Below the pieces are notes generated by a model. The model did no database searches, was not told where the DNA came from, and saw only the letters and a list, made by a program, of their open reading frames with translations. The position numbers were made by a program, and so were the translations under genes. From the NCBI GenBank assembly GCA_024405895.1, contig JAKSNW010000004.1, positions 32,827-96,826 on the forward strand: a DNA stretch of 64,000 nt. Reading direction: 5' to 3'. Below, piece after piece: positions 1 to 64,000 of the stretch (positions are counted from its first letter, which is position 1; each line of letters opens with the position of its first letter). This DNA comes from Paludibacteraceae bacterium (GTDB lineage Bacteria; Bacteroidota; Bacteroidia; Bacteroidales; Paludibacteraceae).

Positions 1-565
1 CTTTATGCAAAGCTGCAGCTTTCATGCACATTTGTGATGTAGGAAGATCTACGTCCAAAGTACGAGCGAAGAATGTGCCACGTGCACCAAGGAGAAGCTC
101 TGCTGGATTGAATGGACGTTCTACAGTACCGAATGGTGATGATTTACTTACGAAACCTTTTGGTGAAGTTGGTGAGTACTGACCTTTTGTCAAACCGTAG
201 ATGCGATTGTTGAAGAGGAGTACATTGATATCGATGTTACGACGTACACTATGAATGAAGTGGTTACCACCGATAGCCAAGCAGTCGCCGTCACCAGTAG
301 CCTGCCATACTGTGATTTCAGGATGAGCAGTTTTCAAACCAGTAGCAATGGCGGCGCCACGACCGTGAATGGTGTGGAAACCGTATGTATTCATATAGTA
401 TGGAAGACGGCTTGAGCAACCGATACCTGAGATAACAGCAATCTGATGAGGAGCAACGCCGATTTCAGCCATTGCCTTCTGAAGTGAATTGAGAATGGCG
501 TGGTCGCCGCAACCTGGGCACCATCTTACTGCTTGATCGCTTTTATAGTCTTTGTTTGTAAACAT
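1..565 (-). CDS. korB: 2-oxoacid:ferredoxin oxidoreductase beta subunit (TPP-binding), partial; the 3' end lies outside the window
   Basis: My own minus-strand translation from the ATG at 565 gives MFTNKDYKSDQAVRWCPGCGDHAILNSLQKAMAEIG...ATGDGDCLAIGGNHFIH...LFNNRIYGLTKGQ. These are typical KorB/OorB motifs. It lies directly downstream of the alpha subunit gene. Confidence 0.85.
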   Translation of the reverse strand, partial: MFTNKDYKSDQAVRWCPGCGDHAILNSLQKAMAEIGVAPHQIAVISGIGCSSRLPYYMNTYGFHTIHGRGAAIATGLKTAHPEITVWQATGDGDCLAIGGNHFIHSVRRNIDINVLLFNNRIYGLTKGQYSPTSPKGFVSKSSPFGTVERPFNPAELLLGARGTFFARTLDVDLPTSQMCMKAAALHK

Positions 566-570
566 GATGC

Positions 571-2403
571 TTAGAGAGTTTTAATGTGTTCTACTAATTC
601 ACCAACAGAGAATGGTTGGCCTTCAATCTTATTGTATTGGAGATATTCTCTTGGTACTTGTGAGCGGATATATGTTGCGAACTGACCGTTGTTCAACTCG
701 CAAACAACCACTTTCTTGTACTTCATCAACACATCCTTCGCATTCTTAGGAAGTGGGCAGATGTAGTTGAAGTGAGCGAATGCTGTTGGGTGACCTTCTG
801 CGTTGAGTTGGTTAACAGCGCTGAGCAGGTGACCATAGGTGCTGCCCCAACCTACTACCAAAGTATCTGCATCTTGGTTGCCAAAAACTTTCAACTCAGG
901 GAGTGAGTTAGCCACTTGTTGAACCTTTTGCTGACGCATTTTCACCATCTCAGCATGGTTGACACCGCTTGTTGAGATAGCTGCAGTCTTGTAGTCTTTC
1001 TCCAAGCCACCGTTGCGGTGCATGAAGCCTTCCATGCCAGGGAATGCCCAGTAACGTACTTTGGTCTCTTCGTCGCGAGTTATAGCTTTGAAGCCTTCGC
1101 GTTGAGCCTCTGTAGCGATATGAGGATGAATTTCTGGCAATTCGTTGATGTTTGGCAATTTCCAGAGAGCAGAACCGTTGCCAAGATAAGCATCGGTAAG
1201 GAGGATAACTGGAGTCATGTTCTCCAAAGCAATCTTAGAAGCCATATATGCATAGTGGAAGCAGTCGTCAGAAGTGCTTGCTGCAATAACTACAACTGGT
1301 GACTCACCGTTACGGCCGTAGAGGGCTTGGAGCAAGTCGGTCTGTTCTGTTTTTGTAGGAAGACCGGTTGAAGGACCGCCACGCATTACATCAATCAAGA
1401 CAACTGGAAGTTCAGCCATAACAGCCAAACCGAGAGCCTCAGATTTCAATGCCAAACCAGGACCAGAGGTGCTTGATACAGCCAAGTCGCCACCGAAAGC
1501 AGCACCGATAGCAGTACACATACCAGAGATTTCGTCCTCTACTTGGATAGCCTTAACACCGAGGTCCTTGCGAGCAGCAAGTTCTTGAAGAATATCAGTT
1601 GCTGGTGTGATAGGATAGCTACCAAGGAAGAGTTGACGACCAGAGCGGATACCTGCAGCTACCAAGCCGAAAGCAGTTGCTTTGTTACCGGCGATGATAG
1701 TGTAGCGACCGTGTGGGAGGTCGTCAGCCTCGCTTACATGGAAAGTTGAGATGTTGAGGTGGAGGTTATGACTGTAGTTGAAACCATCGGTCAACACCTT
1801 GGTATTTGCTTCGAGAAGCGCTGGCTTCTTAGCGAATTTGTTACCGAGGAAGTGGATGGCTTTATCCAATGGACGATTGAACAACCAGCAGATAACACCC
1901 AATGCAAACATGTTTTTGCATCTGTCAACTGATTTTGCGTCCATGCCGAAGTCTTTCAAGCTCTCGCGTGTGAGTTTGGTCAAGGCAATTGGCACGAGTT
2001 GAACAGTCTCGGAGATACCAAGTTCTGTGAATGGGTTGTCTGTTGTATAACCGGCTTTCTCCATCTCCTTCTCACCGAATGAGTCTGTGTCAAAGATGAG
2101 CACACTCATTGGTTTGAGCACTTTAGCGTTTACTTTAAGTGCTGCTGGATTCATGGCTACCAAAACATCGGCTTCATCACCAGGGGTGTGGATGCCAGTA
2201 CCAACGTGTACCTGGAATCCAGATACACCGCCTAATGTACCTTGTGGAGCACGGATTTCAGCAGGATAGTCTGGGAATGTCGCAATCTCGTTGCCGAGGA
2301 TTGCAGACAGGTTAGAGAATAGTGTACCGGTGAGCTGCATGCCATCACCAGAGTCGCCGCAGAAGCGGATCACTACGCTCTTACAATTTTCTGCTTGTTT
2401 CAT
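571..2403 (-). CDS. korA: 2-oxoglutarate/2-oxoacid:ferredoxin oxidoreductase alpha subunit
   Basis: 610-aa ORF with an ATG start. It has fused gamma/alpha POR-type domains (FCGDSGDGMQLTG..., GSYPITPATDI) and is adjacent to the beta subunit. Confidence 0.85.
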   Translation of the reverse strand: MKQAENCKSVVIRFCGDSGDGMQLTGTLFSNLSAILGNEIATFPDYPAEIRAPQGTLGGVSGFQVHVGTGIHTPGDEADVLVAMNPAALKVNAKVLKPMSVLIFDTDSFGEKEMEKAGYTTDNPFTELGISETVQLVPIALTKLTRESLKDFGMDAKSVDRCKNMFALGVICWLFNRPLDKAIHFLGNKFAKKPALLEANTKVLTDGFNYSHNLHLNISTFHVSEADDLPHGRYTIIAGNKATAFGLVAAGIRSGRQLFLGSYPITPATDILQELAARKDLGVKAIQVEDEISGMCTAIGAAFGGDLAVSSTSGPGLALKSEALGLAVMAELPVVLIDVMRGGPSTGLPTKTEQTDLLQALYGRNGESPVVVIAASTSDDCFHYAYMASKIALENMTPVILLTDAYLGNGSALWKLPNINELPEIHPHIATEAQREGFKAITRDEETKVRYWAFPGMEGFMHRNGGLEKDYKTAAISTSGVNHAEMVKMRQQKVQQVANSLPELKVFGNQDADTLVVGWGSTYGHLLSAVNQLNAEGHPTAFAHFNYICPLPKNAKDVLMKYKKVVVCELNNGQFATYIRSQVPREYLQYNKIEGQPFSVGELVEHIKTL

Positions 2404-2435
2404 TGTTATTTATATATGTATATTTGTTTAATTTT

Positions 2436-4106
2436 CTATTCTGTCAGTTTGCGGTAACGGACACGTTTTGGCTCTTCATCGCCAAGGCGCATGCGTTTGT
2501 TTTCCTCATATTCGCTGTATGAACCTTCAAAGAAGAATACCTGTGAGTCACCCTCATAAGCAAGGATGTGAGTACAAATACGATCCAAGAACCAACGGTC
2601 GTGGCTGATAACCACGGCGCAGCCGGCAAAGTTCACGAGACCTTCCTCCAAAGCACGAAGTGTATTCACGTCGATATCGTTGGTAGGCTCGTCAAGGAGG
2701 AGAACATTGGCTTCGCTCTTCAGAGTCAGGGCGAGGTGAAGTCTGTTACGTTCACCACCTGAAAGCATGCCACAGAGTTTCTCCTGGTCGGCACCGGTGA
2801 AGTTGAAGCGTGAGAGATAAGCACGTGCGCTGATCTCGCGACCGCCCACACGGATATATTCTGTTCCTCCGCTGACTACTTGGAAGATGGTCTTCTCTGG
2901 ATCGATATCTTTGTGCATTTGGTCAACATATCCAACCTTAACGGTTTCGCCGACTTCAAATGTACCTTTGTCCACACTTTCCATTCCCATAATCATACGG
3001 AACAATGTGGTCTTACCTGCGCCGTTAGGGCCGATGATACCAACAATGCCGTTAGGTGGAAGTGTAAAGTTCATGTTTTCAAACAACAGCTTGTCGCCGA
3101 ATGCTTTCGCTACGTCAATAGCATTGATAACCTTATTGCCGAGACGTGGACCATTAGGAATAAAGATTTCCAATTTCTCTTCACGTGCCTTCTGGTCTTC
3201 ATTCAAAAGGGCGTCGTAGGCATTCAAACGGGCTTTGCCTTTGGCATGACGTGCTGATGGAGCCATACGCACCCATTCCAACTCGCGTTCCAAAGTCTTG
3301 CGGCGTTTGCTTGCCTGCTTTTCCTCTTGGGCCATGCGTTGAGTTTTCTGCTCCAACCAACCGCTATAGTTACCTTTCCAAGGAATACCTTCGCCGCGGT
3401 CAAGTTCGAGAATCCAACCGGCCACATGATCAAGGAAGTAGCGGTCGTGGGTGATGGCAATTACAGTGCCTGCATATTGCTGCAAGTGTTGTTCCAACCA
3501 GTCGATACTCTCGGCGTCAAGGTGGTTGGTAGGCTCGTCAAGCAACAAGATATCTGGTTCCTGAAGCAACAGACGGCAGAGAGCCACGCGACGACGTTCA
3601 CCTCCGGAGAGGTTCTTCATCACAGCGTTTTCGTCTGGGCAACGAAGTGCAGTCATTGCACGTTCCAATTTATTGTCAAGATTCCATGCATCATGCTGGT
3701 CAAGCATTTCTTGAAGTTCTGTTTGACGAGCAAGCAGTTTATCAAAATCAGCATCTGGGTCAGCGAATTTCTCATTCACCTCATCAAATTCCTTAAGCAT
3801 GTCAACAATATGAGCCATGCCTTCGCGAACGACCTCGATTACTGTTTTTTCTTCATCGAATTTAGGTTCCTGTTCAAGATAACCCACAGAATAGCCAGGC
3901 GAGAAAACCACTTCACCTTCATAGCTCTTCTCTACGCCTGCAATGATTTTCATCAACGTAGATTTACCGGTACCATTCAAACCGATGATGCCGATCTTAG
4001 CGCCATAGAAGAAGGACAAGTAGATGTTCTTCAACACTTGCTTGTGCGGTGGAAACGTCTTGCTGACGTTAACCATCGAGAAAATAATTTTTTTATCGTC
4101 TGCCAT
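2436..4106 (-). CDS. ettA: ABC-F ATPase, energy-dependent translational throttle EttA-like
   Basis: 556 aa with two ABC cassettes (GLNGTGKST / GPNGAGKTT, two LSGGE signatures) and no TM domain. Length and N-terminus (FSMVNVSKTFPPHKQVLKNI) are typical of EttA. Confidence 0.85.
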   Translation of the reverse strand: MADDKKIIFSMVNVSKTFPPHKQVLKNIYLSFFYGAKIGIIGLNGTGKSTLMKIIAGVEKSYEGEVVFSPGYSVGYLEQEPKFDEEKTVIEVVREGMAHIVDMLKEFDEVNEKFADPDADFDKLLARQTELQEMLDQHDAWNLDNKLERAMTALRCPDENAVMKNLSGGERRRVALCRLLLQEPDILLLDEPTNHLDAESIDWLEQHLQQYAGTVIAITHDRYFLDHVAGWILELDRGEGIPWKGNYSGWLEQKTQRMAQEEKQASKRRKTLERELEWVRMAPSARHAKGKARLNAYDALLNEDQKAREEKLEIFIPNGPRLGNKVINAIDVAKAFGDKLLFENMNFTLPPNGIVGIIGPNGAGKTTLFRMIMGMESVDKGTFEVGETVKVGYVDQMHKDIDPEKTIFQVVSGGTEYIRVGGREISARAYLSRFNFTGADQEKLCGMLSGGERNRLHLALTLKSEANVLLLDEPTNDIDVNTLRALEEGLVNFAGCAVVISHDRWFLDRICTHILAYEGDSQVFFFEGSYSEYEENKRMRLGDEEPKRVRYRKLTE

Positions 4107-4239
4107 AATAAGTGTGCCTCACCGCTCCGAAAAAGGTCAATTTCTCGGAGGACAAAGCCGTTTTTTTATCATTAGTTTCTTTGCTATAGGCTGAATATGA
4201 AAGCAGTAACAACCACCACCTTCTCTGCCAATATTCCTA

Positions 4240-4247
4240 CAAAGATA
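4240..4247 (-). promoter_or_regulatory. Bacteroidota -7 promoter box (TATCTTTG on the minus strand) upstream of ettA
   Basis: The plus strand reads CAAAGATA, which matches TAnnTTTG on the coding strand of the downstream gene. Confidence 0.4.
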
Positions 4248-4351
4248 GCGCAACACAACCACAATACCAAATAAATTCTTGAGTTTATGCGATTATTCGA
4301 TTATAGAGAAATTCAGGCCATATTACCTACTGATTTTACAACAAAAAATCC

Positions 4352-4383
4352 GGGAAGCATTGCCTCCCGGATTCTATATATAT
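4352..4383 (-). terminator. Rho-independent terminator of the HU/SPOR gene
   Basis: Hairpin ATCCGGGA-N9-TCCCGGAT, followed on the minus strand by a T run (the A run at 4353-4358 on plus). Confidence 0.6.
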
Positions 4384-4405
4384 TATAATGTATCGTTTCT
4401 TTTGT

Positions 4406-5386
4406 TTATTGACGGAGCATCCATGCTCGTCGCATATTAGGGCGTGTCTGACGGACGTATTCAATATATCCCAGCGCCTCATCTTTCAATGAGAAGCTAC
4501 GGAGAGAAACACGATAAGTTTCTCCTTCACCAACAACAAGAACCTGTGGTTCGTCGCCCTCTTCCAAAATCAGTTGATCAATAAAATGTTCAGCAGACTG
4601 TCTACTTGGAAGACTGGCAATTATCACATGGTGACGTTTTTCGTTTTTCTGCTCAGGTTTGGTTTTAGAATTACCAGTACCATACAAAGCAGATACAGAA
4701 GGGACAACGTTGGGAGCAAGCACAAACTTTTCCACCTTCGGCATCTCTGCAACCTCCTCAACAGCCTCTTCAACAGGTGCAGAAGTTACACGCATGGTAT
4801 CACACTCCCATGTCGGCACAAAGAAACCTGCTTTCTGACTGGTTTGATTGTGAAGTGGAGCCATCGATAAGCCAAGCACAACAGCCACAATGGAAGCATA
4901 GCGAAGCATTCGCCTTGACAATGTGATATGAATCGTATCTTTTGTCTTCTCTGCTTCTGCAGCAGTCTCTACTGCAATCATTTCCGGCAATCGAAGCATA
5001 GGCATCGCCATATTCTCCGGCAGATAGACAGCAGCCATTGGAGTAAAGTCAAGATTACCTTCTGCTGTCTTAACAAACGAGCCAATACGACCAAGTTCAT
5101 ATTTCTGACCCGCATTAACTGTTTCAAGAAGTACACTCACTTCTTCTCGTACCAAAGCAGAAGCCTCAACGAATGAAATCTCGCGTTCTTGCATCAAAGA
5201 CTGAGCCAGCAATCCATCCTCATGATTCAACAAAGCATTAAATCCGACTCTGTAGGAAGGTGAATTAAGCATTCCGTCAGACACGTAAGCGCTTTGTCGC
5301 TGAGTGACGAAACCACCTAAACCAGCAACAATTACACACTCCTGTTCACGGAGCAATCGTTCGATATGTTGAGCTATCGTTTGCAT
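4406..5386 (-). CDS. HU-like N-terminal domain / C-terminal SPOR domain protein
   Basis: 326 aa. The N-terminus (IERLLREQECVIVAGLGGF) resembles bacterial HU-CCDC81-like domains. There is one central TM segment. The C-terminus (HHVIIASLPSRQSAEHFIDQL...YRVSLRSF) is SPOR-like. Confidence 0.6.
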   Translation of the reverse strand: MQTIAQHIERLLREQECVIVAGLGGFVTQRQSAYVSDGMLNSPSYRVGFNALLNHEDGLLAQSLMQEREISFVEASALVREEVSVLLETVNAGQKYELGRIGSFVKTAEGNLDFTPMAAVYLPENMAMPMLRLPEMIAVETAAEAEKTKDTIHITLSRRMLRYASIVAVVLGLSMAPLHNQTSQKAGFFVPTWECDTMRVTSAPVEEAVEEVAEMPKVEKFVLAPNVVPSVSALYGTGNSKTKPEQKNEKRHHVIIASLPSRQSAEHFIDQLILEEGDEPQVLVVGEGETYRVSLRSFSLKDEALGYIEYVRQTRPNMRRAWMLRQ

Positions 5387-5552
5387 GCCACAAAGGTAAT
5401 GTTATTCGGGGAGATAAAAAAGTGTTTGCCAGTTTTTTTATCCACAACAAAACGATTTCTATTTCAAGAGACTGAACCTTACCGAAATACACACAAAAAA
5501 AGATGGGCTACCCGACAGGGGCAGTCCATCTTATACTTTATCAGTCTGGATA

Positions 5553-5813
5553 TTAGTCAGCCAAACCTATGCAGTCGCTTTGAGCTTTGTTTACTCTTTT
5601 CTTAGTAACGCTCTTTACGCCTGGAACTTTCTTTGCATTTTCAACGTATGTGTCAACAGCGTCTTTCTCACCATAGAAGTAAGTTTTTGTTTCTACTGTT
5701 TGACCCATTACTTCTGCTTTTGTTGTTACGATGTAGCATGCATCGTCATCACATGATGTGAAACCACAAGCGCATACGGCAACGAATGCCAATACACCAA
5801 AGAATTTCTTCAT
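5553..5813 (-). CDS. small lipoprotein, unknown function
   Basis: The internal ATG at 5813 gives MKKFFGVLAFVAVCACGFTSC, a lipobox signal peptide. The longer ORF-track start has no support. Confidence 0.6.
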   Translation of the reverse strand: MKKFFGVLAFVAVCACGFTSCDDDACYIVTTKAEVMGQTVETKTYFYGEKDAVDTYVENAKKVPGVKSVTKKRVNKAQSDCIGLAD

Positions 5814-5939
5814 AATCTTTTTGTTTTTAGTTATTAAATATAGTGTTGATATTGATATAATTACTATTCGCTTTCCAATAATTGTCTCGAACTTTGACAT
5901 GTCTAAAAAGTTCATCCACAATTATTCTCTTACGCGCTG

Positions 5940-5947
5940 CAAAGATA
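5940..5947 (-). promoter_or_regulatory. -7 promoter box (TATCTTTG on the minus strand)
   Basis: CAAAGATA on plus, upstream of the small lipoprotein gene. Confidence 0.35.
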
Positions 5948-5982
5948 GCATTTTTTATTATACAATAATATCTCGAGAACTA

Positions 5983-6621
5983 TTATTTTACATTTTTCTT
6001 TACCCAAGCATCATTTATGCAATAGAAACGCAAAGGTAAATCTATCAATTTTTGTTCGCGAGCAGCACTATGAAAAGCATTATACAAATCCATCGGAAAA
6101 ACGAACGGCTGCGCTTCAGTTCCTTCCACAATTCTAACGAATACAAGGCCACTTCGAGTCAATTCTTTGAAATAGAACTCACCACCCGCAAAAGTCTGCT
6201 CCGCTCCTTCTGTATCGAAACTGCCAGCACGAAGTTCATGCTTAATAATCTCTATCACTACATCATTAAGTCCTGACTCAAAGATAAAAATCTTTTCATT
6301 CAGTTCGTCGAGTGAAGAGACTACCCTACACTTGTAATTCGCAAATTCAGGATTACCCGATAGCGAAAAACCCGGCATTTTATCGCTTGGATTTGCAACC
6401 AACCACACCATGAACTGATGATTCATATCGTGATAAAGTGTCGGATTAGGCAATATGAAATCGCCACCACATTTTTCACAGTGAAAATGGAACATGCTGC
6501 CGTCAAGAACTTTTTCACGAAGTTCCGGATTAAGGGTAGCATTTACAGACGTCCAAACTTTGAACGCACCATCCTCACCGCATTTCGGGCACTTTATCGT
6601 AATATCGTGAACCTCAGCCAT
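5983..6621 (-). CDS. CpXC domain-containing protein
   Basis: 212 aa with two CxxC pairs (CPKCG ... CEKCG) in the arrangement typical of the CpXC family. Confidence 0.6.
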   Translation of the reverse strand: MAEVHDITIKCPKCGEDGAFKVWTSVNATLNPELREKVLDGSMFHFHCEKCGGDFILPNPTLYHDMNHQFMVWLVANPSDKMPGFSLSGNPEFANYKCRVVSSLDELNEKIFIFESGLNDVVIEIIKHELRAGSFDTEGAEQTFAGGEFYFKELTRSGLVFVRIVEGTEAQPFVFPMDLYNAFHSAAREQKLIDLPLRFYCINDAWVKKNVK

Positions 6622-6640
6622 AATATTTTTTCAGCAAGTA

Positions 6641-8170
6641 TTAGTGTTTAAAGTGACGCATACCACTGAAGAGCATGCTGATGCCAAGTTCGTTAGCTTT
6701 CTTTACAGAATCTTCGTCGCGAACACTACCACCTGGTTGAACAATATCTGTTACACCATACTGATTAGCCATGGTTACAGTATCGTCGAATGGGAAGAAA
6801 GCATCAGAAGCAAGCACAAGACCCTCGGTATAGCCATTTGCTTTTGCTTGTTTCAAAGCGATTTCTGCAGAACCGACACGATTCATTTGGCCTGCGCCAA
6901 CACCAAGTGTCATGCCATTTTTAACGACAACGATAGCATTTGATTTCACGTGTTTTACGATGCGGAGACCGAATGCCATATCTTTCATAGCCTCAGCAGA
7001 AGGCTTCTTGTCTGTAACGCACATATCCAAAGAGAGTTCCGCCATCTTCTGGTCGGCATCCTGAGCGAGCAAGCCGCCGGTAACGCTGACGTAACGTTTC
7101 AAAGATTTGGTCTCTGGAGTCATGTCAACGATCATGAGACGAAGGTTTTTCTTTGTTGAGAGGAGTGCCAAAGCGTCCTCGTCAAAAGCCGGAGCGATTA
7201 CAATTTCCAAGAAAATTGGTTTCAACATCTCAGCCAATGCTTTTGTAACAGGACGGTTAACTGCCACAATGCCGCCAAAGATACTTACTTTGTCAGCCTC
7301 GTATGCTTTTTGCCATGCCTCTTCAATAGTTGCGCCAACGGCGGCACCACATGGATTCATATGTTTCAAACCTACGCAGAATGGCTCCGAAAACTCACGT
7401 GTGAGTTCCAAAGCAGCACTGGCATCTTGGATATTGTTGTAGCTAAGTTCTTTTCCTTGCAACTGTTTGCCGAAAGCAAGAGAGAAAGGATGAGCCTCAG
7501 CGCCACGATAGAATTTGGCAGATTGATGTGGGTTCTCGCCATAGCGGAGGCTTTGAACCAAATCGTACTCCAAGAAGAGTTTCTCGTTCAAGCCTGCTTT
7601 ATCGCGCATAAATGTAGCGATACACATGTCGTATTCAGCAGTATGAGTATAAGCCTCTGCGCTAAGTTGAAGACGAGTCTCTACAGTTGTGTTACCATGT
7701 TGCTTGATTTCCTCAATGATACGGTTGTAATTAGCAGGATTGCAAACTACAGTAACATCGCGATAGTTCTTTGCAGCACTACGTAACATAGAAGGACCAC
7801 CTATGTCAATATGTTCGATGGCATCTTCCATAGTTACATCAGGTTTAGCGATTGTCTCACGGAAAGGATACAGGTTAACGCAAACCATATCGATGAATTC
7901 GATTTGATTCTCCTTGAGTGCCTGGAGGTGTGAAGGTTCGTCGCGACGAGCCAAGAGACCGCCATGAACTTTTGGGTGAAGTGTTTTTACACGACCGTCA
8001 CAGATTTCAGGAAAACCTGTCACATCGCTAATGTTAATCACTTCAAGACCGGAATCACGGAGAAGTTTCATCGTACCACCAGTAGCGATGATATCCCAAC
8101 CAAGTTTTTTCAGGTTAGTGGCAAACTCCACAACACCTGTTTTATCACTTACGCTAAATAATGCTCTCAT
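6641..8170 (-). CDS. purH: bifunctional AICAR transformylase / IMP cyclohydrolase
   Basis: [17 protein letters not shown]...[10 protein letters not shown]... and the C-terminus ([30 protein letters not shown]) are diagnostic. I chose the ATG at 8170; the track start at 8200 is a TTG. Confidence 0.92.
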
Positions 8171-8209
8171 TGTATTATTGTTGTATTGTTTATTATTCAA
8201 ATCTTAGAA

Positions 8210-8782
8210 TTATCTCTTGCAGAATTCTGCCACAGCTTCGGCATAAAGCACATGCTCAATGGCATGAATCTTCGCTTCCACCTCATCGCGGTCATTACCA
8301 TGATACTCAAAACCACGTTGAGCCAAAATAGTACCACCATCCACTGTCTCGTCGATCAAGTGAACGGTAACACCAAACACTTTCACTCCAAAGTTGAAAG
8401 CATCATCAATAGCATGTGCGCCCTTGAACGAAGGCAAGAGTGCAGGATGAATGTTGATGATTTTGTTTGCATAGGCAGACAGCAATGTCTGTCCCACGAT
8501 TCTCATATAGCCTGCCAGGCAAATGAAATCAACTTTCTCACGTTGTAGTTCCTCAACAATGGCACGTTCATAATCTTCTTTCGAAGCAAATGTCTTTGGA
8601 ACGAGTACAAGACTTCTTACATTATGATTTGCAGCACGTTCAATCACATAAGCCTGAGGTTTGTCGCAGACCATAAGAACCACCTCAATAGGTAGTTGTC
8701 CGTTTTCGGAGGCTTGGACCAATGCCTCAAAATTAGTGCCACTGCCGGAAGCAAAGATGGCAACGCGTTTTTTATTATTCAT
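8210..8782 (-). CDS. purN: phosphoribosylglycinamide formyltransferase
   Basis: 190 aa with VAIFASGSGTNFEAL, CLAGYMRI and NIHPALLPSFKG motifs. It sits upstream of purH. Confidence 0.9.
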   Translation of the reverse strand: MNNKKRVAIFASGSGTNFEALVQASENGQLPIEVVLMVCDKPQAYVIERAANHNVRSLVLVPKTFASKEDYERAIVEELQREKVDFICLAGYMRIVGQTLLSAYANKIINIHPALLPSFKGAHAIDDAFNFGVKVFGVTVHLIDETVDGGTILAQRGFEYHGNDRDEVEAKIHAIEHVLYAEAVAEFCKR

Positions 8783-8809
8783 TCAGAGATATTCTTTTTC
8801 TATGACTTG

Positions 8810-8817
8810 CAAAGATA
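8810..8817 (-). promoter_or_regulatory. -7 promoter box (TATCTTTG on the minus strand) for purN-purH
   Basis: CAAAGATA on plus, about 28 nt upstream of the purN ATG. Confidence 0.45.
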
Positions 8818-8950
8818 CGAGTTTTTCCGCACTATACAATATATTATATAACCAAAAAAACGGAGCTTTCTCACGAAAGCCCCGCCTTGCTCCAAAAAAG
8901 TATAGTATATAATGAGTTAGATTTGTTCTGAAATCGGTTTTTCCATATTG

Positions 8951-9649
8951 TTATTGTTTAACATGGAAATAAGTAAGTTCCTTTGGTTTTTCCAGAGTAT
9001 TGCCATAGTGCCATACTCCCAGCACCAAACCATTTGGATGAGCAGCAACGTATTTGCTCAAGTCAAATGACAGAATCGAACGATATTCACGGCCTTGTGA
9101 GTCATTGTGAGCATTGTGACAAAGTTCCACATAAACAGTATCACCCTCATCTGCCATAACAGACATTACATTGTTATGCATCAAAGCGATACGGTGTTTA
9201 TTCAGTCCGCTTGCCGAAAGATTCATAAACACATTCAGATAGCGTCCTGTAACAAAAAGACCATTTGCATTCAATCTGTAGCGATCGGCTCCCAAAGCAT
9301 TTACCATTTCTTGCGTATTGGCTTCTACAACAGTATCAACAGCAACAGGCAAGAGTGCAATGGCATCCATGGTATAGGTGTATCCCGGAAGGGAGTGTTT
9401 GTCGTCAGCCATATAGCCTTCAACATAATAACGCATATTGACAACAGAATCCTTCACCGACAAAGAAGGAATCAATCCCATTGTCGTACTGTCATCCATC
9501 ATCAAATAGCCATCGCCCATGGCATTAGCCCTCATCTCACCGATTGCAAAAGAGAGATTTGTAGAAGACCCTTTATCGTCTGGGAAACAGGACGTCAACA
9601 CTCCTATTATCACCAAAAGTACAGATAGTTTATAAATTATTGTTCGCAT
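8951..9649 (-). CDS. lipoprotein of unknown function (possibly NigD-like)
   Basis: The ATG at 9649 gives MRTIIYKLSVLLVIIGVLTSC (lipobox). The size and two-domain feel resemble NigD-like proteins, but this was not verified. Confidence 0.55.
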   Translation of the reverse strand: MRTIIYKLSVLLVIIGVLTSCFPDDKGSSTNLSFAIGEMRANAMGDGYLMMDDSTTMGLIPSLSVKDSVVNMRYYVEGYMADDKHSLPGYTYTMDAIALLPVAVDTVVEANTQEMVNALGADRYRLNANGLFVTGRYLNVFMNLSASGLNKHRIALMHNNVMSVMADEGDTVYVELCHNAHNDSQGREYRSILSFDLSKYVAAHPNGLVLGVWHYGNTLEKPKELTYFHVKQ

Positions 9650-9820
9650 ATTTTTTCTTTTTCTGCTGCTATGACGAACGAGCAAGCCATTTCGTTGCAG
9701 CAAATATCGACTTTAACTATATTTTAACACTTCTCCACTAAATACGGCCTTCTTTCCACAACAAAAGAGTACCGAACAGTCAGTACTCTTTCATTATATA
9801 TAATATTGTAGGCCGAAAGT

Positions 9821-10768
9821 CTACAGCCAGTTTTTACGTTTGAAATAGTAAAGAATGGCTGCTACAGAGAATACCATCAAACCTATCGCCCAAACATAGC
9901 CGTAGTGCCAATGGAGTTCCGGCATGAAATCGAAGTTCATGCCATACATACTAGCCACAAGGGTTGGAGGCAAGAAGATGACAGATACGATGGTAAAGAT
10001 CTTGATAATCTTGTTCTGCTGGATATTAACAAGACCAAGGAATGTATCCTGCAGATACTCCAGACGGTCGAACGAGAATCGTGTATATTCAAACAAAGAG
10101 TTGATATCCTTGATGATTACTGAAAGTTTCTCTTTTACATCAGACGGAAGAATCAAACTCTTCAACATATTACTGCAGACACGTTGTTTATCCACGATAT
10201 TCTCACGGATAATCATTGTTTTCTCTTGCAGGTCCTTGATATCAATAAGGATATCATCCGACACATCGTCATCAGTTTTCAAACGCATAGAGAGTTTGGT
10301 AATCTCTCGCGTCATATCCTCAATCATGTCGGCATCGTAGTCAACACGAGTCTCGAGCAAGGCTACAAGCACATGGAAACCGGTAGGATAGTTGCGCGTA
10401 TTGGCAAACATCTTACGAACGGTCTCGTTGAATGAGCGCAACTGCTGACTGCGAACGGTCACCAGGATACCATTCTTAACGATAAACGAAATGGTTTCTT
10501 CCTCATAGTTCTCAAGCAGGAACTTTGAGTTAGCCACAAGAGTATCTGTTGTTTCTATGTAACGTGAGGAAATCTCAATCTCCTCCATCTCCTCTTCCTC
10601 TTGAATATAAATCTTAAGGAACTGCTCCAAAGCCTCTTCCACCTCTTCGGTTACGTCGTTGAGGTCCAGCCACAGCAGTTTCTCAATTGGAATATTCTTA
10701 ACGTTCTCCAGTGATTGTTCCACTTTCAAACGGCCTTCTTCGCGATAAAATACTTTTAATCCTGACAT
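9821..10768 (-). CDS. corA: CorA-family magnesium/cobalt transporter
   Basis: 315 aa with a C-terminal YGMNF (GMN) motif between two TM helices. Confidence 0.88.
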   Translation of the reverse strand: MSGLKVFYREEGRLKVEQSLENVKNIPIEKLLWLDLNDVTEEVEEALEQFLKIYIQEEEEMEEIEISSRYIETTDTLVANSKFLLENYEEETISFIVKNGILVTVRSQQLRSFNETVRKMFANTRNYPTGFHVLVALLETRVDYDADMIEDMTREITKLSMRLKTDDDVSDDILIDIKDLQEKTMIIRENIVDKQRVCSNMLKSLILPSDVKEKLSVIIKDINSLFEYTRFSFDRLEYLQDTFLGLVNIQQNKIIKIFTIVSVIFLPPTLVASMYGMNFDFMPELHWHYGYVWAIGLMVFSVAAILYYFKRKNWL

Positions 10769-10832
10769 CGGTCTAAATTGCTTTTTTGAGGTTTGACCTT
10801 ATCCTTGCGAAGAATATTCACTTCCGCAAGGG

Positions 10833-11615
10833 TTACTTCTTGGATTCCAGTATGCGCTCTATTTCGTTGGTCAGTTCTACAAACTGTTCTACAGAGAGGC
10901 ATTCCGGACGCTGCAGGAGATACTGTGACGGCAAAGGAGAATCGCCAGTAAGCGATTTCAAGGAGTTTCGCAGTGTCTTTCGGCGTTGGCCGAAGGCTGT
11001 TTTCACAACCTTGACAAACAACTGCTCGTTGCATGGCAAATGCTTCACCTCGTTACGCTCCATACGAATCACAGCCGATTTTACTTTCGGCGGAGGCGAG
11101 AACACGTGTTCATGAACGGTAAAGAGATATTCAATATTATAGAAAGCCTGGAGCAACACGCTGGTAATACCGTAGGTGCGACTTCCCGGAGGAGCAGCAA
11201 ATCGTTCTGCCACTTCCTTTTGAAGCATGCCGGCAGCCACAGGAATACGGTCGCGATATTCCAGGATTTTGAAGAAAATCTGCGTAGAGATATTATATGG
11301 ATAGTTACCGACCACATAGAAATCACCTTCAGGTACAATTGTCTCCAAAGGAAGACGAAGGAAATCGCCAGAAACAACATCCAACTGCGGATAGTTGAGT
11401 TTCAGGTAATCAACTGACTCACGGTCAACCTCTATGGCCGTAAGATTGATATTTGGATCTTGAAGGAGAAATTGCGTCAAGGCGCCCATACCAGGGCCTA
11501 TCTCCAATACACGGGTTGGAGATTCAACGCGAAGAGAATCGGCTACGCCCTTCGCCACAGACATATCCACAAGGAAATGCTGTCCCAAGCTTTTTTTCGC
11601 TCTTACATCTGTCAT
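10833..11615 (-). CDS. rsmA: 16S rRNA (adenine1518/1519-N6)-dimethyltransferase
   Basis: 260 aa with KSLGQHFL, VLEIGPGMGALT and NYPYNIST motifs. Confidence 0.92.
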   Translation of the reverse strand: MTDVRAKKSLGQHFLVDMSVAKGVADSLRVESPTRVLEIGPGMGALTQFLLQDPNINLTAIEVDRESVDYLKLNYPQLDVVSGDFLRLPLETIVPEGDFYVVGNYPYNISTQIFFKILEYRDRIPVAAGMLQKEVAERFAAPPGSRTYGITSVLLQAFYNIEYLFTVHEHVFSPPPKVKSAVIRMERNEVKHLPCNEQLFVKVVKTAFGQRRKTLRNSLKSLTGDSPLPSQYLLQRPECLSVEQFVELTNEIERILESKK

Positions 11616-11759
11616 GTTGCAACGGGTCGTCAGGTGCCATATACTAATTTTACTGTTACTTTTCGCAAGGGAAACATGGCAGAAACAAGCACTAAGACAC
11701 TTATTTCAAGCCAATTAGAACAAGATGCAAGTAAACTTGGAATTGTCTACAAATTGCAC

Positions 11760-11767
11760 TATCTTTG
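11760..11767 (+). promoter_or_regulatory. -7 promoter box TATCTTTG
   Basis: Matches TAnnTTTG, 42 nt upstream of the GtrA-like ATG. Confidence 0.4.
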
Positions 11768-11808
11768 CCCTTGCATTTTTGCGCTGCAAAATTAAAGAGA
11801 ATTGCGCA

Positions 11809-12354
11809 ATGACACAAATAGTTTCGCAAAAAAATAGCACTCAAATTTTCACTTTGAACAAAAAAATTGCTGCCTTCGTCACTCGAGTGGTCGATTTCTT
11901 CTATCCACCATTCCAGAAATTCGTGCCTTTGCAGGTTTTTCGCTATGCAGTCACTGGTGGCGGAAACGTGTGTCTTGACTGGATTCTCTACTTTATTTTC
12001 TACAATTTCATCTTCCGCAAAGAGATTGTACAAGTAACATCCCAACTGGCCTTCACACCGCACATTGCCTCATTCTTCATTGTTTTCCCAATCACCTTCT
12101 TTACAGGATTCTGGTTGGCAAAGTATGTAAGTTTCAGCAATTCAAACATCCGAGGACGCGTTCAACTCTTCCGCTATCTTACGGTAGTGCTGTTCAACAT
12201 TCTGCTTAACTATTTCGGTTTGAAGCTCTTGGTTGAAGTATGTCACCTCTACCCCACACCATCAAAGATGTGTATCACTGTGATTGCCACATTGATAAGT
12301 TTCGTAGCCCAAAAATACTATTCATTCAAAGTAAAAGAAGACCCAAAGAATTAG
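11809..12354 (+). CDS. GtrA-like membrane protein
   Basis: Starts at the internal ATG (MTQIVSQ...). It has four TM helices and FRYAVTGGGNVCLDW, typical of the GtrA family. Confidence 0.65.
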   Translation: MTQIVSQKNSTQIFTLNKKIAAFVTRVVDFFYPPFQKFVPLQVFRYAVTGGGNVCLDWILYFIFYNFIFRKEIVQVTSQLAFTPHIASFFIVFPITFFTGFWLAKYVSFSNSNIRGRVQLFRYLTVVLFNILLNYFGLKLLVEVCHLYPTPSKMCITVIATLISFVAQKYYSFKVKEDPKN

Positions 12355-12371
12355 TCTTCAAGCCACAACGC

Positions 12372-13340
12372 ATGATTCAGAAACGCTCCTACAGCATTCT
12401 CACCATTTTGAAATGGATTATTTCCATTGCTGCCTACGCGTTTCTTGCGTTCAAACTGATTACATTCAGCAACTATGCCGAACTGAAATATCAGTTTTCG
12501 AACATTTCTTCAAACACCTTCCTCTGGCTATTAGCCGCCCTATCGCTACTCCCACTTAACATTCTTGCTGAGAGTATCAAATGGGAAATGCTTATTCGCC
12601 CAATTCAAAACGTCAGTTTGAAAGAAGCCATCAAGATGGTGCTTTGGGGCAATGCTGGTGCATTTTTCACACCAAACCGCATAGGCGAATTTCCCACACG
12701 TGCCATGCTCTTACCTCAAGGAACACGCACATCTGCCGTATCTTTGGGATTTGTAGGCAGTTTGGCACAAACCATCGTCATAAGCACCTGCGGCATCATT
12801 GCACTAAACTACTTCATTCCGTTTTGCATTGAACATTATGCTGAGCAAACTCACATAGACTTGAACAGATACGTCATTCCATATATTATTGTCACCATAT
12901 TTCTTTTCGCATTATTCATTTCCATTCCGTTATGGATAAAAGTGCTAAACAAAATCAACAATCGGCATATAAAAAATATCGCTGCGGTTTGTCAGCAACT
13001 AAATCCGACACATTTATTACAGATTCTGTTTATCGCTGCCCTTCGCTATGGCATTTTCAGCCTACAGAGTTTTTGCATGTATCGTTTTTGTCTCGTCAAT
13101 TTCTCTTTCGAAACGGCATTGATTGCCATTCCTACATTTTTCCTTTTCGTAACCTTTACGCCTTCAATCAACGTTTCAGAAATGGCAGTCAGAAGCACAT
13201 ATGCGACATTCATAATTTCCTGTTTTTCAAACAACTTAATAGGTATCATACTGGCCAGTTCACTAACATGGGTCATCAACTATTGTTTGCCTATGCTGTT
13301 AGGTTCTTTATTTGTTAAATTCAACAATTCGAACAATTAG
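12372..13340 (+). CDS. polytopic membrane protein, lysyl-PG synthase TM-region (flippase-like, UPF0104) family
   Basis: Starts at MIQKRSYSILTILKW. It has multiple TM helices and a FFTPNRIGEFPTRAMLL motif resembling the LPG_synthase_TM family. Confidence 0.55.
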   Translation: MIQKRSYSILTILKWIISIAAYAFLAFKLITFSNYAELKYQFSNISSNTFLWLLAALSLLPLNILAESIKWEMLIRPIQNVSLKEAIKMVLWGNAGAFFTPNRIGEFPTRAMLLPQGTRTSAVSLGFVGSLAQTIVISTCGIIALNYFIPFCIEHYAEQTHIDLNRYVIPYIIVTIFLFALFISIPLWIKVLNKINNRHIKNIAAVCQQLNPTHLLQILFIAALRYGIFSLQSFCMYRFCLVNFSFETALIAIPTFFLFVTFTPSINVSEMAVRSTYATFIISCFSNNLIGIILASSLTWVINYCLPMLLGSLFVKFNNSNN

Positions 13341-13516
13341 GTTCTATTGCTTTTATCTTATTTTTCACTTATAACACGCCTACTAAAAAGTCCACAATTT
13401 TCACACACAATACTAACAGACAGTTAATTACAAAACGAAAACAAAAAAAACAAGTCAAAATTAGAAAAAATCAAATTTTTACCAAAAAACCACAACTAAA
13501 TATCAAATAAAAAACA

Positions 13517-13524
13517 TATCTTTG
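13517..13524 (+). promoter_or_regulatory. -7 promoter box TATCTTTG
   Basis: 31 nt upstream of the histidine kinase ATG. Confidence 0.45.
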
Positions 13525-13554
13525 CGGTGCCATAAAATTAAGAATGGTATTTAG

Positions 13555-15045
13555 ATGAAAAAGCACTTAGTCTGGGTAATATCAGGCTCAATTTTTGCCA
13601 TTATAATCACGCTATTTGCACTGCAAATCATGGTTATCGAACGTTCTTCGAAGCTATTGACCGATAGTTTCGATGTCAACGTGCATGCCTTGCTATACCT
13701 TGTAAATGAAGACATTCAGGCTAATGAATTGGAATATTATGCCGATTCGCTCATCGGATTACCAAAGAATGATGTTCTGATAGATGCGGAAGATTCCAAA
13801 TACAATCTCAGTTCTGCAAAGATTGACGTTGACACTTTTTCTTCCTACCATCTCACAACCCGCAATACACCCTCAAATATCACCGATTTGGTTCGCCATC
13901 GCCAAAAAATGTCGATGGAGAGTTTCCGCCATAACCAATCACTGCTGAACGATGTCATCTTCAAACTGATTTCCGACGCACCTGCCAAAAGCATCGAAGA
14001 AAGAATCAATTTCCAGGATCTTGATGCAATAGTTGCCGAGAAATTCGAACAAGCAAACATTTCGCACCCATATGTTCTCACCGTCACAAACAAGAAAACG
14101 AACAAAGAGTTATATCGTTCCTATTCAGAGAACTATACCGGAATATCCTGGCAAGGAGACTACACGAAAGTGTTTACACAACGTCTGTTCCCTACCAGCA
14201 CCTATAACGATGTCTATCTGCTGAATGTCTATTTCCGTCCGCTGTCGCAGTTGAGACAGACAATGACATTGTTTATTCCAGTATTAATTGTCACGATTCT
14301 GTTACTTATTGTAGCATCCATATCTATTTATATCATCTTCAAACAGCGTCAGTTGTCACAGATTAAAACCGATTTTGTCAACAACATGACACACGAATTG
14401 AAGACTCCTGTTGCTTCCATATCTCTGGCAACAGAGATGCTACGCGATAAGAAAATCAGCCACTCACAAGAGTCTCAAGACAACCTTTTGGGCATTATAC
14501 ACGAGGAATCCCTACGTTTAAGAATGCTCATTGACCGCACACTTCAGACCTCCATTCTGGATACAGAAAAAGCCTTTCTCCGTGCTAAAGAGGAGAATGT
14601 GCATGTCATCATACAAAATGCCGTCAAGAACTTCGCCTTCAAAGTGGAACACAACGACGGCAAAATCATCACTCGCCTCGAAGCTGAAGATGCCGAGTGC
14701 ATGGTCGACAAATCTCACTTAGAGAATGTCATCATCAATCTCATGGAGAATGCGGTAAAATATAGCCGCGAAAACCTTCTGTTGGAGATTAGCACTCACA
14801 ATGAGAACGACAACCTTATCATTACGGTTGCCGACAACGGCATTGGCATCAAGAAGGAGCACTTGAAACAGATTTTCAACCGTTTCTATCGTGTTCCAAC
14901 AGGCAACGTCCACAACGTGAAAGGTCACGGATTGGGACTTACCTATGTGAAAAAAATCGTCGAGAGCCACAATGGCACCATATCGGTGACCAGCGAATAC
15001 GGCCTCGGAACAACCTTTACAATATCAATTCCTATCATAAAATAG
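13555..15045 (+). CDS. membrane sensor histidine kinase
   Basis: 496 aa with two TM segments, an H box (FVNNMTHELKTPVASI), an N box (NLMENAVKYS) and G boxes (DNGIGI, GHGLGLTYV). Confidence 0.9.
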   Translation: MKKHLVWVISGSIFAIIITLFALQIMVIERSSKLLTDSFDVNVHALLYLVNEDIQANELEYYADSLIGLPKNDVLIDAEDSKYNLSSAKIDVDTFSSYHLTTRNTPSNITDLVRHRQKMSMESFRHNQSLLNDVIFKLISDAPAKSIEERINFQDLDAIVAEKFEQANISHPYVLTVTNKKTNKELYRSYSENYTGISWQGDYTKVFTQRLFPTSTYNDVYLLNVYFRPLSQLRQTMTLFIPVLIVTILLLIVASISIYIIFKQRQLSQIKTDFVNNMTHELKTPVASISLATEMLRDKKISHSQESQDNLLGIIHEESLRLRMLIDRTLQTSILDTEKAFLRAKEENVHVIIQNAVKNFAFKVEHNDGKIITRLEAEDAECMVDKSHLENVIINLMENAVKYSRENLLLEISTHNENDNLIITVADNGIGIKKEHLKQIFNRFYRVPTGNVHNVKGHGLGLTYVKKIVESHNGTISVTSEYGLGTTFTISIPIIK

Positions 15046-15051
15046 AAGTAT

Positions 15052-15750
15052 ATGGACAAAATTAAAATCTTACTTTGCGAAGACGACAAAAACCTTGGTA
15101 GTCTTCTCCGTGAGTACCTTATTCAAAAAGGTTATGACTGTGACCTCATCGGTGATGGTGAAGCCGGTTATCAAGCATTCATTTCTACCACCTACAACAT
15201 CTGCATCTTGGATGTTATGATGCCTAAGAAAGACGGCTTTACACTCGCCCAGGATATCCGCAGAATCAACACCAACGTGCCTATCGTATTCCTTACAGCA
15301 AAAACTTTGAAGGAAGACGTTCTCGAAGGTTTCCGCATTGGCGCCGACGACTACATCCAAAAACCATTCAGCATGGAAGAACTTCTTCTCCGTATCGAAG
15401 CTATCATGCGTCGTGTTTCAGTTCGTGGCATCAAAAACGAAATCGAGTACAAAATCGGCACCTTGGTATTCAACACACAAAAACAATTGCTCATCACTCC
15501 TACTGAGCAAAAACGTTTGACAACAAAGGAGACCGAATTGCTTACTCTCTTGGTTCAGAACGTAAACAACATTCTTGAACGCAACATTGCTTTGAAAACT
15601 ATTTGGGTAGAAGACAACTATTTCAATGCACGCAGCATGGACGTTTACATCACAAAACTCCGCAAAATGCTCCGCGTTGATCCAGACATCGAAATTATCA
15701 ACATTCACGGCAAAGGCTACAAACTCGTTGACCCAACTCACAACGAATAA
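15052..15750 (+). CDS. OmpR/PhoB-type response regulator
   Basis: 232 aa with a receiver domain (ILLCEDD, ILDVMMPKKDG) and a winged-helix output domain (LTTKETELLTLL...YITKLRKML...GKGYKL). Confidence 0.9.
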   Translation: MDKIKILLCEDDKNLGSLLREYLIQKGYDCDLIGDGEAGYQAFISTTYNICILDVMMPKKDGFTLAQDIRRINTNVPIVFLTAKTLKEDVLEGFRIGADDYIQKPFSMEELLLRIEAIMRRVSVRGIKNEIEYKIGTLVFNTQKQLLITPTEQKRLTTKETELLTLLVQNVNNILERNIALKTIWVEDNYFNARSMDVYITKLRKMLRVDPDIEIINIHGKGYKLVDPTHNE

Positions 15751-15776
15751 ACAACGGGCTAATACCTAAAAAACAG

Positions 15777-15815
15777 AAAGGTGTCTTCATTTTTATGGAG
15801 ACACCTTTTCTTTTG
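15777..15815 (+). terminator. Rho-independent terminator after the response regulator gene
   Basis: Stem AAAGGTGTCT / AGACACCTTT followed by TTTTCTTTT. Confidence 0.6.
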
Positions 15816-15824
15816 AGACGGGAC

Positions 15825-15860
15825 AAAAAAAATCTGCCTCAGAAAAATCCAAGGCAGACT
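15825..15860 (-). terminator. Rho-independent terminator of the lipocalin-like gene
   Basis: Stem TCTGCCT / AGGCAGA with an 8-nt A run on plus (a T run on the minus strand). Confidence 0.55.
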
Positions 15861-15881
15861 TTATTTATTACGAACTAAATA

Positions 15882-16346
15882 TTAGTTAGTCTTTTTGAAT
15901 ACCAAGAAACGGTCGATACCGTCTTTTGAATAGTAACAGAAACGGAGACGACCACGATCGATAGTTGCTCTGTAAGTGAATTTGTCGTAGTTAGGATCCA
16001 TTACAACGAGAGTCTCGCCATCCCATTCGTAGTTGTTAGCAAAACGGCAGCCGAGGTCAACGATATCAATTGAGAACAAAGAGTCTTCAATTTGAAGTGA
16101 GTTAGCCTTGAATACGTCAGGAGTAGCACCTTGAATGCTTGATGTAAGATCTGTTACGCAAGTATCAATAACCTCTTCAGCAGCCATAGCTTGCCATGTG
16201 CCGATCAACATAGCACGTGAAGGACCTGTGGGTGTAGTATCATTACCTGGATTTACTGGTTCACCACCATTACCACATGAAGAGAATGCCATAACGGCTG
16301 CAAAAATCATTGCAATGCCGAAAAATGATGCAAAAAATTTTTTCAT
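15882..16346 (-). CDS. lipocalin-like lipoprotein
   Basis: 154 aa with lipobox (AFSSCGNG) and an LIGTWQ motif typical of lipocalin-like domains. Confidence 0.6.
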   Translation of the reverse strand: MKKFFASFFGIAMIFAAVMAFSSCGNGGEPVNPGNDTTPTGPSRAMLIGTWQAMAAEEVIDTCVTDLTSSIQGATPDVFKANSLQIEDSLFSIDIVDLGCRFANNYEWDGETLVVMDPNYDKFTYRATIDRGRLRFCYYSKDGIDRFLVFKKTN

Positions 16347-16640
16347 AGCGTTTAACTATTAAATTGTTGTTATTATTTCCTAATCCAAAAAATTCAAGCC
16401 TATGCTTGAACGCTGCAAATTTACCATTTTTTCTTTTTCATTCTGCCTTAATTACAATATTTTTTTTACTGCTAGCACTAACACATTGATTTTATTAAGA
16501 TTACAAACACCACTTACCAACTTATATACGAAATCGTTTGACCCGTTCAAAACTTTACTGTCAAACAGATTCTTCCTTTTTCAAAAAAAATCACGGTCAA
16601 TAATCCCAACGAAATACTTTGTCATAAAGTCGTGTTGCAT

Positions 16641-16648
16641 TATCTTTG
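16641..16648 (+). promoter_or_regulatory. -7 promoter box TATCTTTG
   Basis: 36 nt upstream of the DUF2156 gene ATG. Confidence 0.45.
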
Positions 16649-16683
16649 CAAAGAAATTTCATTAAACGAGAAATCGAACTAAC

Positions 16684-17598
16684 ATGCCTGATTTTTCAAC
16701 AATTACAATAGAAACAGACATTTTTATACGTCCATTTCTCCAGCAAGATTCCGGCTGGAGCGATTGTAATTGTCTATGGGCAAATCTGTGTGGATGGCAA
16801 AGGAAATATCAGTATGCTTATGCCATACTCAACAACAACACCTTGGTTATTCGCGAGACAACAGGCACTCAGTCACGATTTCTTTTTCCGCAGCAAAACA
16901 TCACACACGAATTATTTCTATCGTTTCCATCGCTAAGTCCAAATGGCATCACACTATTCAGCTGCAGCAAATCATTTGTCAACACGCTGACCCAACTGTC
17001 TGCCCTCTACCCTCAAATAAAAATAGCCTCCATCTCACACGATGGTAGTTGGGACGATTACATATATAATACATCCAACCTTAGCCAACTGACTGGCAAA
17101 CGCTACCAACCCAAACGCAACCATATCAACAAGTTCAAGACAACATTTCCAAATTTCAACATAGAGCCATTGGAAGAAAGCGATTTTGAATCTTGTTTGA
17201 TTTTGGCAGAGAACTGGATGAAAGAAGAGTTGGCCAAGCATCCAGACAGTGAAGCCCAGAATCTTAAGGACGAACTTGAATATATCAGATATTCATTGCA
17301 ACATTTTCATCGTCTTGATCTGGAAGGTCTGACCTTGAAAGTTGGCAAAGAATTGGTTGCTTTCTGCTTCGGAGCACCACTAAACAACTCCACCTTCAAC
17401 ACTTGCATAGAGAAGGCAAGTTCTCAGTTTCCAGGGAGCTACATCGTTATCAATCAAGCGATGGCTCAAAGAGTAGCCGACCGATTTATGTTTATCAATC
17501 GCGAAGAGGACCTCGGTTTGGAAGGACTTCGACATGCCAAACAATCGTATTATCCTTGTAAAATGACAGAAAAATATGAAGTCGAACTATCATATTAA
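16684..17598 (+). CDS. DUF2156 protein (homolog of the aminoacyl-phosphatidylglycerol synthase C-terminal domain)
   Basis: 304 aa. LTGKRYQPKRNHINKF and INREEDLGLEGLRHAKQSYYP match my memory of the DUF2156/LPG_synthase_C family. Confidence 0.7.
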   Translation: MPDFSTITIETDIFIRPFLQQDSGWSDCNCLWANLCGWQRKYQYAYAILNNNTLVIRETTGTQSRFLFPQQNITHELFLSFPSLSPNGITLFSCSKSFVNTLTQLSALYPQIKIASISHDGSWDDYIYNTSNLSQLTGKRYQPKRNHINKFKTTFPNFNIEPLEESDFESCLILAENWMKEELAKHPDSEAQNLKDELEYIRYSLQHFHRLDLEGLTLKVGKELVAFCFGAPLNNSTFNTCIEKASSQFPGSYIVINQAMAQRVADRFMFINREEDLGLEGLRHAKQSYYPCKMTEKYEVELSY

Positions 17599-18391
17599 GA
17601 AAGCCACTCAGGCCCACTTGCCCCAATGCATACAGCTTTGGCACGATTGTTTCGGTGACGATGATGCCTTCATCCAAGATTTTTTCTGCCAAAATCCACT
17701 CCACGGATGGTTGATTCTGGAAGACGACCTCGTTGTATCCCAACTGTTTATTTTACAAGGAAAACATCCACACGTCCCAAATCATCCAGTCTATTATATT
17801 TACGCTTGCGCCACTGCTGAGACACACCGTAAACAAGGACTTATGACCACATTGCTGCATCAGGCAGCCCAAGAAGCCTCAGAAGAAAACGCATTGGTTT
17901 TCATTCAGCCAGCAGACAGTCATTTAGCTGATTATTACAGTCGTTGCGGATTTAAGCCAATCTATCGTTACAAAACCGAAAGTACACATACATTTTCACC
18001 GTCGAACCTCAAAATCGCATCCGGTTCGTTGGAAAAGATGCTGCAGATTCGCAACAACAGCCTCAACAGCAATCGAATAATCTGGCCTTCTGAGCACTTG
18101 GAATTAGCCACCAAGATAGCAAAAGACGAAAACGGTGATATCCTGTTCTTTACCAATGGTTTTGAAACCGGCTATATTCTTTACCGTCAGGGCGAATCTC
18201 AAGCCATTTCCATAGACGAAACAGTTTATTCCCAAGGCATCAGTTTTCAGGAAGTTTTGGACTTTCTGCACCAACAAACAGGCTGCAAAGCCATTACTTT
18301 CAAACAAACAGACTCAAATGGCATGGTTGGTGCAATGGCAATGGGAGATATTTCCCAATTGGAAATTGACTGGAGTTTAGGTTTAGACTAA
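17576..18391 (+). CDS. GNAT-family acetyltransferase-like protein
   Basis: 271 aa. The N-terminus (IKKATQAHLPQCIQLWHDCFGDD) and HRKQGLMTTLL are an acetyl-CoA-binding-like motif. It overlaps the upstream gene by 23 nt. Confidence 0.6.
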   Translation: MKSNYHIKKATQAHLPQCIQLWHDCFGDDDAFIQDFFCQNPLHGWLILEDDLVVSQLFILQGKHPHVPNHPVYYIYACATAETHRKQGLMTTLLHQAAQEASEENALVFIQPADSHLADYYSRCGFKPIYRYKTESTHTFSPSNLKIASGSLEKMLQIRNNSLNSNRIIWPSEHLELATKIAKDENGDILFFTNGFETGYILYRQGESQAISIDETVYSQGISFQEVLDFLHQQTGCKAITFKQTDSNGMVGAMAMGDISQLEIDWSLGLD

Positions 18392-18667
18392 ATGCTCTGT
18401 AACATTTTGGCAACAGTCAGTTTCCACTTGTCATTGTCAAAAGCACGACAGCATTTCGAGATTAGATTATCATCTTTTCCAAAACAAAATCAAATATTTA
18501 AGTCGCGTCTGAAAATTATCCAACACCATTTCACCGCAGCCATTTTTATGGTAGAAACATCATTTTCCAAATATGTTTTCAAGACAACAAAAACAGAACT
18601 TCTCTCCCACATTTTTCAGCTGATAAAATCAGTTCAATTCTATAGCCGTTTTTTAACAGAAAACCAT

Positions 18668-18675
18668 TATCTTTG
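18668..18675 (+). promoter_or_regulatory. -7 promoter box TATCTTTG
   Basis: 28 nt upstream of the panB ATG. Confidence 0.45.
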
Positions 18676-18702
18676 CGTGATTAAATAAAATAGAACAAAA
18701 AC

Positions 18703-19524
18703 ATGTCGGTACATCAAGCTGAAGACAGCAGAAAAGTGACTACCAGACGTTTGGTAGAGATGAAGCAACGTGGCGAGCGAATCAGCATGCTCACCTCATA
18801 CGACTATACCACAGCCGCCATCGTTGATGGCGCCGGTGTTGACGTGATTCTTGTGGGCGACTCAGCCTCCAATGTCATGGCAGGTAACGTTACCACACTT
18901 CCAATTACTCTCGACCAAATGATTTACCACGGCAAATCCGTGGTAAGAGCAGTGAAACGTGCTTTGGTTGCCGTTGACATGCCTTTCGGTACTTATCAAG
19001 GTAACTCAAAAGAGGCGTTGAGCTCTGCCATCAGAATCATGAAAGAGACTCATGCCGATGCCATCAAATTGGAAGGCGGCGAAGAAGTGATTGAGTCTGT
19101 CAACCGTATTCTCTGCGCTGGTATTCCCGTTATGGGACATCTCGGACTGATGCCACAGTCAATCAATAAATACGGCACTTACAACGTGAGAGCCAAAGAA
19201 CAGGACGAAGCAGAAAAACTGATTCGCGATGCCCACCTCTTGCAAGAAGCTGGCTGTTTTGCCATCGTTTTGGAGAAAATTCCAGCAGAATTGGGCGCTC
19301 GCGTAGCCAGAGAGTTGGAAATTCCAATCATCGGAATTGGTGCCGGTGGCGGTGTCGACGGTCAAGTGCTCGTGCTCCACGATATGCTCGGCATGACACA
19401 AGGTTTCTCTCCACGCTTCCTCCGTCGCTATGCCGACCTCAACACCGTTATTCACAACGCCGTAGCAGACTATGTGAAAGACGTGAAGACCAACGATTTT
19501 CCAAACGAAAACGAACAATACTAA
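18703..19524 (+). CDS. panB: 3-methyl-2-oxobutanoate hydroxymethyltransferase
   Basis: 273 aa with MLTSYDY, ILVGDS, DMPFG, KLEGG and GHLGLMPQS motifs. Confidence 0.92.
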
Positions 19525-19560
19525 TACACCACTATACATTCAAAAAATCAAGTAACAACT

Positions 19561-20124
19561 ATGACTTACAGATTTACAGTTAAAAGCGACGAGAACGACC
19601 AGTTTCTCCGCGAGATCCGCATCGACTCTGCTGCCACATTCATTCAGTTGAACGATGCCATCCTCGACTCTGTGAAATTTACTCACGATGAGATAACATC
19701 CTTTTTCACCGTTACCGACCGCGACGAAGACCGCGAAATGTGGGCACAGTGGAACAAAGAACAGGAAATCACCGTTATGGATATGGGTTTGAGTAGCGAC
19801 CGCGACTCTTACATCATGGACAAGACATATCTCGACGAATTCATCCACGAAGAGCACCAGCGTCTCCTTTTCGTATTCGACCAAATGACAGAACGTGCCT
19901 TCTACGTTGAACTCGAGGAGATTATCATTGGTGAAGATGTTGACAAACCAGTATGCACAAGAAAACGTGGCGATGCTCCTAAACAACAGGTAGATTTCGA
20001 CACCATGACAGCCAACATTACTACCGACTCATCCATCTTCGACGACGACAACCTCTACGGTAGCGACGGCTACAACGAGGATGAACTGAGCGAAGGTTAC
20101 GAGATTCCAATGCAAGAAGAATAA
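19561..20124 (+). CDS. acidic hypothetical protein (possibly a pRiA4b ORF-3-like fold)
   Basis: 187 aa. The N-terminal pattern (YRFTVKSDENDQFLREIRIDSAATFIQLNDAI) loosely resembles that family, and the C-terminal tail is acidic. Confidence 0.5.
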   Translation: MTYRFTVKSDENDQFLREIRIDSAATFIQLNDAILDSVKFTHDEITSFFTVTDRDEDREMWAQWNKEQEITVMDMGLSSDRDSYIMDKTYLDEFIHEEHQRLLFVFDQMTERAFYVELEEIIIGEDVDKPVCTRKRGDAPKQQVDFDTMTANITTDSSIFDDDNLYGSDGYNEDELSEGYEIPMQEE

Positions 20125-20132
20125 CGGGCACC

Positions 20133-21080
20133 TTGCATCAAGCCAACCAGACATACCCGCTTAATACCACATCCTTGGTGGTTATCGTCGGTCCTACTGG
20201 AGTGGGCAAGACAGATTTGTGCATCCAAATCGCCAAGCAGTTGAAATGCAACATCATCTCATGCGATTCACGCCAAATCTACAAGGAAATGAGCATCGGA
20301 ACAGCCTCACCAACCACAGAACAGTTGCAAGAGGTGACTCACCGTTTCATAGCCTCACGTTCCATCTTCGACGATTACAATGCCGGACAATACGAACTTG
20401 ATGCCATCCCTGTTATCGAAAGCGAATTGAAGGCGCACGGAGCAGCCATACTTACCGGCGGCTCAATGCTTTACGTCGATGCCATCTGCAAAGGCATAGA
20501 CGACATTCCCGCCATTCCGCAAGAGATTCGCGAAGAGGTCCAAACCTTTGGTCACACACATCCTATCGAAGATGTGAGAAAATGGTTGAAGATGCTCGAC
20601 CCAGAGCATTACGACCGTTCCGACCTCATGAACCTTAAGCGCATGCTCCATGCCATAGAGATTTGCCTGACAGCAGAAAAACCTTATTCTTCGCTCCGCA
20701 CTAACAGTGTGAAGCCTCGCAATTTCAATATCATAAAGATTGGTTTGGAACGCCCGAGAGAAGAACTCTACGAACGTATCAACCAACGCACACTCATCAT
20801 GATGCAAGAAGGGTTTGAAGACGAAGCCCGTTGCCTCTACCCTCTCCGTCATCTCAACGCCTTGGACACCGTTGGCTACAAGGAATTGTTCTCTTATTTC
20901 AATGGCGAAATTCCGATTGAAGAAGCCATCCGACTGATTCAACGAAACACACGCCACTATGCAAAGAAACAGACCACGTGGTTCAAGCATTATGAAGATA
21001 TGGCTTGGTTCCATCCCGACAACTACGATGAAATCATGACCTACATTATTAAACAAGTAAACAACAACGCAACAGCATGA
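20133..21080 (+). CDS. miaA: tRNA dimethylallyltransferase
   Basis: P-loop (VGPTGVGKT), SCDSRQIYKEMSIGTA and RNTRHYAKKQTTWF. The only start before the P-loop is a TTG at 20133, so the exact start is uncertain. Confidence 0.88.
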   Translation: MHQANQTYPLNTTSLVVIVGPTGVGKTDLCIQIAKQLKCNIISCDSRQIYKEMSIGTASPTTEQLQEVTHRFIASRSIFDDYNAGQYELDAIPVIESELKAHGAAILTGGSMLYVDAICKGIDDIPAIPQEIREEVQTFGHTHPIEDVRKWLKMLDPEHYDRSDLMNLKRMLHAIEICLTAEKPYSSLRTNSVKPRNFNIIKIGLERPREELYERINQRTLIMMQEGFEDEARCLYPLRHLNALDTVGYKELFSYFNGEIPIEEAIRLIQRNTRHYAKKQTTWFKHYEDMAWFHPDNYDEIMTYIIKQVNNNATA

Positions 21081-21724
21081 GTTTCATTCATCTCGTACTG
21101 AATTGTTTCATCATAGGCATTCTCACGTCCATCCCAATGGGTCCACTGGGCGTAGTCTGCATTCATCGCACACTCAGCAAAGGCCGCCAACACGGATTCG
21201 TCACCGGCCTCGGTGCTGCCACCTCCGATCTCGTCTATGCATCGCTCATCGGCTTCAGCATGAGCTATGTGCTCGACTTCATCCATAGCCACGAGATTCT
21301 AATCAAGTTCATCAGCTGCGGCATCATTCTTGCCTTCGGTTTGATTACCTTGTTCCAAGACCCCAAGAAACAACTGGAACGCCGCAAGGATGCTACCACG
21401 ACTAACGACAGCCTGCTGAAAGACTACCTCTCAGCATTCGGTCTCTGCATCACCAACCCGATGATCAGTGTGTTTTTCATCGCGTTGTTTGCCCAGTTTA
21501 ATATCTTCGCCGACAATCAGCCGTTCTACCGTAGCGTTGCTACCTTGCTGCTGATTTTCTGCGGAGCTTCAACTTGCTGGTTCACACTTTCATATTATGT
21601 CGATAAATTCCGCGAACGCATCAACGAACGCGGCACATCGATTATGAACAAAATAGCTGGAACCCTGCTCCTTACCATTGGTATTTGGGGCATTATCACT
21701 ACTATCGTAAATAACTATCTCTAA
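21077..21724 (+). CDS. LysE/RhtB-family amino-acid exporter
   Basis: 215 aa with six TM helices and an N-terminal GPLGVVCIHRTL-type motif. Its ATGA start overlaps the miaA stop. Confidence 0.65.
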   Translation: MSFIHLVLNCFIIGILTSIPMGPLGVVCIHRTLSKGRQHGFVTGLGAATSDLVYASLIGFSMSYVLDFIHSHEILIKFISCGIILAFGLITLFQDPKKQLERRKDATTTNDSLLKDYLSAFGLCITNPMISVFFIALFAQFNIFADNQPFYRSVATLLLIFCGASTCWFTLSYYVDKFRERINERGTSIMNKIAGTLLLTIGIWGIITTIVNNYL

Positions 21725-21738
21725 ACGCAACCAATTAT

Positions 21739-23658
21739 ATGACAAACTACGGATTCGTTAAAGTGGCAGCCGCTGTTCCTGTAGTGGAACCAGCCAACTG
21801 CAAAGCCAATGCAGAGCACATCATCGACATGATGAAAGAGGCAGAAAGCAAAGGAGTGGAGATAATCTGCTTCCCAGAACTTTGTATCACAGGCTATACC
21901 TGTGCCGACCTTTTTCACAACTCTCTGCTTCAAGCCAATGCAATCCGTGCGTTTGAAATGATAGTTGAGGCTTCCAAATCATGTCATAGCCTCATAGCCG
22001 TTGGTATGCCATACGCCGTTGGCAACAGCCTCTACAACTGTGCAATGGTGGTCAACAACGGAGAGATTCTTGCTGCCGTGCCTAAGACATTCCGTCCAAA
22101 CTACAACGAATTTTACGAGCAACGCTGGTTTGCCTCTTCGTTCCATAACATCGTCGACGAGATAGAAATTCTTGGCCAACAGGTTCCTTTTGGCACAGAT
22201 ACCTTAATCAATCACAACGGCACCATGGTTGCGGTGGAACTGTGCGAAGACCTTTGGACTCCAATTCCGCCAAGCAGTCTCCACTGCCTGGCTGGTGCAG
22301 AGATAGTGCTCAACCTTTCTGCTTCCAACGCCATTATCGGCAAGAACAACTATCGCCGCCAGTTGATTTCCCAACAGTCAGCCCGTTGTGTTGCCGGCAT
22401 GATATATGCCTCAGCAGGTTTCGGCGAATCAAGCACCGACCTTTTGTTTGCCGGTAGCGCCATGATTGCAGAGAACGGATCACTTCTGGCAGAAAGCGAA
22501 CGCTTCACACTGGAATCACAAATGATTCTCAGCGAAATTGATATTGAGCGTATTCGCCACGACCGCCAAAAGAACCAAGCATTTATGGAAGGTCTCCGAC
22601 CATTCCAATGCAATAAGGAATACATCATTGTAAACTCAACAAACGAGCAGAAACCGCTCAACCTAACACGTTATGTTGACCCTGCACCATTCGTGCCTCA
22701 AGGTAAAGCACTTGACGAACGCTGTCAGGAAATCATCAATATCCAATCCACTTCGTTGGTTGTCCGCCTTGCCCACACCAAGATTCGTTCCGTAGTGGTA
22801 GGCATATCAGGCGGACTCGACTCAACCCTCGCCCTTTTGGTCTGTGTGCATGCCTTCGATAAGCTTGGCTTGCCAAGAAAAGGCATCATCGGCATCACCA
22901 TGCCTGGTTTCGGTACAACCAACAGAACCAAGAGCAATGCCGAGGTGATGATGGAAGAATTAGGCGTCACATCCTATTGTATCTCAATTGCTGATGCTTG
23001 CCGTCAACATTTCAAAGACATAGACCACGACCCAAGCATCACCGATGTCACCTACGAGAACACACAAGCTCGTGAACGTACACAGATTCTGATGGATATG
23101 TCCAACAAACATAATGCACTCGTCATCGGCACTGGCGACATGTCAGAGCTTGCGTTAGGTTGGGCAACTTATAATGGCGACCACATGAGCATGTATGCTG
23201 TCAACACCGGCGTTCCAAAGACCTTGGTTCGCCACTTGGTACAATGGTATGCCGATTATGTGGCAGAGCCTAAGGTTCGCGAAGTTCTTGTCGATGTTAT
23301 CGACACGCCTATCAGCCCCGAACTTCTTCCCGCCGACGACAAAGGCAATATCGCACAAAAGACTGAAGATCTTGTCGGTCCATACGAATTGCACGATTTC
23401 TTCCTTTACTATATGCTTCGTTTTGGTTTTGCTCCAGAAAAAATCAAGATGCTTGCACTCAAAGCCTTTGAAAACAAATATAGTGAAGAGACAGTCAACC
23501 ATTGGCTCAAGACATTCATGCGCCGATTCTTCAACCAGCAATTCAAACGCAGCTGTATGCCTGATGGTCCTAAAGTTGGTAGCGTAAACCTTTCTCCACG
23601 AGGCGACTGGCGTATGCCAAGTGACGCATCATCTATGGAATGGCAAGAAAACATCTGA
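21739..23658 (+). CDS. nadE: glutamine-dependent NAD+ synthetase
   Basis: 639 aa with an N-terminal nitrilase-like CN-hydrolase domain (FPELCITGY, ELCEDLW) and a C-terminal NAD synthetase domain (GISGGLDS). Confidence 0.9.
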   Translation: MTNYGFVKVAAAVPVVEPANCKANAEHIIDMMKEAESKGVEIICFPELCITGYTCADLFHNSLLQANAIRAFEMIVEASKSCHSLIAVGMPYAVGNSLYNCAMVVNNGEILAAVPKTFRPNYNEFYEQRWFASSFHNIVDEIEILGQQVPFGTDTLINHNGTMVAVELCEDLWTPIPPSSLHCLAGAEIVLNLSASNAIIGKNNYRRQLISQQSARCVAGMIYASAGFGESSTDLLFAGSAMIAENGSLLAESERFTLESQMILSEIDIERIRHDRQKNQAFMEGLRPFQCNKEYIIVNSTNEQKPLNLTRYVDPAPFVPQGKALDERCQEIINIQSTSLVVRLAHTKIRSVVVGISGGLDSTLALLVCVHAFDKLGLPRKGIIGITMPGFGTTNRTKSNAEVMMEELGVTSYCISIADACRQHFKDIDHDPSITDVTYENTQARERTQILMDMSNKHNALVIGTGDMSELALGWATYNGDHMSMYAVNTGVPKTLVRHLVQWYADYVAEPKVREVLVDVIDTPISPELLPADDKGNIAQKTEDLVGPYELHDFFLYYMLRFGFAPEKIKMLALKAFENKYSEETVNHWLKTFMRRFFNQQFKRSCMPDGPKVGSVNLSPRGDWRMPSDASSMEWQENI

Positions 23659-23972
23659 TTTCACACAAGAAAACATCCACTTTGGCACGGTTATAGTAAA
23701 TAACCACCACACAAAATCCACCCAACTAACAACAAAAACATCAACACTCTCGCAATGAAATAACATTCCCAATCTTTCAATCTGCTTTGCCTGATGCTCC
23801 AATTCCAGGCAAAGCCAATCTCGTCATCATATTCTCTGCACATCATCAAACCGTCATGGTTTGACGATGCTGCATTTTTTCGGCAGTCTCTCAGCCCGAC
23901 TGCTTTACGTCTCGTTGCGGCAGCTTACCCACAGCTGTTTATAACCTTCACATCCCTAACAAAAATTACATT

Positions 23973-24239
23973 ATGAGCAACTTCACCACAAACAACAGCA
24001 CCAAAAAATCCGTTCAACGTCGTCGCATCATGAAACCAATGGATGTAGGCAGCAATGCAGAGTCGCAGTATAAGACTTACAGCGACAAACGCAAAGAACA
24101 CGACGCAGCCATGAAATTACTCATGCGCTTGAAAGAAAAAGAGGCAGAAAAACAGCGTCAAGCCAAAGAAGGCAAACTTGTAGTTGAATGCACCGACCTC
24201 TGCAAAGGCAAAAAAGTTGTTTACAAATCGGCAGTATAA
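23973..24239 (+). CDS. small lysine-rich hypothetical protein
   Basis: 88-aa ORF with an ATG start, followed 27 nt later by a strong terminator. No family recognised. Confidence 0.45.
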   Translation: MSNFTTNNSTKKSVQRRRIMKPMDVGSNAESQYKTYSDKRKEHDAAMKLLMRLKEKEAEKQRQAKEGKLVVECTDLCKGKKVVYKSAV

Positions 24240-24265
24240 ACGTACTTCTATGCCCTCTTTCCACA

Positions 24266-24306
24266 AGCCACCGTCTCAGACCAGGACGGTGGCTTTTTGT
24301 TTTTTC
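24266..24306 (+). terminator. Rho-independent terminator
   Basis: Perfect 10-bp stem AGCCACCGTC / GACGGTGGCT followed by TTTTTGTTTTTT. Confidence 0.75.
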
Positions 24307-24624
24307 TATATACAATATCCCAGATTTCTACCATAACCAACAAACAGCATTTGTGTTGCCTGTGAATATCCAAGCATAGCCCCACATAGACTCCCCTACA
24401 CACACATCCGCATTCAAACTTAACTACATTTATTAACAACACGATTTCAGAGATAAACCAACAATAAAATCGCGTTTATAACATTTAATAACGTTCGCAT
24501 CAAAGATTATACCAAGACAGCAATCAAGCATACCCATACACTGCAGTAACAAACATCATTGATTTTCAGACCAATCTCCGCATTGATTAATAATTATTAG
24601 CAGAATTAACAACAAAAGACTATA

Positions 24625-25150
24625 GTTAAATAAAATAATGCGAGCAAAAGGATGCAAACAGAAACATCGTTTCAACATTTTGCGGAAAGTAGTGAACGCA
24701 TCGTGCAAGTTAATTAAAATAATGCGAGTGAAAGGGTGTTAACAGAAACATGCCTTCAACATTTTGTTGAAAGCTGTGAACGCATCGTGCAAGTTAAATA
24801 AAATAATGCGAGTGAAAGGATGTTAATAGAAACATCGTTTCAACATTTTGTGGAAAGTAGCGAACGCATCGTGCACGTTAAATAAAATAATGCGAGCAAA
24901 AGGATGTTAACAGAAACATCGTTTCAACATTTTGCAGAAAGTAGTGACACGATCGTTTCATCGAAGCAACATTTTGAAGAAGCCAGAGAACGGACCGATT
25001 TGTTAAATAAAATAATGTGAGTGAAAGGATGCAAACAGAAACATGCCTTCAACATTTTGTGGAAGGTAGTGAAACAACCGTTACATCGGAAAAACATTTT
25101 GTGGAAAGTATGTAACGATGCCGTCGTGTTAAAAAACATAATTAAAATAC
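24625..25150 (+). repeat. tandem repeat array with an 84-bp unit: about 5 units plus a degenerate tail
   Basis: Unit heads GTTAA(A/T)TAAAATAATG(C/T)GAG occur at 24625, 24709, 24793, 24877 and 25002. That gives spacings of 84, 84, 84 and 125; the fourth unit carries an internal duplication. Each unit contains AACATTTTG(C/T)(G/A/T)GAAAG. Confidence 0.85.
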
Positions 25151-25720
25151 AACCATCAGGTTCGTCACATGACCATAAAATTCTGCGAAAGATATGCTGC
25201 GAACACTTACCACCTCAAAACATTTTGCGAAAAGTATATTCGCAACAAAAACATACGATTTTCATTTTGCGGAAACAACATATCGAAAAGAGTTGCGAGT
25301 AAATCACTTTGCGGAATCAATGCTAAGCATCTGTCAGAGCTTTTCACACTTTGCAGAAAGGATGTTGCTGTGGCATGATTTCAAGCAACATTATTGCGTC
25401 TTTGCCACAGACTCGAATATCAACAAATTACATTTTTGCAACGTAATACAATATATAATATACCTACATTCACAGTGTAAAGCAACAATCGTCGAGATTC
25501 ACCAGCTTCAATAAAAACATTTTTCCATCAACAAAACAGCATGAACGGCTGTTTTTCAGCAAGAAACATACATCTACATTATTCCCCATAAGACAGCAAT
25601 CAAGGAGTTTTTGGCTAACACCAATATTCCAATGCTTATGCTAATACAATAGCAACAAAACAATTCACACACCCCATCGACTATTTTTTTATAGAACGAG
25701 CACCATGTTATTTTTTTTTA

Positions 25721-25728
25721 TATCTTTG
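25721..25728 (+). promoter_or_regulatory. -7 promoter box TATCTTTG
   Basis: 46 nt upstream of the lipoprotein ATG at 25774. Confidence 0.45.
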
Positions 25729-25773
25729 TCACCGAAAAGCAATAATATTTATCCACAAAAAATTTACCTCATT

Positions 25774-26976
25774 ATGAAACAGCACACCACATCAAAAATG
25801 TTCGCATTAGTTTCTGGGATATTGTTATGTCTATTGGCCACTGGCTGTCAAAACTTAGAGGTTTCTGATGTTCAATATTATTATTTGCTTAGCGAAGGAA
25901 GCCATAAGTATCTTATCAACAATGACGTCCAAACAACACTTCCTCAAACAGTCTCAGACTATCTTATCAAGAAAAACAACCATTATGCAGTAGGCGTTGC
26001 CGATAGCCATCCGTATCTAATGATTAATGGACAAACCACGAAGACCTGGGATTTCAACAGTCATCAATCACCTCGAATCATCGATGAGGGAAAGGATTTT
26101 TATATCTGGATGGACGATGCTGCCCCAACAGGAGAGCTGGACAGATTAGGCCAGCCGATGTATGGTCACAGATATTATATTTCCAAAAATGGCGATGAAC
26201 CTTATTTAGCTTCTTTCCAGATTCACACGGAAATAGGTGGTCCGTTGACAGAGATTTCACAGATAAGGAAATGTGGTGAAAAGTTCTACATAACAGGCAA
26301 TAAAGACAAAGTAGCGGTGTTCTGTGATGCCGACAATTTGAATACACCAATGTATCTCTCGTTGGATCTGGCAACAACAACAGGTTTCGTTGCACTCGAC
26401 ACCAACACGTTCATTATCAGCGGCTATATACCAGATAATGAAAGCGGAACACAACGTGCCTGCGTTTGGCATGTAAAAGGTGTCAATGTTGAAATGGAAA
26501 TTTTGGATGGTACCGACGAGGCATACTACTCCAAAGCAGCAACCATAAAACAATTCGGCAAAGACATCTATGTCGGCGGAAGCATTGGTGATTATCCTGT
26601 CATCTGGAAGAATCAGAAAGTATGGGCAGTCAACTCCTCCTTTCCGCCATATCGACCAGAATACCGTTTGACAACCGACTTTAATAAAATTTATACTTAT
26701 CGTGGCGGTACCGTGGTTACCATGGAGAAAGTTGGTAATAAGATATATTCATTTGTTCAAACAAAAAGTACACAAGGTGGAGTCGACAGCAAGATTATGG
26801 CTGTAGAATGGGACTTGTCGCAACACCCTATCCAATTTGAATACAAATACGATTTGGTAAAAATGTTGCAAGACAAAACGATAGTTATGGATCCATACTT
26901 CTACAATTACAATCAAGACGGCAAGGAGAAGTGGGGACATACATACTTCGGACACACGAGAATCTGTCTTAACTAA
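25774..26976 (+). CDS. lipoprotein of unknown function
   Basis: The internal ATG gives MKQHTTSKMFALVSGILLCLLATGC (lipobox). About 400 aa, no family recognised. Confidence 0.6.
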   Translation: MKQHTTSKMFALVSGILLCLLATGCQNLEVSDVQYYYLLSEGSHKYLINNDVQTTLPQTVSDYLIKKNNHYAVGVADSHPYLMINGQTTKTWDFNSHQSPRIIDEGKDFYIWMDDAAPTGELDRLGQPMYGHRYYISKNGDEPYLASFQIHTEIGGPLTEISQIRKCGEKFYITGNKDKVAVFCDADNLNTPMYLSLDLATTTGFVALDTNTFIISGYIPDNESGTQRACVWHVKGVNVEMEILDGTDEAYYSKAATIKQFGKDIYVGGSIGDYPVIWKNQKVWAVNSSFPPYRPEYRLTTDFNKIYTYRGGTVVTMEKVGNKIYSFVQTKSTQGGVDSKIMAVEWDLSQHPIQFEYKYDLVKMLQDKTIVMDPYFYNYNQDGKEKWGHTYFGHTRICLN

Positions 26977-27020
26977 AACAAAGACTTACTGAAGCTAAGA
27001 ACCACTTAGATAAGAAACAA

Positions 27021-27059
27021 AACAGCAGGCAGACTCCTAAGAATCTGCCTGCTGTTTTA
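27021..27059. terminator. bidirectional hairpin terminator between convergent genes
   Basis: 13-bp stem AACAGCAGGCAGA / TCTGCCTGCTGTT, with a T tract on plus and an A-rich left flank. Confidence 0.65.
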
Positions 27060-27086
27060 TTATACAATATTGCGAAAAAATTCTGC

Positions 27087-27569
27087 TTAACAAGGAGCTA
27101 TGGCTTCAATCAAAGCAACGGCATAAGCCGACATACCCTCTTCCTTGCCAACGAAGCCAAGGTGCTCAGTAGTTGTTGCCTTGATGGATATGGCATTTTC
27201 GTCGCATCGCATAGCCTCAGCCATAGCCTTTCGCATAGCAGGAATATGTGGTGCTATCTTAGGTTGCTGAGCACAAAGTGTGCAGTCGATATTTCCCAAT
27301 CTATAACCAGCCTCAGCCAAAGCATCCATCACTTTCGACAAAAGAATCTTACTGTCAATTCCTTTGTAGGCATCGTCAGTATCTGGAAAGAGATGACCGA
27401 TATCGCCGAGATTGGCAGCACCTAACAAAGCATCGCAAACGGCATGAATCAAGACGTCGGCATCTGAATGGCCCAACAGTCCCATGGTGTGAGGAATCTC
27501 CACGCCACCAAGAAACAGTTTTCTTCCTTCCACTAATTGATGAACATCGTAACCAAAACCTACTCTCAT
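27087..27569 (-). CDS. ispF: 2-C-methyl-D-erythritol 2,4-cyclodiphosphate synthase
   Basis: MRVGFGYDVHQL...GHSDADVLIHA...DIGHLFPDTD is diagnostic. ATG at 27569. Confidence 0.92.
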   Translation of the reverse strand: MRVGFGYDVHQLVEGRKLFLGGVEIPHTMGLLGHSDADVLIHAVCDALLGAANLGDIGHLFPDTDDAYKGIDSKILLSKVMDALAEAGYRLGNIDCTLCAQQPKIAPHIPAMRKAMAEAMRCDENAISIKATTTEHLGFVGKEEGMSAYAVALIEAIAPC

Positions 27570-27658
27570 AATTTTTTCCCGATGATTAGATGATTGGTAA
27601 AAAATAGTCCACAGAAGCATGTGCTGCTGTGGACTTATCTATTGTTTGTTGAAGACAA

Positions 27659-28846
27659 TTATTTGCGGTCAGCCAAATCTTTCAAACCGTCAACATCGAA
27701 TGCGAGTGTGAAACGGAGTGTTTGGTCGAGTGGGCTGGTTTGTGCTCTTGCGATAACGTAGTTCACATCCAAGCGGAAAGCTGAAAGTTTGAAGCCAGCA
27801 CCAACGGTGAAGAACTTACGGTTACCTTTAGAAGCGTTTTCGTCGCAATAACCAGCACGAGCGAAGAATTGTTCGTTGTATGAATACTCGATACCGGCAT
27901 TCCACATTACTTCTTTGAACTCTTCTTTTGCGCCACCAGGAGCATCGTTGAATGACATGAAGATACCTTTCATTGAAGAGATATCACTGTATGCCTCTGA
28001 AGACATCATCCAAGTGCTTTGGTCGTTAGGATCGAAGCCTTCGGTTTTGTTAGACAAACGAGAAGGAACCATCATTTTGTTGCACTCGAGAGTGAACGAC
28101 ATACGGTTGTACTCGTTGAAAGGCAAGTAGTAAGATACACCCAAACGGAGGTTAGCAGGGATGAAGTTACGTGTTTGACCTTTGTCGTAAGAAATTTTTG
28201 TACCGATGTTTGAGAGGTTCAAACCAACGCCGATGCGGTGTTGACCACCGTTGTTAGCATCGAATGGTTGCATATAGAACAAAGAAACGTCAGCACCGAA
28301 AGCATGACCAGGATAGTAGTTCTCGTCTCTAACGCTGAGGTCAGAGTTGATATAACGGAGAGTTACACCCATTGAAACATACTCAGCCAATTTGCGTGAG
28401 TAGCCGAGGTCGAATGCAAACTCGTAAGGTTTTACAGTGATAGGAATTTCTTGTTCTGCAGACTCACGGAGGTTAACCTTACCGTAAGAGAAGTAACGCA
28501 AAGAAGCGCCAATGGCACCAGCAGCATCGCTGATATTATAGTAGCCAGAAAGGTAAGCTACATTAATGTCGCTAACCAATTTGTGCAACCATGGGGTATA
28601 AGAGATAGCGAAACCACCGTGGCTTTCTGCAAGAGCGTACTTTGAAGGGTTCCAGTACTGTGAGTTGATGTCTGGAAGAGTTGATACACCAACATCACCC
28701 ATACCACCACCGACAGCGTCAGGATTGACACTCAATGAAGGCACGCCAGTAATCAGTGGGTTGTAGTAATCATTGTCAGAATTTTGCGCCACAGCGAATG
28801 TAGAGCAAATTGCAACGAAAAGTGCTGATAATAAAAGTTTTTTCAT
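27659..28846 (-). CDS. porV: type IX secretion system outer-membrane protein PorV (LptO)
   Basis: 395 aa with a signal peptide, then ITGVPSLSVNPDAVGGGMGDVGV and a FadL-like beta-barrel pattern typical of PorV. Confidence 0.75.
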   Translation of the reverse strand: MKKLLLSALFVAICSTFAVAQNSDNDYYNPLITGVPSLSVNPDAVGGGMGDVGVSTLPDINSQYWNPSKYALAESHGGFAISYTPWLHKLVSDINVAYLSGYYNISDAAGAIGASLRYFSYGKVNLRESAEQEIPITVKPYEFAFDLGYSRKLAEYVSMGVTLRYINSDLSVRDENYYPGHAFGADVSLFYMQPFDANNGGQHRIGVGLNLSNIGTKISYDKGQTRNFIPANLRLGVSYYLPFNEYNRMSFTLECNKMMVPSRLSNKTEGFDPNDQSTWMMSSEAYSDISSMKGIFMSFNDAPGGAKEEFKEVMWNAGIEYSYNEQFFARAGYCDENASKGNRKFFTVGAGFKLSAFRLDVNYVIARAQTSPLDQTLRFTLAFDVDGLKDLADRK

Positions 28847-28964
28847 TTCTATTTGTGATTTGTGCGACCGAAATCGCCTATATTATTCATTGATATTGGC
28901 ACGAGGGAATACTCCCTCGCACCAATATATAACGAATATTATCGTGTTTTATTGTGCAAAAACT

Positions 28965-29858
28965 CTACTTTATTAATGATGAAATAAAGTCAATGGCTTC
29001 GATGCACCATTTGGCTGTTACATCATCATGATCGAGTGCAGGATTAAACTCTACCACATCGACTGAGCGAATGCACTGAGTTTCAAACATTGCAGTGATG
29101 AATTTTCGGAAATCGTCTTCAAAAATGCCATCAGGAACAGCAGTGCCTGTGCCAGGAACCAAAGAAGGATCCATGCCATCGATATCGATGCTGCAATGGA
29201 TATTTTTCAATCCCTGTTCTGCCATTTTCTTCTTGATATCAGCAATGACATAATCCATGCCCTTCTCGTGAACGAGTTCGGCACGATAGACATTGAGGTT
29301 TTCTGATTTAATCAGAGCCTCTTCGCCACAGTCAAGATCGCGGGTACCTACCCAGAAGATATTCTTAGGATTAACGGTACGACGAACCACACTTGCCAAG
29401 TCGGTTGTTGCCAATCCCATCAAGGCAGCACAAGGCATACCGTGAGAATTGCCGCTTGGAGAGGCAGGTTCCATATTGAAGTCGCCGTGTGCATCGAACC
29501 AGATGATACCGAAATCGTCGTAATAATGAGCAGCAGCTGCTGCACTACCCAATGACAACGAGTGGTCGCCACCGATGATGAAAGGGAAAGTGCGGCGGAG
29601 ATAAGCCGTTGTCACCATCTCATAGAGTTGGTTGCCCACTTCAACAACACCGTCAAGGTATTTCACCTTGCTGTGGTCCTTGTATTTATCGGCTTCAATG
29701 CGTTCAGAAACCTGAATATCGCCAGCGTCAAGAACTGTGTGTCCATGTTTTTCGATTACGTCCTTAACGCCCCACTGACGAAGTACAGCAGGAGCAAGTT
29801 GAGGTCCGTGGCGGTCGCACCCGAGGTCGGTAGGTACGCCTATCATTGTGATATCCAT
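28965..29858 (-). CDS. arginase-family hydrolase (arginase likely, given the adjacent rocD)
   Basis: 297 aa with ureohydrolase metal motifs (GGDHS, DAHGD, SIDIDGMDP). Co-directional with the ornithine aminotransferase gene. Confidence 0.75.
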   Translation of the reverse strand: MDITMIGVPTDLGCDRHGPQLAPAVLRQWGVKDVIEKHGHTVLDAGDIQVSERIEADKYKDHSKVKYLDGVVEVGNQLYEMVTTAYLRRTFPFIIGGDHSLSLGSAAAAAHYYDDFGIIWFDAHGDFNMEPASPSGNSHGMPCAALMGLATTDLASVVRRTVNPKNIFWVGTRDLDCGEEALIKSENLNVYRAELVHEKGMDYVIADIKKKMAEQGLKNIHCSIDIDGMDPSLVPGTGTAVPDGIFEDDFRKFITAMFETQCIRSVDVVEFNPALDHDDVTAKWCIEAIDFISSLIK

Positions 29859-29881
29859 AGTATAAGCAGATTAAGGTAAGA

Positions 29882-31093
29882 TTACAGACTATTGAAAACG
29901 TCGCGGATGATACCAACGGCTTCCATCATTTGTTCGCGTGTGATTACCAATGGTGGAGTGAAGCGGATGATGTGGTCGTGAGTTGGTTTTGCAATCAAGC
30001 CACGTTCCATCAGTTTCAAGCAGATATCCCATGCTACGAGACCATCGTGTGGCTCAGTAACAACAGCATTCAACAAACCTTTACCACGCACTTTCTTAAT
30101 CATTGGGTGGTTGAGTTTAGAGATTTCGTCACGGAAGAGTTTACCCATTTCGTAAGCATTCTCTGTCATGTGTTCGTCTTTGATAGCCTTCAAAGCAGCA
30201 ATAGCAACAGCACATGCCAATGGGTTGCCACCATAGGTTGAGCCGTGCTCACCTGGAGCGATAGTCAACATGATGTCGTCGTTGGCAAATACTGCAGAAA
30301 CAGGGGTAACACCACCTGAGAGGGCTTTACCAAGGATCAAGATATCTGGATGAACGTCTTCATAGTCACAAGCCAACATACGGCCGGTACGAGCGATACC
30401 GCATTGTACCTCGTCGGCGATGAAGAGCACGTTTTTCTCGTGACAAGCATCATAGCAAGCCTTCAAATAGCCGTCGTCAGGAACAGCCACACCAGCCTCG
30501 CCTTGGATTGGTTCGAGGAGGAAACCTACGATATTTGGATCAGAAGCCAAAGCCTCTTTCAAAGCGTCTGCATTGTTGTAAGGAATCTTGATGAAGCCGT
30601 CGGTGAAAGGACCGAAGTTAGCGTATGAGCTTGGGTCGGTACTCATAGAGATGATGGTGATGGTACGACCGTGGAAGTTCTCGGCACAAACTACGATTTT
30701 AGCCTTATCAACAGGCACATTTTTGCGAACATAGCCCCAACGGCGAGCCAGTTTCAAAGCGGTCTCAACAGCCTCGGCACCGGTGTTCATTGGCAACAAT
30801 TTGTCGTAGCCGAAATATTTACAAGCATATTCCTCATATTCGCCAAGAATGTCGGCATGGAAAGCGCGAGAAGTCAAAGTCAGTTGATCAGCCTGATCTT
30901 TCAACGCTTTTATGATTTTTGGGTGGCAGTGTCCTTGGCTCAATGCTGAGTAACCTGACAAGAAGTCGAAATAACGTTTTCCTTCTACGTCCCAGACATA
31001 GACACCTTCACCTTTAGTAAGTACTACTGGCAGTGGATGATAGTTGTGAGCACCGTATTTTTCTTCGCGCTCGATGTATTCGTTAACTTTCAT
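29882..31093 (-). CDS. rocD: ornithine--oxo-acid aminotransferase
   Basis: 403 aa. The N-terminus ([53 protein letters not shown]) and the class-III PLP motif ([11 protein letters not shown]) support the call. Confidence 0.88.
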
Positions 31094-31419
31094 AGTATAT
31101 AAGTTGTTTGTGTTCTTTTTTCCAGTCTTTCATGGAAAGCCGAACGGGTTTTTATTCTCTGGACTTTCAAAACATAGTTTTTTGTTTTTCGAAAGCGCAC
31201 AAAGTTACTTATTTCTTTCTGTTTTTTCTTCATTTTTCGGCAAGAAAATCAGTATCACACCGAAAATATAACAAAATGAAAGTAAACACCGTTTTCAGAA
31301 AGGCAAAAATAAAAGTATGAAACTGCGAGTGGGCAAAACGCGATTTTATAAAAGCAAATTACCCGAAGCAAATTTTTGAAGAAAGCGACGGGAATACAGC
31401 CAATGAGGGGAAAAATGAT

Positions 31420-32622
31420 TTATTTTTCCGATTTGTACAATTGAATCAAGGAAATCTCGGGACCCTTACCGATTCGCATAGGCACTATTGTATATCCTAT
31501 GCCTCGCGATACATATATATATTGTTCGCCCTCGCAATAGAGACCGTTCCAGAATTCAAATTCCTTCATAGCCGGAGAGAGTCCAAACAAAATCACCTGG
31601 CCACCATGCGTATGTCCCGAAACCGTCAGGTCTATCGGATAGCCAGAAGCAAGAATCAAAGGGCGCCATGCTGTTGGGTCGTGCGACAATAATATAGTGT
31701 ATGAAGCAGAATCAACAGAACTCATGGCAGCATCCAAGTCGCCATATTTCGGGAAACGACCCGTGCCCCAGTTCTCTATACCCACCACATTGATGATATT
31801 ATCTTTGTCATAAGCTATCGTAACACCCTCATTCTCGAGCAGATGAAAGCCACAAGCCTCATACATCTCACGCATACGTTCTTCATTGGCTTTCAGTTCT
31901 GTTTCGTTGTCAAAAGGGAAATAGCCGCCGTAGTCATGATTGCCCATAACGGCGTACTTGCCAACCTTTGCTTCCATGGTCTCCAAAATGGTATGAGGAC
32001 CAAGCACTTCGTTGGCATAGACATTCACGAGATCGCCAACAAAGAAGACAAAATCGGGCTGAAGGGCATTGACCCTATCCACTACAGAGCGAAGATAGTC
32101 CGACTTATTGCCAACCAGAGTGCCGAAATGCACATCACTCAGCACCACGATTTTAGCCCCATCGAAACGCTCTGGCAGACGACTACTCTCTACCTCTACC
32201 CTTTCCACCACCAAGTGATGACGATTAAAGAAACCACCAATCAACATCAAGCAGCAAATAAGCATCAAAGGCAAGCCTACGTTACGACGCAACAGCCAAT
32301 GTTTCTGTGGCTTAATCTTTTCACCAATCAAATCGATGAGATTAAAGCCACCATAAACAGCCCAAGGCAGAAAGATGGCATAGAAAAGTGCCACCACCCG
32401 ATAGACAACGGTCTCATTCAGACGCCAAAGCCAATCAATGGCATGCAGTTCCAACGCCACCATGAATGCGCCAAAGAAAATCGCAACAACAAGCACCAGA
32501 AGCTTTTGGAGCATAATTCCAAGTCCCGACATTCCCTTCTTACACAAACGCCACAAAGCAGTTGCCGACGGCAGGGCTGTCAGCAAAAATACAAAAATAG
32601 CCAAGAGGGGTTTAACGTACAT
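31420..32622 (-). CDS. membrane-anchored metallophosphoesterase
   Basis: 400 aa with N-terminal TM helices and calcineurin-like motifs (LSDVHFG, GDLVN, GNHD, SGHTHGGQ). Confidence 0.8.
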   Translation of the reverse strand: MYVKPLLAIFVFLLTALPSATALWRLCKKGMSGLGIMLQKLLVLVVAIFFGAFMVALELHAIDWLWRLNETVVYRVVALFYAIFLPWAVYGGFNLIDLIGEKIKPQKHWLLRRNVGLPLMLICCLMLIGGFFNRHHLVVERVEVESSRLPERFDGAKIVVLSDVHFGTLVGNKSDYLRSVVDRVNALQPDFVFFVGDLVNVYANEVLGPHTILETMEAKVGKYAVMGNHDYGGYFPFDNETELKANEERMREMYEACGFHLLENEGVTIAYDKDNIINVVGIENWGTGRFPKYGDLDAAMSSVDSASYTILLSHDPTAWRPLILASGYPIDLTVSGHTHGGQVILFGLSPAMKEFEFWNGLYCEGEQYIYVSRGIGYTIVPMRIGKGPEISLIQLYKSEK

Positions 32623-33039
32623 TACGAACTGGATGTTTGAGTTCGCAAAGATACATTATTTCTTTCGCATGTCTATCGGAACAAAGAGAAAATAAATGGC
32701 AGCAAGCATTCCAAATTCACACTTCAATATAACTGAATGGTTTTTCTCATTTATTTTTCGGAACCGACTATTGTAAAATTATCTGAACAGAGTTTCATTT
32801 CGAGAAAGTCCCAAACCGTCCGTATTCATCCATTCATATTTCGCAAATAGCAGATTCCGTTTGGTTTGATGCCAAATTCTTTTTGCTAACAAGAGAATCC
32901 GTTTGATTTTCTCCATTCACAAAACGAAAACGAAAGCCACCGAAACGTTTGGAGATTTTGACAAAAATTGAATCAAACAGACAAAACGTCAAGAACAAAA
33001 GTTCAAGCGAAAAAGCTTGGCAGAATCGCAAAAAGGGCG

Positions 33040-33047
33040 TAACTTTG
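33040..33047 (+). promoter_or_regulatory. -7 promoter box TAACTTTG
   Basis: 20 nt upstream of the ATG at 33067. Confidence 0.4.
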
Positions 33048-33066
33048 CTCGTAGATTAAATACACT

Positions 33067-33648
33067 ATGGCATACACAAGAGAAGAGCTGAATCAAGCAG
33101 TAAAACAAGCCGTTGACGTCATGAGAAAGGGAGGTGTCATCCTCTACCCCACCGATACGGTATGGGGATTGGGTTGCGACGCCACAAACGAGAAAGCGGT
33201 GGCAAAAATCTACGAAATCAAACAAAGAAGCGACGCCAAGGCCCTGATAACCCTGACCGACAACGACAACTGTCTGGCTTATTTCATGAAAGAGGTGCCA
33301 GAAATTGCTTACGACCTCATCGAGTGTGCCGACAAGCCATTGACAATCATCTACCCTAACGCCAGAAACCTGGCAACAAATCTGCTTGCAGAAGATGGTT
33401 CCGTAGGCATCCGTGTAACTCGAGAAGAAGTGTCTGCAGCCATTTGCCAACGCATGAGAACGCCTATTGTATCAACATCGGCAAACATCAGCGGTCAACC
33501 TACACCACACACATTCAGCGAGATAACCGACGAGGTAAGGCAACAGGTGGACTACATCATTCCACTCCGTCAAGACGACAACACACCTCATGAACCATCG
33601 GGAATTATCAAACTATTTGCCAACGGCACATTCAAAATTATCCGATAA
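33067..33648 (+). CDS. tsaC: L-threonylcarbamoyladenylate synthase (YrdC/TsaC family)
   Basis: 193 aa with YPTDTVWGLGCDA, KQRSDAKALI and STSANISGQP motifs. Confidence 0.85.
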   Translation: MAYTREELNQAVKQAVDVMRKGGVILYPTDTVWGLGCDATNEKAVAKIYEIKQRSDAKALITLTDNDNCLAYFMKEVPEIAYDLIECADKPLTIIYPNARNLATNLLAEDGSVGIRVTREEVSAAICQRMRTPIVSTSANISGQPTPHTFSEITDEVRQQVDYIIPLRQDDNTPHEPSGIIKLFANGTFKIIR

Positions 33649-33778
33649 CTACATATTGGCACAACGTTTGTATTAGTGCTACTACTAAACCCTTCGTGAA
33701 ACTGCCCTATACAACAGACAGGCACAAGGGGTTCAATGGCGTTTTTACGCTTTTCAAATTTCTGAAAATCAAGTTAGA

Positions 33779-36190
33779 ATGATAGACAACAACATAGAAT
33801 TAGACGACACCGAGATGAACAACAACGACGAACAGATTGTTCCTTTGTTTGCAGAAGGCGAAGACGACAACCGTCCACTTCAATGCAACGACGGCGACCT
33901 GCTGCCACTGTTGCCATTGCGCAATATGGTATTGGCGCCAACAGTTATCACACCAGTCAACATCGGCAGAAAGAGTTCGCTGGAGCTGGTGAAGGAAGCG
34001 TTCAAGAACAAGGGCGAAATCGTTGTCGGAACTCAGGTTCAGGCACATGTGGAAGACCCAGACAAGAGCGACATCTACACCACAGCCACAATAGCACGTG
34101 TTCTTAAAGTGATTCAACTGCCGAACCAGACAACAGCCATTCTCAGCGGAAAACGCCGTGCCGTTATCACCGATGTTGACTCAACAGGCAAATACCTCAA
34201 GGCCAACGTTACGCTGTTGCCAGAGGTAACCGAAGACCAAAGCGACAAGAAAACTTTCGCACTTCGCGACCTTATCAAAGAAGTGGCTACCAAGATTCTC
34301 AAGGAATCGGATGCGCCTTCCGAGATGCTGTTCGTTGTGAAGAACGTAAGCACGCTCAGCGAGTTGGTCAATTTCCTCATCACAAACTTCCCACTTGAGA
34401 CAAAAGATAAAATCAAGGCGCTCTCATTTGACAAACTGAACGATTGCGCAGAACATATCCTCCGACTTCTGTCAAAAGAGGCCGAGGTGCTGGACCTCAA
34501 AAACAGCATCCAAGCCAAGGCTAAGTTCAATATCGACAAGCAACAACGCGACTATCTCCTGCAACAGCAGATGCGCCAGATTCAGGAGGAATTGGGCGAG
34601 ACAGCACAGTCGGAGATTGACGATATGGTCAAGAAAGCAGCCAAGATGAAATGGGACGCTGCCACTCAGACAACTTTCGAGAAAGAACTTCACAAACTGG
34701 AGCACTATCACCCAAGCAGCCCTGAGTATGCCGTTCAGCTGAACTACCTCGAGACACTGCTTGCTTTGCCTTGGGGAATCACCACTGTCGATCACTTCGA
34801 TATCAAGAAAGCCGAAAACGTTCTCAACAAGGATCACTTCGGCCTTGACAAGGTGAAACAACGTATCCTTGAGCATCTTGCTGTTTTGAAATTCAAAGGC
34901 GACATGAAAGCACCGATCCTCTGTCTCTACGGTCCTCCAGGTGTCGGCAAGACTTCTCTCGGCAGAAGCATCGCCACAGCCATCGGCAGAAATTATGTGA
35001 GAATGTCACTCGGCGGCATTCACGACGAGGCAGAAATTCGTGGTCACCGTCGTACTTATATCGGAGCTATGCCTGGCCGTATCATCAAGAATCTTTCTAA
35101 GGCTGGCTCAAGCAACCCGGTTTTCGTGCTTGACGAGATTGACAAACTGGCAGCCGACATCAAAGGCGATCCAGCTTCAGCCCTCCTTGAGGTTCTCGAC
35201 CCAGAACAAAACAATGCATTCCACGATAACTTCCTGGATATCGATTTCGACCTCTCCAACGTATTCTTCATTGCTACAGCCAATGATGTAAACCGCATTC
35301 CACGTCCTTTGCGCGACCGTATGGAGATGATTGAAGTGAACGGCTATGACATAGACGAGAAGGTAGAGATTGCCAGCAAGCATCTGATTCCAAAGCAGAA
35401 AAAAGAGCATGCACTCACCGATATCTGTCCAACCATCACAAAAGCAACTATCAAGGAGATTGCTTCACGCTATACGATGGAAGCGGGCGTTCGTGAACTC
35501 GACCGTAAGATTGCCAAGATAATGCGCACCATAGCATTCAAGGCCTCAAGAAGCGAAGAGTTGCCAAAGAAACTCAACCCATCCGATTTGAAAGAGTATC
35601 TCGGAACACCACGCTTCGACTACGACAAGAAAGAGCCTGCTCAGGTTGGCGTTGTCAACGGCATGGCATGGAGTAGCGTCGGTGGCGACTTGCTGTTCAT
35701 CGAGTCAAGCATCAACGACGGCGAAGGCGGCAAACTGACCCTGACCGGTAATTTGGGCGATGTGATGAGCGAGTCAGCCAAACTGGCACTTGAGTTCATC
35801 AAGGCACATTGCAAAGAATACAATATAGAATACGACTATATCAAGAAACACAGCCTCCACCTCCACTTCCCTGAAGGCGCCACACCAAAAGATGGTCCAT
35901 CAGCAGGTATCGCCATCCTGACTTGCCTGCTCTCCACACTGACAGGACGAAGTGTGAAACCAAATCTTGCCATGAGCGGTGAGATTTCTCTGCGAGGCAA
36001 AGTGCTCCCAGTGGGCGGCCTAAAAGAGAAAGTGCTGGCAGCAAAACGCGCTGGCATTACAGACATCATTCTCTGCAAGAAAAATCAGGCAGACATCGAA
36101 GAAATTGAGCAGAAATATCTCCAAGGAGTCACCTTCCACTACGTCACCGAGATGGATGAAGTGATAAAACTCGCACTCGAAGAAGCATAA
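33779..36190 (+). CDS. lon: ATP-dependent Lon protease
   Basis: 803 aa with a LON N-domain, an AAA+ module (GPPGVGKTS, VFVLDEIDK) and a protease domain (PKDGPSAGIA). Confidence 0.93.
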   Translation: MIDNNIELDDTEMNNNDEQIVPLFAEGEDDNRPLQCNDGDLLPLLPLRNMVLAPTVITPVNIGRKSSLELVKEAFKNKGEIVVGTQVQAHVEDPDKSDIYTTATIARVLKVIQLPNQTTAILSGKRRAVITDVDSTGKYLKANVTLLPEVTEDQSDKKTFALRDLIKEVATKILKESDAPSEMLFVVKNVSTLSELVNFLITNFPLETKDKIKALSFDKLNDCAEHILRLLSKEAEVLDLKNSIQAKAKFNIDKQQRDYLLQQQMRQIQEELGETAQSEIDDMVKKAAKMKWDAATQTTFEKELHKLEHYHPSSPEYAVQLNYLETLLALPWGITTVDHFDIKKAENVLNKDHFGLDKVKQRILEHLAVLKFKGDMKAPILCLYGPPGVGKTSLGRSIATAIGRNYVRMSLGGIHDEAEIRGHRRTYIGAMPGRIIKNLSKAGSSNPVFVLDEIDKLAADIKGDPASALLEVLDPEQNNAFHDNFLDIDFDLSNVFFIATANDVNRIPRPLRDRMEMIEVNGYDIDEKVEIASKHLIPKQKKEHALTDICPTITKATIKEIASRYTMEAGVRELDRKIAKIMRTIAFKASRSEELPKKLNPSDLKEYLGTPRFDYDKKEPAQVGVVNGMAWSSVGGDLLFIESSINDGEGGKLTLTGNLGDVMSESAKLALEFIKAHCKEYNIEYDYIKKHSLHLHFPEGATPKDGPSAGIAILTCLLSTLTGRSVKPNLAMSGEISLRGKVLPVGGLKEKVLAAKRAGITDIILCKKNQADIEEIEQKYLQGVTFHYVTEMDEVIKLALEEA

Positions 36191-36277
36191 ATTACTCAAA
36201 CATAGAAGATTAAAAAAAATCGGCATCTTATAAGAAAAAATATTGACTTATATGGTGCCGATTTCACATAAAAGCAG

Positions 36278-36285
36278 TACTTTTG
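36278..36285 (+). promoter_or_regulatory. -7 promoter box TACTTTTG
   Basis: 31 nt upstream of the ATG at 36316. Confidence 0.4.
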
Positions 36286-36315
36286 CACCGTTGAATTCAG
36301 AGGGAGACAACGCCT

Positions 36316-37455
36316 ATGAAACCAATCCAAATGGTTGACTTGCGTACTCAGTACGAACACATTAAGACTGATATCGACGCAGGCATCCGAGAAGTAATTG
36401 ACAGCACCGCCTTCGTAAAAGGCGCAAAAGTTACCACTTTTCAGCACCATTTGGAGGAGTACTTAGGAATAAAACATGTGATTCCTGTTGGCAACGGCAC
36501 AGATGCGCTTCAAATCGCATTGATGGCGTTGGGATTAAAACCAGGTGACGAAGTCATCACACCAACATTCACATTTATTGCTACCGCAGAGGTAGTGGCG
36601 CTTTTAGGTTTGACACCTGTGGTTGTAGATGTAGATTACGAAACATTCTGCATGACACCAGAAGCCGTAGAAAAAGCCATTACGCCAAAGACTAAGGCTA
36701 TTGTGCCAGTCAACCTTTTCGGACAAAACGCAAACCTCGAAGAACTGCAGAAGATAGCAAAGGCACACAATCTTTTCTTAATTGAAGATGCCTGCCAGTC
36801 AATGGGTTCTCACTACAAATTCAACAACGGCATCACAAAGTCATCTGGATGCGTGGGAGATATAGGATGTACATCATTCTTCCCTTCAAAAAATCTCGGA
36901 TGTTACGGAGATGGCGGAGCGCTCTTTACAGACAATGATGAATTAGCTGAAAAAATTCGTATCGTAGCTAATCACGGCATGGCCGTTAGATACTATCACG
37001 ATATCGTAGGCGTCAATTCCAGATTAGACAGCATTCAAGCTGCAGTTCTGGATGCCAAACTGCCCCATTTGAACGATTACGTCAAAGCAAGACAGGCAGC
37101 GGCACAATTCTACAACGATGCATTCAAAGATGTAGAACAATTGATTACTCCTGCGACCGCTTCTTTCACCACACACGCTTTCCACCAGTATACACTGAAA
37201 GTTGTGGGTGTTGATCGAAACAAACTGCGAGATGGTTTGGCAGAACGAAAGATTCCAGCAATGATATACTACCCTGTTCCTCTTCACATGCAGAAAGCAT
37301 ACCGAGATGACAGATACAAAGCCGGCGATTTCCCAGTTGCCGAAAAACTTTGCAACTCAGTTCTCTCCTTGCCAATGCATACAGAATTAGACAACGAGCA
37401 GTTATCCTTCATCACAGAAAACACATTGGAAATTATCAGACAACTTGATAAATAA
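36316..37455 (+). CDS. DegT/DnrJ/EryC1/StrS-family sugar aminotransferase
   Basis: 379 aa with the family pattern (GNGTDALQIAL, PTFTFIATAE, TSFFPSKNLG). Confidence 0.85.
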   Translation: MKPIQMVDLRTQYEHIKTDIDAGIREVIDSTAFVKGAKVTTFQHHLEEYLGIKHVIPVGNGTDALQIALMALGLKPGDEVITPTFTFIATAEVVALLGLTPVVVDVDYETFCMTPEAVEKAITPKTKAIVPVNLFGQNANLEELQKIAKAHNLFLIEDACQSMGSHYKFNNGITKSSGCVGDIGCTSFFPSKNLGCYGDGGALFTDNDELAEKIRIVANHGMAVRYYHDIVGVNSRLDSIQAAVLDAKLPHLNDYVKARQAAAQFYNDAFKDVEQLITPATASFTTHAFHQYTLKVVGVDRNKLRDGLAERKIPAMIYYPVPLHMQKAYRDDRYKAGDFPVAEKLCNSVLSLPMHTELDNEQLSFITENTLEIIRQLDK

Positions 37456-37456
37456 T

Positions 37457-37529
<73 letters not shown>

Positions 37530-37531
37530 CG

Positions 37532-37562
37532 AAGCGGCACTAAACGGTGCCGCTTTCTTTTT
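37532..37562 (+). terminator. Rho-independent terminator after tRNA-Lys
   Basis: 9-bp stem AAGCGGCAC / GTGCCGCTT with a 6-nt loop, followed by TCTTTTT. Confidence 0.75.
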
Positions 37563-37635
37563 GTCTAAACAATGACAATACACTTGTTTTATCAAGAAAA
37601 GAAAAGACAACACAACAACAACACATCATTTGAAT

Positions 37636-38388
37636 ATGAAGAAGATTCTTCTGCTCATCCTATTTATCGGATGTGCATTTTTCGCAAGCGCAAGAGACAT
37701 TTGTCCTGGCTACCAAGGTATCGACATCTCCGATTACTCAGGCAAGGTTGTATGGACAGAAGTAGCAAAGGACACAAACATTCAGTTTGTCTATATGCTT
37801 GCCACAGTGGGCGGTGACTCAGTCAACCCAGTTTTCAAATCATACTTAAGTGGCTGCAAAAAAACACGTCTAAAAGCAGGAGCTTACCATTGCATGACAA
37901 CTACAGCCACCATTGAAGAGCAGTTTCAAAATTTTGTTAGCCACGTACACAAAGACAGTATAAAACTTGTCCCGATGATCTACGTCTCAGAATGTGAATA
38001 TTGGACCGCCGACGAAGTAATCGACAGTTTGAAAAGATTCTGCGATCTGCTTGAGGCGCATTATGGCAAGAAACCTGCCATCTACGCCCTCAATGCCATC
38101 TACAACCGTTACCTCACACCAGTTTTCAATGACTACGCCCTTTATATCATCAAATATTCAGATGTCCGTCCTATCATCCATGGTGGCAACGATGGTATCC
38201 GCATGTTATGGCAATACACCAACAAAGGCAAGATTCGTGGCTTCGAGAAACCCGTCAACCTTGTAAAACTCTGGACAGCCCGCATGCTTGAACTAAACCT
38301 CATCATCCCGAAAAAATACGTAGTCAACCACAAAGCCCCCGCCAAAAAGAAGATAACAGCAAAACACCACATACATAATAAAGGCTGA
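37636..38388 (+). CDS. glycoside hydrolase family 25 lysozyme/muramidase-like protein
   Basis: The ATG at 37636 gives MKKILLLILFIGCAFFASA (signal peptide), then GYQGIDISDYSGKVVW...FVYMLAT...AGAYH, typical of GH25. The track start at 37630 is a TTG. Confidence 0.75.
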   Translation: MKKILLLILFIGCAFFASARDICPGYQGIDISDYSGKVVWTEVAKDTNIQFVYMLATVGGDSVNPVFKSYLSGCKKTRLKAGAYHCMTTTATIEEQFQNFVSHVHKDSIKLVPMIYVSECEYWTADEVIDSLKRFCDLLEAHYGKKPAIYALNAIYNRYLTPVFNDYALYIIKYSDVRPIIHGGNDGIRMLWQYTNKGKIRGFEKPVNLVKLWTARMLELNLIIPKKYVVNHKAPAKKKITAKHHIHNKG

Positions 38389-38409
38389 CCTCGTTAGAAG
38401 TCAGCCTTT
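38380..38409. terminator. hairpin between the convergent GH25 and helicase genes; left bracket of the accessory block
   Basis: 10-bp perfect stem AAAGGCTGAC / GTCAGCCTTT with a 10-nt loop. It overlaps the GH25 stop codon, and the T tracts are weak on both strands. Confidence 0.5.
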
Positions 38410-38427
38410 GGTGTTTGTAGACGTTTA

Positions 38428-40491
38428 CTACTGATTTTTAGAAGAGACTTCACCGAAGTCCTGAAATTTGATTCGTAAAACCAAGCTAGCAACAGACTTT
38501 GGGGCTTTTTCTCGTTCTTTTTTTAACATAGCATCAAACTCGACTTCTGGCAGATCCGAGTTGAAAGCTTCTATCAAATCGTTTTCTTGCGTTGACTCAA
38601 GTGTTAGTTTCTTACGTTTCATCAACATACGCATAATATGAATACCCTTGTCATACTTAGGACGAACTTCAATAAGTTTCTGCATAAGATTGAGTCCTGG
38701 GTCCCCAATGTGCAACTCATTAAGCACTGCTACCATATAAAGGACTTTGGCATCGGGAGTTGACATTTCAAAATTTTCACCTAAAAGACAATTCACCTCA
38801 TCGGACTCATGGTAACGCTTCAACATAGCTAATGCACGAGACTTCACAAAAAGTGCCTCTGAACAATAATGTTTGCTCAGCACACGATTGGCAAAATCGA
38901 GTGCAGTCTCATACTGTCCGGCATACAGACAAAGCATAGCAGTCAAGAACTCTGTAGTCCAATGATGAGCAGAGAATAGTTCCTTCGGAACCTCTTTAAT
39001 ACAATCTATCAAATGCTCGTCACATACCACAGTATCAAGGAAACGCTTTGCCTGCTGCACTGCTTCTTTGATATCTCCTTCTTGAACTTTTTTGTTTACT
39101 AACATCAAATACTGTCTTGCAGCTTCATCGTAGTCATATTTTCTCAGAGATTCAAAGACAGCCCTACCGCTTTCTATTTCATTATTAATAAGTCGTTTAT
39201 CATTATACCCACTAGCATAAGTTATAATCTCCCTACTAGTATGAGCATATTGTGGAATAACATCATTAGACAGAAACAAACCATCTAACGAACGAACACG
39301 ACTTAAAGCCACATAGAGTTGCCCTGCAGCAAAAAGGCCACGACTTAGATCCAATGACATCTTGTCAAAAGTCATACCCTGACTTTTATGAACTGTGATA
39401 GCCCATGCCAACTTCAGGGGATATTGGGTAAAAGTTCCAGTTACCTCCTTTTTAAGTTTACGTGCTTCACGATCATACTCATAGCTTACAGATTCCCAGG
39501 ACACACTTGGCACCACATAAACATTTCCGTCGTTGATTTCAACATGTATCTCATCTTTGACAAGCTTTACAACCTTACCAAGAGTTCCATTGGCCCAACG
39601 TTTATTTGGATCGTTGCGTGTAAAAATAACCTGAGCACCGACCTTTAAACGAAGATTCAACTCTACCGGTAATTTCTTTTCATCGAACTTACCTGAAATC
39701 GTTCCCTCATAAACAAACTCCTCCAAGTCAATCTCTGCAAGATGCTGCTGGTTTATTATTTCGGCAGTCTTATTGAGAGAAGTAAGAGTAATGACCATAC
39801 CATCCTTGCTATCTGGTTGAGCCACCCGTTGATTAAGAAGCATGATATCCTCCGGGGTCACCTTATTCATGCGCACATTCTCAAGAACACGGAGAAACTT
39901 TGGATCATCGTCTTGACGATAGACTTTCCTAAATTCAATCTTTACAAGACGCATGCGTTTGAAAACATCGGCCTTATAAAAGAAAAAATCGTTAGTTTTA
40001 TAAATATCGCGAAGCAATTCGCTCTCAGCGCCTTGTCTTACTACAGGAGGTAATTGAAACATATCACCAACAAAGATCATCTGTTTTCCACCAAAAGGCT
40101 GAGAATTACGGAGTGCCTTGCGTAAAGTATAATCTATAGCATCGATGATATCACATCTCACCATCGAGACTTCATCAATGATTATGGTGTCTGCATGCAA
40201 AAGAGTAAGTATTCGTTCACGGTTCAGTCGTCCTAATGTATTTGGCACGCAAACCTCCATAGGAAGCCCAAAGAAAGAGTGAATCGTATCACCCCCAGCC
40301 AAGATGGCAGCAACTCCTGTTGGGGCCAAGGTGATGAATTGCTTGTTGACCATCTTCTGAACATTGCGCAAGAAGGTGGTCTTGCCGGTTCCCGCACGAC
40401 CCGTGAGGAAGAAACTGCTGTTGGTGTTAGCAATGAGTTCGTAAGCGAACTTTTGCATTGGGTTTTGGTTATCAATCTGCATCTGTTCCAT
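38428..40491 (-). CDS. PIF1/RecD-like SF1B DNA helicase with a C-terminal helical-repeat (TPR-like) extension
   Basis: ATG at 40491 (MEQMQIDNQ...). It has Walker A (GRAGTGKTT), Walker B (IIIDEVSMV), FVGDMFQLPPV, AITVHKSQGMTFD and LYVALSRVRS. About 240 further residues are predicted helical. Confidence 0.85.
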   Translation of the reverse strand: MEQMQIDNQNPMQKFAYELIANTNSSFFLTGRAGTGKTTFLRNVQKMVNKQFITLAPTGVAAILAGGDTIHSFFGLPMEVCVPNTLGRLNRERILTLLHADTIIIDEVSMVRCDIIDAIDYTLRKALRNSQPFGGKQMIFVGDMFQLPPVVRQGAESELLRDIYKTNDFFFYKADVFKRMRLVKIEFRKVYRQDDDPKFLRVLENVRMNKVTPEDIMLLNQRVAQPDSKDGMVITLTSLNKTAEIINQQHLAEIDLEEFVYEGTISGKFDEKKLPVELNLRLKVGAQVIFTRNDPNKRWANGTLGKVVKLVKDEIHVEINDGNVYVVPSVSWESVSYEYDREARKLKKEVTGTFTQYPLKLAWAITVHKSQGMTFDKMSLDLSRGLFAAGQLYVALSRVRSLDGLFLSNDVIPQYAHTSREIITYASGYNDKRLINNEIESGRAVFESLRKYDYDEAARQYLMLVNKKVQEGDIKEAVQQAKRFLDTVVCDEHLIDCIKEVPKELFSAHHWTTEFLTAMLCLYAGQYETALDFANRVLSKHYCSEALFVKSRALAMLKRYHESDEVNCLLGENFEMSTPDAKVLYMVAVLNELHIGDPGLNLMQKLIEVRPKYDKGIHIMRMLMKRKKLTLESTQENDLIEAFNSDLPEVEFDAMLKKEREKAPKSVASLVLRIKFQDFGEVSSKNQ

Positions 40492-40495
40492 AGTT

Positions 40496-40999
40496 TTATT
40501 GTTCAATTGCTGGAAGTATTTGAGTAAGACGAGTATTAAAGTCACTATCCAAGAAACTCTTGTAGCAGCCATTGACGATATTTTTTGCCTGTTCTTCCAG
40601 TTGCTCTTTCGGCATGGACGAGCGCTGCGTCTTCAGTATGCCCTCAAAGAAATTGCGTACCATAGTCTCCGATTCCTGGCGTATGAACGTCTCGCTGCGG
40701 AATATCTTGTCATAATCGCGTTTCTGAACAAGTTCCAGTCTGGTGCCGTTGAAGGCATAGACTTCAATGCTGTCGATGTATGTGCAGTTGTGGTAAAGTC
40801 CGACCTTCTCCACGATGACGATACGCTCGCAGAATCGCACGCCTTTATAGTAACGATGTCCGTATCCGCTTTCGTACTCGTCGCAGATGAACATCTTTTG
40901 ACCTTCGTTCCACATAGGGATGTGAGCTCTTGTGTTGCCAAATGTTGGCAAGAACTTGTCGAACAAGTCTTTGTTAATCGCTTTTGTGAGTGATGCCAT
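40496..40999 (-). CDS. hypothetical protein, paralog of the next gene upstream
   Basis: 167-aa ORF with an ATG start. Its stop is 4 nt before the helicase ATG. It shares the pattern YYK..R...R..V......G....T....I..FA.NG with the 147-aa neighbour. Confidence 0.7.
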   Translation of the reverse strand: MASLTKAINKDLFDKFLPTFGNTRAHIPMWNEGQKMFICDEYESGYGHRYYKGVRFCERIVIVEKVGLYHNCTYIDSIEVYAFNGTRLELVQKRDYDKIFRSETFIRQESETMVRNFFEGILKTQRSSMPKEQLEEQAKNIVNGCYKSFLDSDFNTRLTQILPAIEQ

Positions 41000-41056
41000 G
41001 TCTAGTCAGTTTTTTCTTGGTTAGTAACTAAGGTTGTCTGTTTTCTGTTCTACAGC

Positions 41057-41500
41057 TTATCGGAGCATCTTTTGCTGTGTCTCTTCAATCATGGCTCTTG
41101 AGAAGTCGAGCAATTGACTGTCAGCAATGACGCTTCCCATGGCCTTTGCCTGACCTGCGAGAAAGTCCTTGAGCATGATGATGCTTTGCTCCTTCGCGAA
41201 TTGCTCAGAGAAGCATCGCCAGTTGCTGCCACCCCAGAACTTTTGGGAGATGATGTTTGCCTTCTGACCGTTCCAAGCGAAGAGCGTGATACCGTTCAAG
41301 AAGGTGTGAACGTAACCTTCGCCGAGGTGGTAGTATACGGCCAATCGGTCGGAGAGACGGATTGCCTTGTAGTAGGTGTTGCCAGCTGCGCTGGTGTAAC
41401 CAAGAGTGAGAAACACGTTCTTCTCTGGGTTGTAGGTGATAGAACTGCCCGAGAGGGCTGGGAGTGCCTTAGCGGCTACGAGTGCGAGTGATGTATTCAT
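41057..41500 (-). CDS. hypothetical protein, paralog of the 167-aa gene
   Basis: 147-aa ORF with an ATG start. The core (GNTYYKAIRLSDRLAVYYHLGEGYVHTFLNGITLFAWNGQ) aligns by eye with GHRYYKGVRFCERIVIVEKVGLYHNCTYIDSIEVYAFNGT. Confidence 0.7.
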   Translation of the reverse strand: MNTSLALVAAKALPALSGSSITYNPEKNVFLTLGYTSAAGNTYYKAIRLSDRLAVYYHLGEGYVHTFLNGITLFAWNGQKANIISQKFWGGSNWRCFSEQFAKEQSIIMLKDFLAGQAKAMGSVIADSQLLDFSRAMIEETQQKMLR

Positions 41501-41607
41501 CTGCGTGTCGTTTTTGGGTTTGTTTGTTTAGCGGAATAGGCCGCCACCTCTGTTTTGAAAAAATTAAATATTGTATAAACAAATCCAGCTCTCTCGGAAT
41601 TGCGGTG

Positions 41608-41680
41608 CAAAATTACAGTGTATTTCTCCGCCGACCTAAGAATTTCCAAAGAGTATTGGTTCTTGTATATTTGGAACCAA
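41608..41680 (-). promoter_or_regulatory. promoter P3: -7 box TAATTTTG plus the upstream inverted repeat TTGGTTC-N11-GAACCAA
   Basis: The -7 box is at 41608..41615 (CAAAATTA on plus). Half-sites are at 41656..41662 and 41674..41680, within a perfect 10-bp inverted repeat GTATTGGTTC/GAACCAATAC. The near half-site starts 41 nt from the box. Confidence 0.6.
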
Positions 41681-41698
41681 TACCTTGTTCTTGGAGCA

Positions 41699-42115
41699 TT
41701 ACGCAGCGAACCGTTTCTTGCGGATCGTTTCCATGCAACGTCTTGTGCCGACAATGGAAAAACGAATTGCGGTCAGGTCCTCTGTACGACCATTTTTCTT
41801 ATGGTTTGCTTGTGCCTGGCGTTTCTCGACAATGCGTCTTAGAATGCGGTTTTGGACTTTGGTAGATTGTGATTGAGATTTGCTGTTGAGATTCAGGAAA
41901 ATCCCGTCCAGCACTTCCGTTTCAATCTTTTTGGTTGTGACATCACACACCTCTTTCGCTGATGCAGAGCGATATCTCCTGGTTTTCTCGATTCTTTCCC
42001 AATTTTGGTTGGTTTTGTGACAGGCGTTTGCTGCGCTCTGTTTCTTCTTTGCGTTGTCTACTTTTTGGTTCATTGTCTTCATTGTGTCTTTGTTTGCGTT
42101 TGACTTTTGTTTCAT
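41699..42115 (-). CDS. small, very basic hypothetical protein
   Basis: 138 aa from the ATG at 42115 (MKQKSNANKDTMKTMNQK...). It is K/R/N/Q-rich and has its own promoter P2 upstream. Coding status is uncertain. Confidence 0.4.
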   Translation of the reverse strand: MKQKSNANKDTMKTMNQKVDNAKKKQSAANACHKTNQNWERIEKTRRYRSASAKEVCDVTTKKIETEVLDGIFLNLNSKSQSQSTKVQNRILRRIVEKRQAQANHKKNGRTEDLTAIRFSIVGTRRCMETIRKKRFAA

Positions 42116-42187
42116 AGTGTCTTGATTTATTGTCCCCCACAAAAAAATGCAGCGCCAACTCCGAGGTGGTGCCGAAGTTTGACGCTG

Positions 42188-42260
42188 CAAAAGTAGTACG
42201 TTTATTGCTAATAGAACAATGTATTTGCAACTATAATGGTACCTGTAAAATTGGAACCAT
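42188..42260 (-). promoter_or_regulatory. promoter P2: -7 box TACTTTTG plus the upstream inverted repeat ATGGTAC-N11-GAACCAT
   Basis: The -7 box is at 42188..42195. Half-sites are at 42236..42242 and 42254..42260, with the same 41-nt offset. The 18-nt block TTTGACGCTGCAAAAGTA is identical to P1. Confidence 0.6.
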
Positions 42261-42274
42261 TTAAATACAGTGAA

Positions 42275-43315
42275 TTATCTAAATAATTGTGAGAATTTAA
42301 TCTTATCTTTTATTTCCCAATTTGAAGTGTTGCCATTCACATTCGAATGTTTATTGTTGTATTCTTGATACCATAGAATAACATCGCATAATTGAAGCGC
42401 ATAGCTCTTTAGCAAATATGATGTGTTACCTACATTCTTTAAATATTCTTGAAGGTGCTTGTTCTCATCATCATCATTGGACGAAGTATGAACATCAGAA
42501 CCTGCAGTATGGATCATATGAATCATGTTATCTTGTATAATCTTTGGGAAGACCGTATGATTGACTTCAACAACAGTCGTTTTGTTTTCATCTCGTCCAT
42601 ATGTAACTGGATAACCACTTAGAATAAGATTAGAACATTTTAAGTTTATTTTTTTTTGCCGCGGAAGAAGTCCTTTTTCTATCATGGATCTGAAAATATA
42701 CTCTACGATTTGACGTACTTTTTTGTATTTATCGTTATAATCTTTATTATCAAGTTCAGGAAAATGTATTTCGGATAACAAGTCAGTAAGATAAATATCA
42801 GCATCTGTGTCAATACCTAGATTTGTTATTGCTTCAAATACAGTTTTGTACATTTCATGTATCTTCAAGTCTGCTGAGCGTGATTGACGAGTTGTATACC
42901 TAATACGACGGAATAGAAGATCTCTGTCTGTATTCTTGTCATAAAATGTTTTTTCCCAATCACCATCCCATACATTTCTTGTCTCAGGAATAAGTTCTTT
43001 GATGTCGGTCTCTGCCTGACCCGATAATACATACCACGGAATAAAACGCTGCCCATGGCAGATATTGGTGATAGCGTTCGTCGCATTAATCAGAAAGCGA
43101 GTCGCATTGTCCACACTGTCTTTATGATGCTTGCATTTTGCATCAAGTATAATGGCAGACCAGCGATTGTGGTCACGTTTAAGAGCAGCTTCTGCGTCAT
43201 CCCAACAGTCAAATGCGACTAATTCAAGACCATATTTTGCTGCTTCCATTGGGAATGTTAATCTAACTTCAGGATCATCTTCAACCCATAAAACTTGTAT
43301 GTATTCTATATTCAT
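42275..43315 (-). CDS. response-regulator receiver domain fused to an unrecognised C-terminal domain
   Basis: 346 aa. The N-terminus is CheY-like (IQVLWVEDDPEVR...WSAIILDAKC...WYVLSGQ). Residues from about 140 to 346 are helical with no family I can name. Confidence 0.8.
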   Translation of the reverse strand: MNIEYIQVLWVEDDPEVRLTFPMEAAKYGLELVAFDCWDDAEAALKRDHNRWSAIILDAKCKHHKDSVDNATRFLINATNAITNICHGQRFIPWYVLSGQAETDIKELIPETRNVWDGDWEKTFYDKNTDRDLLFRRIRYTTRQSRSADLKIHEMYKTVFEAITNLGIDTDADIYLTDLLSEIHFPELDNKDYNDKYKKVRQIVEYIFRSMIEKGLLPRQKKINLKCSNLILSGYPVTYGRDENKTTVVEVNHTVFPKIIQDNMIHMIHTAGSDVHTSSNDDDENKHLQEYLKNVGNTSYLLKSYALQLCDVILWYQEYNNKHSNVNGNTSNWEIKDKIKFSQLFR

Positions 43316-43335
43316 TTTATAATATTATAAGTGTT

Positions 43336-43363
43336 AAGGCCAGAGGAAATATCCTCCGGCCTT
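43336..43363 (-). other. intercistronic hairpin between the kinase and receiver genes
   Basis: 12-bp stem AAGGCCAGAGGA / TCCTCCGGCCTT with one mismatch and a 4-nt loop. There is no good U tract on the minus strand. Confidence 0.5.
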
Positions 43364-43376
43364 TATTTTCAAAATG

Positions 43377-45932
43377 TCAAAGTGATAACACAGTATTTGT
43401 ACGTTTGAATGTTAGTACATATTTTACTGTGTAGTCCTCGTTTGGTGACGATATGATTTTCACATCTCCATCATATTCCTTCATTATAGAAACAATCTCA
43501 GAGCAACCAATGCCATTATGACCATTGATGTTGAGTGAAGTGCTGAATCCATACTCCAAAATGTTTGATGTGTCAACCCCATCTGGTATGGATTTTCCGT
43601 TGTTTTCTATGGTAAGTACCATGTCCATACCTGTTGCTTCCCAAGAGAACTTAACCTTGTAATCCTTATTTAGAGGGTTATTAAATCCATGAGCGACAGC
43701 ATTTGCAATGATGTTGTCAAAGATTCGAGTAAGAGCTCTTTTGGGGAAATAAAAAGTGTTGATAGGTTCACCTTTTCTCAAAACAAATCCACTTTTATGA
43801 AAGTCTATTGGAGAACGATTTGTAATAAAATTCTCCCAACCTGTAAGAGCGGAAAATCCCAACCAACCAGCCTTGTTTGATTGAATATATGAGTTTATGA
43901 ACTCTATAGGTTCTATGTATTCTGGTTTACCGAAATCCTCTTCTACATCGGATATCGCAGCCAGTTTAACTTGTATGCTCTTCAACCGACTTTCTAGGTA
44001 AGCAAATGCATCAGCAACAGTTAGGTCATTTATCTCAGATAGTCTGTCGCTATCATCAAGGAAACCACTTTGTCTTCTTCGGCAATTCATCAATGCATTA
44101 AACATAGACCCAAAGGAAGAAAGAGATTGTGTAAGAGCATGTTTCCTCAGTCTCACAGACTTTCGGTAATTTTCATATTGGATCACCCCTTCTTGTTTCT
44201 GTTGCTCTATGGTTTCGTAGAGTTTTTTTTGCATTCGTTCGTGTTGTTGAAGTGTGGCTTGCTTAAACACCTCCAAACTGAATTTGAATGTGTCACTCGG
44301 TGCATTAAGAATCTCGCCTGAAGACTGGGACCCTGAACGAGGAACTGCAGCTTCAACTTGTTGTTGCAGGATTGCCTCAAACTCAAGTTTCCAATTAATG
44401 TCCTCGTGATAGAGAGGAATAACTTTAATTTTGCCAAGAAGGTTGTTGTCAAACTTTCTCATGAGTTTTCCAACACTCATTGCTATAATTTGTTTAACAA
44501 CATAGTCTTCTAATAGAAGCAAGGTCGCTGATGCAACATTAGTACTTACAACTTTAAAGCAACAAATACGTGAAGAAACAGCTACACCGGTCAGGGGGAC
44601 TTCAGATAAATAACCCACCAAAAGTTTTTCACCATTGGAACACATGAAAACGCAAGGTGTTGTAACAACTGCAAAATCTTCCTTTTTTCCGCTATCGTAT
44701 ACGGGTGATAGGTCTGCAACAGAAATGTTTGCATACTTAAACGAAGTCGTTAGGTTTTTAATGGTTACAGCAGGCATAGCATCTTTTGTAGCATGAGTGT
44801 TTAGATCTGCAATAGCCAATACATTGTTCAAGCCTATAGCAAATTTAGGTTTTTCCAACAGGTAGTGCGCTGGTAAAAGTATGTCTGCATCAACCTTGTT
44901 GTAAGGTATTCTCTTGCAAATGTCCGCATTTCCCTTTATCTCAGTATGCAGAATTGCCTCCGTAAATCTTTCAACGTCAAAACGTTTGAGGTTGGATTTT
45001 ACGCCATAGGCACGAGTTGCAAACGTTGCATCAGCCATAACAACCCCAGCGAACTCGGATTCAGTCTTATTTTTGTCAAGACACATGACAAAAAATGAGC
45101 CGTTAGATGTACTGAAAATGTCAGAAGGTAACTGTACAATTGCCTCAAGAGACTTGTCTCTTACAATCATCTTTCTGAAATCTTGCTCAATTTCTCCCAT
45201 GGCTCCTAAAGTGTGCGGTGATACAATGGCAATCATTCTGCCAGTGGGTCTCAAAGCAGCATATAGGTTATGAAGTGATGAATCAAATACATCACAATGA
45301 CTAAGAATACAGTCAACAGATTCAAATGATGGGTGTGGCATCTGTAAAGATTCCGGACTCTTAGGGTATGCTATGTCATAGTCTATACCATTTGCTTGAA
45401 GTCGAATGTTACAAAAAGCCCAAATCCTAGGAGAAGAGACATTACCAGAAATTTTGCATTGCGGAAATCTTAAAGCAAGATCACCATATTCAACATAAGG
45501 AATATAAAGTTTCTCTTCTTCTTCATAATGCAATAATTTAGTCATTAAATCGCATAACTCATTAGAATATTCAAAGAGTGAAATGTCAAGCCACCGCCAT
45601 TCATCACGAAGCGAGAAAATGTGGTTGATGGTTTCTTTATGATGAGAAACAAGATATTCCAATTCTTGTTCTGTGAGTATGTTTTTCTTGAAGGAATCTA
45701 TGAAATAAATCAACTCATTAAAAAGAAGTCCTTCCTTTGGTTCTCCGTTCACAACAGACCATAGTTTGGCAAGAAGTTGTTGGTGTGGAGCATCAACAAA
45801 ACCTAAGGGTAGGTCTACTTCTGGAATCGGCGAATTCAAATCCTTGTACTCTGGTGAGGCCTCCAATTGAGCATTTACTGCGCTTACATACTTGGCTACG
45901 ATAGCCTCTACTGAAAAGTAGTTGTTTTGCAT
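43377..45932 (-). CDS. cytoplasmic histidine kinase fused to an HsdM-like (degenerate) N6-methyltransferase and a TRD-like module
   Basis: First ATG at 45932 (MQNNYF...); the track start at 45953 is a TTG. MTase-like segments: LRPTGRMIAIVSPHTLG, LEAIVQLPSDIF..FFVMCLDKNK and VVMADATFATRAYGVKSNLKRFDVERF. A TRD-like region follows, then RLRKHALTQSL (candidate phospho-His) and GHKL boxes (NIIANAVAHG, ENNGKSIP, GHNGIGCSEI). Confidence 0.8.
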   Translation of the reverse strand: MQNNYFSVEAIVAKYVSAVNAQLEASPEYKDLNSPIPEVDLPLGFVDAPHQQLLAKLWSVVNGEPKEGLLFNELIYFIDSFKKNILTEQELEYLVSHHKETINHIFSLRDEWRWLDISLFEYSNELCDLMTKLLHYEEEEKLYIPYVEYGDLALRFPQCKISGNVSSPRIWAFCNIRLQANGIDYDIAYPKSPESLQMPHPSFESVDCILSHCDVFDSSLHNLYAALRPTGRMIAIVSPHTLGAMGEIEQDFRKMIVRDKSLEAIVQLPSDIFSTSNGSFFVMCLDKNKTESEFAGVVMADATFATRAYGVKSNLKRFDVERFTEAILHTEIKGNADICKRIPYNKVDADILLPAHYLLEKPKFAIGLNNVLAIADLNTHATKDAMPAVTIKNLTTSFKYANISVADLSPVYDSGKKEDFAVVTTPCVFMCSNGEKLLVGYLSEVPLTGVAVSSRICCFKVVSTNVASATLLLLEDYVVKQIIAMSVGKLMRKFDNNLLGKIKVIPLYHEDINWKLEFEAILQQQVEAAVPRSGSQSSGEILNAPSDTFKFSLEVFKQATLQQHERMQKKLYETIEQQKQEGVIQYENYRKSVRLRKHALTQSLSSFGSMFNALMNCRRRQSGFLDDSDRLSEINDLTVADAFAYLESRLKSIQVKLAAISDVEEDFGKPEYIEPIEFINSYIQSNKAGWLGFSALTGWENFITNRSPIDFHKSGFVLRKGEPINTFYFPKRALTRIFDNIIANAVAHGFNNPLNKDYKVKFSWEATGMDMVLTIENNGKSIPDGVDTSNILEYGFSTSLNINGHNGIGCSEIVSIMKEYDGDVKIISSPNEDYTVKYVLTFKRTNTVLSL

Positions 45933-45964
45933 AGAAAAATGTTTTTGTTTCAATTTTGACGCTG

Positions 45965-46036
45965 CAAAAGTACTTTATTTTTACAGTGCTTGTAACCAAA
46001 ATTATCGATATATTGGTTCCTATATATTGGGAACCA
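45965..46036 (-). promoter_or_regulatory. promoter P1: -7 box TACTTTTG plus the upstream inverted repeat TTGGTTC-N11-GAACCA(T)
   Basis: The -7 box is at 45965..45972. Half-sites are at 46013..46019 and 46031..46037 (the last base is a mismatch). The offset from the box is 41 nt. Confidence 0.6.
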
Positions 46037-46041
46037 TTCCT

Positions 46042-47127
46042 TTAGTTTGTTTTAGGATATAAATCAGCTAATTCATGTATACGTTGCGCCATTTTGTGGC
46101 GAATGGTATCTGGTGAAATAATCTCTAATCCTGCTCCCATCTGTATTATATGCCCATAGAATTCGTTGTTCGGCTCGACATCAACCGAGAACTCTGCATA
46201 CTCTCCATCGTCATACAAGCCAAAAGGTTTCACAACATTATAACTCTGATGAAGTGGCTTTGTGTCCATTAGTTTAAATATATATAATGTTCGAGCGCGA
46301 ATAATAATATGTTCTTTCTGGACATCCTTCATGTGGCTTACGCCAACAATATCCTTGAAGAACTCATCATAGAAATGCTTTGGTGCTGGTACATATTTTA
46401 CTTTTGATCTCTCACGAGGTTTTGATTGTATTCTATCAAGAGCTATGTTATAGCCATATACCGGTTTCTTTCCTTCAGCATGACCAAACAGATGCCATCT
46501 GCCGTTATATTCCTTCAGATAGTGCGGGTGAAACAATAGCATAACAGATTCCTCCTCAAAAGGCTTATAGTTTATCTGTAGTACCTTTTTATTAGTAATC
46601 GCTTCATATATGAAAGGCAGAAATTCTATGTTTGTCAAAATACGGTCAAGACTAGCATTGATTACCAACTCTCCTTTCTGTCGCCGAGCCTTTATGTCCA
46701 ACAAATCCTGACAATCCATGAAGAAGTATTCCAACCAAGATTTTGGGAAGAAACCAGCAGAATCCTGACAGAACTTCCAATACTGTCGAAGGTTATTGAT
46801 AGCCTTAGCGTTGCGCATGTCAGCGAGAGGATCATTGTCTTTGCCTATATAACGGAAGCATTTGTTTCGGTTGTTGCCTTCCTCTTCAAAGCAATCGTTG
46901 CCTACCTTCTCGCAAATGGCTTTCTTCAATATGCCAACAGTCTTCTTAAGTTCACCATATCCTTCACAGTTAGATAGGTTGGATGGTAGTTCATTTACAG
47001 AACAACCTAATCTGTCGGCCATAATATTAGCATAAGTAAACCACCGGCGACTTATTAACCACCGATAGGTTATTCTTGAAAATTCGGCTTTATAACTGTC
47101 GCCGTCAAAGAGGTTACTACGTTGCAT
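46042..47127 (-). CDS. WYL domain-containing putative transcriptional regulator (paralog B)
   Basis: 361 aa. VLQINYKPFEEESVMLLFHPHYLKEYNGRWHLFGH...YNIALDRIQSKPR fits the WYL-domain signature, and a C-terminal WCX-like region follows. Confidence 0.8.
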   Translation of the reverse strand: MQRSNLFDGDSYKAEFSRITYRWLISRRWFTYANIMADRLGCSVNELPSNLSNCEGYGELKKTVGILKKAICEKVGNDCFEEEGNNRNKCFRYIGKDNDPLADMRNAKAINNLRQYWKFCQDSAGFFPKSWLEYFFMDCQDLLDIKARRQKGELVINASLDRILTNIEFLPFIYEAITNKKVLQINYKPFEEESVMLLFHPHYLKEYNGRWHLFGHAEGKKPVYGYNIALDRIQSKPRERSKVKYVPAPKHFYDEFFKDIVGVSHMKDVQKEHIIIRARTLYIFKLMDTKPLHQSYNVVKPFGLYDDGEYAEFSVDVEPNNEFYGHIIQMGAGLEIISPDTIRHKMAQRIHELADLYPKTN

Positions 47128-47282
47128 TTTATTAATATTCTTAGTGAGGTGTTTTTATATTTTTCTTGTATCGATGTTAGAATCTTGTTCGTTGTAGGAT
47201 TCTTCCCTTATTGGCAGGAAAACCAGACGCCAGTTTTACCATTCCCCATTAATGCTCCTTTGATTCTATTTAGATTTTCCAT
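47128..47282 (-). pseudogene. possible decayed XRE-type HTH ORF with an in-frame TAA
   Basis: Minus-strand translation from the ATG at 47282 gives MENLNRIKGALMGNGKTGVWFSCQ*GKNPTTNKILTS... . It resembles the Bacteroidota XRE N-terminus NRIK..L.E.GKT.KWLAEQLGK.P.TVSKW. The stop at 47208..47210 sits where Leu is expected. Confidence 0.3.
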
Positions 47283-47304
47283 TTTAATAAATTAATGTTG
47301 AGTG

Positions 47305-47312
47305 CAAAGATA
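47305..47312 (-). promoter_or_regulatory. -7 promoter box (TATCTTTG on the minus strand)
   Basis: CAAAGATA on plus, upstream of the XRE-like remnant and WYL gene B. Confidence 0.35.
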
Positions 47313-47361
47313 CTAAATAATATTGTAACTACAGAACGCAAATGCTATAACGTTTCTTCGA

Positions 47362-47574
47362 TTAATTCTTGTGGTGATGTGTGTTAGAGTTCTTCAAAGT
47401 TTTCTGAGATTCCTTCGTCGATAAACTCTTCGAAACGATTTCCTTTGCATCGGAAGCAGATACCATTATCAATGTGTCAATATTCTTGGAAATATCCAGT
47501 TCCACCACATCTACTACATGGTGTCAAGTGCACTATTTGAAATTCGTCTCTCTCTAATTGTTGAGTGTAGGACA
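47362..47574 (-). pseudogene. small CxxC-CxxC zinc-ribbon-like ORF interrupted by an in-frame TGA
   Basis: My translation gives MSYTQQLERDEFQIVHLTPCSRCGGTGYFQEY*HIDNGICFRCKGNRFEEFIDEGISETLKNSNTHHHKN*. The TGA is at 47476..47478. The second Cys pair lies after the stop in the same frame. Confidence 0.45.
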
Positions 47575-47642
47575 TACCATTACAAGTTAATGATACCATT
47601 ATATAGCATTGATTTTAAGACACTTTATTTCCATTCCTGATA

Positions 47643-48728
47643 TCATTTCGTGGATTTTTTTTGATAATGTTGGTGCATTCTTGCTACTTTCGTTGCTATA
47701 GTTTGACGCAGGATATCGGGCGACACGACTTCGTAGGCTTCTCCCATCTGCAACAAGCGGCCAACGAACTCCTGGTTCGGACGAACGTGCAACTTGATTT
47801 CGCCATAGCACCGACCATCGTGCTCGCCGAAGTCAACAACAGTCTCCTGAGAGTGGTGAATACGTTTGGTTGTAGTGAGATTGAACATGTACGAACTGTG
47901 AATGCGCACAACAACGTCTTCCGGCTTGCTATTCGGGGCGATGCTCACACCATAGATATCGTTAAAGAATTTCTTGTAGTAATCGGGCGAGGCCGAGACA
48001 TATTTCTTGCCATGACAATATCTCGGTTTTCCCTGGATGCGGTCGATGGCTATATTAAAGCCTTCATGAGGGGCATCAGTAACATCTTCTTCTACATAGC
48101 CGAAGAGAAACCATCGGAGGTTAAACTCTTTCAGATACTGAGGATGAAACGTCAGCGTAAGAATCTCTTCGTATTTAGCATTGTACCTGATGGTAAGCAC
48201 CTGACGGTTGACGATGGCTTCGTGCAGGAAGGGGAGCAGTTCTATGTTGGTAAGGCTGTGGTTGAGACTGCTGCTAATGGCCTCCTTTCCCTTTTCCTTT
48301 CGGTGTCTTATCTCAAGCAATTCTTTGTCGTCCTGAAAATAGTGTTCTACCCAAGAAAAAGGAAAAAATCCGGCTGAGTCGACACAGAACTGAACGAAGC
48401 GTTTGAGGTCTTCTCGCGACTTTTGCTCACGAAGAGACCTAAGCGGATCGTCTGTCGGCCCCACATATCTATACGTTTTGTTTTTGTTGTTGCCTTTTTT
48501 CTCTATGGCATTTTCACCTAATTGTTCGACCAGCCATGAAAAGGCTTTCTTGCATTCGCCATAACCGTCTCGGTTGCTAATGGGTACCAGCTCGTCACCA
48601 TCCCAATCGGGATCTTGGCGGAAGATATCAGCATAGGAGAACTCTCTACCCGACATCAGCAAATTGTAGATGATGGCGGTATATTTCGATTTTTGGCCTT
48701 TTCCTAAAAAGCAATTACTCTCTGACAT
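47643..48728 (-). CDS. WYL domain-containing putative transcriptional regulator (paralog A)
   Basis: 361 aa and collinear with paralog B over the full length (VLTIRYNAKYEEILTLTFHPQYLKEFNLRWFLFGY...FNIAIDRIQGKPR). Confidence 0.8.
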   Translation of the reverse strand: MSESNCFLGKGQKSKYTAIIYNLLMSGREFSYADIFRQDPDWDGDELVPISNRDGYGECKKAFSWLVEQLGENAIEKKGNNKNKTYRYVGPTDDPLRSLREQKSREDLKRFVQFCVDSAGFFPFSWVEHYFQDDKELLEIRHRKEKGKEAISSSLNHSLTNIELLPFLHEAIVNRQVLTIRYNAKYEEILTLTFHPQYLKEFNLRWFLFGYVEEDVTDAPHEGFNIAIDRIQGKPRYCHGKKYVSASPDYYKKFFNDIYGVSIAPNSKPEDVVVRIHSSYMFNLTTTKRIHHSQETVVDFGEHDGRCYGEIKLHVRPNQEFVGRLLQMGEAYEVVSPDILRQTIATKVARMHQHYQKKSTK

Positions 48729-48813
48729 AAGTTTTAATTATGCGTGATTCTTTTTGTAAGGCTGAATGTAGAACTTTTATTTTCTAACACTTACGTTCCA
48801 CAACTCAACTTCG

Positions 48814-48821
48814 CAAATATA
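48814..48821 (-). promoter_or_regulatory. -7 promoter box (TATATTTG on the minus strand) upstream of WYL gene A
   Basis: CAAATATA on plus, about 86 nt upstream of the ATG at 48728. Confidence 0.35.
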
Positions 48822-48886
48822 CTTATTTTTCTTAAATAGCGAAACAATTATACACAAAATTTATCTGCGTTAGACTTTTATAAAGC

Positions 48887-48918
48887 AATGGCTGACTTCG
48901 TTTCCGAGGCCAGCCATT
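48887..48918 (-). terminator. hairpin downstream of clpC-like; right bracket of the accessory block
   Basis: 14-bp imperfect stem AATGGCTGACTTCG / CGAGGCCAGCCATT with a 4-nt loop. Its first 16 nt match the 38380 hairpin at 14 of 16 positions. Confidence 0.5.
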
Positions 48919-48943
48919 GTTAGTATTAACGTTATATATTCAA

Positions 48944-51532
48944 TTATTCTATCACTTTCAGTGTATCATTCTCTTTGTCTATGTCGAGGGTGATTGTTGT
49001 TGGATGGGTTGGATGCAAGAGAAGGTATTCCGTCAAGACGGATTCGACATGGTGTTGGATTGCTCGTTTCAGCGGACGAGCGCCAAATTGAACATCATAA
49101 CCCTTGTCTGCAAGGAAGTCTTTTGCTGCAGGTGTTAGGTCGAGTTGGAGGTTCATGGCTGAGGTTCTTGTCATGAGTTCCGCCAATTCAAGGTCTACGA
49201 TACGAAGGATTGATTCCTTGTTCAAAGAATCGAACATCACGATATCATCCACACGGTTCAAGAATTCTGGAGAGAATGTCTTACGCAATGCTTTTTGCAC
49301 AACATCATGTTCACGCAGTTTCACATCAGTACTTGACAAAGTGAAACCGACACCACGACCAAATTCTTTCAGTTGACGTGTGCCTGCATTGGATGTCATT
49401 ATAATAATTGTATTCTTGAAATCCACGCGGCGACCGAGGCTATCTGTCAAATGACCTTCATCCATCACTTGCAGCAAGAGATTGAATACATCCGAATGAG
49501 CCTTTTCTATCTCATCCAACAACAGAATTGAATATGGTTTACGACGAACCTGCTCTGTCAGTTGTCCACCCTCCTCGTAACCCACATATCCTGGAGGAGC
49601 ACCGATGAGTCTGGAGACACTGAATTTCTCCATAAACTCACTCATATCAACACGAATCAACGCATCAGCAGAGCCAAACATATATTCTGCCAGACGTTTT
49701 GCCAAGAGTGTCTTACCAATACCGGTAGGACCAAGGAAGATAAAATTGCCTATTGGTTTATTAGGATCCTTCAAACCGATTCGGCTACGTTGAATAGCGC
49801 GTACTACCGTCTCCACAGCCCCATCCTGTCCAATAACCGTTCCTTTGAGTGCATTGCCCATCTGAGCCAAGCGCTCATTCTCTGCCTGAGCTACACGTTG
49901 AACAGGCACACCAGTCATCACAGCAACCGTCTGCGCCATATCATCTTCCGTAACAGGTACGCGGTTTTCGTCTTGACGACGCATCCACTCCTTTTGCAAA
50001 GCACGAAGATTTTCGGTCATCTGCTGTTCACGGTCGCGAAGAATAGCCGCATCCTCAAAATTCTGATTACTTGCTGCAGCCTGCTTAGCTTCGGTAATCT
50101 GACGAATCTCACGTTCCAGATCCTCAAACTCGGCAGGCAGTTTTGCATTCATCACATGCATACGTGCACCAGCCTCATCCAAAGCATCAATAGCTTTGTC
50201 AGGAAATGCACGGTCGGAAACATAGCGCTCTGTCAAATCCACACAAGCAGCCAATGCTTCAGGTGTATAGACAACCTTATGATGGTCCTCATAGCGCGAT
50301 TTCACGTTCTCCAGAATCACCAAAGTCTCTTCTTTAGTTGTCGGCTCAACGAGCACCTTTTGGAAACGGCGTTCCAATGCTCCATCCTTCTCAATTTTCT
50401 GATGATATTCTCGAGAAGTCGTTGCGCCAATGCACTGGATCTTACCTCTGGAGAGAGCTGGTTTCAAGATATTTGCAGCATCAAGCGAGCCCTCTGCTCC
50501 ACCAGCACCAACTATCGTATGAATCTCATCGATGAAGAGAATTATCTCGTCATGTTCCTCGAGTTCATCCACAATCTTACGGATACGGTCCTCAAACTGA
50601 CCACGATACTTCGTACCAGCCACCAAGACAGCCATATCCAATTGTACAATTCGTTTGCCTTGAAGCACCTGACTCACTTTCTTGTCAACAATACGTTGTG
50701 CAAGGCCTTCTACAATAGCCGATTTGCCAACGCCAGGTTCACCGATGAGCACAGGATTATTCTTTTTTCTACGACTGAGAATCTGAATCACACGTTCAAG
50801 CTCGCGTTCACGGCCAACCATCGGGTCAAACTGCCCTTGCGAAGCCGCCAAAGTCATATCCTTGCTGTAGCTATCGAGCGCTGGCGTACTACCTTTCTTC
50901 TGATTCTCGCCTTTCTTATTCTCTTCAATATGAGGAATGAACGAATCGGAGCCGTCCTCTTTGTCTTCCTCGTCGAAAACCAAATCCTTCGGTTCTTCTC
51001 TCTTTTCTATTGATTTGATTTCATCAATCGGCTTCTCCTCTGGTTTCTGCTCCATTGGATGCTGTTGATTATCGTTTTCTTTCATGTTCGAATTACTTCC
51101 TTCTACTATTTGATCATAGGCATCATGCAACTGCTGTATATACGGTTGCCAAATCGGGCTGTTTTCTGCCAACTTAATGATTGCCAGTAACAGATGCACC
51201 GTATCAACCTGCTGACTGCCCATATGTAAAGCCTCCAGACAAGCCATCTTCTGTAGCGTCAGATATTCCGGCATTGCGGCACGTGCCGAAGTCTGATTGG
51301 AGGTATCATGCTTCCCGTTTTCGTCTTGCTTTGTCATCGACTGCTCTATAGTCTGCTTGATTTCGGGATATGGAACAAACAGACGACGCATTGACTCCAT
51401 GGCAGTACATTGAGGCAAACGGAGCAGAGCCAGAAAGACATGTTCTTTTCCCAGCGTTGACGACCCCAAGCGTTCTGCCTCTTGAGCAGAATAGTTGAGA
51501 ACCTCTGATGCTTCGTTTGTAAATGAATACAT
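48944..51532 (-). CDS. ClpC-like AAA+ chaperone / Clp protease ATP-binding subunit
   Basis: 862 aa with a Clp N-domain, two AAA+ modules ([18 protein letters not shown]) and a short UVR-like middle region. The N-domain to NBD1 linker is long and charged. Confidence 0.88.
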
Positions 51533-51545
51533 AGCCTACGTCAGT

Positions 51546-52202
51546 TTATGCTTTGCGTAATGTTTCCTTAAAATTATCTATCATTCCCTTGACACGCCAT
51601 TCGATAAGGTTGCGATAGCGACGGTTTGTCACGAAGATATTGAAAAACCATCCGAATGTCACATAGCAATCGAATTGCAAGGTCACGATTCCATTGTCAT
51701 TCTTTACTAAAAGTGTGCCATTTGCCTTTTTCAGCAACGAGCTGGAATAAAGAATATCCATCGTCGTAGTCGATTCGAAGTCATTGTGAAGTTTTTTCAC
51801 AATCTTACTCTTCACGGGCACATCCTTAAATGTCTTGACACCTGGCACTTCCACATTCATCCAGAGCGTTCCTACCGATGTCAGTGGGTCAAACTCTGTC
51901 TTGGTAAAATGTAATTGCACCTCTTTGCGTTCCTTCTGCTTCTGTTCATTGCCCAACCCTTTGAACACCCACTCAAACAGTAGGTCAGGGTCAGTTCTGA
52001 ACTGATATATCAACAGATCAACCAGACTGTCTGCCTTTGCTGCATCGGCTTTCACGCTACGAATACAACAGGTATGATACGTACCACTCTTATAGGTTGT
52101 ACAGAGGGTATCGCGTCGGGAAGCATGGGCAGAAGAGACCACACATAACAACACGAAAATCAATCCAAAAAGTCGGATTTTTGTAGCAGACAAGTTCAAC
52201 AT
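51546..52202 (-). CDS. secreted hypothetical protein
   Basis: 218 aa with an N-terminal signal peptide (LIFVLLCVVSSAHA). No family recognised. Confidence 0.6.
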   Translation of the reverse strand: MLNLSATKIRLFGLIFVLLCVVSSAHASRRDTLCTTYKSGTYHTCCIRSVKADAAKADSLVDLLIYQFRTDPDLLFEWVFKGLGNEQKQKERKEVQLHFTKTEFDPLTSVGTLWMNVEVPGVKTFKDVPVKSKIVKKLHNDFESTTTMDILYSSSLLKKANGTLLVKNDNGIVTLQFDCYVTFGWFFNIFVTNRRYRNLIEWRVKGMIDNFKETLRKA

Positions 52203-52311
52203 ATCTGAATTAGCCGATTATAAATCGGTCAGTTTTATAATGGCAAAAAGCAGGAGTTCACCCATTGTGTGTGCTCCCACTTTTCGTATGATTTTTTCCG
52301 TTTACGGTCAA

Positions 52312-53688
52312 TTAGAATCCGCTGTAGGAAATTTCAATTCGCATTGGCGAATAGCTGTTCGATGAGTTACGAACCGAAGCAGCACTCAACTGTTTCATCG
52401 GACGAATTGAAGAAACAGAATTTGATGTAATGCCATTGACAACAGACACAGGCAACACAGTCATCTTCAGCACCTCGTCGTAGTTGGTTGGATCTTCACG
52501 CAAGCGTTTTGCCAACAGATAGGCAAGGTCGAACTGATACTCCTTGTTAGGCACGATGGAATAATAACCCACCACCTTGTCGATATCCGAAGAGGTTGGA
52601 ACAGCATTAGATTTCACAAACTCTTCCACCTTGTCGGATGGTAACATCAGCAGATAGGAGAACATTGGAAGATTGCGTGTTGTAAGGTCTACATTAGTTA
52701 CCTCAAACGAAAGCAACGCACTGTTCATCATCATCATCTTGTTGCCGATGCTGTCGTGAATACGGCGACGCATCTCACCGATTGGAATCTCCACTTCGGT
52801 ATAAATACCGCCGGCAGCCTTGATGACATTGACGCTGTCAATCTTGTTCAGGAACTGCTCACGGTTTGGGTGCGAGATGGCATTCAACTGACGAACTTCA
52901 TGTGATGCAGGATAGGTGATATAGGTTGACATCACAGTGTCCACACCATTTTTCTTGTAGGTATAATGGTAGAACAATTGGAGATAAACCTCTCGAAGAT
53001 ACAGCATTGTAGACTGTCCGTAAGACATGGTCATGTAAATGCCCTTGAACTCGTTGAGAAATTTCTCACGCGATTCATATACCGATTTAGGCATATTGAA
53101 GAAGCGTTGCAACTGCTCGTTTGTAAACTTGTACGAGATATATGGTTGGAAATCTTCGTCGTCAATTTGTTCGTTTGTCAAGGTCTGGTCAATACTGGTG
53201 CTGATGCGCTTGCCCATCAGGATAGAACGGTCGCAATAGTCGTTGACATTGAGGTCGGAGAGATACTGCTTATTGTACTCAATATTTCCCGAAGTCATCT
53301 CATAGACAGCAATCTCAAATGGCTCGTTCTTTGAACCGCAGAAGCCGTTGTAAGTCAACGTAAGCACCAAGGAATCAGGCGTTGGGTTGAGTGCATCGGC
53401 AGGGAAGTTATAGCCCTCTGGTGGCATAAACTGCACCAACAAATCAGCCTTTGTGCCGCCATAGCGAGCGTTATAGAAATTGCCAAGCAACATAGCCGAT
53501 GTATCGCATTGGGCAGACACTGGAGGAGCTGCCACATCGCGTGAAATCACATCGAACACATCCACCACTGCAGCTATTGCGTCAGAATCCGGTTGAATCT
53601 CAATACCAACGATATTGCTGTTTTGTGAGCAGCCCATTGCTAAAAGAGCCACCACGAAAGCAACGATAGAAATATATAATTTTCTCAT
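52312..53688 (-). CDS. lipoprotein, possibly DUF4270 family
   Basis: The ATG at 53688 gives MRKLYISIVAFVVALLAMGC (lipobox). The size and Bacteroidota context suggest DUF4270; not verified. Confidence 0.6.
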   Translation of the reverse strand: MRKLYISIVAFVVALLAMGCSQNSNIVGIEIQPDSDAIAAVVDVFDVISRDVAAPPVSAQCDTSAMLLGNFYNARYGGTKADLLVQFMPPEGYNFPADALNPTPDSLVLTLTYNGFCGSKNEPFEIAVYEMTSGNIEYNKQYLSDLNVNDYCDRSILMGKRISTSIDQTLTNEQIDDEDFQPYISYKFTNEQLQRFFNMPKSVYESREKFLNEFKGIYMTMSYGQSTMLYLREVYLQLFYHYTYKKNGVDTVMSTYITYPASHEVRQLNAISHPNREQFLNKIDSVNVIKAAGGIYTEVEIPIGEMRRRIHDSIGNKMMMMNSALLSFEVTNVDLTTRNLPMFSYLLMLPSDKVEEFVKSNAVPTSSDIDKVVGYYSIVPNKEYQFDLAYLLAKRLREDPTNYDEVLKMTVLPVSVVNGITSNSVSSIRPMKQLSAASVRNSSNSYSPMRIEISYSGF

Positions 53689-53744
53689 TTTCAAAATACT
53701 TATGTGTCAGTAGGCAGCAAAGACTTCTTGCCTACACTAACGTG

Positions 53745-53752
53745 CAAAGATA
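53745..53752 (-). promoter_or_regulatory. -7 promoter box (TATCTTTG on the minus strand)
   Basis: CAAAGATA on plus, about 57 nt upstream of the ATG at 53688. Confidence 0.4.
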
Positions 53753-54285
53753 CAACATTTATTGTGGAATAGCAAATACTTTGAGGTCACAAGTTTCAAA
53801 GAAGTTTTCCACAACCCCAATATTTCCGTAAGCCTCAGCACAAGACAAAGCCATTTTGCAGCAAGAATTTCGGCAAGAAAAATCACTGCTATCATTTTGC
53901 GGAAACCATTTTCGCGATATGATTTTTCAATAACATTTTGGCAGCAAGGATTTCCGCATGCAGACTCTTCCGCACTATTTAGCGAGAACCAAATTTTGTA
54001 ATATTACACCAATAAACCATTTGGTAAACAGAACATTTGCAACAAACCCGACTCAAACATACTTGCAGAGAACAATCGCCGAATAAATTTTTACCAAACA
54101 CATTTTGCAGATGTTTTCTTGCCCAGAAAATTTTTCATTTCCGATGCGATTTATTTTCTTATTATATCCTTTCAGGCACACACCAAAAGAACCTTTCAAA
54201 AACATCCGCAAACAACAAAAAGCAGCATCCAAACACAGCAAAATATTTCAACGGACAAATCGGCAAGATTTTGCGAGATTTTTCG

Positions 54286-54293
54286 TACATTTG
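54286..54293 (+). promoter_or_regulatory. -7 promoter box TACATTTG upstream of metG
   Basis: 57 nt upstream of the ATG at 54350. Confidence 0.4.
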
Positions 54294-54349
54294 CACATTA
54301 TAAATTAGGCTCAACATGTTTGGGCGACTACACACATAAATCACAGAAA

Positions 54350-56410
54350 ATGAAATCGTTTAAGAGAACTCTTATCACATCCGCACTCCCTTATGCCAAC
54401 GGTCCTGTTCACATCGGACACTTGGCAGGTGTCTATGTACCAGCCGACATCTATGCACGTTATCTCCGTCTCAAAGGCGAAGAGGTGATGTTTGTTGGCG
54501 GCAGCGACGAGCACGGTGTGCCCATCACTATTAAAGCAAGAAAAGAGGGCGTTACCCCACAAGATATCGTTGACCGCTATCACGGCATCATCAAAAAATC
54601 ATTCGAGGGTCTCGGCATCTCATTCGATGTCTATTCACGCACAACCTCCAAAACCCACCACCAAGTAGCAGCCGACTACTTCAAGAAGCTCTATGAGAAG
54701 GGTGAGTTCATCGAGAAGACCTCTATGCAGTATTACGACGAGGAGGCTCAACAATTCCTCGCCGACCGCTATATCACCGGCGAATGTCCTCATTGTCATG
54801 CAGAAGGCGCCTATGGCGACCAATGTGAGAAATGCGGCACTTCACTCCAGCCAACCGACCTCATCAATCCTAAATCAGCCATCAGCGGCAGCAAACCGGT
54901 GATGCGTGAGACGAAACACTGGTATCTCCCTTTGGACAAGCACGAGGCTTGGCTCCGCGAATGGATTCTTGAGAATCACAAAGAGTGGAAGACCAACGTC
55001 TATGGTCAGTGCAAGAGTTGGCTTGACCTCGGCTTGCAGCCTCGTGCAGTTAGCCGCGATCTCAACTGGGGCATCCCTGTGCCAGTGGAAGGTGCAGAAG
55101 GCAAGGTGCTCTACGTATGGTTCGACGCCCCAATCGGTTATATCAGCAACACTATCGACCTCTGCAACGAACAGCCTGAGAAATTCGGCAACTGGGAGAC
55201 CTGGTGGAAAGACGAGTCAACCCGCATGATTCACTTCATCGGCAAGGACAACATCGTGTTCCACTGCATCGTATTCCCATCTATGCTGAAAGCCGACGGC
55301 AGTTACAATCTCCCAGACAACGTGCCTGCCAACGAGTTCCTCAACCTCGAGGGCAACAAAATCTCTACCTCCAAGAACTGGGCCGTTTGGTTGCATGAGT
55401 TCCTTGAGGATATGCCTGGTCAGCAGGATGTGCTCCGCTATGTCTTGACAGCCAATGCACCTGAGACCAAGGACAACGACTTCACATGGAAAGACTATCA
55501 GACCCGCAACAACAGCGAGTTGGTGGCTATCTACGGCAACTTCGTCAACCGCGCTCTCGTGCTCACCCACAAATACTTCGAGGGTAAAGTGCCAGCCCGT
55601 GGCGAAATGACCGACTACGACAAAGAGACTCTTGCCGAGTTTGCCAAGACCATCGAGAGCATTGCTGCCAATATCGATAACTTCCGTTTCCGTGAGGCAC
55701 AACGTGAGGCTATGAATCTCGCCCGCATCGGCAACAAATACCTTGCCGACATGGAGCCTTGGAAACTTGCCAAGACCGATATGGAGCGTACTGCTACCAT
55801 CATGAATATCGCACTTCAGATTGCAGCCAACCTCTCTATCGCCTTCGAGCCATTCCTCCCATTCAGTTCTAAGAAACTGCGCGATATGCTCCACCTCGGC
55901 GATATCGACTGGACCATGCTCGGCGACTTCGACCTCATGGCTACAGGCGCTGAGATTGCACAGCCTGAGTTGCTGTTCAACAAGATTGAAGACGACCTCA
56001 TCAACTTCCAACTCCAGAAACTCGAGGAGAAGAAGAAAGCCAACGAGTTGGCAGCCTTCCAACCAGACCCTATCAAGGCGAACACCACCTTCGAGGAGTG
56101 GGAGAAAAACGATATCCGTGTAGCCACCGTCAAGGCTTGCATCAAAGTGCCTAAAGCAGACAAATTGCTGCAGTTCACCCTCGACGACGGCACAGGCACC
56201 GACCGCACCATCGTTTCAGGCATCGCCCAAAGCTATCCTAACCCAGAAGAGTTGGTTGGCATGCAGGTGCTCTTCATCGCCAACTTCCCTCCACGCAAGT
56301 TGAAAGGTGTGGAGAGCCAAGGCATGATTCTCTCTGCCGTTGATGCCGATGGCAAACTCGTGCTCGTCACCCCATCCAAACCAGTTCACGCTGGCGTAAC
56401 AGTAGGATAA
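54350..56410 (+). CDS. metG: methionine--tRNA ligase
   Basis: Starts at [27 protein letters not shown] (HIGH motif). It has a zinc knuckle ([18 protein letters not shown]), KISTSK (KMSKS) and a C-terminal tRNA-binding domain. The longer track ORF is an upstream extension. Confidence 0.93.
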
Positions 56411-56437
56411 CATCTTTGATTCAACACCTTGGTAACT

Positions 56438-56707
56438 ATGAAAGCAAAGAAGAAGGGAAGCAAGAAAGAACCGTTGATGCGTCATACTCTGAAACGTGAG
56501 CACCGACTCTGCATTCTCCTCAACGATCAGGAGAAGAAGATGTTGGAACTCTATGTGAAGCGTTTCCGCATCCGCAACACGTCGAAGTGTGTGCGTGAGA
56601 TTCTGATGAAGACGGTGTTCGAGCAGATGGACTCCGCCTGCCCTACCCTCTTCGACCAAGGTGATTTGACTCAACCTATAGATTCAACAAATAAATTAAC
56701 GAATTAA
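56438..56707 (+). CDS. small ribbon-helix-helix-like hypothetical protein
   Basis: ATG at 56438 with a basic N-terminus. HRLCILLNDQEKKMLELYVKRFRIRNTSKCVREILMK fits a CopG/MobC-like RHH pattern. Confidence 0.5.
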   Translation: MKAKKKGSKKEPLMRHTLKREHRLCILLNDQEKKMLELYVKRFRIRNTSKCVREILMKTVFEQMDSACPTLFDQGDLTQPIDSTNKLTN

Positions 56708-56710
56708 GTG

Positions 56711-57064
56711 ATGAAAAAAGTTATCATTGCCATCTGCTTGATGCTATTGGGCTTCATGCCTACAGTCAAAGCCAGCGGAGTTCCAGCCCCTCCATATCCT
56801 ATTGAGGTGACACTTCCTGATGGTTCAACGCTCATCATCCGACTTATTGGCGATGAACGAGGCCACAAGAAATACACCGTCGACGGCTGGCAAATTCTGC
56901 AAGGCGAAGACGAATATTACTATTATGTAACAGAGGAAAAAGACGGCACCGTGACGATGACAGCCACCAAGGCTCACAACGCCCAGGACCGCCGCCGACG
57001 CGAGAAGAAGTTCTTGAAGAAAAAAGGCATCTTCCGCGAGTTGCCAAAACCACGAGAAGAATAA
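56711..57064 (+). CDS. secreted hypothetical protein
   Basis: The ATG at 56711 gives MKKVIIAICLMLLGFMPTVKA (signal peptide), and the C-terminal tail is basic. Confidence 0.55.
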   Translation: MKKVIIAICLMLLGFMPTVKASGVPAPPYPIEVTLPDGSTLIIRLIGDERGHKKYTVDGWQILQGEDEYYYYVTEEKDGTVTMTATKAHNAQDRRRREKKFLKKKGIFRELPKPREE

Positions 57065-57104
57065 AATCAACTTTATAAACTAACTCTTTAAACAATTAAA
57101 TGTT

Positions 57105-57614
57105 ATGAAGAAATTATTCGCAATCATCGCGCTCTGCCTCACTATCGGCACAGCAGCAAACGCTCAATGGTATTTGGGCGGTTCAGCAGGCATCGGAACA
57201 GCAGACAGAAACTTCGCTTTCACCTTCTCTCCAATGGCTGGCTACGAGTTCAACGACATGATGGCCGTTCAAGCAGGCCTTGGTGTCATCACAACGAACT
57301 ACTTCGGCACATACGGCACTGCCCAAGCTTGGTTCCGTTTCACACCTTGGAACAACGGTACCGTTTACATCGACCTCTTGGCTGGTGGCGAACTCTTGTT
57401 CGACGATTATGCTGATATAGCTAGCATCGGTGTTCGTCCACAACTCCGCTTCCGTGTTCATCCACAAGTAGACTTCTCTGCTACAGTTGGTCTCCTTGGC
57501 ACAGTGTACAACCCAGGCTACGGTTGGGCTTTCGCTTGCGGCGTAGCAGGTCTGTCAAGCCACACCACACTATTCATGGATGACATCTCCTTGAATGTCG
57601 TTTACAGATTCTAA
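57105..57614 (+). CDS. small outer-membrane beta-barrel protein
   Basis: 169 aa with a signal peptide ending in ANAQ, alternating beta-strand patterns and a C-terminal VVYRF. Confidence 0.7.
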   Translation: MKKLFAIIALCLTIGTAANAQWYLGGSAGIGTADRNFAFTFSPMAGYEFNDMMAVQAGLGVITTNYFGTYGTAQAWFRFTPWNNGTVYIDLLAGGELLFDDYADIASIGVRPQLRFRVHPQVDFSATVGLLGTVYNPGYGWAFACGVAGLSSHTTLFMDDISLNVVYRF

Positions 57615-57628
57615 TCAACAACTTATAC

Positions 57629-57660
57629 GGGCTTATCGTCTCGGCGGTAAGCCCTTTATT
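57629..57660 (+). terminator. putative terminator
   Basis: Stem GGGCTTA / TAAGCCC followed by TTTATT. Confidence 0.4.
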
Positions 57661-57685
57661 CTTTCACTGATAAACAACTACAAGT

Positions 57686-58291
57686 ATGACTTTCACACAA
57701 CAAAGCATACAAATCTTCCGCGAAGCCATCAACAACTATCACCAAACCGATAACGTTGATACCCCGATGGCAAATCCTTATGCCGCTGCCACCATCGAGT
57801 TCCACCTCTACCACAAGGCATGGATCGACACTGTGCAATGGCACTTGGAAGACATCATCCGCGATCCAGAAATCTCACCTGCTGAGGCTTTGGTCATCAA
57901 ACGCAGAATCGACAAATCCAATCAGGACCGCACCGACCTCGTGGAGATGATTGACAGCTATTTCTGGGAGAAATATCACAACGTTGCTCCAAAAGCCAAC
58001 GCCCGTCTCAACACCGAGACACCAGCCTGGGCATTCGACCGTCTTTCTATCCTCCAACTCAAAATCTACCACATGAATGTAGAGGTGGAGCGCAAAGAGG
58101 CAACGGCTGAACACCGCGAGAAATGTCAGGCAAAACTCAACGTCTTGCTCCAACAGCAGGAAGACCTCTCTACCGCCATCCAACAACTCATGGAAAACCT
58201 CGAGAGTGGCGAGGTGGTGATGAAGGTTTACAAACAGATGAAAATGTACAACGACCCAGCCTTGAACCCTGTGCTCTACGCTGGCAAGTAA
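57686..58291 (+). CDS. DUF4254-like protein
   Basis: 201 aa. The call rests on its position immediately upstream of a GT9 heptosyltransferase-like gene, as I remember for DUF4254 in Bacteroidota, plus its helical composition. Confidence 0.55.
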   Translation: MTFTQQSIQIFREAINNYHQTDNVDTPMANPYAAATIEFHLYHKAWIDTVQWHLEDIIRDPEISPAEALVIKRRIDKSNQDRTDLVEMIDSYFWEKYHNVAPKANARLNTETPAWAFDRLSILQLKIYHMNVEVERKEATAEHREKCQAKLNVLLQQQEDLSTAIQQLMENLESGEVVMKVYKQMKMYNDPALNPVLYAGK

Positions 58292-58297
58292 CACGAT

Positions 58298-59308
58298 ATG
58301 AAGAAACTGCTCGTCATACGATTCTCTGCCCTCGGCGATGTGGCGATGTCTATACCTTTGGTATTGGCCATTGCCCGTCAGTATCCCGACACAGAGATTA
58401 CGTTTCTGAGCAAAAAGAATTGCGCCCCGCTCTTTGCCTCAATGCCCGAGAATGTCAAGTTTCTCGGAGCCGACTTCAAGGGAGAGCACAAAGGGCATTT
58501 CGGTTGGCAACGACTGATGCACGAACTGAATATCCGTCAGTTTGATGCTGTTGCCGATCTTCACGGACTGTTCCGTTCCCGTCGCATCGCCCTCAATGCC
58601 TGGTTACGAGGCAAAAAGATTGCCACCATCAACAAAGGGAAACGGGAACGCAAGCAACTCACCCGCGAGAAGGACAAAATCTTTGCCCCCATCCGTCCCG
58701 TCATCGAGTGTTATCAGTCGGTGTTTCAGAAATTGGGTTATGATATCCCATTGGATTTCCCTGACCCTATCTATCCGAGACAGACTCAAGCCGAAGGCAT
58801 TGAAATAGGCATCGCCCCGTTTGCACAACACCAAGGGAAAATCTATCCTTTGGAGAAGATGGAGAAGGTGGTGGAACTGTTGAGTCAGCAACCCAACACA
58901 CAGATTCTGTTATTCGGTGCTGGCGAGAAAGAGATGGCTGCCATCAACGACTGGTGCAGCCGCTATCCTCACACCCAATCGGCCAAACAGTTGGGTGGCA
59001 TGGAAGGAGAACTAAAACGTATGGCTCAACTCAATGTGATGCTCTCCATGGACTCTGCCAATATGCACTTCGCCGCATTGACCCACACGCCAACAGTCTC
59101 CATCTGGGGAGCCACCCATCCTTACTGCGGTTTCTTGGGTTGGCAAGCAAAAGACTCTGTCGTTCTTCAAACAGAGTTACCCTGCCGACCTTGTTCCGCT
59201 TACGGCAACAAGCCTTGTCTGCGTGGAGACTACGCCTGTCTTCATGCCATCACACCCGAACAAGTGGTTGAGGCTATCAACCAACTGATTCAACAACAAA
59301 AATCATAA
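58298..59308 (+). CDS. glycosyltransferase family 9 (heptosyltransferase-like)
   Basis: 336 aa. LLVIRFSALGDVAMSIP and the C-terminal pattern (SMDSANMHFAAL...VSIWGATHP) support the call. Confidence 0.8.
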   Translation: MKKLLVIRFSALGDVAMSIPLVLAIARQYPDTEITFLSKKNCAPLFASMPENVKFLGADFKGEHKGHFGWQRLMHELNIRQFDAVADLHGLFRSRRIALNAWLRGKKIATINKGKRERKQLTREKDKIFAPIRPVIECYQSVFQKLGYDIPLDFPDPIYPRQTQAEGIEIGIAPFAQHQGKIYPLEKMEKVVELLSQQPNTQILLFGAGEKEMAAINDWCSRYPHTQSAKQLGGMEGELKRMAQLNVMLSMDSANMHFAALTHTPTVSIWGATHPYCGFLGWQAKDSVVLQTELPCRPCSAYGNKPCLRGDYACLHAITPEQVVEAINQLIQQQKS

Positions 59309-59312
59309 TCTC

Positions 59313-61283
59313 ATGCGAATCGATACATACAGACCCCTCAGCACACAAGAGATTGCAACGTTAGAGCGACAACACTGCAAAGCCTCCGACTGGAATCTCA
59401 TTCAAGTGAAAGACGGCTTCGACGTTACACGCCTGGAAAGCGTCTCATTTATCGGTTCCAACACCATCGGCAACTTCTCAGCCTCAACGACCACTTCGGA
59501 AGGACTCGTTCTCCCAAACGGCATCTACCATGCCACATTGCAGAACTGCATCGTTGACGATGAAGTACTCATCTATAATATCGAACGGGCAATCGTTAAC
59601 TGCCACATTGAACACCATGCCGTCGTTCTCAACTGCGACACCATCGCCTGCGTAGGCACATCGTCGTTCGGCTGCGGCACCACAGTCTCCGTCCTCAACG
59701 AGACTGGCGGTCGCGAAGTAAAACTTTGTCCCGAACTCACCGCCCAGGTGGCTTATCTCCTTGCTTTCTATCGTCACGACGAAGCACTCATCCAAGCCAT
59801 CAATCACGCCATCGACCTCCAGACCAAGCAGCATCAATCTGACACACTCACCATTGGCGAGCACGCACAGGTCATCGGCTGCAAAGAGATTCGCAACGTC
59901 AACATCGGTGCCTATGCCAACATCCACAACGCCACACTGCTCCATAACGGTACCATCGTCTCCGACCAAAGCTTTCCTGCCGAAGTGGGCGACAACGTGA
60001 TTGCCCGTGATTTCATCACCCTTTGGGGAAGCCAAATCACCGAAGGAGCGTTGTTGGAACGCACCTTTGTGGGCGAAGGAAGCATCGTAGGCAAACAGTT
60101 CTCCGCTGCCGAATCGCTCATCTTTGCCAACTGCCAACTCTTTCACGGTGAGTCATGCGCCATCATCGCAGGACCATTCACCGTGAGTCATCATAAATCC
60201 ACCTTGCTCATCGGCGGCTACTACTCCTTCTTCAACGCAGGCAGTGGCAGCAATCAGAGCAACCACATGTATCGTCTCGGCGCTTCCCACCAAGGCATCT
60301 GCGAACGTGGTGTGAAAACCACCAGCGATTCCTACATTCTCTGGCCTGCCCGTTTCGGTGCTTTCTCCTTGGTGAAAGGTCGTCATCAGAGACACAGCGA
60401 CACCTCCAACTATCCGTTCTCTTTCCTCATCGAAAACAACGGCAACTACACCATGAAGTTAGGTGCTGCACTCCGTTCTGCCGGAGCCTTACGCGACGAA
60501 CGCAAGTGGAAGAAACGCGACCTCCGCAAGCCATCTCACCAGCATGACATCATCAACTTCGAGATGCTTTCCCCATACACCATCGGCAAGATAGGTCAAT
60601 CGCTTCTTTTGCTTCGGCAGTTGGACAAAACCTTAGGCAACGACACCACCATTGATATCAAGGACTACAATGTGAGTCGTCGCGGACTCACCTCCGGCAT
60701 CCAACTCTACGAAGATGCCATCAGCCGATTCTTGGCTCAAGCCATCATACAACGACTCAAAGGCAAATCGTTCTGCACGAAAACCGAATTGCTCTCATTG
60801 CTCCAACCATCCAACGGACAACAAAAGGCTTCCGAATGGATCGACCTCAACGGCATGATGACCACCACATCGGTTATCGATATGCTCTGCCAAGACATCG
60901 TTGCCAAACAACTCACGCTGAACGAAATAAACGCCGAGTTGCACCAAATCAACAGCCGTCACGACGAATACCTCTGGGAGTTTGCAGCCACTCTGCTCTC
61001 TCTCTCCGACCTCAACGCTATCGTAGCCATTCTTTCCGACTATCCACAACGCTGCCACAACCATCTTGCAGCCGTTGAACACGACGTCTGCAAGGAGTTT
61101 GCCTCTAACATGCAGGTAGGTTACGGCATCGACGGTGACGAAAAGAGACGAACAGCCGATTTCGCTGCCGTTCACGGCAACAGCAACGACGAGCCATTCC
61201 TCAAAGACTACCAACAGGAAGTGTTGACTTCCGTCAACGAAGCCCAACTCCTCCTTCAACGCATCCAATCTCTGGAATCATGA
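59313..61283 (+). CDS. DUF4954-like protein (left-handed beta-helix type)
   Basis: 656 aa with hexapeptide-like repeats in the N-terminal half. Family assignment is from memory of a Bacteroidota gene adjacent to recF. Confidence 0.55.
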   Translation: MRIDTYRPLSTQEIATLERQHCKASDWNLIQVKDGFDVTRLESVSFIGSNTIGNFSASTTTSEGLVLPNGIYHATLQNCIVDDEVLIYNIERAIVNCHIEHHAVVLNCDTIACVGTSSFGCGTTVSVLNETGGREVKLCPELTAQVAYLLAFYRHDEALIQAINHAIDLQTKQHQSDTLTIGEHAQVIGCKEIRNVNIGAYANIHNATLLHNGTIVSDQSFPAEVGDNVIARDFITLWGSQITEGALLERTFVGEGSIVGKQFSAAESLIFANCQLFHGESCAIIAGPFTVSHHKSTLLIGGYYSFFNAGSGSNQSNHMYRLGASHQGICERGVKTTSDSYILWPARFGAFSLVKGRHQRHSDTSNYPFSFLIENNGNYTMKLGAALRSAGALRDERKWKKRDLRKPSHQHDIINFEMLSPYTIGKIGQSLLLLRQLDKTLGNDTTIDIKDYNVSRRGLTSGIQLYEDAISRFLAQAIIQRLKGKSFCTKTELLSLLQPSNGQQKASEWIDLNGMMTTTSVIDMLCQDIVAKQLTLNEINAELHQINSRHDEYLWEFAATLLSLSDLNAIVAILSDYPQRCHNHLAAVEHDVCKEFASNMQVGYGIDGDEKRRTADFAAVHGNSNDEPFLKDYQQEVLTSVNEAQLLLQRIQSLES

Positions 61284-62386
61284 ACCTGACGTTGCAACAA
61301 CTCACCCTACTCAACTACCGCAACATTGCGGAGTGCACCATCGAGTTTTCCGACAAGATCAACTGCTTTGTCGGCAACAACGGCATGGGCAAGACCAACC
61401 TCATCGACGCCATCTACCATCTCTCTTTCTGCAAGAGCCGTCTCAATCCGATTGACGCACAGAACATACGTCATGGCAGCGAGGTATTCATGATTCAAGG
61501 CGAATATCTCCGTGGCGAACAGACCGAAGTCATCAACTGCGGTGTGAAACCACGCGTCAAGAAGCAATTCTCTCGCAACAAGAAACGCTACACTCGCATG
61601 GCAGACCACATCGGCTTCCTGCCGTTGGTCATCATCTCGCCAGCCGACGAAGCACTCATCAAAGACGGCAGCGAGGAACGGAGAAAATTCCTCGACATCG
61701 CTATCTCGCAATACGATGCCAACTACCTCGCATCACTCACCGCCTACAACACTGCCCTCACCAACCGCAACGCATTGATGAAGGAAGAGGTGGAACCCGA
61801 CTCCACCGTTTTGGAAATCATCGAGATGCAGATGGAACAGGCAGCCACCTATATCTATGCCCGCCGTCGCGAGTTCATCGACATGTTCACCCCGCTCTTT
61901 GAGAAATACTACCAAGCCATCTCGCAGAGCCACGAGGAGGTAACACTCAACTACGTCTCACACCTTGCCAAGCCACAACCGCTGACCGAGCAACTCAAAG
62001 AGGTCTATCTCCGCGACCGCATCCTCGGCTACACCACACGCGGCAGCCACAAAGACGACATCGAGATATTTATCAACAGTCACCCTATCAAGCACACCGC
62101 CTCACAAGGACAGAACAAAACCACACTCATTGCCATGAAGATGGCACAGTTCTCACTGCTGAAGCAACATTGCTCAGCCACCCCATTGTTCCTCCTCGAC
62201 GACATCTTCGACAAACTCGATGCCAACCGTGTGGCACATATAATAAATATAGTATCAGGCGACGAGTTCGGACAGATATTCATCACCGACACCAACCGCC
62301 TGCATATCGACCAACTGCTTCAACATGCCGACTGTCCTGCCCGACTCTTCCTCGTGGACAACGGCGAAATCACTCCTCAGAACTAA
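61280..62386 (+). CDS. recF: DNA replication and repair protein RecF
   Basis: 368 aa with Walker A (GNNGMGKTN), an SMC-like signature (ASQGQNKT) and Walker B (LFLLDDIFDKLD). Its ATGA start overlaps the upstream gene. Confidence 0.9.
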   Translation: MNLTLQQLTLLNYRNIAECTIEFSDKINCFVGNNGMGKTNLIDAIYHLSFCKSRLNPIDAQNIRHGSEVFMIQGEYLRGEQTEVINCGVKPRVKKQFSRNKKRYTRMADHIGFLPLVIISPADEALIKDGSEERRKFLDIAISQYDANYLASLTAYNTALTNRNALMKEEVEPDSTVLEIIEMQMEQAATYIYARRREFIDMFTPLFEKYYQAISQSHEEVTLNYVSHLAKPQPLTEQLKEVYLRDRILGYTTRGSHKDDIEIFINSHPIKHTASQGQNKTTLIAMKMAQFSLLKQHCSATPLFLLDDIFDKLDANRVAHIINIVSGDEFGQIFITDTNRLHIDQLLQHADCPARLFLVDNGEITPQN

Positions 62387-62399
62387 ACAACAATACACT

Positions 62400-62987
62400 A
62401 TGAGATATCCATACTTTCTATTAGCCGTTCTGTTTCTGCTGACCACAGCATGCAAACATCAGCCTACCAACGGCTCGGAAACAGCCAACGGCTCCACCGC
62501 CACCGCAGAAGAGTGGGTGGAAAACGAAAACCACGACTACATCGTGAACCTCGGCGACATGGCTCCCGACTTCACCCTCGTTGACATGGAAGGCAACGAA
62601 GTAACACTCTCCTCACTACGTGGCAAAATCGTCATGCTTCAATTCACCGCCAGTTGGTGTGGTGTTTGCCGCAAAGAGATGCCACAGATTGAACAACAGA
62701 TTTGGCAACAACACAAAGACAACCCCAACTTCGCACTCTTCGGTGTGGATCGCGAAGACGACTTCGAGACCACCACACGCTTCATCCAAAAGACAGGCAT
62801 CACCTACCCAATGCTTCGCGACACCGTTGCTGCTGCCTTCGACCTCTATGCCATCCACGACTCAGGCATCACACGCAACGTAGTGATTGACAAAGAGGGA
62901 AAAATCGTGATGATGACCCGCCTCTACGACGAAGAAGAGTTCGCACGTCTCTGCGAAACGCTCAACACACTGCTCAACGAACAATAA
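62400..62987 (+). CDS. TlpA/AhpC-family thiol-disulfide oxidoreductase lipoprotein
   Basis: The ATG at 62400 gives MRYPYFLLAVLFLLTTAC (lipobox), and there is a thioredoxin-fold motif (FTASWCGVCRKEMP). Confidence 0.8.
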   Translation: MRYPYFLLAVLFLLTTACKHQPTNGSETANGSTATAEEWVENENHDYIVNLGDMAPDFTLVDMEGNEVTLSSLRGKIVMLQFTASWCGVCRKEMPQIEQQIWQQHKDNPNFALFGVDREDDFETTTRFIQKTGITYPMLRDTVAAAFDLYAIHDSGITRNVVIDKEGKIVMMTRLYDEEEFARLCETLNTLLNEQ

Positions 62988-63015
62988 ACCCATTGCAAAA
63001 ACCTATTTTTTTTAG

Positions 63016-63023
63016 TATCTTTG
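63016..63023 (+). promoter_or_regulatory. -7 promoter box TATCTTTG
   Basis: 23 nt upstream of the ATG at 63046. Confidence 0.45.
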
Positions 63024-63045
63024 CAACATCAAAAGTAATTAGACA

Positions 63046-63471
63046 ATGGAAGAATTGCAATTCAAACATAGCGTGCCCATCCAACTGCGATTCAACGACA
63101 CCGACAGCCTCGGACACGTCAACAACTCCGTATATTTCTCATTCTACGACCTCGGCAAAACATCCTATTTCTCTGCCTTGAAAGGAGAAATCGTCACACC
63201 TCAGCGTGTTGACGTCGTAGTAGCCCATGCCGAAGTCGATTTCCTCAAACCCGTCTTCCTCGACAGCAACGTAGAGGTGCAGACCACCGTCAGCCACATC
63301 GGCAACAAGAGTTTCACCCTCGTTCAACGCATCATCGACGTGAAACACAACGATGTGAAATGCGTCTGCAAGACCATCATGGTAGGCTTCGACTACAAAA
63401 ACAACGTCACCATCCCCATCTCCGACGATTGGCGTCAGATGATCGAGAAATTCGAAGGACGCAAATACTAA
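63046..63471 (+). CDS. 4HBT/YbgC-type acyl-CoA thioesterase
   Basis: 141 aa. RFNDTDSLGHVNNSVYFSFYD is the typical hotdog-fold thioesterase motif. Confidence 0.8.
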   Translation: MEELQFKHSVPIQLRFNDTDSLGHVNNSVYFSFYDLGKTSYFSALKGEIVTPQRVDVVVAHAEVDFLKPVFLDSNVEVQTTVSHIGNKSFTLVQRIIDVKHNDVKCVCKTIMVGFDYKNNVTIPISDDWRQMIEKFEGRKY

Positions 63472-63517
63472 CCTCAGCAAAACCTTTTAGTTTACTAACC
63501 CTTAATAATCAATCACA

Positions 63518-64000
63518 ATGAAACTTACAAACAAAATGTTTGCAGAATGTCTCGGCACATTCTGGCTCGTTTTAGGCGGTTGCGGAACAGCGTTGTTCGG
63601 TCACGTTGGTTTCCTCGGCGTATCACTGGCATTCGGTCTCACCGTAGTGACAATGGCTTATGGCATCGGTCACATCTCAGGTGCTCACCTCAACCCAGCA
63701 GTATCATTCGGTTGCTTCGTTAACGGCCGCATGACAGTAACAGAAATGTTGGCCTACTGGGCAGCTCAAATCGTTGGTGCCATCATCGCAGCTGGCGTAT
63801 TGTTTGCTATTGTAAAGACAGCAGGTATGGAAGTAGGCACATTTGCTGCCAACGGTTTCGGCGACTTCTTCGGCGAGGCAGACATGGCTGCAGGCTATCT
63901 CCACACCAACGCATGCGGTGCCTTCATCGTTGAGGCAGTGCTCACCTTCGTATTCCTCTTGGTTATCCTCGGCTCAACCGACGAGCGTGCCAACACCAAA
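63518..64000 (+). CDS. aqpZ: aquaporin Z (MIP family), partial; the 3' end lies outside the window
   Basis: My translation from the ATG at 63518 gives MKLTNKMFAECLGTFWLVLGGCG...GHISGAHLNPAVSFG (first NPA box). The frame is open to the window end. It is absent from the ORF track because no stop is present. Confidence 0.88.
   Translation, partial: MKLTNKMFAECLGTFWLVLGGCGTALFGHVGFLGVSLAFGLTVVTMAYGIGHISGAHLNPAVSFGCFVNGRMTVTEMLAYWAAQIVGAIIAAGVLFAIVKTAGMEVGTFAANGFGDFFGEADMAAGYLHTNACGAFIVEAVLTFVFLLVILGSTDERANTK

Follow-up and report, generated by a model that had tools for sequence, protein, structure and literature searches.

Three promoters in a 64-kb stretch of DNA from a gut bacterium of the Bacteroidales family Paludibacteraceae (the window, meaning the whole 64,000 nucleotides analyzed) share an inverted repeat, which raises the question of whether they form one regulon, and which protein reads the repeat and with what effect. 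Exact matches to WTGGTWC-N11-GAACCAW occur in the window at 41656-41680, 42236-42260 and 46013-46037, precisely where an earlier note on this DNA had placed its dyads P3, P2 and P1 (Table 1). When up to one mismatch is allowed, the window yields 7 matches against 0.22 expected, a number reached in 0 of 100 shuffles. The sole additional match, at 4659-4683, has one mismatch, lies within the coding ORF 4406-5386(-) with no TAnnTTTG nearby, and was treated as chance; no real copy beyond P1-P3 was found in the window, as had been claimed. The dyad is a 23-bp palindrome with an A/T-rich centre and the core TGGTTCC-N9-RGWACCA, of which a fuller form is AATGGTTCC-N5-GGAACCATT. The core is slightly asymmetric, with TGGTTCCAAAT on the promoter-distal side.

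Table 1. Coordinates of the dyads, promoter boxes, genes and leader elements of the island within the window.
Feature	Position	Strand	Description
WYL2	47643..48728	(-)	361 aa; paralog, 43% identical to WYL1
WYL1	46042..47127	(-)	361 aa, wHTH-WYL-WCX; candidate dyad-binding regulator; orthologs in all related loci
Dyad P1	46014..46036	(-)	TGGTTCCCAATATATAGGAACCA; begins 5 nt past WYL1 stop codon
-7 box of P1	45965..45972	(-)	TACTTTTG; 41 nt downstream of dyad P1
Cargo gene 1 (P1)	43377..45932	(-)	N6_Mtase + HATPase_c (GHKL) fusion, 851 aa
Cargo gene 2 (P1)	42275..43315	(-)	346 aa; always adjoins methylase/GHKL fusion
Dyad P2	42237..42259	(-)	TGGTTCCAATTTTACAGGTACCA
-7 box of P2	42188..42195	(-)	TACTTTTG; 41 nt downstream of dyad P2
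P2 leader	42140..42191	(-)	Long hairpin 42148-42191 starting in box TTTG
Basic ORF (P2)	41699..42118	(-)	139 aa from ATG at 42118; conserved in most related loci
Dyad P3	41657..41679	(-)	TGGTTCCAAATATACAAGAACCA
-7 box of P3	41608..41615	(-)	TAATTTTG; 41 nt downstream of dyad P3
P3 leader small conserved hairpin	41530..41545	(-)	GGCGG-CCTATT-CCGCT
p147 (first gene, P3)	41057..41500	(-)	Family of 1257 members
p167	40496..40999	(-)	Paralog of p147
Pif1-family SF1B helicase	38428..40572	(-)	Core residues 41-456 match Bacteroides Pif1 structures
Terminator-like hairpin near Pif1 helicase	38380-38409		

The promoters that follow the dyads are of the Bacteroidota housekeeping (sigma-ABfr) type, as judged by TAnnTTTG at all three window sites and at 17 of 17 sites in loci reached through their proteins (see below). 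The Bacteroides consensus comprises TAnnTTTG at -7 and TTTG near -33 (PMC7366714), and in 51 of 84 spacers (~60%) the -7 box is preceded by a TTG at 20-22 nt. From GGWACCA to the first T of the -7 box the distance is 41 nt at all three window promoters; the identical offset described earlier is real, and its value, counted from the outer W, is the same as ours. The dyad ends 41 nt before the -7 box and ~17 nt before the -33 TTG, with its centre ~31 bp upstream of -33 and with A-tracts between dyad and -33 element. The upstream placement noted before stands, but the dyad centre, given as near -60, is nearer -64 if TAnnTTTG is centred at -7 and the consensus is taken to give the start of transcription. 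The 18-mer common to P1 and P2 also proved genuine, and comprises the -7 box and the 5' arm of a leader element that is conserved.

To place the motif in a wider context, we scanned 185,579 species genomes for dyad plus box, and obtained 57 stretches, ~53 of them from Bacteroidales. A WYL1-type gene and/or the 147aa-167aa-Pif1 operon lies within 8 kb in 51 of the 57 (37 with a WYL1-type gene, 14 more with the Pif1 module only), and of the other 6 stretches, 2 look accidental. The composite of dyad and box is confined to these stretches, which supports the earlier claim of one regulon over a generic promoter element. The dyad-box distance is 41 nt at 79 of 86 scan sites, and when dyads were sought irrespective of the box, 99 of 103 had one at 39-43 nt, although many of these ~100 sites are orthologous and so do not count as independent events. 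The 84 distinct 41-nt spacers fall into 36 classes and are 39% alike, compared with 28% after shuffling; being constant in length yet only 39% alike, they indicate that length, not sequence, is under selection.

Since the scan demanded exact half-sites, their invariance in it is partly by construction, and only loci reached through their proteins are unbiased. This sample consists of L003, L004, L006, L008 and L011, found via methylase/GHKL or WYL1 proteins, together with the window. Dyad and box are present at homologous promoters in all six independent loci, window included, giving 17 dyads (the window's three among them) that lie after the WYL stop codon, before the basic ORF and before p147; TAnnTTTG follows every one, at 41 nt in 15 of 17. 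Every contig reached through the proximal WYL ortholog carries 2-4 dyads at conserved positions, and the first dyad in related loci usually begins no more than ~45 nt from the WYL stop codon. Proteins encoded beside TGGTTCC dyads retain the wHTH even as their overall identity falls from 83% to 37%. In L001 and L002, which have the same methylase/GHKL cargo and a WYL protein whose N-terminal domain is unrelated, the dyad is absent and a different palindrome is present. L021 and L064 keep WYL, dyad and Pif1 and lack p147 and p167; L047 keeps its dyads near a WYL gene reduced to a 27-aa remnant; and several dyad loci have no basic ORF, the promoter leading directly into p147.

Both WYL proteins of the window contain the WYL domain (PF13280, 7.9e-07 in WYL1 and 1.6e-04 in WYL2; PADLOC WYL, 1.2e-18 and 1.2e-17) and the C-terminal WCX dimerization domain, for which PF25583 scores above cut-off in each. 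Pfam gave no match for the wHTH region of WYL1, but the AF2 model (pLDDT 81-92 over residues 11-100) shows a helix-helix-helix-wing arrangement over residues 12-93: H12-25, H32-40, H57-75 and a beta-hairpin at 80-93, with an insert of ~16 residues between helices 2 and 3. A Foldseek search with the full-length WYL1 model returned 32 significant PDB matches, all wHTH-WYL-WCX proteins and almost all known transcription regulators, headed by DriD (8TP8, 1.6e-10) and PafBC (9FND), followed by CapW, BrxR and RspWYL1 (6OAW); at the sequence level WYL1 has no detectable similarity to PDB entries. Two putative DNA-reading elements, the YGExKKA start of the helix and the GNNKNKxYRYxG wing, are preserved in WYL2, which could be a dyad binder, a competitor or a heterodimer partner, but of the two paralogs only WYL1 has orthologs in the related loci. 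The WYL genes have -7 boxes of their own (WYL1, 47305-47312; WYL2, 48814-48821), and, as the earlier note had it, neither is preceded by a dyad, so that an operator in the regulator's own promoter is missing. In other loci, too, the WYL gene often closes an NTPase operon that has no upstream dyad.

The island has a recurrent scaffold: the WYL gene, variable cargo, the basic ORF, two paralogous small proteins and the Pif1 helicase. The first cargo product of the window, previously labeled a kinase, is instead a methylase/GHKL fusion in which no HisKA domain was detected, and belongs to a rare family (20 homologs found). The 346-aa protein and the basic ORF product have no family match; by eye only, the N-terminus of the former is receiver-like. 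The p147 model runs from an N-terminal helix through a beta-meander to two C-terminal helices; it has no significant match in the PDB and none to a DNA-binding fold. The start codon of the helicase is uncertain because its ORF overlaps p167. Over all loci, the cargo under dyad promoters includes, besides the N6-methylase/GHKL fusion, Cas13b with its array, a type III-A cas operon (Cas6-Cas10-Csm3-5-Csx1), DUF3825, TOTE-like genes and PDC-M16B; with Cas13b, the type III-A operon, PDC-M16B and the methylase/GHKL fusion among it, the cargo sets these regulators next to defence genes, as is the case for BrxR and CapW.

A conserved leader hairpin and pseudoknot are present at half of the dyad promoters, and the P2 leader is the window's copy. 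Its hairpin has the arms GCAGCGTCAAACTTCG / CGGAGTTGGCGCTGC and the loop CACCACC, followed by a T7 run and GTGG, and may also terminate the P1 operon. Rfam covariance models gave no relevant match at E<=1 across 38000-49000, and the leader hairpin is not in Rfam. The small hairpin of the P3 leader has the counterpart GACGG-CCTATT-CCGTC in other loci.

The reading that we favor, with a probability of about 60%, is that the dyad is the operator of the island's WYL1 and that WYL1 coordinates P1-P3, preferably by class-I-like activation. Linkage and co-variation suggest that a WYL1 dimer binds the dyad, and the earlier proposal that one dimeric regulator reads one block-wide regulon survived every test run on the sequences. 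With a dyad fixed 41 nt ahead of the -7 box and centred near -64 at all three housekeeping-sigma-type promoters, a single WYL1 protein could coordinate the methylase/GHKL and 346-aa operon (P1), the basic ORF (P2) and the p147-p167-Pif1 operon (P3), whereas the WYL regulator genes themselves would be expressed from dyad-less promoters. Bound WYL1 would activate through a stereospecific contact with RNA polymerase. The sign of regulation is suggested by position and rigid spacing: we favor activation over occlusion of the BrxR kind because the dyad lies wholly upstream of the core promoter at a base-pair-exact distance over unrelated spacers, and because its centre is near -64 and the WYL genes' own promoters lack it. 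If DriD, PafBC and CapW are a guide, switching may depend on a ligand bound by the WYL domain, such as ssDNA or a different nucleic acid that signals DNA damage or attack by phage.

In class I activation by CRP at E. coli lac, a dimer occupies a palindrome some three helical turns before -35, and activation depends strictly on the spacing. The dyad, too, is palindromic, strictly spaced and about as far upstream of -33, but protein family, polymerase and sigma (Bacteroidota sigma-ABfr) differ, and contact with the alpha C-terminal domain is here putative. DriD, the best fold match to WYL1 and an activator of the SOS-independent damage response of Caulobacter crescentus, serves several promoters from one regulator and binds as a homodimer to a palindrome with 7-bp half-sites and an AT-rich centre (ATACGAC-N7-GTCGTAT; PMC10853764), a build shared by TGGTTCC-N9-GGAACCA. 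The spacer, however, is 9 bp here rather than 7 and the half-site sequences are unrelated; the DriD site overlaps the -35 region ('type IV') instead of being centred near -64, and the promoter of DriD itself contains a site. PafBC, an actinobacterial damage-response activator, shares the WYL fold, consists of two adjacent WYL paralogs, as in the window, and controls a helicase- and repair-rich regulon. Its motif is non-palindromic and beside -10, and it does not bind DNA without polymerase, whereas the dyad is palindromic and lies far upstream, and only one paralog is conserved across related loci. RspWYL1, the RHH-WYL accessory protein of type VI-D Cas13d, is reported to boost Cas13d activity (PMC5935466, PMC6547453); it too is a WYL protein genomically tied to a Cas13 effector, but here the link is to Cas13b (VI-B), via a promoter-proximal DNA site.

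The analogy to BrxR and CapW drawn in the earlier note holds for family and context (the same fold class, inverted repeats as sites, a place bordering variable sets of defence genes, and, for BrxR of pEFER, two operator boxes in one island; PMC9122601), but breaks down over where the operator sits and over autoregulation. BrxR and CapW have operators within their own promoters or immediately downstream, presumed to work by steric block (PMC9122601), whereas the dyad is upstream of the core promoter, does not overlap it and is phase-locked to it. The analogy nevertheless raises the opposite sign, which we consider unlikely but the most serious competitor: WYL1 at -54 to -76 would repress or anti-activate until released by a ligand, as with BrxR and CapW, and could do so by blocking an UP-like A-tract or the alpha C-terminal domain, or by holding polymerase at the promoter. 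These characterized defence-associated WYL regulators are repressors (PMC9122601, PMC11662680), and Cas13b or type III cargo could be costly if freely expressed. Promoters of the P1-P3 type, moreover, look complete, with a perfect -7 box, mostly a TTG at -33 and the A-tracts above it, which counts against activation; an activator-dependent promoter need not be complete. Against repression, the dyad is clear of -33, -7 and start, whereas the BrxR site sits just past its promoter; base-pair-exact spacing over 36 unrelated spacer classes predicts stereospecific polymerase contact and not simple occlusion; the regulator's own promoter has no operator; and DriD and PafBC, the best structural matches, are activators.

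That another protein reads the dyad, be it WYL2 by itself, the product of the basic ORF, a heterodimer of p147 and p167 or a factor of the host, appears improbable. The basic ORF, p147 and p167 are likewise conserved island genes, p147 and p167 could pair pseudo-symmetrically, and WYL2 retains wing and helix motifs; yet WYL2 orthologs are missing from the other loci and the basic ORF from several loci with dyads, L021 and L064 combine dyads and WYL without p147/p167, the p147 model resembles no DNA-binding fold, and a host factor would leave the island restriction of the motif unexplained. Still less credible is a purely structural role, as a terminator, a 3' stabilizer of the upstream gene or a recombination joint for cassettes, even though the dyad directly follows the upstream stop codon, recurs at every cassette boundary and, at P1, is flagged by a terminator scan, on the + strand only. 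Its half-sites do not co-vary but stay invariant, the stem has 7 bp, and the minus strand continues ATA/TTA with no coding-strand T-run, as an intrinsic terminator would have; the fixed distance is to the downstream promoter and not to the upstream gene, and no recombinase is conserved in the islands.

If WYL1 does activate from the dyad, a broader but tentative possibility is that these islands are a portable 'immune/damage regulon' scaffold in gut and rumen Bacteroidales, in which a ligand-sensing WYL activator at ~-64 turns on the Pif1 operon and the resident defence cassette, be it type VI-B Cas13b with its array, type III-A CRISPR-Cas, DUF3825, TOTE-like genes or the methylase/GHKL fusion, each cassette bringing a ~150-bp module of dyad, phase-locked promoter and leader pseudoknot. 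In such a scaffold the leader pseudoknot RNA would superimpose post-transcriptional control as a second layer, and the repeated modules could double as homology joints for cassette exchange.

The earlier note described the same inverted repeat at three promoters of the island, and that observation is correct as written, since the dyads, the boxes, the 41-nt spacing and the dyad-less WYL promoters all check out. The pattern WTGGTWC-N11-GAACCAW matches exactly at P1, P2 and P3, the promoters in front of the methylase/GHKL fusion, the basic ORF and the p147-p167-Pif1 genes, and the minus-strand -7 box (TAnnTTTG) stands exactly 41 nt after each dyad; the core is better described as TGGTTCC-N9-RGWACCA. 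Allowing up to one mismatch, the window contains seven matches to the first pattern (each of the three sites counted once per strand, and one other), compared with 0.22 expected, and no shuffle reached this number. A one-mismatch match at 4659–4683 was considered as a fourth site and set aside as chance, as it lies within a coding ORF with no promoter box nearby. The island's only other intergenic minus-strand boxes, those of the two WYL genes (47312 and 48821), are both dyad-less, and an inverted-repeat search of positions 46000–49000 for further operators by these genes returned only the ClpB terminator and weak palindromes. A scan for sigma-70 promoters gave about as many matches as shuffled sequence, which is to be expected in a Bacteroidota genome.

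Positions of island genes and promoter features in the window
Feature	Position	Strand	Description
WYL2	47643–48728	minus	WYL + WCX
Gap between WYL2 and WYL1			515 bp
Zinc-ribbon-like ORF	47381–47575	minus	between the WYL genes
WYL1	46042–47127	minus	WYL + WCX
P1 dyad	46013–46037		
P1 -7 box	45972–45965	minus	TACTTTTG
Methylase/GHKL fusion	43377–45932	minus	N6_Mtase + HATPase_c, 851 aa; behind P1
346-aa protein	42275–43315	minus	between the fusion and P2
P2 dyad	42236–42260		
P2 -7 box	42195–42188	minus	TACTTTTG
P2 hairpin leader	42140–42191	minus	hairpin at 42148–42191, then a T7 run
Basic ORF	41699–42118	minus	between P2 and P3
P3 dyad	41656–41680		
P3 -7 box	41615–41608	minus	TAATTTTG
P3 small hairpin	41530–41545	minus	GGCGG-CCTATT-CCGCT
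p147	41057–41500	minus	first gene behind P3
p167	40496–40999	minus	paralog of p147
Pif1-family helicase	38428–40572	minus	core matches Bacteroides Pif1 structures 5FHD/5FTB and 8BNV

We scanned one genome per species (185,579 species) with TGGTTCC-N9-RGWACCA-N{40,42}-TAnnTTTG, a pattern that demands exact half-sites and hence misses diverged operators and overstates half-site invariance among its matches. The scan returned 57 stretches, about 53 of them from Bacteroidales (Prevotella/Segatella, Bacteroidaceae, Muribaculaceae, Paludibacteraceae, Parabacteroides and Leyella), and together with the window scan it rules out the dyad as a generic genomic element. Two stretches without further similarity, from Trichodesmium and an unclassified 'bacterium', look like chance background. 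Contigs L029 and L046 are labelled Eubacteriales and Bacillota MAGs, yet carry a Bacteroidales-type island, and the L046 promoters are identical to those in L011, a MAG of Bacteroidales; the two contigs look mis-binned or mislabelled. As judged by tblastn of the 8-kb stretches, a WYL1-type gene is present in 37 of the 57, while 14 contain the p147-p167-Pif1 module only, their upstream sequence being mostly too short to show a WYL gene, and six contain neither. L052 and L047 were dismissed as counter-examples: the end of a WYL gene is present at the edge of the former stretch and a WYL remnant in the latter. In L047, at 3264–3406, a 27-aa C-terminal piece of the WYL gene stands just before the dyad, and an additional TAnnTTTG box lies 42 nt off on the opposite strand; this dyad may be used divergently.

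The spacing is 41 nt in 79 of 86 sites in the scan stretches, many of the counted sites being orthologous to one another, and when dyads in the fetched DNA are counted irrespective of the box, 99 of 103 have one at 39–43 nt. The 84 distinct 41-nt spacers are only 39% identical in pairwise comparison (shuffled, 28%) and form 36 classes at 60% identity; it is therefore the length that is conserved, not the sequence. The site consensus reads AaTGGTTCCAAat..a.aGGAACCAtTa, followed by an A-tract, TTG at 20–22 nt before the box (~60% of sites) and TAnnTTTG, in agreement with the published Bacteroides promoter consensus of TTTG at -33 and TAnnTTTG at -7 (PMC7366714). With -7 taken as the middle of the box, the dyad runs from about -54 to -76 and has its centre near -64, roughly three helical turns upstream of the -33 element. 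The conserved palindrome stands at a base-pair-exact distance from a complete housekeeping-type promoter.

Searches with the island proteins led to related loci. The methylase/GHKL fusion is rare (20 homologs), and the WYL1 family is much larger (1205 matches). Locus L003 is fully syntenic with the window, and its three dyads occupy the same positions, spaced 41, 42 and 41 nt from their boxes. The contigs of four WYL1 orthologs (67–83% identity) share a frame composed of the WYL1-type gene, variable cargo (DUF3825; nothing; an IS element and YeeR_C; a split Cas13b), usually the basic ORF, and p147-p168-Pif1, with two to four dyads in each. Across the window and five protein-found loci, TAnnTTTG follows 17 of 17 dyads, at 41 nt in 15 cases and at 40 and 42 nt in one case each. 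Two other loci, L001 and L002, have the same methylase/GHKL and 347-aa cargo pair, but behind a different WYL subfamily whose protein shows only 27–28% identity, with an N-terminal domain that is unrelated. Neither locus has the TGGTTCC dyad. A different palindrome, TACGAAcatagaaTTCGTA (L001, 9935–9953; L002, 8824–8842), straddles the WYL stop codon ~9 nt upstream of an otherwise conserved -7 box, with its centre at about -30, and is similar in build to the DriD site, ATACGAC-N7-GTCGTAT.

A WYL1-type protein is the only candidate reader of the dyad that is present wherever the flank suffices, and the first dyad usually starts within about 45 nt of its stop codon. Loci L021 and L064 keep WYL, dyad and Pif1 and are missing p147 and p167, the basic ORF is missing from several loci, and WYL2 orthologs were not found in the other loci. 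Among WYL proteins adjoining TGGTTCC dyads, the first 110 residues stay conserved as overall identity falls from 83% to 37%; this region takes in the beginning of helix 3 (YGELKKA) as well as the wing (GNNRNKxFRYxG), motifs that WYL2 also retains. The AlphaFold2 model of WYL1 (pLDDT 75; 81–92 in the N-terminal domain) comprises three helices and a β-hairpin wing followed by the WYL and WCX parts. A sequence search of the PDB found no match for WYL1, and only the fold search succeeded, with 32 significant matches, all wHTH-WYL-WCX proteins: DriD (E 1.6e-10), PafBC, CapW, BrxR and the Cas13d accessory protein RspWYL1. The palindrome is confined to islands encoding this one wHTH-WYL-WCX family and is absent from the regulator's own promoter. 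The WYL1-type gene is often the last in an operon with a 1100–1450-aa NTPase, as in L004 (5643–10001), L006 (6663–9998) and L008 (5676–9998). The large NTPases often found 5' of the WYL gene are nSTAND5-like or PDC-M28B-like, and the WYL start overlaps or directly adjoins their stop codon, an arrangement suggestive of coupled expression of a sensor NTPase with the regulator.

Judged from this distribution, the dyad is very probably the operator of the island's WYL1-type regulator and defines one regulon. We propose that a WYL1 dimer would bind the dyad, touch RNA polymerase and activate transcription, in a geometry like that of class I CRP sites; contact and activation are suggested because the whole site is upstream of -33 and keeps its spacing across unrelated spacers. 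If DriD, PafBC and CapW are a guide, the WYL domain may sense ssDNA or a related signal, and damage or infection would switch on the Pif1 operon and the cargo together. The main alternative is that the same site serves repression: the characterised defence-island WYL proteins are repressors, and the dyad promoters look intrinsically competent. Weighed against the upstream position and fixed spacing, we consider repression unlikely, and, granted a WYL1-type operator and a single regulon, activation is the probable direction of control. For the whole statement, a WYL1-type operator, one regulon and activation, our estimate is about 0.6. The arrangement is unlike that of BrxR, whose operator is just downstream of its own promoter (PMC9122601), that of DriD, whose site overlaps -35 and, as described in PMC10853764, is also present in its own promoter, and that of PafBC, whose motif is non-palindromic and whose binding requires polymerase.

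We tallied the first downstream ORF for about 100 dyad promoters: p147 in 35, the basic ORF in 24, methylase/GHKL relatives in six, Pif1 directly in two and other cargo in 27, with no ORF called in six. The cargo includes type VI-B Cas13b (PADLOC E 1.4e-176), placed in the slot right behind the dyad promoter in L046 (2500–5800), L052 (236–3508), L011 (11396–14696, the gene split in two), L055 (Prevotella pectinovora P4-76) and L039. In L046, a CRISPR array with a 36-nt repeat lies between Cas13b and the next dyad (1718–2415). The L055 and L052 proteins start with MNIPALVENQKKYFGTYSV, which we take to be the N-terminus of Prevotella sp. P5-125 Cas13b, the enzyme used for RNA editing. In L017, from a rumen Prevotella MAG, a dyad promoter heads a type III-A-like Cas6-Cas10-(gap)-Csm3-Csm4-Csm5-Csx1/Csm6 operon (421–7955), in a stretch with only 420 nt of upstream sequence. 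Further cargo comprises DUF3825 proteins (seven loci), a PDC-M16B/TOTE-like protein and a recurrent protein of 376–447 aa with a glycine-zipper tail. A constant helicase module and exchangeable, mostly defence-type cargo therefore make up the regulon.

The 18-mer noted as common to P1 and P2 is real and corresponds to the -7 box plus the 5' arm of a conserved leader element. From the TTTG of the box, the leader reads TTTGCAGCGTCAA in 48 of 100 dyad promoters, and 43 of the distinct leaders fold into a 19-bp hairpin whose loop is (A)ACCACC and whose 3' arm is TTGACGCTGCAAA; copies occur in the window P2 leader, in L003 (5316–5375) and in about 40 other loci. In a 26-sequence alignment, 92.5% of cells pair, against 29–48% with a slid partner column, and eight pairs carry changes in both partners, a number that none of 500 shuffles reached (2.0 ± 1.1). 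The co-variation sits in the inner stem, and the many U-A to U-G exchanges fit a sense-strand RNA. GGTGG, complementary to the loop CCACC, follows 5–11 nt after the stem, with compensatory loop/tail variants (CTACC/GGTAG, CCGCC/GGCGG, CCGTC/GACGG, TCAC/GTGA and CACCC/GGGTG) and a longest complementary run of 4.77 on average, compared with 3.21 for shuffled tails, which suggests that loop and tail form a pseudoknot. The P1 leader has only the 5' arm, and the P2 hairpin may also terminate the P1 operon because a T7 run follows it. P3-type leaders (TTTGCATCGCAATTCCGAGAGAGTTGG...) are a separate conserved family, and their small hairpin co-varies to GACGG-CCTATT-CCGTC in other loci. An Rfam search of positions 38000–49000 gave no relevant match to the leaders at E ≤ 1, and the hairpin leader is a candidate new cis-regulatory RNA.

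The ~10-kb block, on a contig of a Paludibacteraceae MAG, is flanked by tRNA-Lys(CTT) and a GH25 lysozyme gene on the 37457–38388 side and by clpB on the 48944–51532 side, and has a G+C content of 36–46%, compared with about 43–52% in adjacent genes. The block contains no integrase. Related islands occupy other chromosomal sites, beside SUI1, greA or rplS. A phage origin was rejected, as only four stretches on three of 2.9 million viral contigs match, all of them the same island. Searches of PADLOC, NCBIfam, Pfam and PHROGs gave no named defence system for the block and no family for the basic ORF, p147, p167 or the 346-aa protein. The gene behind P1 had been called a kinase; this label goes too far, as the gene encodes a methylase/GHKL-ATPase fusion in which a HisKA domain was not detected. 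We do not claim a receiver domain in the 346-aa protein, where the likeness is by eye and without Pfam or PDB sequence support. The AlphaFold2 model of p147 (pLDDT 82, pTM 0.79) begins with a helix, continues as a six-stranded antiparallel sheet and ends in two long helices. It has no significant match in the PDB; the closest, a p32/MAM33-like fold (E 0.06), is a weak lead only. The small zinc-ribbon-like ORF between the WYL genes (CSRCGGTG...CFRCKGN) has an in-frame TGA and is a candidate for either a pseudogene or recoding.

The literature searched contains no description of the dyad motif, of a module joining WYL and Pif1 in Bacteroidales, or of a connection between WYL and Cas13b. WYL regulators with inverted-repeat operators at defence islands are already known; new are where the operator lies, its phase-locking, its use at several promoters with no autoregulation, a Pif1 partner that stays constant, and the CRISPR cargo. 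The known WYL modes in defence islands and damage responses are autoregulated repressors (BrxR, CapW) and -35-proximal activators (DriD, PafBC), and the islands described here present a third architecture, an upstream operator, fixed to the base pair, at up to four promoters per island and not autoregulatory, in a phylum with a poorly charted transcription machinery and set of regulators. The cultured carriers (Prevotella pectinovora P4-76, Leyella stercorea DSM 18206, Bacteroides rodentium JCM 16496 and Parabacteroides faecalis AGMB00274) make experiments feasible. The dyad and box can serve as a simple sequence signature with which to look for new defence cargo in Bacteroidales, and for Prevotella and relatives they suggest a testable tie, by which Cas13b (type VI-B) and type III-A CRISPR-Cas would be linked in their expression to a nucleic-acid-sensing transcription factor and a Pif1 operon.

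Follow-up and report, generated by a model that had tools for sequence, protein, structure and literature searches.

The 64-kb window analysed here (64,000 nucleotides from a gut Bacteroidales bacterium) contains two adjacent minus-strand genes that, with the WYL regulator gene upstream of them, probably make up an undescribed anti-phage or anti-plasmid alarm, a defence role suggested by genomic context. We read them, with moderate confidence, as a conflict (defence) cassette of Bacteroidales that is cytoplasmic, of two-component type, and under WYL control; in it, a kinase with a methylase-derived input would signal to a receiver protein with a novel output domain.

Gene 1 (43377..45932, minus strand) encodes a cytoplasmic sensor-kinase-like protein of 851 aa counted from the ATG, its frame being open further upstream, to a TTG at 45953, and gene 2 (42275..43315, minus strand; 346 aa) follows after 61 bp. 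These coordinates agree with those given in an earlier note on this DNA, and every peptide motif quoted there is found in the translations. The gene 1 protein starts with a helical N-terminal region, after which come a predicted dead HsdM-like methylase domain and an HsdS-like target-recognition (TRD) region; a linker then leads to an H-box, and the GHKL catalytic domain is C-terminal. As had been stated, it has no signal peptide or transmembrane helix in a hydropathy scan (19-residue windows), and the single window above 1.6 is located within the specificity-like region. Judged by sequence, the view of gene 1 as an HsdM-derived N-terminal module followed by a histidine-kinase-type ATPase at the C-terminus appears essentially right.

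For the HsdM-like methylase-fold domain (44883..45635, minus strand; about aa 100-350), a family profile built from 61 sequences was searched against the PDB. Across the entire methylase domain, this profile matched structures of type I HsdM at E 1e-18 (EcoR124 HsdM, E 9.6e-19; 3lkd, 1.4e-17) in an alignment that includes motifs I and IV, and Pfam N6_Mtase matched aa 225-348 at E 3.5e-10, covering profile positions 171-291 of 311 only. Motif I reads IPYVEYGD (HsdM counterpart, DPxxGSG) and motif IV reads LSHCDV (HsdM counterpart, NPPF/Y), and both motif columns are degenerate in all 61 family representatives. None of the 61 retains the N/D of (N/D)PPF/Y; TPPF or CPPF persists in distant members, which points to ancestry from an active methylase. 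The SAM-methyltransferase-like core proposed earlier is thus upheld as a homologue of HsdM, but with its SAM-binding and catalytic motifs gone it is predicted to lack activity. Without motif I and an NPPF/Y motif IV, the module would be a sensor or decoy scaffold and not a methyltransferase.

The methylase-like domain is followed by a candidate half-HsdS region (44373..44882, minus strand; about aa 351-520), in which one target-recognition-like domain precedes a helix. The family profile matches the half-S-subunit Esub1 (8vsq; PMC11754733) over nearly the whole chain at E 0.052, and Methylase_S is matched by the homologue at locus L036 (E 0.0013) and by one of 20 family members (E 0.019). The L036 kinase also matches TRD2 and the conserved helix of the adjoining HsdS at E 0.001 (BLASTP), and hhalign gives E 0.012 with a probability of 3.5%. 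Of the TRD assignment made in the earlier note, there remain several HsdS-like matches (best E 0.001) that appear mutually consistent but are all weak by sequence methods.

In 56 of 58 non-redundant loci, nearly all of them from Bacteroidales, the kinase gene directly precedes the receiver gene, the two overlapping or standing a few bases apart; in 51 of the 58, a WYL gene precedes the kinase. The conserved unit is a triad of WYL regulator, kinase, and receiver protein, and not the two-gene unit that had been described. In the window, the candidate regulator is WYL1 (46042..47127, minus strand; 361 aa), a WYL+WCX protein directly upstream of the kinase gene (Pfam WYL 7.9e-7, WCX 1.1e-6; PADLOC WYL 1.2e-18). 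A second WYL+WCX protein, WYL2 (47643..48728, minus strand; 361 aa; Pfam WCX 1.4e-5, WYL 1.6e-4; PADLOC WYL PDLC01652 1.2e-17), is encoded upstream of WYL1, with its own TAnnTTTG -7 box (TATATTTG) in the spacer 48729..48943 (minus strand).

WYL1 is of the ~360-aa WYL type, which elsewhere co-occurs with GGTTCC..GGAACC palindromes. Ahead of gene 1, the P_HK module (45965..46036, minus strand) consists of the palindrome TGGTTCC-N9-GGAACCA (46014..46036), a 41-nt spacer, and a Bacteroidetes -7 box (TACTTTTG, 45965..45972). This TAnnTTTG box lies 33 nt upstream of the gene 1 ATG (45932) and, given the 61-bp intergenic gap, the single promoter earlier claimed for both genes is plausible. A second module (42188..42259, minus strand), just past the gene 2 stop, has the palindrome with one mismatch (42237..42259), a 41-nt spacer, and the -7 box TACTTTTG (42188..42195), and the exact 15-mer TTTTGCAGCGTCAAA is common to it and P_HK. 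The third module (41608..41679, minus strand; palindrome 41657..41679, 41-nt spacer, -7 box TAATTTTG at 41608..41615) stands ahead of the genes for a 147-aa protein, a 167-aa protein, and a PIF1 helicase. All three modules align in register, and the three palindrome copies in the 64 kb, versus 0.16 expected by chance, lie inside the island. The repeated operator-promoter module appears to link the kinase operon with the downstream PIF1 helicase operon in co-regulation, a connection that the two-gene description left out. The operator also recurs before PIF1 in the loci L001, L020, L022, L031, L017, L021, and L025. Since palindromes stand just after stop codons, a partial role as terminators is conceivable. 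Within a defence island, BrxR has been described as binding inverted repeats at two sites (PMC9122601).

The second module is followed by a Lys/Arg/Asn-rich ORF (41699..42190, minus strand), which is a candidate gene only; counted from a TTG it has 163 aa, and from its first ATG 138 aa. In several related loci, short ORFs (76-102 aa) that belong to no cluster come after the receiver gene. The 147-aa (41057..41500) and 167-aa (40496..40999) proteins, both on the minus strand, have no Pfam or PADLOC match; their families fall into one BLAST cluster and have in common, by eye, a YYK[GA][VI]R motif. The PIF1-family SF1B helicase (38428..40572, minus strand; Pfam PIF1 9.8e-33) carries a C-terminal TPR-like region and probably starts at the ATG at 40491 (MEQMQID...), giving ~687 aa (homologues, 681-689 aa). 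With a tRNA-Lys at 37457..37530, the neighbours are those named in the earlier note: two WYL+WCX proteins, a PIF1/RecD-type SF1B helicase, and the tRNA.

The output of the cassette would reside in the C-terminal domain of gene 2 (42275..42880, minus strand; aa 146-346, 200 residues), which in the AlphaFold model (pLDDT 91.3, pTM 0.88) consists mainly of helices and has a beta-hairpin insert. Consistent with the earlier mention of about 200 residues of unassigned kind, nothing significant was found in PDB structures (best E 0.77; HEPN toxins at probability <=0.3), in the viral structures of BFVD (best E 0.47), or in Pfam (best 0.0024, in one of 17 members). Among PDB sequences, the top match was a talin helical bundle (E 2e-4), judged unrelated. 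Residues N194, R201, E205, H276, D311, and W333 are invariant, and the N, R, E, H, and D among them suggest an enzyme, possibly, on weak evidence, a HEPN-like nuclease. Because no significant structural relative exists in these searches, it is guesswork to assign the domain an effector role in preference to regulation or scaffolding.

A regulatory-only two-component system, unlikely in our estimate yet the foremost of the alternatives, would have the receiver C-terminus regulate the PIF1 or R-M neighbours in response to a DNA or methylation state sensed by the dead-methylase kinase, with no effector in the cassette. Response regulators are mostly transcription factors, the kinase and PIF1 operons share an operator, and 31 of the 58 loci have PIF1 (24 loci) or a complete type I R-M operon (7 loci) immediately downstream. 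Ambrosia, a defensive two-component system, likewise combines an R-M-like pair with a kinase/receiver pair, AbrB/AbrC, proposed as regulatory (10.1101/2025.09.30.679545). However, Pfam, PDB, and BFVD give no HTH or winged-helix match for the gene 2 C-terminus, its invariant R, E, H, and D would resemble an active site more than a DNA-reading surface, and 27 of 58 loci keep the triad with neither PIF1 nor R-M downstream. Moreover, across loci the palindrome sequence co-varies with WYL type rather than with receiver-protein clade; in L024, for example, a GGTTCC-type palindrome stands beside a 370-aa WYL gene and a 147-aa homologue and is absent upstream of that locus's own kinase.

The GHKL catalytic/ATP-binding domain of gene 1 (43413..43745, minus strand; aa 730-840) is matched by Pfam HATPase_c at aa 732-838 (E 3.3e-8; 34.4 bits, gathering cut-off 26.4), and its boxes are complete (N-box DNIIANAVAHGF, G1 ENNG, G2 GHNGIGCSEI), with invariant core residues and motifs conserved as wholes in the 61 representatives. 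The complete ATPase reported earlier is thus borne out, and Pfam profiles find both MTase and HATPase homology in the protein. The candidate phospho-accepting histidine, His598 (codon 44139..44141, minus strand; motif VRLRKHALTQSLS), is invariant in 61 of 61 representatives and lies ~140 residues ahead of the N-box within a conserved R-K-H-A-L-[TS]-Q-S motif. For the DHp helix that had been proposed, this invariance speaks in favour, but no Pfam DHp family matches the H-box region at E<=10; as the family profile reaches solved histidine kinases at no better than E 0.02, we infer the kinase chemistry of gene 1.

The partner, the gene 2 protein, has no significant Pfam, NCBIfam, or PADLOC match, and none of 36 family members matches Pfam Response_reg or Response_reg_2. 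In the AlphaFold model (pLDDT 87.5), the N-terminal domain (42881..43315, minus strand; aa 1-145) has (beta-alpha)5 topology, and Foldseek against the PDB returns many receiver domains, among them those of PorX, DctD, PhoB, and ArlR, at E 1e-5 to 5e-3 and a target TM of about 0.7. E12-D13 end beta1, D58 (codon 43142..43144, minus strand) ends beta3, S98 ends beta4, and K127 follows beta5; E12, D58, G99, and K127 are invariant in the family and position 98 is S or T. As modelled, this is a genuine receiver fold with a conserved aspartate pocket, in line with the CheY-like receiver of the earlier note.

We consider it improbable that there is no phosphorelay, the GHKL part being instead an ATPase clamp (MORC/paraMORC or MutL-type) on a degenerate type I-like DNA-recognition protein and the receiver a pseudo-receiver adaptor. 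Pseudo-receivers usually lack the complete Asp/Ser-Thr/Lys pocket that gene 2 retains, and the invariant histidine ahead of the N-box also argues for a kinase. The lack of a DHp match and the weak matches to solved kinases would fit such a clamp, and paraMORC-type GHKL ATPases are known R-M partners (PMC8011034 and references therein), but the above-cut-off match to HATPase_c, the general GHKL model, is accompanied by a weak one to HATPase_c_5, with HATPase_c_3 (MORC type) absent from the Pfam matches, and the weak NCBIfam matches are mainly histidine kinases (e.g., VanS, PgtB, and CreC), together with one anti-sigma-factor kinase and NifL.

In the defence cassette that we favour, the sensor would be a soluble kinase whose input derives from a type I R-M methyltransferase, with an HsdM-like domain, one HsdS-like recognition domain, and a helix; lacking SAM-binding and catalytic motifs, it would recognise without methylating. 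A kinase homodimer may rebuild an M2S-like DNA-clamp shape, its helices continuing into the kinase dimerisation helices. Invading DNA could be the trigger, as could an anti-restriction protein with which a phage targets M2S complexes; a simple "unmethylated DNA" trigger is problematic because a dead methylase is unable to mark self DNA. Trigger binding would lead to autophosphorylation of His598 and, as the invariant residues and gene linkage suggest, transfer of the phosphoryl group to Asp58 of the receiver protein, which would activate the novel helical C-terminal domain of gene 2. By analogy with BrxR/CapW, the adjacent WYL protein would bind the palindromic operator before the kinase and PIF1 operons.

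At least 55 loci, a lower bound limited by the search pattern, were found among 185,579 species representatives, nearly all in Bacteroidales. Flanks differ from locus to locus, nearly every one being distinct, and include genes for Gabija GajA, OLD, TIR, AbiEii, AbiLi, DndB, ApeA-HEPN, YhcG nuclease, and a Schlafen-type protein as well as many ordinary housekeeping genes. In the window, G+C is 36-39% over 42-48 kb versus 41-46% in the adjacent 2-kb bins, and the accessory setting resembles a defence island, as had been suggested. Least probable of all is a housekeeping or mobile-element maintenance module (e.g., replication/repair control via PIF1) merely located in variable regions: housekeeping neighbours are numerous and conservation is far higher in PIF1 and the two small proteins (65-71%) than in the kinase pair, but the distribution is sporadic and Bacteroidales-limited, the flanks vary, known defence genes repeatedly adjoin the cassette, 34 of 58 loci are without PIF1, and no copy was found in IMG/VR viral contigs or PLSDB plasmids.

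No published description of a dead-methylase sensor kinase with a receiver was found in the literature, and no PADLOC model recognises either protein as a system; the earlier claim that a methylase-like kinase input has no known example agrees with this but had missed two precedents joining two-component and R-M genes, Ambrosia and the HEF_HK/Response_reg_2 pair. The latter links a two-component module to restriction-modification genes. The cassette is distinct from both, and also from the defensive two-component system Detocs (10.1101/2023.01.24.525353). Between loci, identity is about 25-34% in the sensor half, 35-59% in the receiver protein, and 70% in the neighbouring PIF1 (65-71% for the 147-aa protein among loci with 70%-identical PIF1), so that the sensor evolves fastest. 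A second tandem kinase-receiver pair, differing in its sensor or output domain, is present in three loci, and such tandem pairs, together with fast sensor evolution, represent a modularity typical of immune systems.

Gene 1 (43377..45932) and gene 2 (42275..43315), both on the minus strand and at exactly the positions given in the earlier note, encode proteins of 851 aa (counted from ATG) and 346 aa, gene 2 starting 61 bp past the gene 1 stop. Both proteins are soluble as judged by hydropathy, and NCBI names them 'N-6 DNA methylase' and 'hypothetical protein', respectively; the window is part of a Paludibacteraceae MAG. They belong to a cassette that is real and conserved, and apparently undescribed; in kind we place it among the defence-associated two-component systems, with a sensor design and an output fold that are both novel. 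A literature search turned up no account of a histidine kinase to which a methylase-like module is fused. A DefensePredictor figure legend mentions a predicted HATPase/REC system.

Gene 1 belongs to a family that numbers 716 representatives at E<=1e-3, 135 of them at E<=1e-30, in an exhaustive HMMER search of 1.84 billion representatives; most members are 750-830 aa long, and conservation is strongest in the C-terminal ~290 residues. The complete GHKL ATPase proposed for gene 1 is borne out by a Pfam HATPase_c match above the gathering score (34.4 bits against a cut-off of 26.4), by a further, weak match to HATPase_c_5, and by intact N (DNIxxNAxxHGF), G1 (NNG) and G2 (GHxGxG) boxes that are conserved throughout the family, with N744, N777, G779, G807 and G809 invariant in 61 family representatives. 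About 140 residues before the N-box lies the candidate phospho-acceptor His598, in R-K-H-A-L-[TS]-Q-S; the H-box of the family reads [VI]R[LM]RKHA[LI][TS]QS, and its histidine is invariant. The H-box regions of 10 members matched none of the Pfam DHp families (HisKA, HisKA_2, HisKA_3, HWE_HK, His_kinase) at E<=10, and the weak NCBIfam matches of gene 1 are mainly to histidine kinases. The DHp and coiled-coil geometry of the kinase is putative.

The SAM-methyltransferase-like core that had been read in gene 1 stands as a matter of descent and falls as a matter of activity. Pfam N6_Mtase matches at E 3.5e-10 through the C-terminal half of the model alone (profile positions 171-291 of 311), and a profile built from 61 family sequences matches solved HsdM structures over the whole methylase domain (EcoR124, 9.6e-19; 3lkd, 1.4e-17; 7vru, 2.3e-17). 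In these alignments the family consensus places 'vyipfsglgd' opposite the HsdM SAM motif 'iYDPAAGSG' and 'icdapfs' opposite the catalytic 'vSNPPYS', and gene 1 itself lacks both motifs, having IPYVEYGD at motif I (D/E-P-x-x-G-x-G) and LSHCDV at motif IV ((N/D)PP(F/Y)). Compared column by column, all 61 representatives have lost the N/D of motif IV: TPPF and CPPF, the least eroded forms, are seen along with SPVF in distant members, and the clade of gene 1 has CDAS or LSHCDV. HsdM homology combined with family-wide loss of motifs I and IV thus points to a module that is HsdM-derived and predicted to be catalytically dead.

The region following the methylase-like module, at gene 1 residues ~350-520, is likely to be a target recognition domain (TRD), on the strength of several similarities to specificity subunits that are weak but agree in direction. 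A weak Methylase_S match (E 0.019) was obtained in one of 20 members and another (E 0.0013) in the 1013-aa homologue at locus L036, whose kinase also resembles the TRD2 and conserved helix of the adjoining HsdS (BLASTP, E 0.001); the half-S-subunit Esub1 (PMC11754733) matches the family profile at E 0.052 along almost its whole length. By hhalign the comparison with one HsdS was not significant (E 0.012, probability 3.5%), and a TRD-only profile gave no match in the PDB and next to none in Pfam. Between this region and the H-box lies a linker of variable-length Glu/Ala/Gln-rich tandem repeats (for example, ...QDAAFEASLEAQAREEELQD... repeated), read in the close homologues P0002, P0013 and P0015-P0019 at columns ~650-800 of their alignment A2; its length varies among close relatives, and gene 1 of the window has the shortest version.

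Gene 2 was unrecognised by every profile library searched, and Pfam Response_reg matched none of 36 receiver homologues. The claim that it begins with a receiver is nevertheless upheld by structure prediction: the AlphaFold model of the full protein (36-sequence alignment, pLDDT 87.5) folds residues 1-145 into a (beta-alpha)5 domain, for which Foldseek returned the receivers of PorX, DctD, LuxO, PhoB, ArlR and others (E 6.5e-6 to 5e-3, target TM about 0.7), several of these targets being BeF3-activated. The pocket is formed by E12-D13 at the end of beta1, D58 at the end of beta3, S/T98 at the end of beta4 and K127 after beta5; E12, D58 and K127 are invariant among the homologues, and position 98 is always S or T. 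Modelled alone, the remaining ~200 residues (146-346), to which the earlier note assigned no function, give a helical domain with a beta-hairpin insert (pLDDT 91.3, pTM 0.88) for which Foldseek found no significant structural neighbour, the best E values being 0.77 in the PDB and 0.47 in BFVD. The invariance of N194, R201, E205, H276 and D311 hints at a catalytic or ligand site. Profile matches of this domain among PDB sequences were limited to talin helical bundles and a segment of PtuA, which were judged to be unrelated helical matches. A HEPN nuclease was also considered and dropped: HepT/HEPN matches in Foldseek had E values of 1.6-4.2 and probabilities of at most 0.3, and the R-x4-6-H motif is absent, there being no conserved Arg 4-6 positions ahead of the invariant H276.

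What is conserved extends beyond the gene pair first proposed. Loci were collected from the genomic places of distant receiver homologues and from a scan of GTDB species representatives, and were annotated with our own HMMs; the scan yielded 55 loci, nearly all in Bacteroidales of gut or rumen, where the family is abundant (at 90% identity there are over 570 clusters of the receiver protein, and at 50% identity 716 representatives of the kinase). Among 58 non-redundant loci, the kinase gene lies directly upstream of the receiver gene in 56, and a WYL(+WCX) gene lies upstream of the kinase in 51; in the window, WYL genes are found at 46042..47127 and 47643..48728 (minus strand). A PIF1 helicase gene follows downstream in 24 of the 58, two small paralogous proteins (147 and 167 aa) are present in 7, and a complete type I restriction-modification (R-M) operon with true HsdM, HsdS and HsdR lies directly downstream in 7. 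The surroundings of this WYL-kinase-receiver triad differ from locus to locus and include GajA/OLD, TIR, AbiEii, AbiLi, DndB, ApeA-HEPN, YhcG nuclease, Schlafen-AlbA_2 and NERD-UvrD genes as well as ordinary metabolic genes. The kinases share 24-34% and the receiver proteins 35-59% identity with their window counterparts, far below the values in one group of loci for PIF1 (70%) and the small proteins (65-71%); thus, the kinase pair is either fast-evolving or swappable cargo in a conserved frame. An origin on phages or plasmids is not supported, because the receiver protein is absent from IMG/VR viral contigs and PLSDB plasmids.

G+C content drops to 36-39% across 42-48 kb of the window, and an Rfam search over 37000-49500, including the 770-bp spacer, found only a tRNA. 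This tRNA-Lys(CTT) (37457..37530, plus strand) lies ~0.9 kb past the PIF1 stop, which is followed by a strong hairpin at 38380..38409. The 147-aa and 167-aa proteins (40496..41500, minus strand) resemble each other, share a YYK[GA][VI]R motif and fall into one BLAST cluster; they matched no Pfam, NCBIfam or PADLOC family, and they accompany PIF1 at 65-71% identity in Prevotellaceae loci. The listed 714-aa PIF1 ORF overlaps the 167-aa gene by 77 nt, and because its homologues are 681-689 aa long, its real start is probably the ATG at 40491 (MEQMQID..., minus strand), 5 nt past the 167-aa stop. Between the two WYL genes, a small zinc-ribbon-like ORF (47385..47563, minus strand; MSYTQQLERDEFQIVHLTPCSRCGGTGYFQEY*HIDNGICFRCKGNRFEEFIDEGISENFEEL) has an in-frame TGA between its two CxxC pairs and is either a pseudogene or a read-through candidate.

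A shared candidate operator links these genes. Three copies of the palindrome TGGTTC-N11-GAACCA are present in the 64-kb window, against 0.16 expected by chance. All of them (46014; 42237, with one mismatch; 41657) lie in the island, and from each the distance to a downstream -7 box of the Bacteroidetes type, TAnnTTTG, is exactly 41 nt, these boxes having been read by eye. The three regions align in register with conservation limited to the palindrome and the -7 block, two of the three sharing the exact 15-mer TTTTGCAGCGTCAAA; the first stands before the kinase-receiver operon, the second before a Lys/Arg-rich ORF and the third before the genes for the 147-aa protein, the 167-aa protein and PIF1. 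A sigma-70 promoter scan (30 matches, 29.4 expected) is uninformative, since Bacteroidetes use another consensus.

Outside the window, the exact palindrome was found in none of the other loci save L024, and a generalised inverted-repeat search was needed to reveal that the palindrome goes with the type of WYL protein: GGTTCC-N9-GGAACC with those of ~360 aa, TGTGAAG-N5-CTTCACA with those of 340 aa and GACTTTTG...CAAAAGTC with those of 282 aa, the site often being repeated after the receiver gene and before PIF1. Because the GGTTCC-type site of L024 accompanies a 370-aa WYL protein and a 147-aa gene and not that locus's own kinase, it argues that the candidate site is read by the WYL protein and not by the receiver protein. 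At L024 (185..6130, palindrome at 754..776), genes for a WYL protein of ~370 aa and a 147-aa protein bracket an unrelated 1090-aa gene in place of the kinase-receiver pair, which suggests a WYL...PIF1-type frame accepting different cargo. A precedent is the WYL regulator BrxR, which binds inverted repeats in a defence island at two of the island's promoters (PMC9122601): like BrxR/CapW, the window has WYL and WCX domains at the head of the operon and candidate palindromic operators at more than one promoter of the island. However, the window palindrome, whose role in binding is putative, lies upstream of the -33 region and not between promoter and gene, and Pfam detects no N-terminal HTH in the window WYL proteins.

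Among experimentally validated systems, Ambrosia comes nearest as a precedent for joining R-M parts to a kinase/receiver pair, and it is the sole one found to do so under a dedicated transcriptional regulator. It comprises the XRE regulator AbrR, the N6-adenine methylase AbrA, the HATPase AbrB, the REC-wHTH protein AbrC and the HNH protein AbrD, and its methylase is predicted to be active, mutation of conserved residues abolishing defence (10.1101/2025.09.30.679545). Its parts are separate, whereas in the present cassette the methylase-like part forms one protein with the kinase and is predicted to be dead; moreover, the five-gene set is not found here, there being no separate methylase and no HNH nuclease at the cassette, the receiver output is not a wHTH, a WYL regulator replaces XRE, and the hosts are Bacteroidales instead of Gammaproteobacteria.

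Detocs, composed of the kinase DtcA, the buffer receiver DtcB and the receiver-PNP effector DtcC, similarly couples a cytoplasmic sensor kinase to a receiver with a non-canonical domain in place of a DNA-binding output (10.1101/2023.01.24.525353), and modular output swapping and defence-island contexts are common to both. The cassette would work like Detocs yet fails every Detocs feature tested: PADLOC Detocs models match neither gene, no stand-alone (buffer) receiver gene occurs in the window or related loci, the PNP domain is absent, and the output is not a PNP ATP nucleosidase. The sensor of Detocs consists of TPRs and not of a dead HsdM/HsdS-like module, while the WYL gene is a constant extra member here and the cassette is confined to Bacteroidales.

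The HEF_HK/Response_reg_2 (PF19191/PF19192) pairs, an R-M-linked two-component-like family (Bellieny-Rabelo et al., 2021; PMC8011034), are likewise tightly linked pairs of a soluble kinase-like and a divergent receiver-like protein enriched beside R-M genes, some of them in Bacteroides. However, neither profile matches gene 1, gene 2, the 36 receiver homologues or the 10 H-box regions; HEF_HK kinases have HATPase_c_3 (paraMORC-like) and no methylase module, unlike gene 1 with HATPase_c/HATPase_c_5, and their associations are chiefly with type II and C5-cytosine methylases. CapK/CapS (PMC13373217), in which a GHKL kinase acts on a STAS-domain repressor, is unrelated to the architecture of the cassette.

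The best-supported reading, which we consider somewhat more probable than its negation, is that the cassette is a WYL-gated, cytoplasmic conflict system of the two-component type. Sequence and structure prediction support its components, namely HsdM descent with the catalytic motifs lost, an ATP-binding domain left intact, an invariant His and Asp, a receiver fold, operon-like kinase-receiver linkage and a shared candidate operator. In such a system a kinase homodimer would mimic the M2S1 core, and the signal would run through the post-TRD helix into the kinase, leading to phosphotransfer from His598 to Asp58 and activation of the receiver protein's C-terminal domain, while the WYL protein would bind the palindrome.

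The predicted death of the methylase bears on the trigger: as such a module cannot mark self DNA, plain recognition of unmethylated DNA would risk autoimmunity, which makes recognition of modified or otherwise foreign DNA, or a role as a decoy for anti-restriction proteins as in Ronin and PrrC, attractive. The decoy idea is in keeping with, though not proved by, the seven loci in which a type I R-M operon lies directly downstream. Ronin (HsdM, HsdS and RonA) and the guard PrrC/EcoprrI offer a conceptual likeness, in that a type I R-M-like M/S module that needs no methylation activity acts as a sensor and fires an abortive response when anti-restriction proteins appear (10.1101/2023.04.06.535777). 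Ronin keeps HsdM and HsdS as separate, canonical proteins, from which a 61-aa membrane toxin is released as the output, whereas here a single polypeptide joins the M/S-like module to a kinase and a phosphorylated receiver protein would serve as output. A more specific reading, which we regard as rather improbable as a whole, is that the fused dead HsdM/half-HsdS is a decoy of the type I methyltransferase core: anti-restriction proteins of phages or plasmids, for instance DNA mimics of the Ocr/ArdA type, would bind the decoy dimer and switch the kinase on, and receiver phosphorylation would set free an effector domain of a new kind. If true, this reading would amount to a phosphorelay 'anti-anti-restriction' guard, a backup to the type I R-M systems that Bacteroidales commonly carry, and to the first kinase-coupled decoy immunity in bacteria.

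Confirmation of the broader reading, a WYL-gated two-component-type conflict system, would mean that immune signalling can be built by welding a disabled R-M recognition module onto a histidine kinase, giving the phosphorelay a direct, cytoplasmic sensor of nucleic acids or anti-restriction proteins, and would enlarge the defence repertoire by a new effector fold. To our knowledge, few defence systems have been tested experimentally in Bacteroidales of gut and rumen. In addition, the link between WYL protein, candidate operator and PIF1 offers a tractable regulon in which to ask how several operons are coordinated by WYL regulators.

Several variant loci carry further modules. Ahead of the WYL gene, L036 (4159..4374), L037, L042, L054 and L060 have a conserved XRE/Cro-type HTH gene of 71 aa, the WYL protein being 282 aa long in four of these and 343 aa in L054; a type I R-M operon lies downstream in four of the five, the exception again being L054. 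Two families of large proteins without a Pfam match, of ~910-940 aa in L011 (11099..13924), L036, L037 and L049 and of ~980-1160 aa in L009 (7193..10672) and L060, recur straight after the receiver gene or after the R-M operon. In L005, L030 and L035, the triad is followed by a HAD-like protein (441-563 aa) and a DprA-like (DNA_processg_A) protein, which may be another linked module. Finally, L021 (11150..13431), L025 (3562..7478) and L063 (8183..11576) each have, in tandem with the main pair, another kinase-receiver pair that differs in its sensor or C-terminal domain, pointing to a wider modular superfamily; the second kinase of L021 is a 434-aa protein without the methylase-like module, and in L063 the second kinase has a different N-terminus and its receiver protein a different C-terminal domain of ~150 aa.

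Follow-up and report, generated by a model that had tools for sequence, protein, structure and literature searches.

What does a two-component signal switch on when the receiver domain of a response regulator is followed by a domain that no annotation describes? This question is raised by the response-regulator-like gene at 42275..43315 on the minus strand of the window (the whole stretch of 64,000 nucleotides of Paludibacteraceae DNA that was analyzed), whose product of 346 residues joins a receiver (REC) domain to an unannotated C-terminal domain. The locus looks like an immune switch that operates by two-component signaling, not gene regulation, because a receiver under phosphorylation control is fused, within a defense island, to a helical domain that resembles DUF4145/HEPN RNases. 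The specific reading to which we would give about an even chance is that the product of this gene acts as the effector half of a defense-island two-component module, Detocs-like in its organization and with a phospho-gated DUF4145/HEPN-like output.

A conserved gene with a divergent receiver domain

That the open reading frame is a genuine, conserved gene rather than a chance reading frame is shown by 574 or more homologs of the full protein in a database clustered at 90%, by at least 580 clusters at 50% identity for the C-terminal domain alone, and by one NCBI entry, a 'hypothetical protein' from a Paludibacteraceae MAG, that is 100% identical to the 346-residue protein. The family is common in human-gut and rumen Prevotella, Segatella, Muribaculaceae and Bacteroidaceae. 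The original prediction concerned positions 42275-42898, corresponding to residues about 140-346, and the three peptides that it quoted all fall within the C-terminal part of this product; the mainly helical structure that it proposed for the region is borne out by the AlphaFold2 model. In the confident models (pLDDT 88.5 for the full-length protein; pLDDT 87.4 and pTM 0.86 for the isolated C-terminal domain), residues 1-145 form a (beta-alpha)5 receiver, and the domain that follows is mainly helical, with a single beta-hairpin (residues about 237-251) and a disordered loop immediately past His 276.

Residues 1-145 (42881..43315, minus strand) constitute a divergent but chemically complete receiver. 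The (beta-alpha)5 flavodoxin-like fold is evident both from the secondary structure of the AlphaFold2 model and from Foldseek searches of the PDB, in which the receiver domains of PorX, DctD, FixJ and PhoB were matched with E values of 5e-6 to 2e-3 and TM scores, normalized to the target, of 0.62-0.74; receiver domains were the sole matches of the full-length model. All elements of the phospho-acceptor chemistry are present, with an acidic pair after beta1 (E12/D13/D14), the acceptor Asp 58 after beta3 (codon 43142-43144, minus strand), Ser 98 after beta4 and Lys 127 after beta5, and the last three are well retained among 146 representatives that share no more than 50% identity (Asp 58 in 113/118, Ser/Thr 98 in 121/122 and Lys 127 in 118/124). 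The alpha4-beta5 region carries a family-specific motif, R113-x2-W-D-x-D-W. No match to the Pfam family Response_reg (PF00072) is seen for the 346-residue protein at E <= 0.1, and nine of 128 relatives match this family below threshold, the best with an E value of 0.0053.

The adjoining kinase and a possible phosphorylation switch

The gene directly upstream (43377..45953, minus strand) encodes the cognate sensor histidine kinase, with 858 residues (851 from the start used by NCBI), and provides both an H-box and a HATPase_c domain next to the receiver. The protein consists of a degenerate N6-adenine-methylase-like N-terminus (Pfam N6_Mtase, E 3.6e-10), a variable middle region, the H-box (R601-x2-K604-H605) and the HATPase_c domain (E 3.3e-8). 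In the family alignment K604-H605 is invariant and the N and G boxes are conserved, while motif IV (NPPY/F) and motif I of the methylase are degenerate in most members; the only PADLOC matches of the kinase are to type I methylases. An HsdS-like target-recognition domain was read by eye in the middle region, and is not claimed here because this reading lacks Pfam support.

The association of the two genes is exceptionally constant, with the kinase directly upstream of the response regulator in 47 of the 47 evaluable species loci, and with the order kinase, response regulator and WYL gene preserved even in members that are only 25-26% identical. In members P0237 and P0179, the methylase-like sensor and the REC-HEPN-like protein are fused into one polypeptide. 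The members that lack Asp 58, where evaluable, are likewise without a neighboring kinase (3/3), and these Asp-less, kinase-less variants adjoin GmrSD. The idea that phosphorylation is the switch of the system, put forward in the original prediction, fits this pattern of an ever-present adjoining kinase, retained phospho-acceptor residues and an Asp that has been lost from variants without a kinase. Sequence divergence is much more rapid in the sensor than in the response regulator, as illustrated by the related locus L001 (28% versus 45% identity, respectively).

Resemblance of the C-terminal domain to DUF4145/HEPN proteins

The C-terminal domain (residues 146-346; 42278..42880, minus strand) was originally said to show no HTH, GGDEF, HD or other common output, and indeed Pfam and NCBIfam scans of the protein and more than 160 relatives reveal none of these, nor any winged-helix or LytTR output (OmpR, NarL, NtrC and LytTR types). 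No known output domain is matched by the 346-residue protein in Pfam, NCBIfam or PADLOC; 24 closer relatives are without any Pfam match, and PADLOC matches neither the response regulator nor 34 relatives. A confident match to a DNA-binding output, the finding named beforehand as speaking for an ordinary transcriptional response regulator, did not appear, since Foldseek gave no DNA-binding fold for the isolated domain, in agreement with the family scans. Searches of the isolated domain against the PDB and the viral BFVD produced no significant match (E 0.7 or higher and TM 0.53 or lower for all PDB matches), and when solved structures were searched by sequence, neither the full family profile nor a broader profile of the C-terminal domain nor the member most like DUF4145 gave more than chance matches, such as a talin helical bundle. 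A tblastn search of PLSDB plasmids gave no match. Many relatives bear an additional C-terminal S1/CSD-like OB domain.

The domain is marked by a set of strongly conserved residues, comprising Arg 201 (codon 42713-42715; 139/139 representatives), Glu 205 (42701-42703; 138/140), His 276 (42488-42490; 145/145) and Asp 311 (42383-42385; 111/144), all on the minus strand. Arg 201 and Glu 205 share an R-x3-E helix, which places the Arg 75 residues upstream of the invariant His, and an insert of ~45 residues containing the beta-hairpin separates this helix from the His helix.

As to the identity of the domain, the likeness to DUF4145/HEPN proteins that was loosely proposed at the outset has become the best lead. 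No other Pfam family is matched as often as DUF4145 among 128 diverse members (12 members, compared with nine for the structurally confirmed Response_reg and at most two for noise families), with all 12 matches below threshold. The best of them (P0262; E 0.0029, 18.1 bits against a cut-off of 23.1) is non-significant given the about 160 sequences scanned, no family member reaches the DUF4145 gathering score, and Pfam finds no DUF4145 match in the 346-residue protein or its 24 closer relatives. The matches always fall on the helix that bears the N-x-x-S-H motif, with profile positions 39-84 mapping onto this helix, and family consensus sequences align with profile positions 10-83, the R-x3-E helix included, at an E value of 0.3; whether or not the insert is removed, the consensus sequences match DUF4145 at E 0.15-0.35 only. 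The Foldseek comparison that had been suggested for the domain returned HEPN proteins as 13 of the top 50 PDB matches (7ae6, 7ae9, 8xdj, 8yuf, 1wol and 2hsb), all of them non-significant (E >= 1.1, probability <= 0.35, TM <= 0.53). An hhalign comparison with the c2405 HEPN family, whose alignment was seeded with what is likely the E. coli CFT073 c2405 protein (L017 22572-23744, annotated 'ComEA family'), made three motifs collinear with a score of 18.5 (P 0.064), which lies within the range of the controls (18.0 and 17.8 for reversed sequences; 18.5 or more in 7/40 block-shuffled ones), and it is not counted as evidence because the score is no better than these. The C-terminal domain most resembles DUF4145/HEPN RNase modules, below formal thresholds, and may be homologous to HEPN proteins.

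The caveat raised at the start, that an expected Arg is missing, extends to the whole family. The canonical Arg of the Rx4-6H motif is absent family-wide at -4 to -6 of the invariant His, these positions being occupied by N/G, T/G/A/S and I/V/L, and the Asn at -4 is replaced by Gly in the present protein (HTAGSDVH). This absence is in keeping with an alternative that we consider rather unlikely, in which a catalytically dead HEPN-like domain or a novel helical adaptor would bind a partner, nucleic acid or nucleotide in a phospho-dependent manner, with no cleavage. In the HEPN census, families that lack the Arg are marked as probably non-canonical (c2405 row), and variable downstream enzymes are frequent in the related loci (a PIF1-like helicase in 24/48, GmrSD, RmuC), so that the helicase, GmrSD or the WYL protein would be candidate partners of such an adaptor. 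However, the invariance of Arg 201, Glu 205 and His 276 in the 146 representatives exceeds that of a usual binding surface, and the related loci share a three-gene core without any constant fourth gene, and therefore no other effector that is always present.

Candidate operators, WYL-WCX regulators and the downstream module

Upstream of the kinase lie two tandem paralogous genes for WYL-WCX regulators (46042..47127 and 47643..48728, minus strand), each of 361 residues with Pfam WYL and WCX domains and a PADLOC WYL match (E 1e-18 and 1e-17, respectively), and in most related loci, about 40 of those evaluated, a WYL-WCX gene is found upstream of the kinase. The kinase and response regulator genes are preceded by an operator-promoter cassette (45955..46036, minus strand), which contains the palindrome TGGTTCC-N9-GGAACCA (46014-46036; also written TGGTWCC-N9-GGWACCA) and the 18-mer TACTTTTGCAGCGTCAAA (45955-45972). 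A second copy of the cassette (42178..42259, minus strand) is located just past the stop codon of the response regulator, where it precedes the sm1-sm2-helicase genes. Both sites carry the 18-mer in identical form, and the palindrome occurs only twice in the window compared with an expected count of 0.01. The frequently linked module that follows (38428..41500, minus strand) encodes a pair of small paralogs (41057-41500 and 40496-40999) as well as a PIF1-like helicase that carries a TPR tail (38428-40572; Pfam PIF1, E 1e-32), and ends at a terminator-like hairpin (38380-38409). Across species loci, the helicase is downstream of the response regulator in 24/48 and the small proteins in 6/48. 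The response regulator gene is followed by a gap of 775 nt, in which Rfam detects no RNA.

This arrangement bears on a second alternative, namely that the protein regulates transcription as response regulators ordinarily do, through a DNA-binding output of a novel kind that would act on the palindromic operator to control the protein's own operon and the sm1-sm2-helicase operon. Such a regulator would find a candidate binding site in the identical cassette before both operons, and L001 repeats the duplicated layout with a different palindrome, a design typical of autoregulated two-component systems; the helicase operon would be the target at the loci where it follows. Half of the loci lack that operon, however, and the invariant Arg, Glu, His and Asp look catalytic and stay constant while the operators differ between loci. 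Moreover, binding to operators of this kind in defense loci is known for the class of regulators that includes the adjacent WYL-WCX proteins, the Asp-less, kinase-less variants are found next to GmrSD, and neither a DNA-binding family in any of the more than 160 members nor a DNA-binding fold in Foldseek was detected. Taking both sides into account, we regard a transcriptional role as improbable.

A housekeeping signaling pair outside defense, controlling for example DNA methylation or metabolism and with a regulatory role for the C-terminal domain, is very improbable: although the family is without a PADLOC match and its defense role is read from genomic context, the distribution of the locus is patchy, with low-GC islands beside a tRNA gene, its neighbors in related loci include type I R-M with ApeA-HEPN, OLD-type ATPase, TIR, DndB, GmrSD, RmuC and reverse transcriptase, the WYL-WCX regulator is typical of defense loci, and the rapid divergence of the sensor relative to the response regulator at L001 also speaks against it.

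Comparison with known systems

No description of this gene combination was found in the literature; a figure legend of DefensePredictor mentions a predicted HATPase+REC system, on which the text gives no detail. A precedent for a kinase and a REC-effector as a bona fide anti-phage system is provided by Detocs, which comprises the kinase DtcA, the buffer receiver DtcB and the REC-effector DtcC, requires both phospho-His and phospho-Asp for defense, and has modular effector domains (PNP, REase, TOPRIM or TM) (Rousset et al., 2023, bioRxiv 10.1101/2023.01.24.525353). The present locus shares with Detocs a histidine kinase and a response regulator with an effector output, not a DNA-binding one, in a defense context; that the acceptor of DtcC is also Asp 58 is coincidental. 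In contrast, a degenerate N6-methylase-like module serves here as the sensor, in place of the TPRs of DtcA; no standalone buffer receiver equivalent to DtcB lies between or beside the kinase and response regulator in the window or in the related loci L001-L013, the DUF4145/HEPN-like effector is absent from the effector list of the Detocs paper, and a WYL-WCX regulator accompanies the pair almost constantly. PADLOC is also without a match for the signaling part of the kinase or for the response regulator, in a release that may lack Detocs models.

Compared with the DUF4145 clade (PF13643, RAZR/PD-T7-4, c2405), the C-terminal domain has the same succession of an R-x3-E helix, a later N-x3-H and an acidic residue in the next long helix, and a defense-island or R-M context is common to both. 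The weak structural neighbors of the domain include 7AE6, the structure reported to be closest to RAZR, an experimentally proven DUF4145 RNase. The c2405 family (CRRLLE ... LTNKGVHA ... VADLL) keeps the His and lacks the Arg as well, according to the 2013 HEPN census. RAZR differs in its use of R146 and H154, as no Arg lies 4-8 residues before the His in the present protein, and the clade as a whole differs in the ~45-residue beta-hairpin insert found here between the R-E and His helices. The census describes no fusion to REC and mentions 'receiver' in another context only.

Enzymatic response regulators of the PorX type (REC with PglZ, PDE or GGDEF) are similar in that the receiver controls an enzymatic C-terminus that does not bind DNA, and PorX chains, which derive from Bacteroidota, are the top Foldseek matches of the full-length model; the similarity is limited to the receiver (TM 0.29 over the whole model) and the output domains are unrelated. 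As in BrxR/BREX and CapW/CBASS, a WYL-WCX gene is immediately upstream and a palindromic predicted operator is at the promoter, but the cargo here is a kinase and REC-HEPN-like pair, and two WYL paralogs stand in tandem. The HEPN RNase Cas13d likewise has a WYL protein, WYL1, as an accessory factor.

Proposed mechanism

For the preferred reading, a phospho-gated effector module, the following sequence of events may be envisaged. The input of the kinase would be its catalytically degenerate N6-methylase-like domain together with the fast-evolving middle region, which presumably recognize foreign DNA or a DNA state. Autophosphorylation on His 605 would be followed by transfer of the phosphoryl group to Asp 58 of the response regulator, and phosphorylation of the receiver, probably via REC-driven dimerization, would switch on the C-terminal domain. 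The latter is envisaged as a divergent member of the DUF4145-like HEPN proteins, in which Arg 201, Glu 205, His 276 and Asp 311 form an active-site-like set, and its most likely output would be RNA cleavage, leading to growth arrest or abortive infection. Repression of both operons is most likely the task of the adjacent WYL-WCX proteins, which would bind the duplicated palindromic operator.

A more far-reaching version, which we advance only tentatively, is that of an undescribed immune two-component system, in which a dead-methyltransferase kinase would read the sequence or modification of foreign DNA and, by His-Asp phosphotransfer, activate a non-canonical, Arg-relocated HEPN RNase carried on the receiver. 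If true, this would be the first case of a HEPN nuclease gated by phosphorylation, and also the first of a DNA-sensing kinase in phage defense, in a system widespread in gut and rumen Bacteroidales and with kinase-less pseudo-receiver versions that are partnered with GmrSD.

Significance

Should the C-terminal domain prove to be a DNA-binding or adaptor module, it would still define a new and large class of response-regulator output. If the phospho-gated effector model is right, the Detocs principle would be extended to a methylase-derived DNA-reader sensor and a HEPN-like effector, and the locus would offer a case in which receiver phosphorylation may assemble a composite HEPN active site. 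The variant, in which the His is kept and an invariant Arg-Glu pair is situated on another helix, would also bear on how HEPN catalysis can be rebuilt, and a probable role would be assigned to an unannotated family of at least 580 sequence clusters.

A divergent receiver joined to an unannotated domain

The receiver protein is encoded by a minus-strand open reading frame of 346 codons (42275-43315), which contains all of the peptides quoted in the original prediction, the segment singled out there corresponding to residues ~140-346. The frame is a genuine gene, because an identical protein has been deposited (as a 'hypothetical protein' of a Paludibacteraceae MAG) and at least 574 homologues are found in a 90%-clustered protein database, none of them with a precomputed Pfam domain. 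Searches of the protein against Pfam, NCBIfam and PADLOC gave no match at E ≤ 0.1 except one chance match, and the Pfam receiver model itself does not match. In the full-length AlphaFold2 model (42 homologues, pLDDT 88.5), residues 1-145 form a five-stranded β/α domain, for which Foldseek returned from the PDB the receiver domains of PorX, DctD, FixJ, PhoB, KdpE and others, with E-values down to 5e-6. The phosphotransfer residues are complete (E12/D13/D14, D58, S98 and K127), and among 146 representatives of 50%-identity clusters Asp58 is conserved in 113/118, Ser/Thr98 in 121/122 and Lys127 in 118/124. A family-specific motif, R113-x2-WD-x-DW, lies in the α4-β5 region, the usual face of receivers for dimerisation and output control. 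By model and conservation, this half is a divergent but functional-looking receiver.

The C-terminal half forms a domain of its own, which is widespread and unannotated. Modelled separately (pLDDT 87.4, pTM 0.86), residues 146-346 are helical, with one β-hairpin and a disordered loop directly after His276. An exhaustive HMMER search with a profile of this domain found 580 clusters at E ≤ 1e-3, nearly all with it at positions ~140-330, behind a receiver. Arg201 and His276 are invariant among representatives (139/139 and 145/145), Glu205 is present in 138/140 (the other two have Asp), and Asp311 is mostly kept (111 of 144, with Glu in a further 17). Three motifs characterise the family: l-R-x-[ILV]-[ILV]-E-x-[ILV]-F-R, [ILV]-[TGAS]-[NG]-x-x-S-H-[TS], which reads HTAGSDVH in the subclade of the window protein, and Q-L-C-D-x-I-x-W. 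Many members of 390-430 residues carry an additional ~70-residue tail with an S1/CSD-like OB fold (residues 335-387 of the member P0194, for example), which would point to a single-stranded nucleic-acid substrate.

Relationship to DUF4145 and HEPN proteins

A loose likeness of this domain to DUF4145/HEPN-like modules had been proposed, and it is partly borne out. When 128 diverse family members were scanned one at a time, DUF4145 (PF13643) was the most recurrent Pfam family, with 12 members, followed by Response_reg with nine; the mutually related S1/CSD-type OB families S1CSD-TOTE-2, OB_RNB (best E 3e-5) and Rho_RNA_bind matched five, four and two members, respectively, and unrelated families at most two each. 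No DUF4145 match passes the Pfam cut-off, the best E-value, 0.0029, lacks significance by itself once the ~160 sequences scanned are considered, and neither the window protein nor its closer relatives match this family. Response_reg is likewise sub-threshold, yet structure confirms that relationship independently, so that the DUF4145 signal can be calibrated internally against it. In all three of the DUF4145 matches inspected, profile positions 39-84 (of 88) fall on the helix that closes with the N-x-x-S-H motif, and family consensus sequences align with positions 10-83, including the R-x3-E helix, at E about 0.3.

In the structural comparison, 13 of the top 50 Foldseek PDB matches to the isolated domain are HEPN proteins, every match in that search having E ≥ 0.7. 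Among the 13 is 7AE6, which has been reported as the nearest structure to the DUF4145 domain in RAZR, a HEPN-type RNase proven by experiment. A BFVD search with the isolated domain and sequence searches of the PDB returned nothing. The 2013 HEPN census places in a DUF4145-like clade the c2405 family, which has a 'conserved H but lacks R'; the likely c2405 protein of E. coli CFT073 has the same three motifs as the receiver family in the same order (CRRLLE, LTNKGVHA and VADLL), and the hhalign score against that family (18.5) does not rise above controls (18.0 and 17.8 for reversed alignments; ≥18.5 in 7/40 block-shuffled ones). This E. coli protein, C_RS11400 of the tcpC island (locus L017, 22572-23744), appears to be the one that the census lists as the c2405-type HEPN; it is annotated 'ComEA family DNA-binding protein', a RefSeq name that covers its tail only.

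On the defining Rx4-6H motif, a claim of HEPN membership would fail: the earlier remark that the expected Arg is not obvious holds family-wide, no representative having an Arg 4-6 residues N-terminal of the invariant His. On balance, the identity with the best support is a DUF4145-like HEPN derivative, which is favoured rather than established, putative nuclease activity being its least certain point.

A histidine kinase partner

The 858-residue kinase (43377-45953, minus strand) combines an N6_Mtase-like region with a HATPase_c domain. K604-H605 of the H-box is invariant, and the N and G boxes are conserved. Most homologues have degenerate forms of methylase motifs I and IV (SHCD, CD.. or APKS, with TPPF or APPY only occasionally), and the window kinase has lost both, SHCD replacing NPPY/F in motif IV; because of this degeneracy, the methylase-like part is most simply read as a sensor rather than an enzyme. 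The sensor is far less conserved than the receiver protein, and the stretch between the methylase-like part and the H-box is highly variable, with long acidic repeat insertions in the homologues P0122 and P0132.

On the minus strand, two tandem WYL-WCX genes (47643-48728 and 46042-47127, paralogues of 361 residues each) precede the kinase and receiver genes; after a gap follow two small proteins of 147 and 167 residues (41057-41500 and 40496-40999), which have no family match and look paralogous, a PIF1-like helicase that ends in a TPR-like tail (38428-40572) and a strong terminator-like hairpin. Each WYL-WCX protein has an N-terminal region of ~165 residues without a Pfam match; most related loci have one copy, the window two.

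Across 48 loci, each from a different GTDB species (among them Prevotella, Segatella copri, Muribaculaceae, Bacteroidaceae, Alloprevotella and Barnesiella, plus a few bins with other labels), the kinase gene immediately precedes the receiver gene in 47/47 evaluable cases, and a WYL gene lies upstream in about 40. The three-gene order is intact around a member only 26% identical (L005); L012 (25% identical) retains the kinase-receiver pair, ahead of which lies a gene for a 190-residue protein with no recorded Pfam match. Downstream, the PIF1-like helicase occurs in 24/48 loci and the two small proteins in 6/48, and these may form an optional fourth component. One locus (L034, 3-7038) has a tandem kinase-receiver-kinase-receiver duplication, and two (L056 and L065) have an additional kinase gene after the receiver gene.

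Asp58 is absent from 5/118 representatives, and a separate kinase is missing in all three of these with a readable neighbourhood: P0237 (L011, 798-3725), a single 975-residue fusion of methylase-like sensor, degenerate receiver, HEPN-like domain and CSD; P0262 (L014, 1144-2160), between a WYL gene and GmrSD; and P0218 (L067, 6001-7005), between a type I restriction-modification system and GmrSD. This co-loss, in a small sample, runs in the direction predicted by a real His-Asp relay. GmrSD, immediately downstream of the latter two variants, is a type IV restriction gene.

Duplicated operator-promoter cassettes

The palindrome TGGTWCC-N9-GGWACCA occurs only twice in the 64-kb window (0.01 expected), each copy followed ~42 nt downstream by an identical 18-mer, TACTTTTGCAGCGTCAAA, which agrees with the Bacteroidetes TAnnTTTG promoter element. 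On the minus strand, one cassette (palindrome 46014-46036, 18-mer 45955-45972) stands ahead of the kinase-receiver genes, and the other (42237-42259 and 42178-42195) ahead of the small-protein and helicase genes; the L001 locus shares this duplicated arrangement (7270-7327 and 11261-11318), but its palindrome is a different one. Because the same cassette precedes each operon and the L001 layout is alike, the two are probably co-regulated. The second cassette lies at the upstream end of the A-rich, 775-nt gap behind the receiver gene (41501-42274), in which an Rfam search gave no match and the sole listed frame is implausible; from there, transcripts would begin with a long 5′ leader. By analogy to BrxR and CapW, the operator is likely to be bound by the WYL-WCX proteins; in the main rival model, the receiver protein itself binds it.

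Genomic setting and proposed function

The module lies within a low-GC block (~38400-48900; 36-39% G+C versus 43-50% in the flanks) bordered by a tRNA-Lys(CTT) gene (37457-37530, plus strand), in keeping with an island gained by horizontal transfer; the part of the region examined showed no integrase. The flanking housekeeping genes are Lon, an aminotransferase-like gene and ClpB. Neighbours of receiver loci are typical defence genes: type I restriction-modification with an ApeA HEPN protein, an OLD-family ATPase, TIR/SEFIR, DndB, RmuC, a reverse transcriptase and GmrSD.

The closest known system is Detocs, in which a kinase and a REC-effector guard against phage and defence requires both phospho-His and phospho-Asp (bioRxiv 10.1101/2023.01.24.525353). 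The kinase-to-REC-effector logic is common to both, but the present module differs in its sensor, lacks a buffer receiver, has an almost constant WYL partner and carries an effector domain that is different from, and unlisted among, those of Detocs. PADLOC did not detect the module, and in the literature that could be searched neither this gene combination nor a REC-HEPN fusion is described.

Kinase and receiver form a cognate pair whose chemistry is intact, and we infer each later step of the mechanism. The methylase-derived input would read a signal, presumably foreign DNA or its modification state, and activate the kinase, whereupon phosphotransfer from H605 to D58 would occur. Receiver dimerisation would join two HEPN-like domains, HEPN nucleases generally requiring a composite dimeric site, and the activated domain would then cleave RNA, stopping growth or infection.
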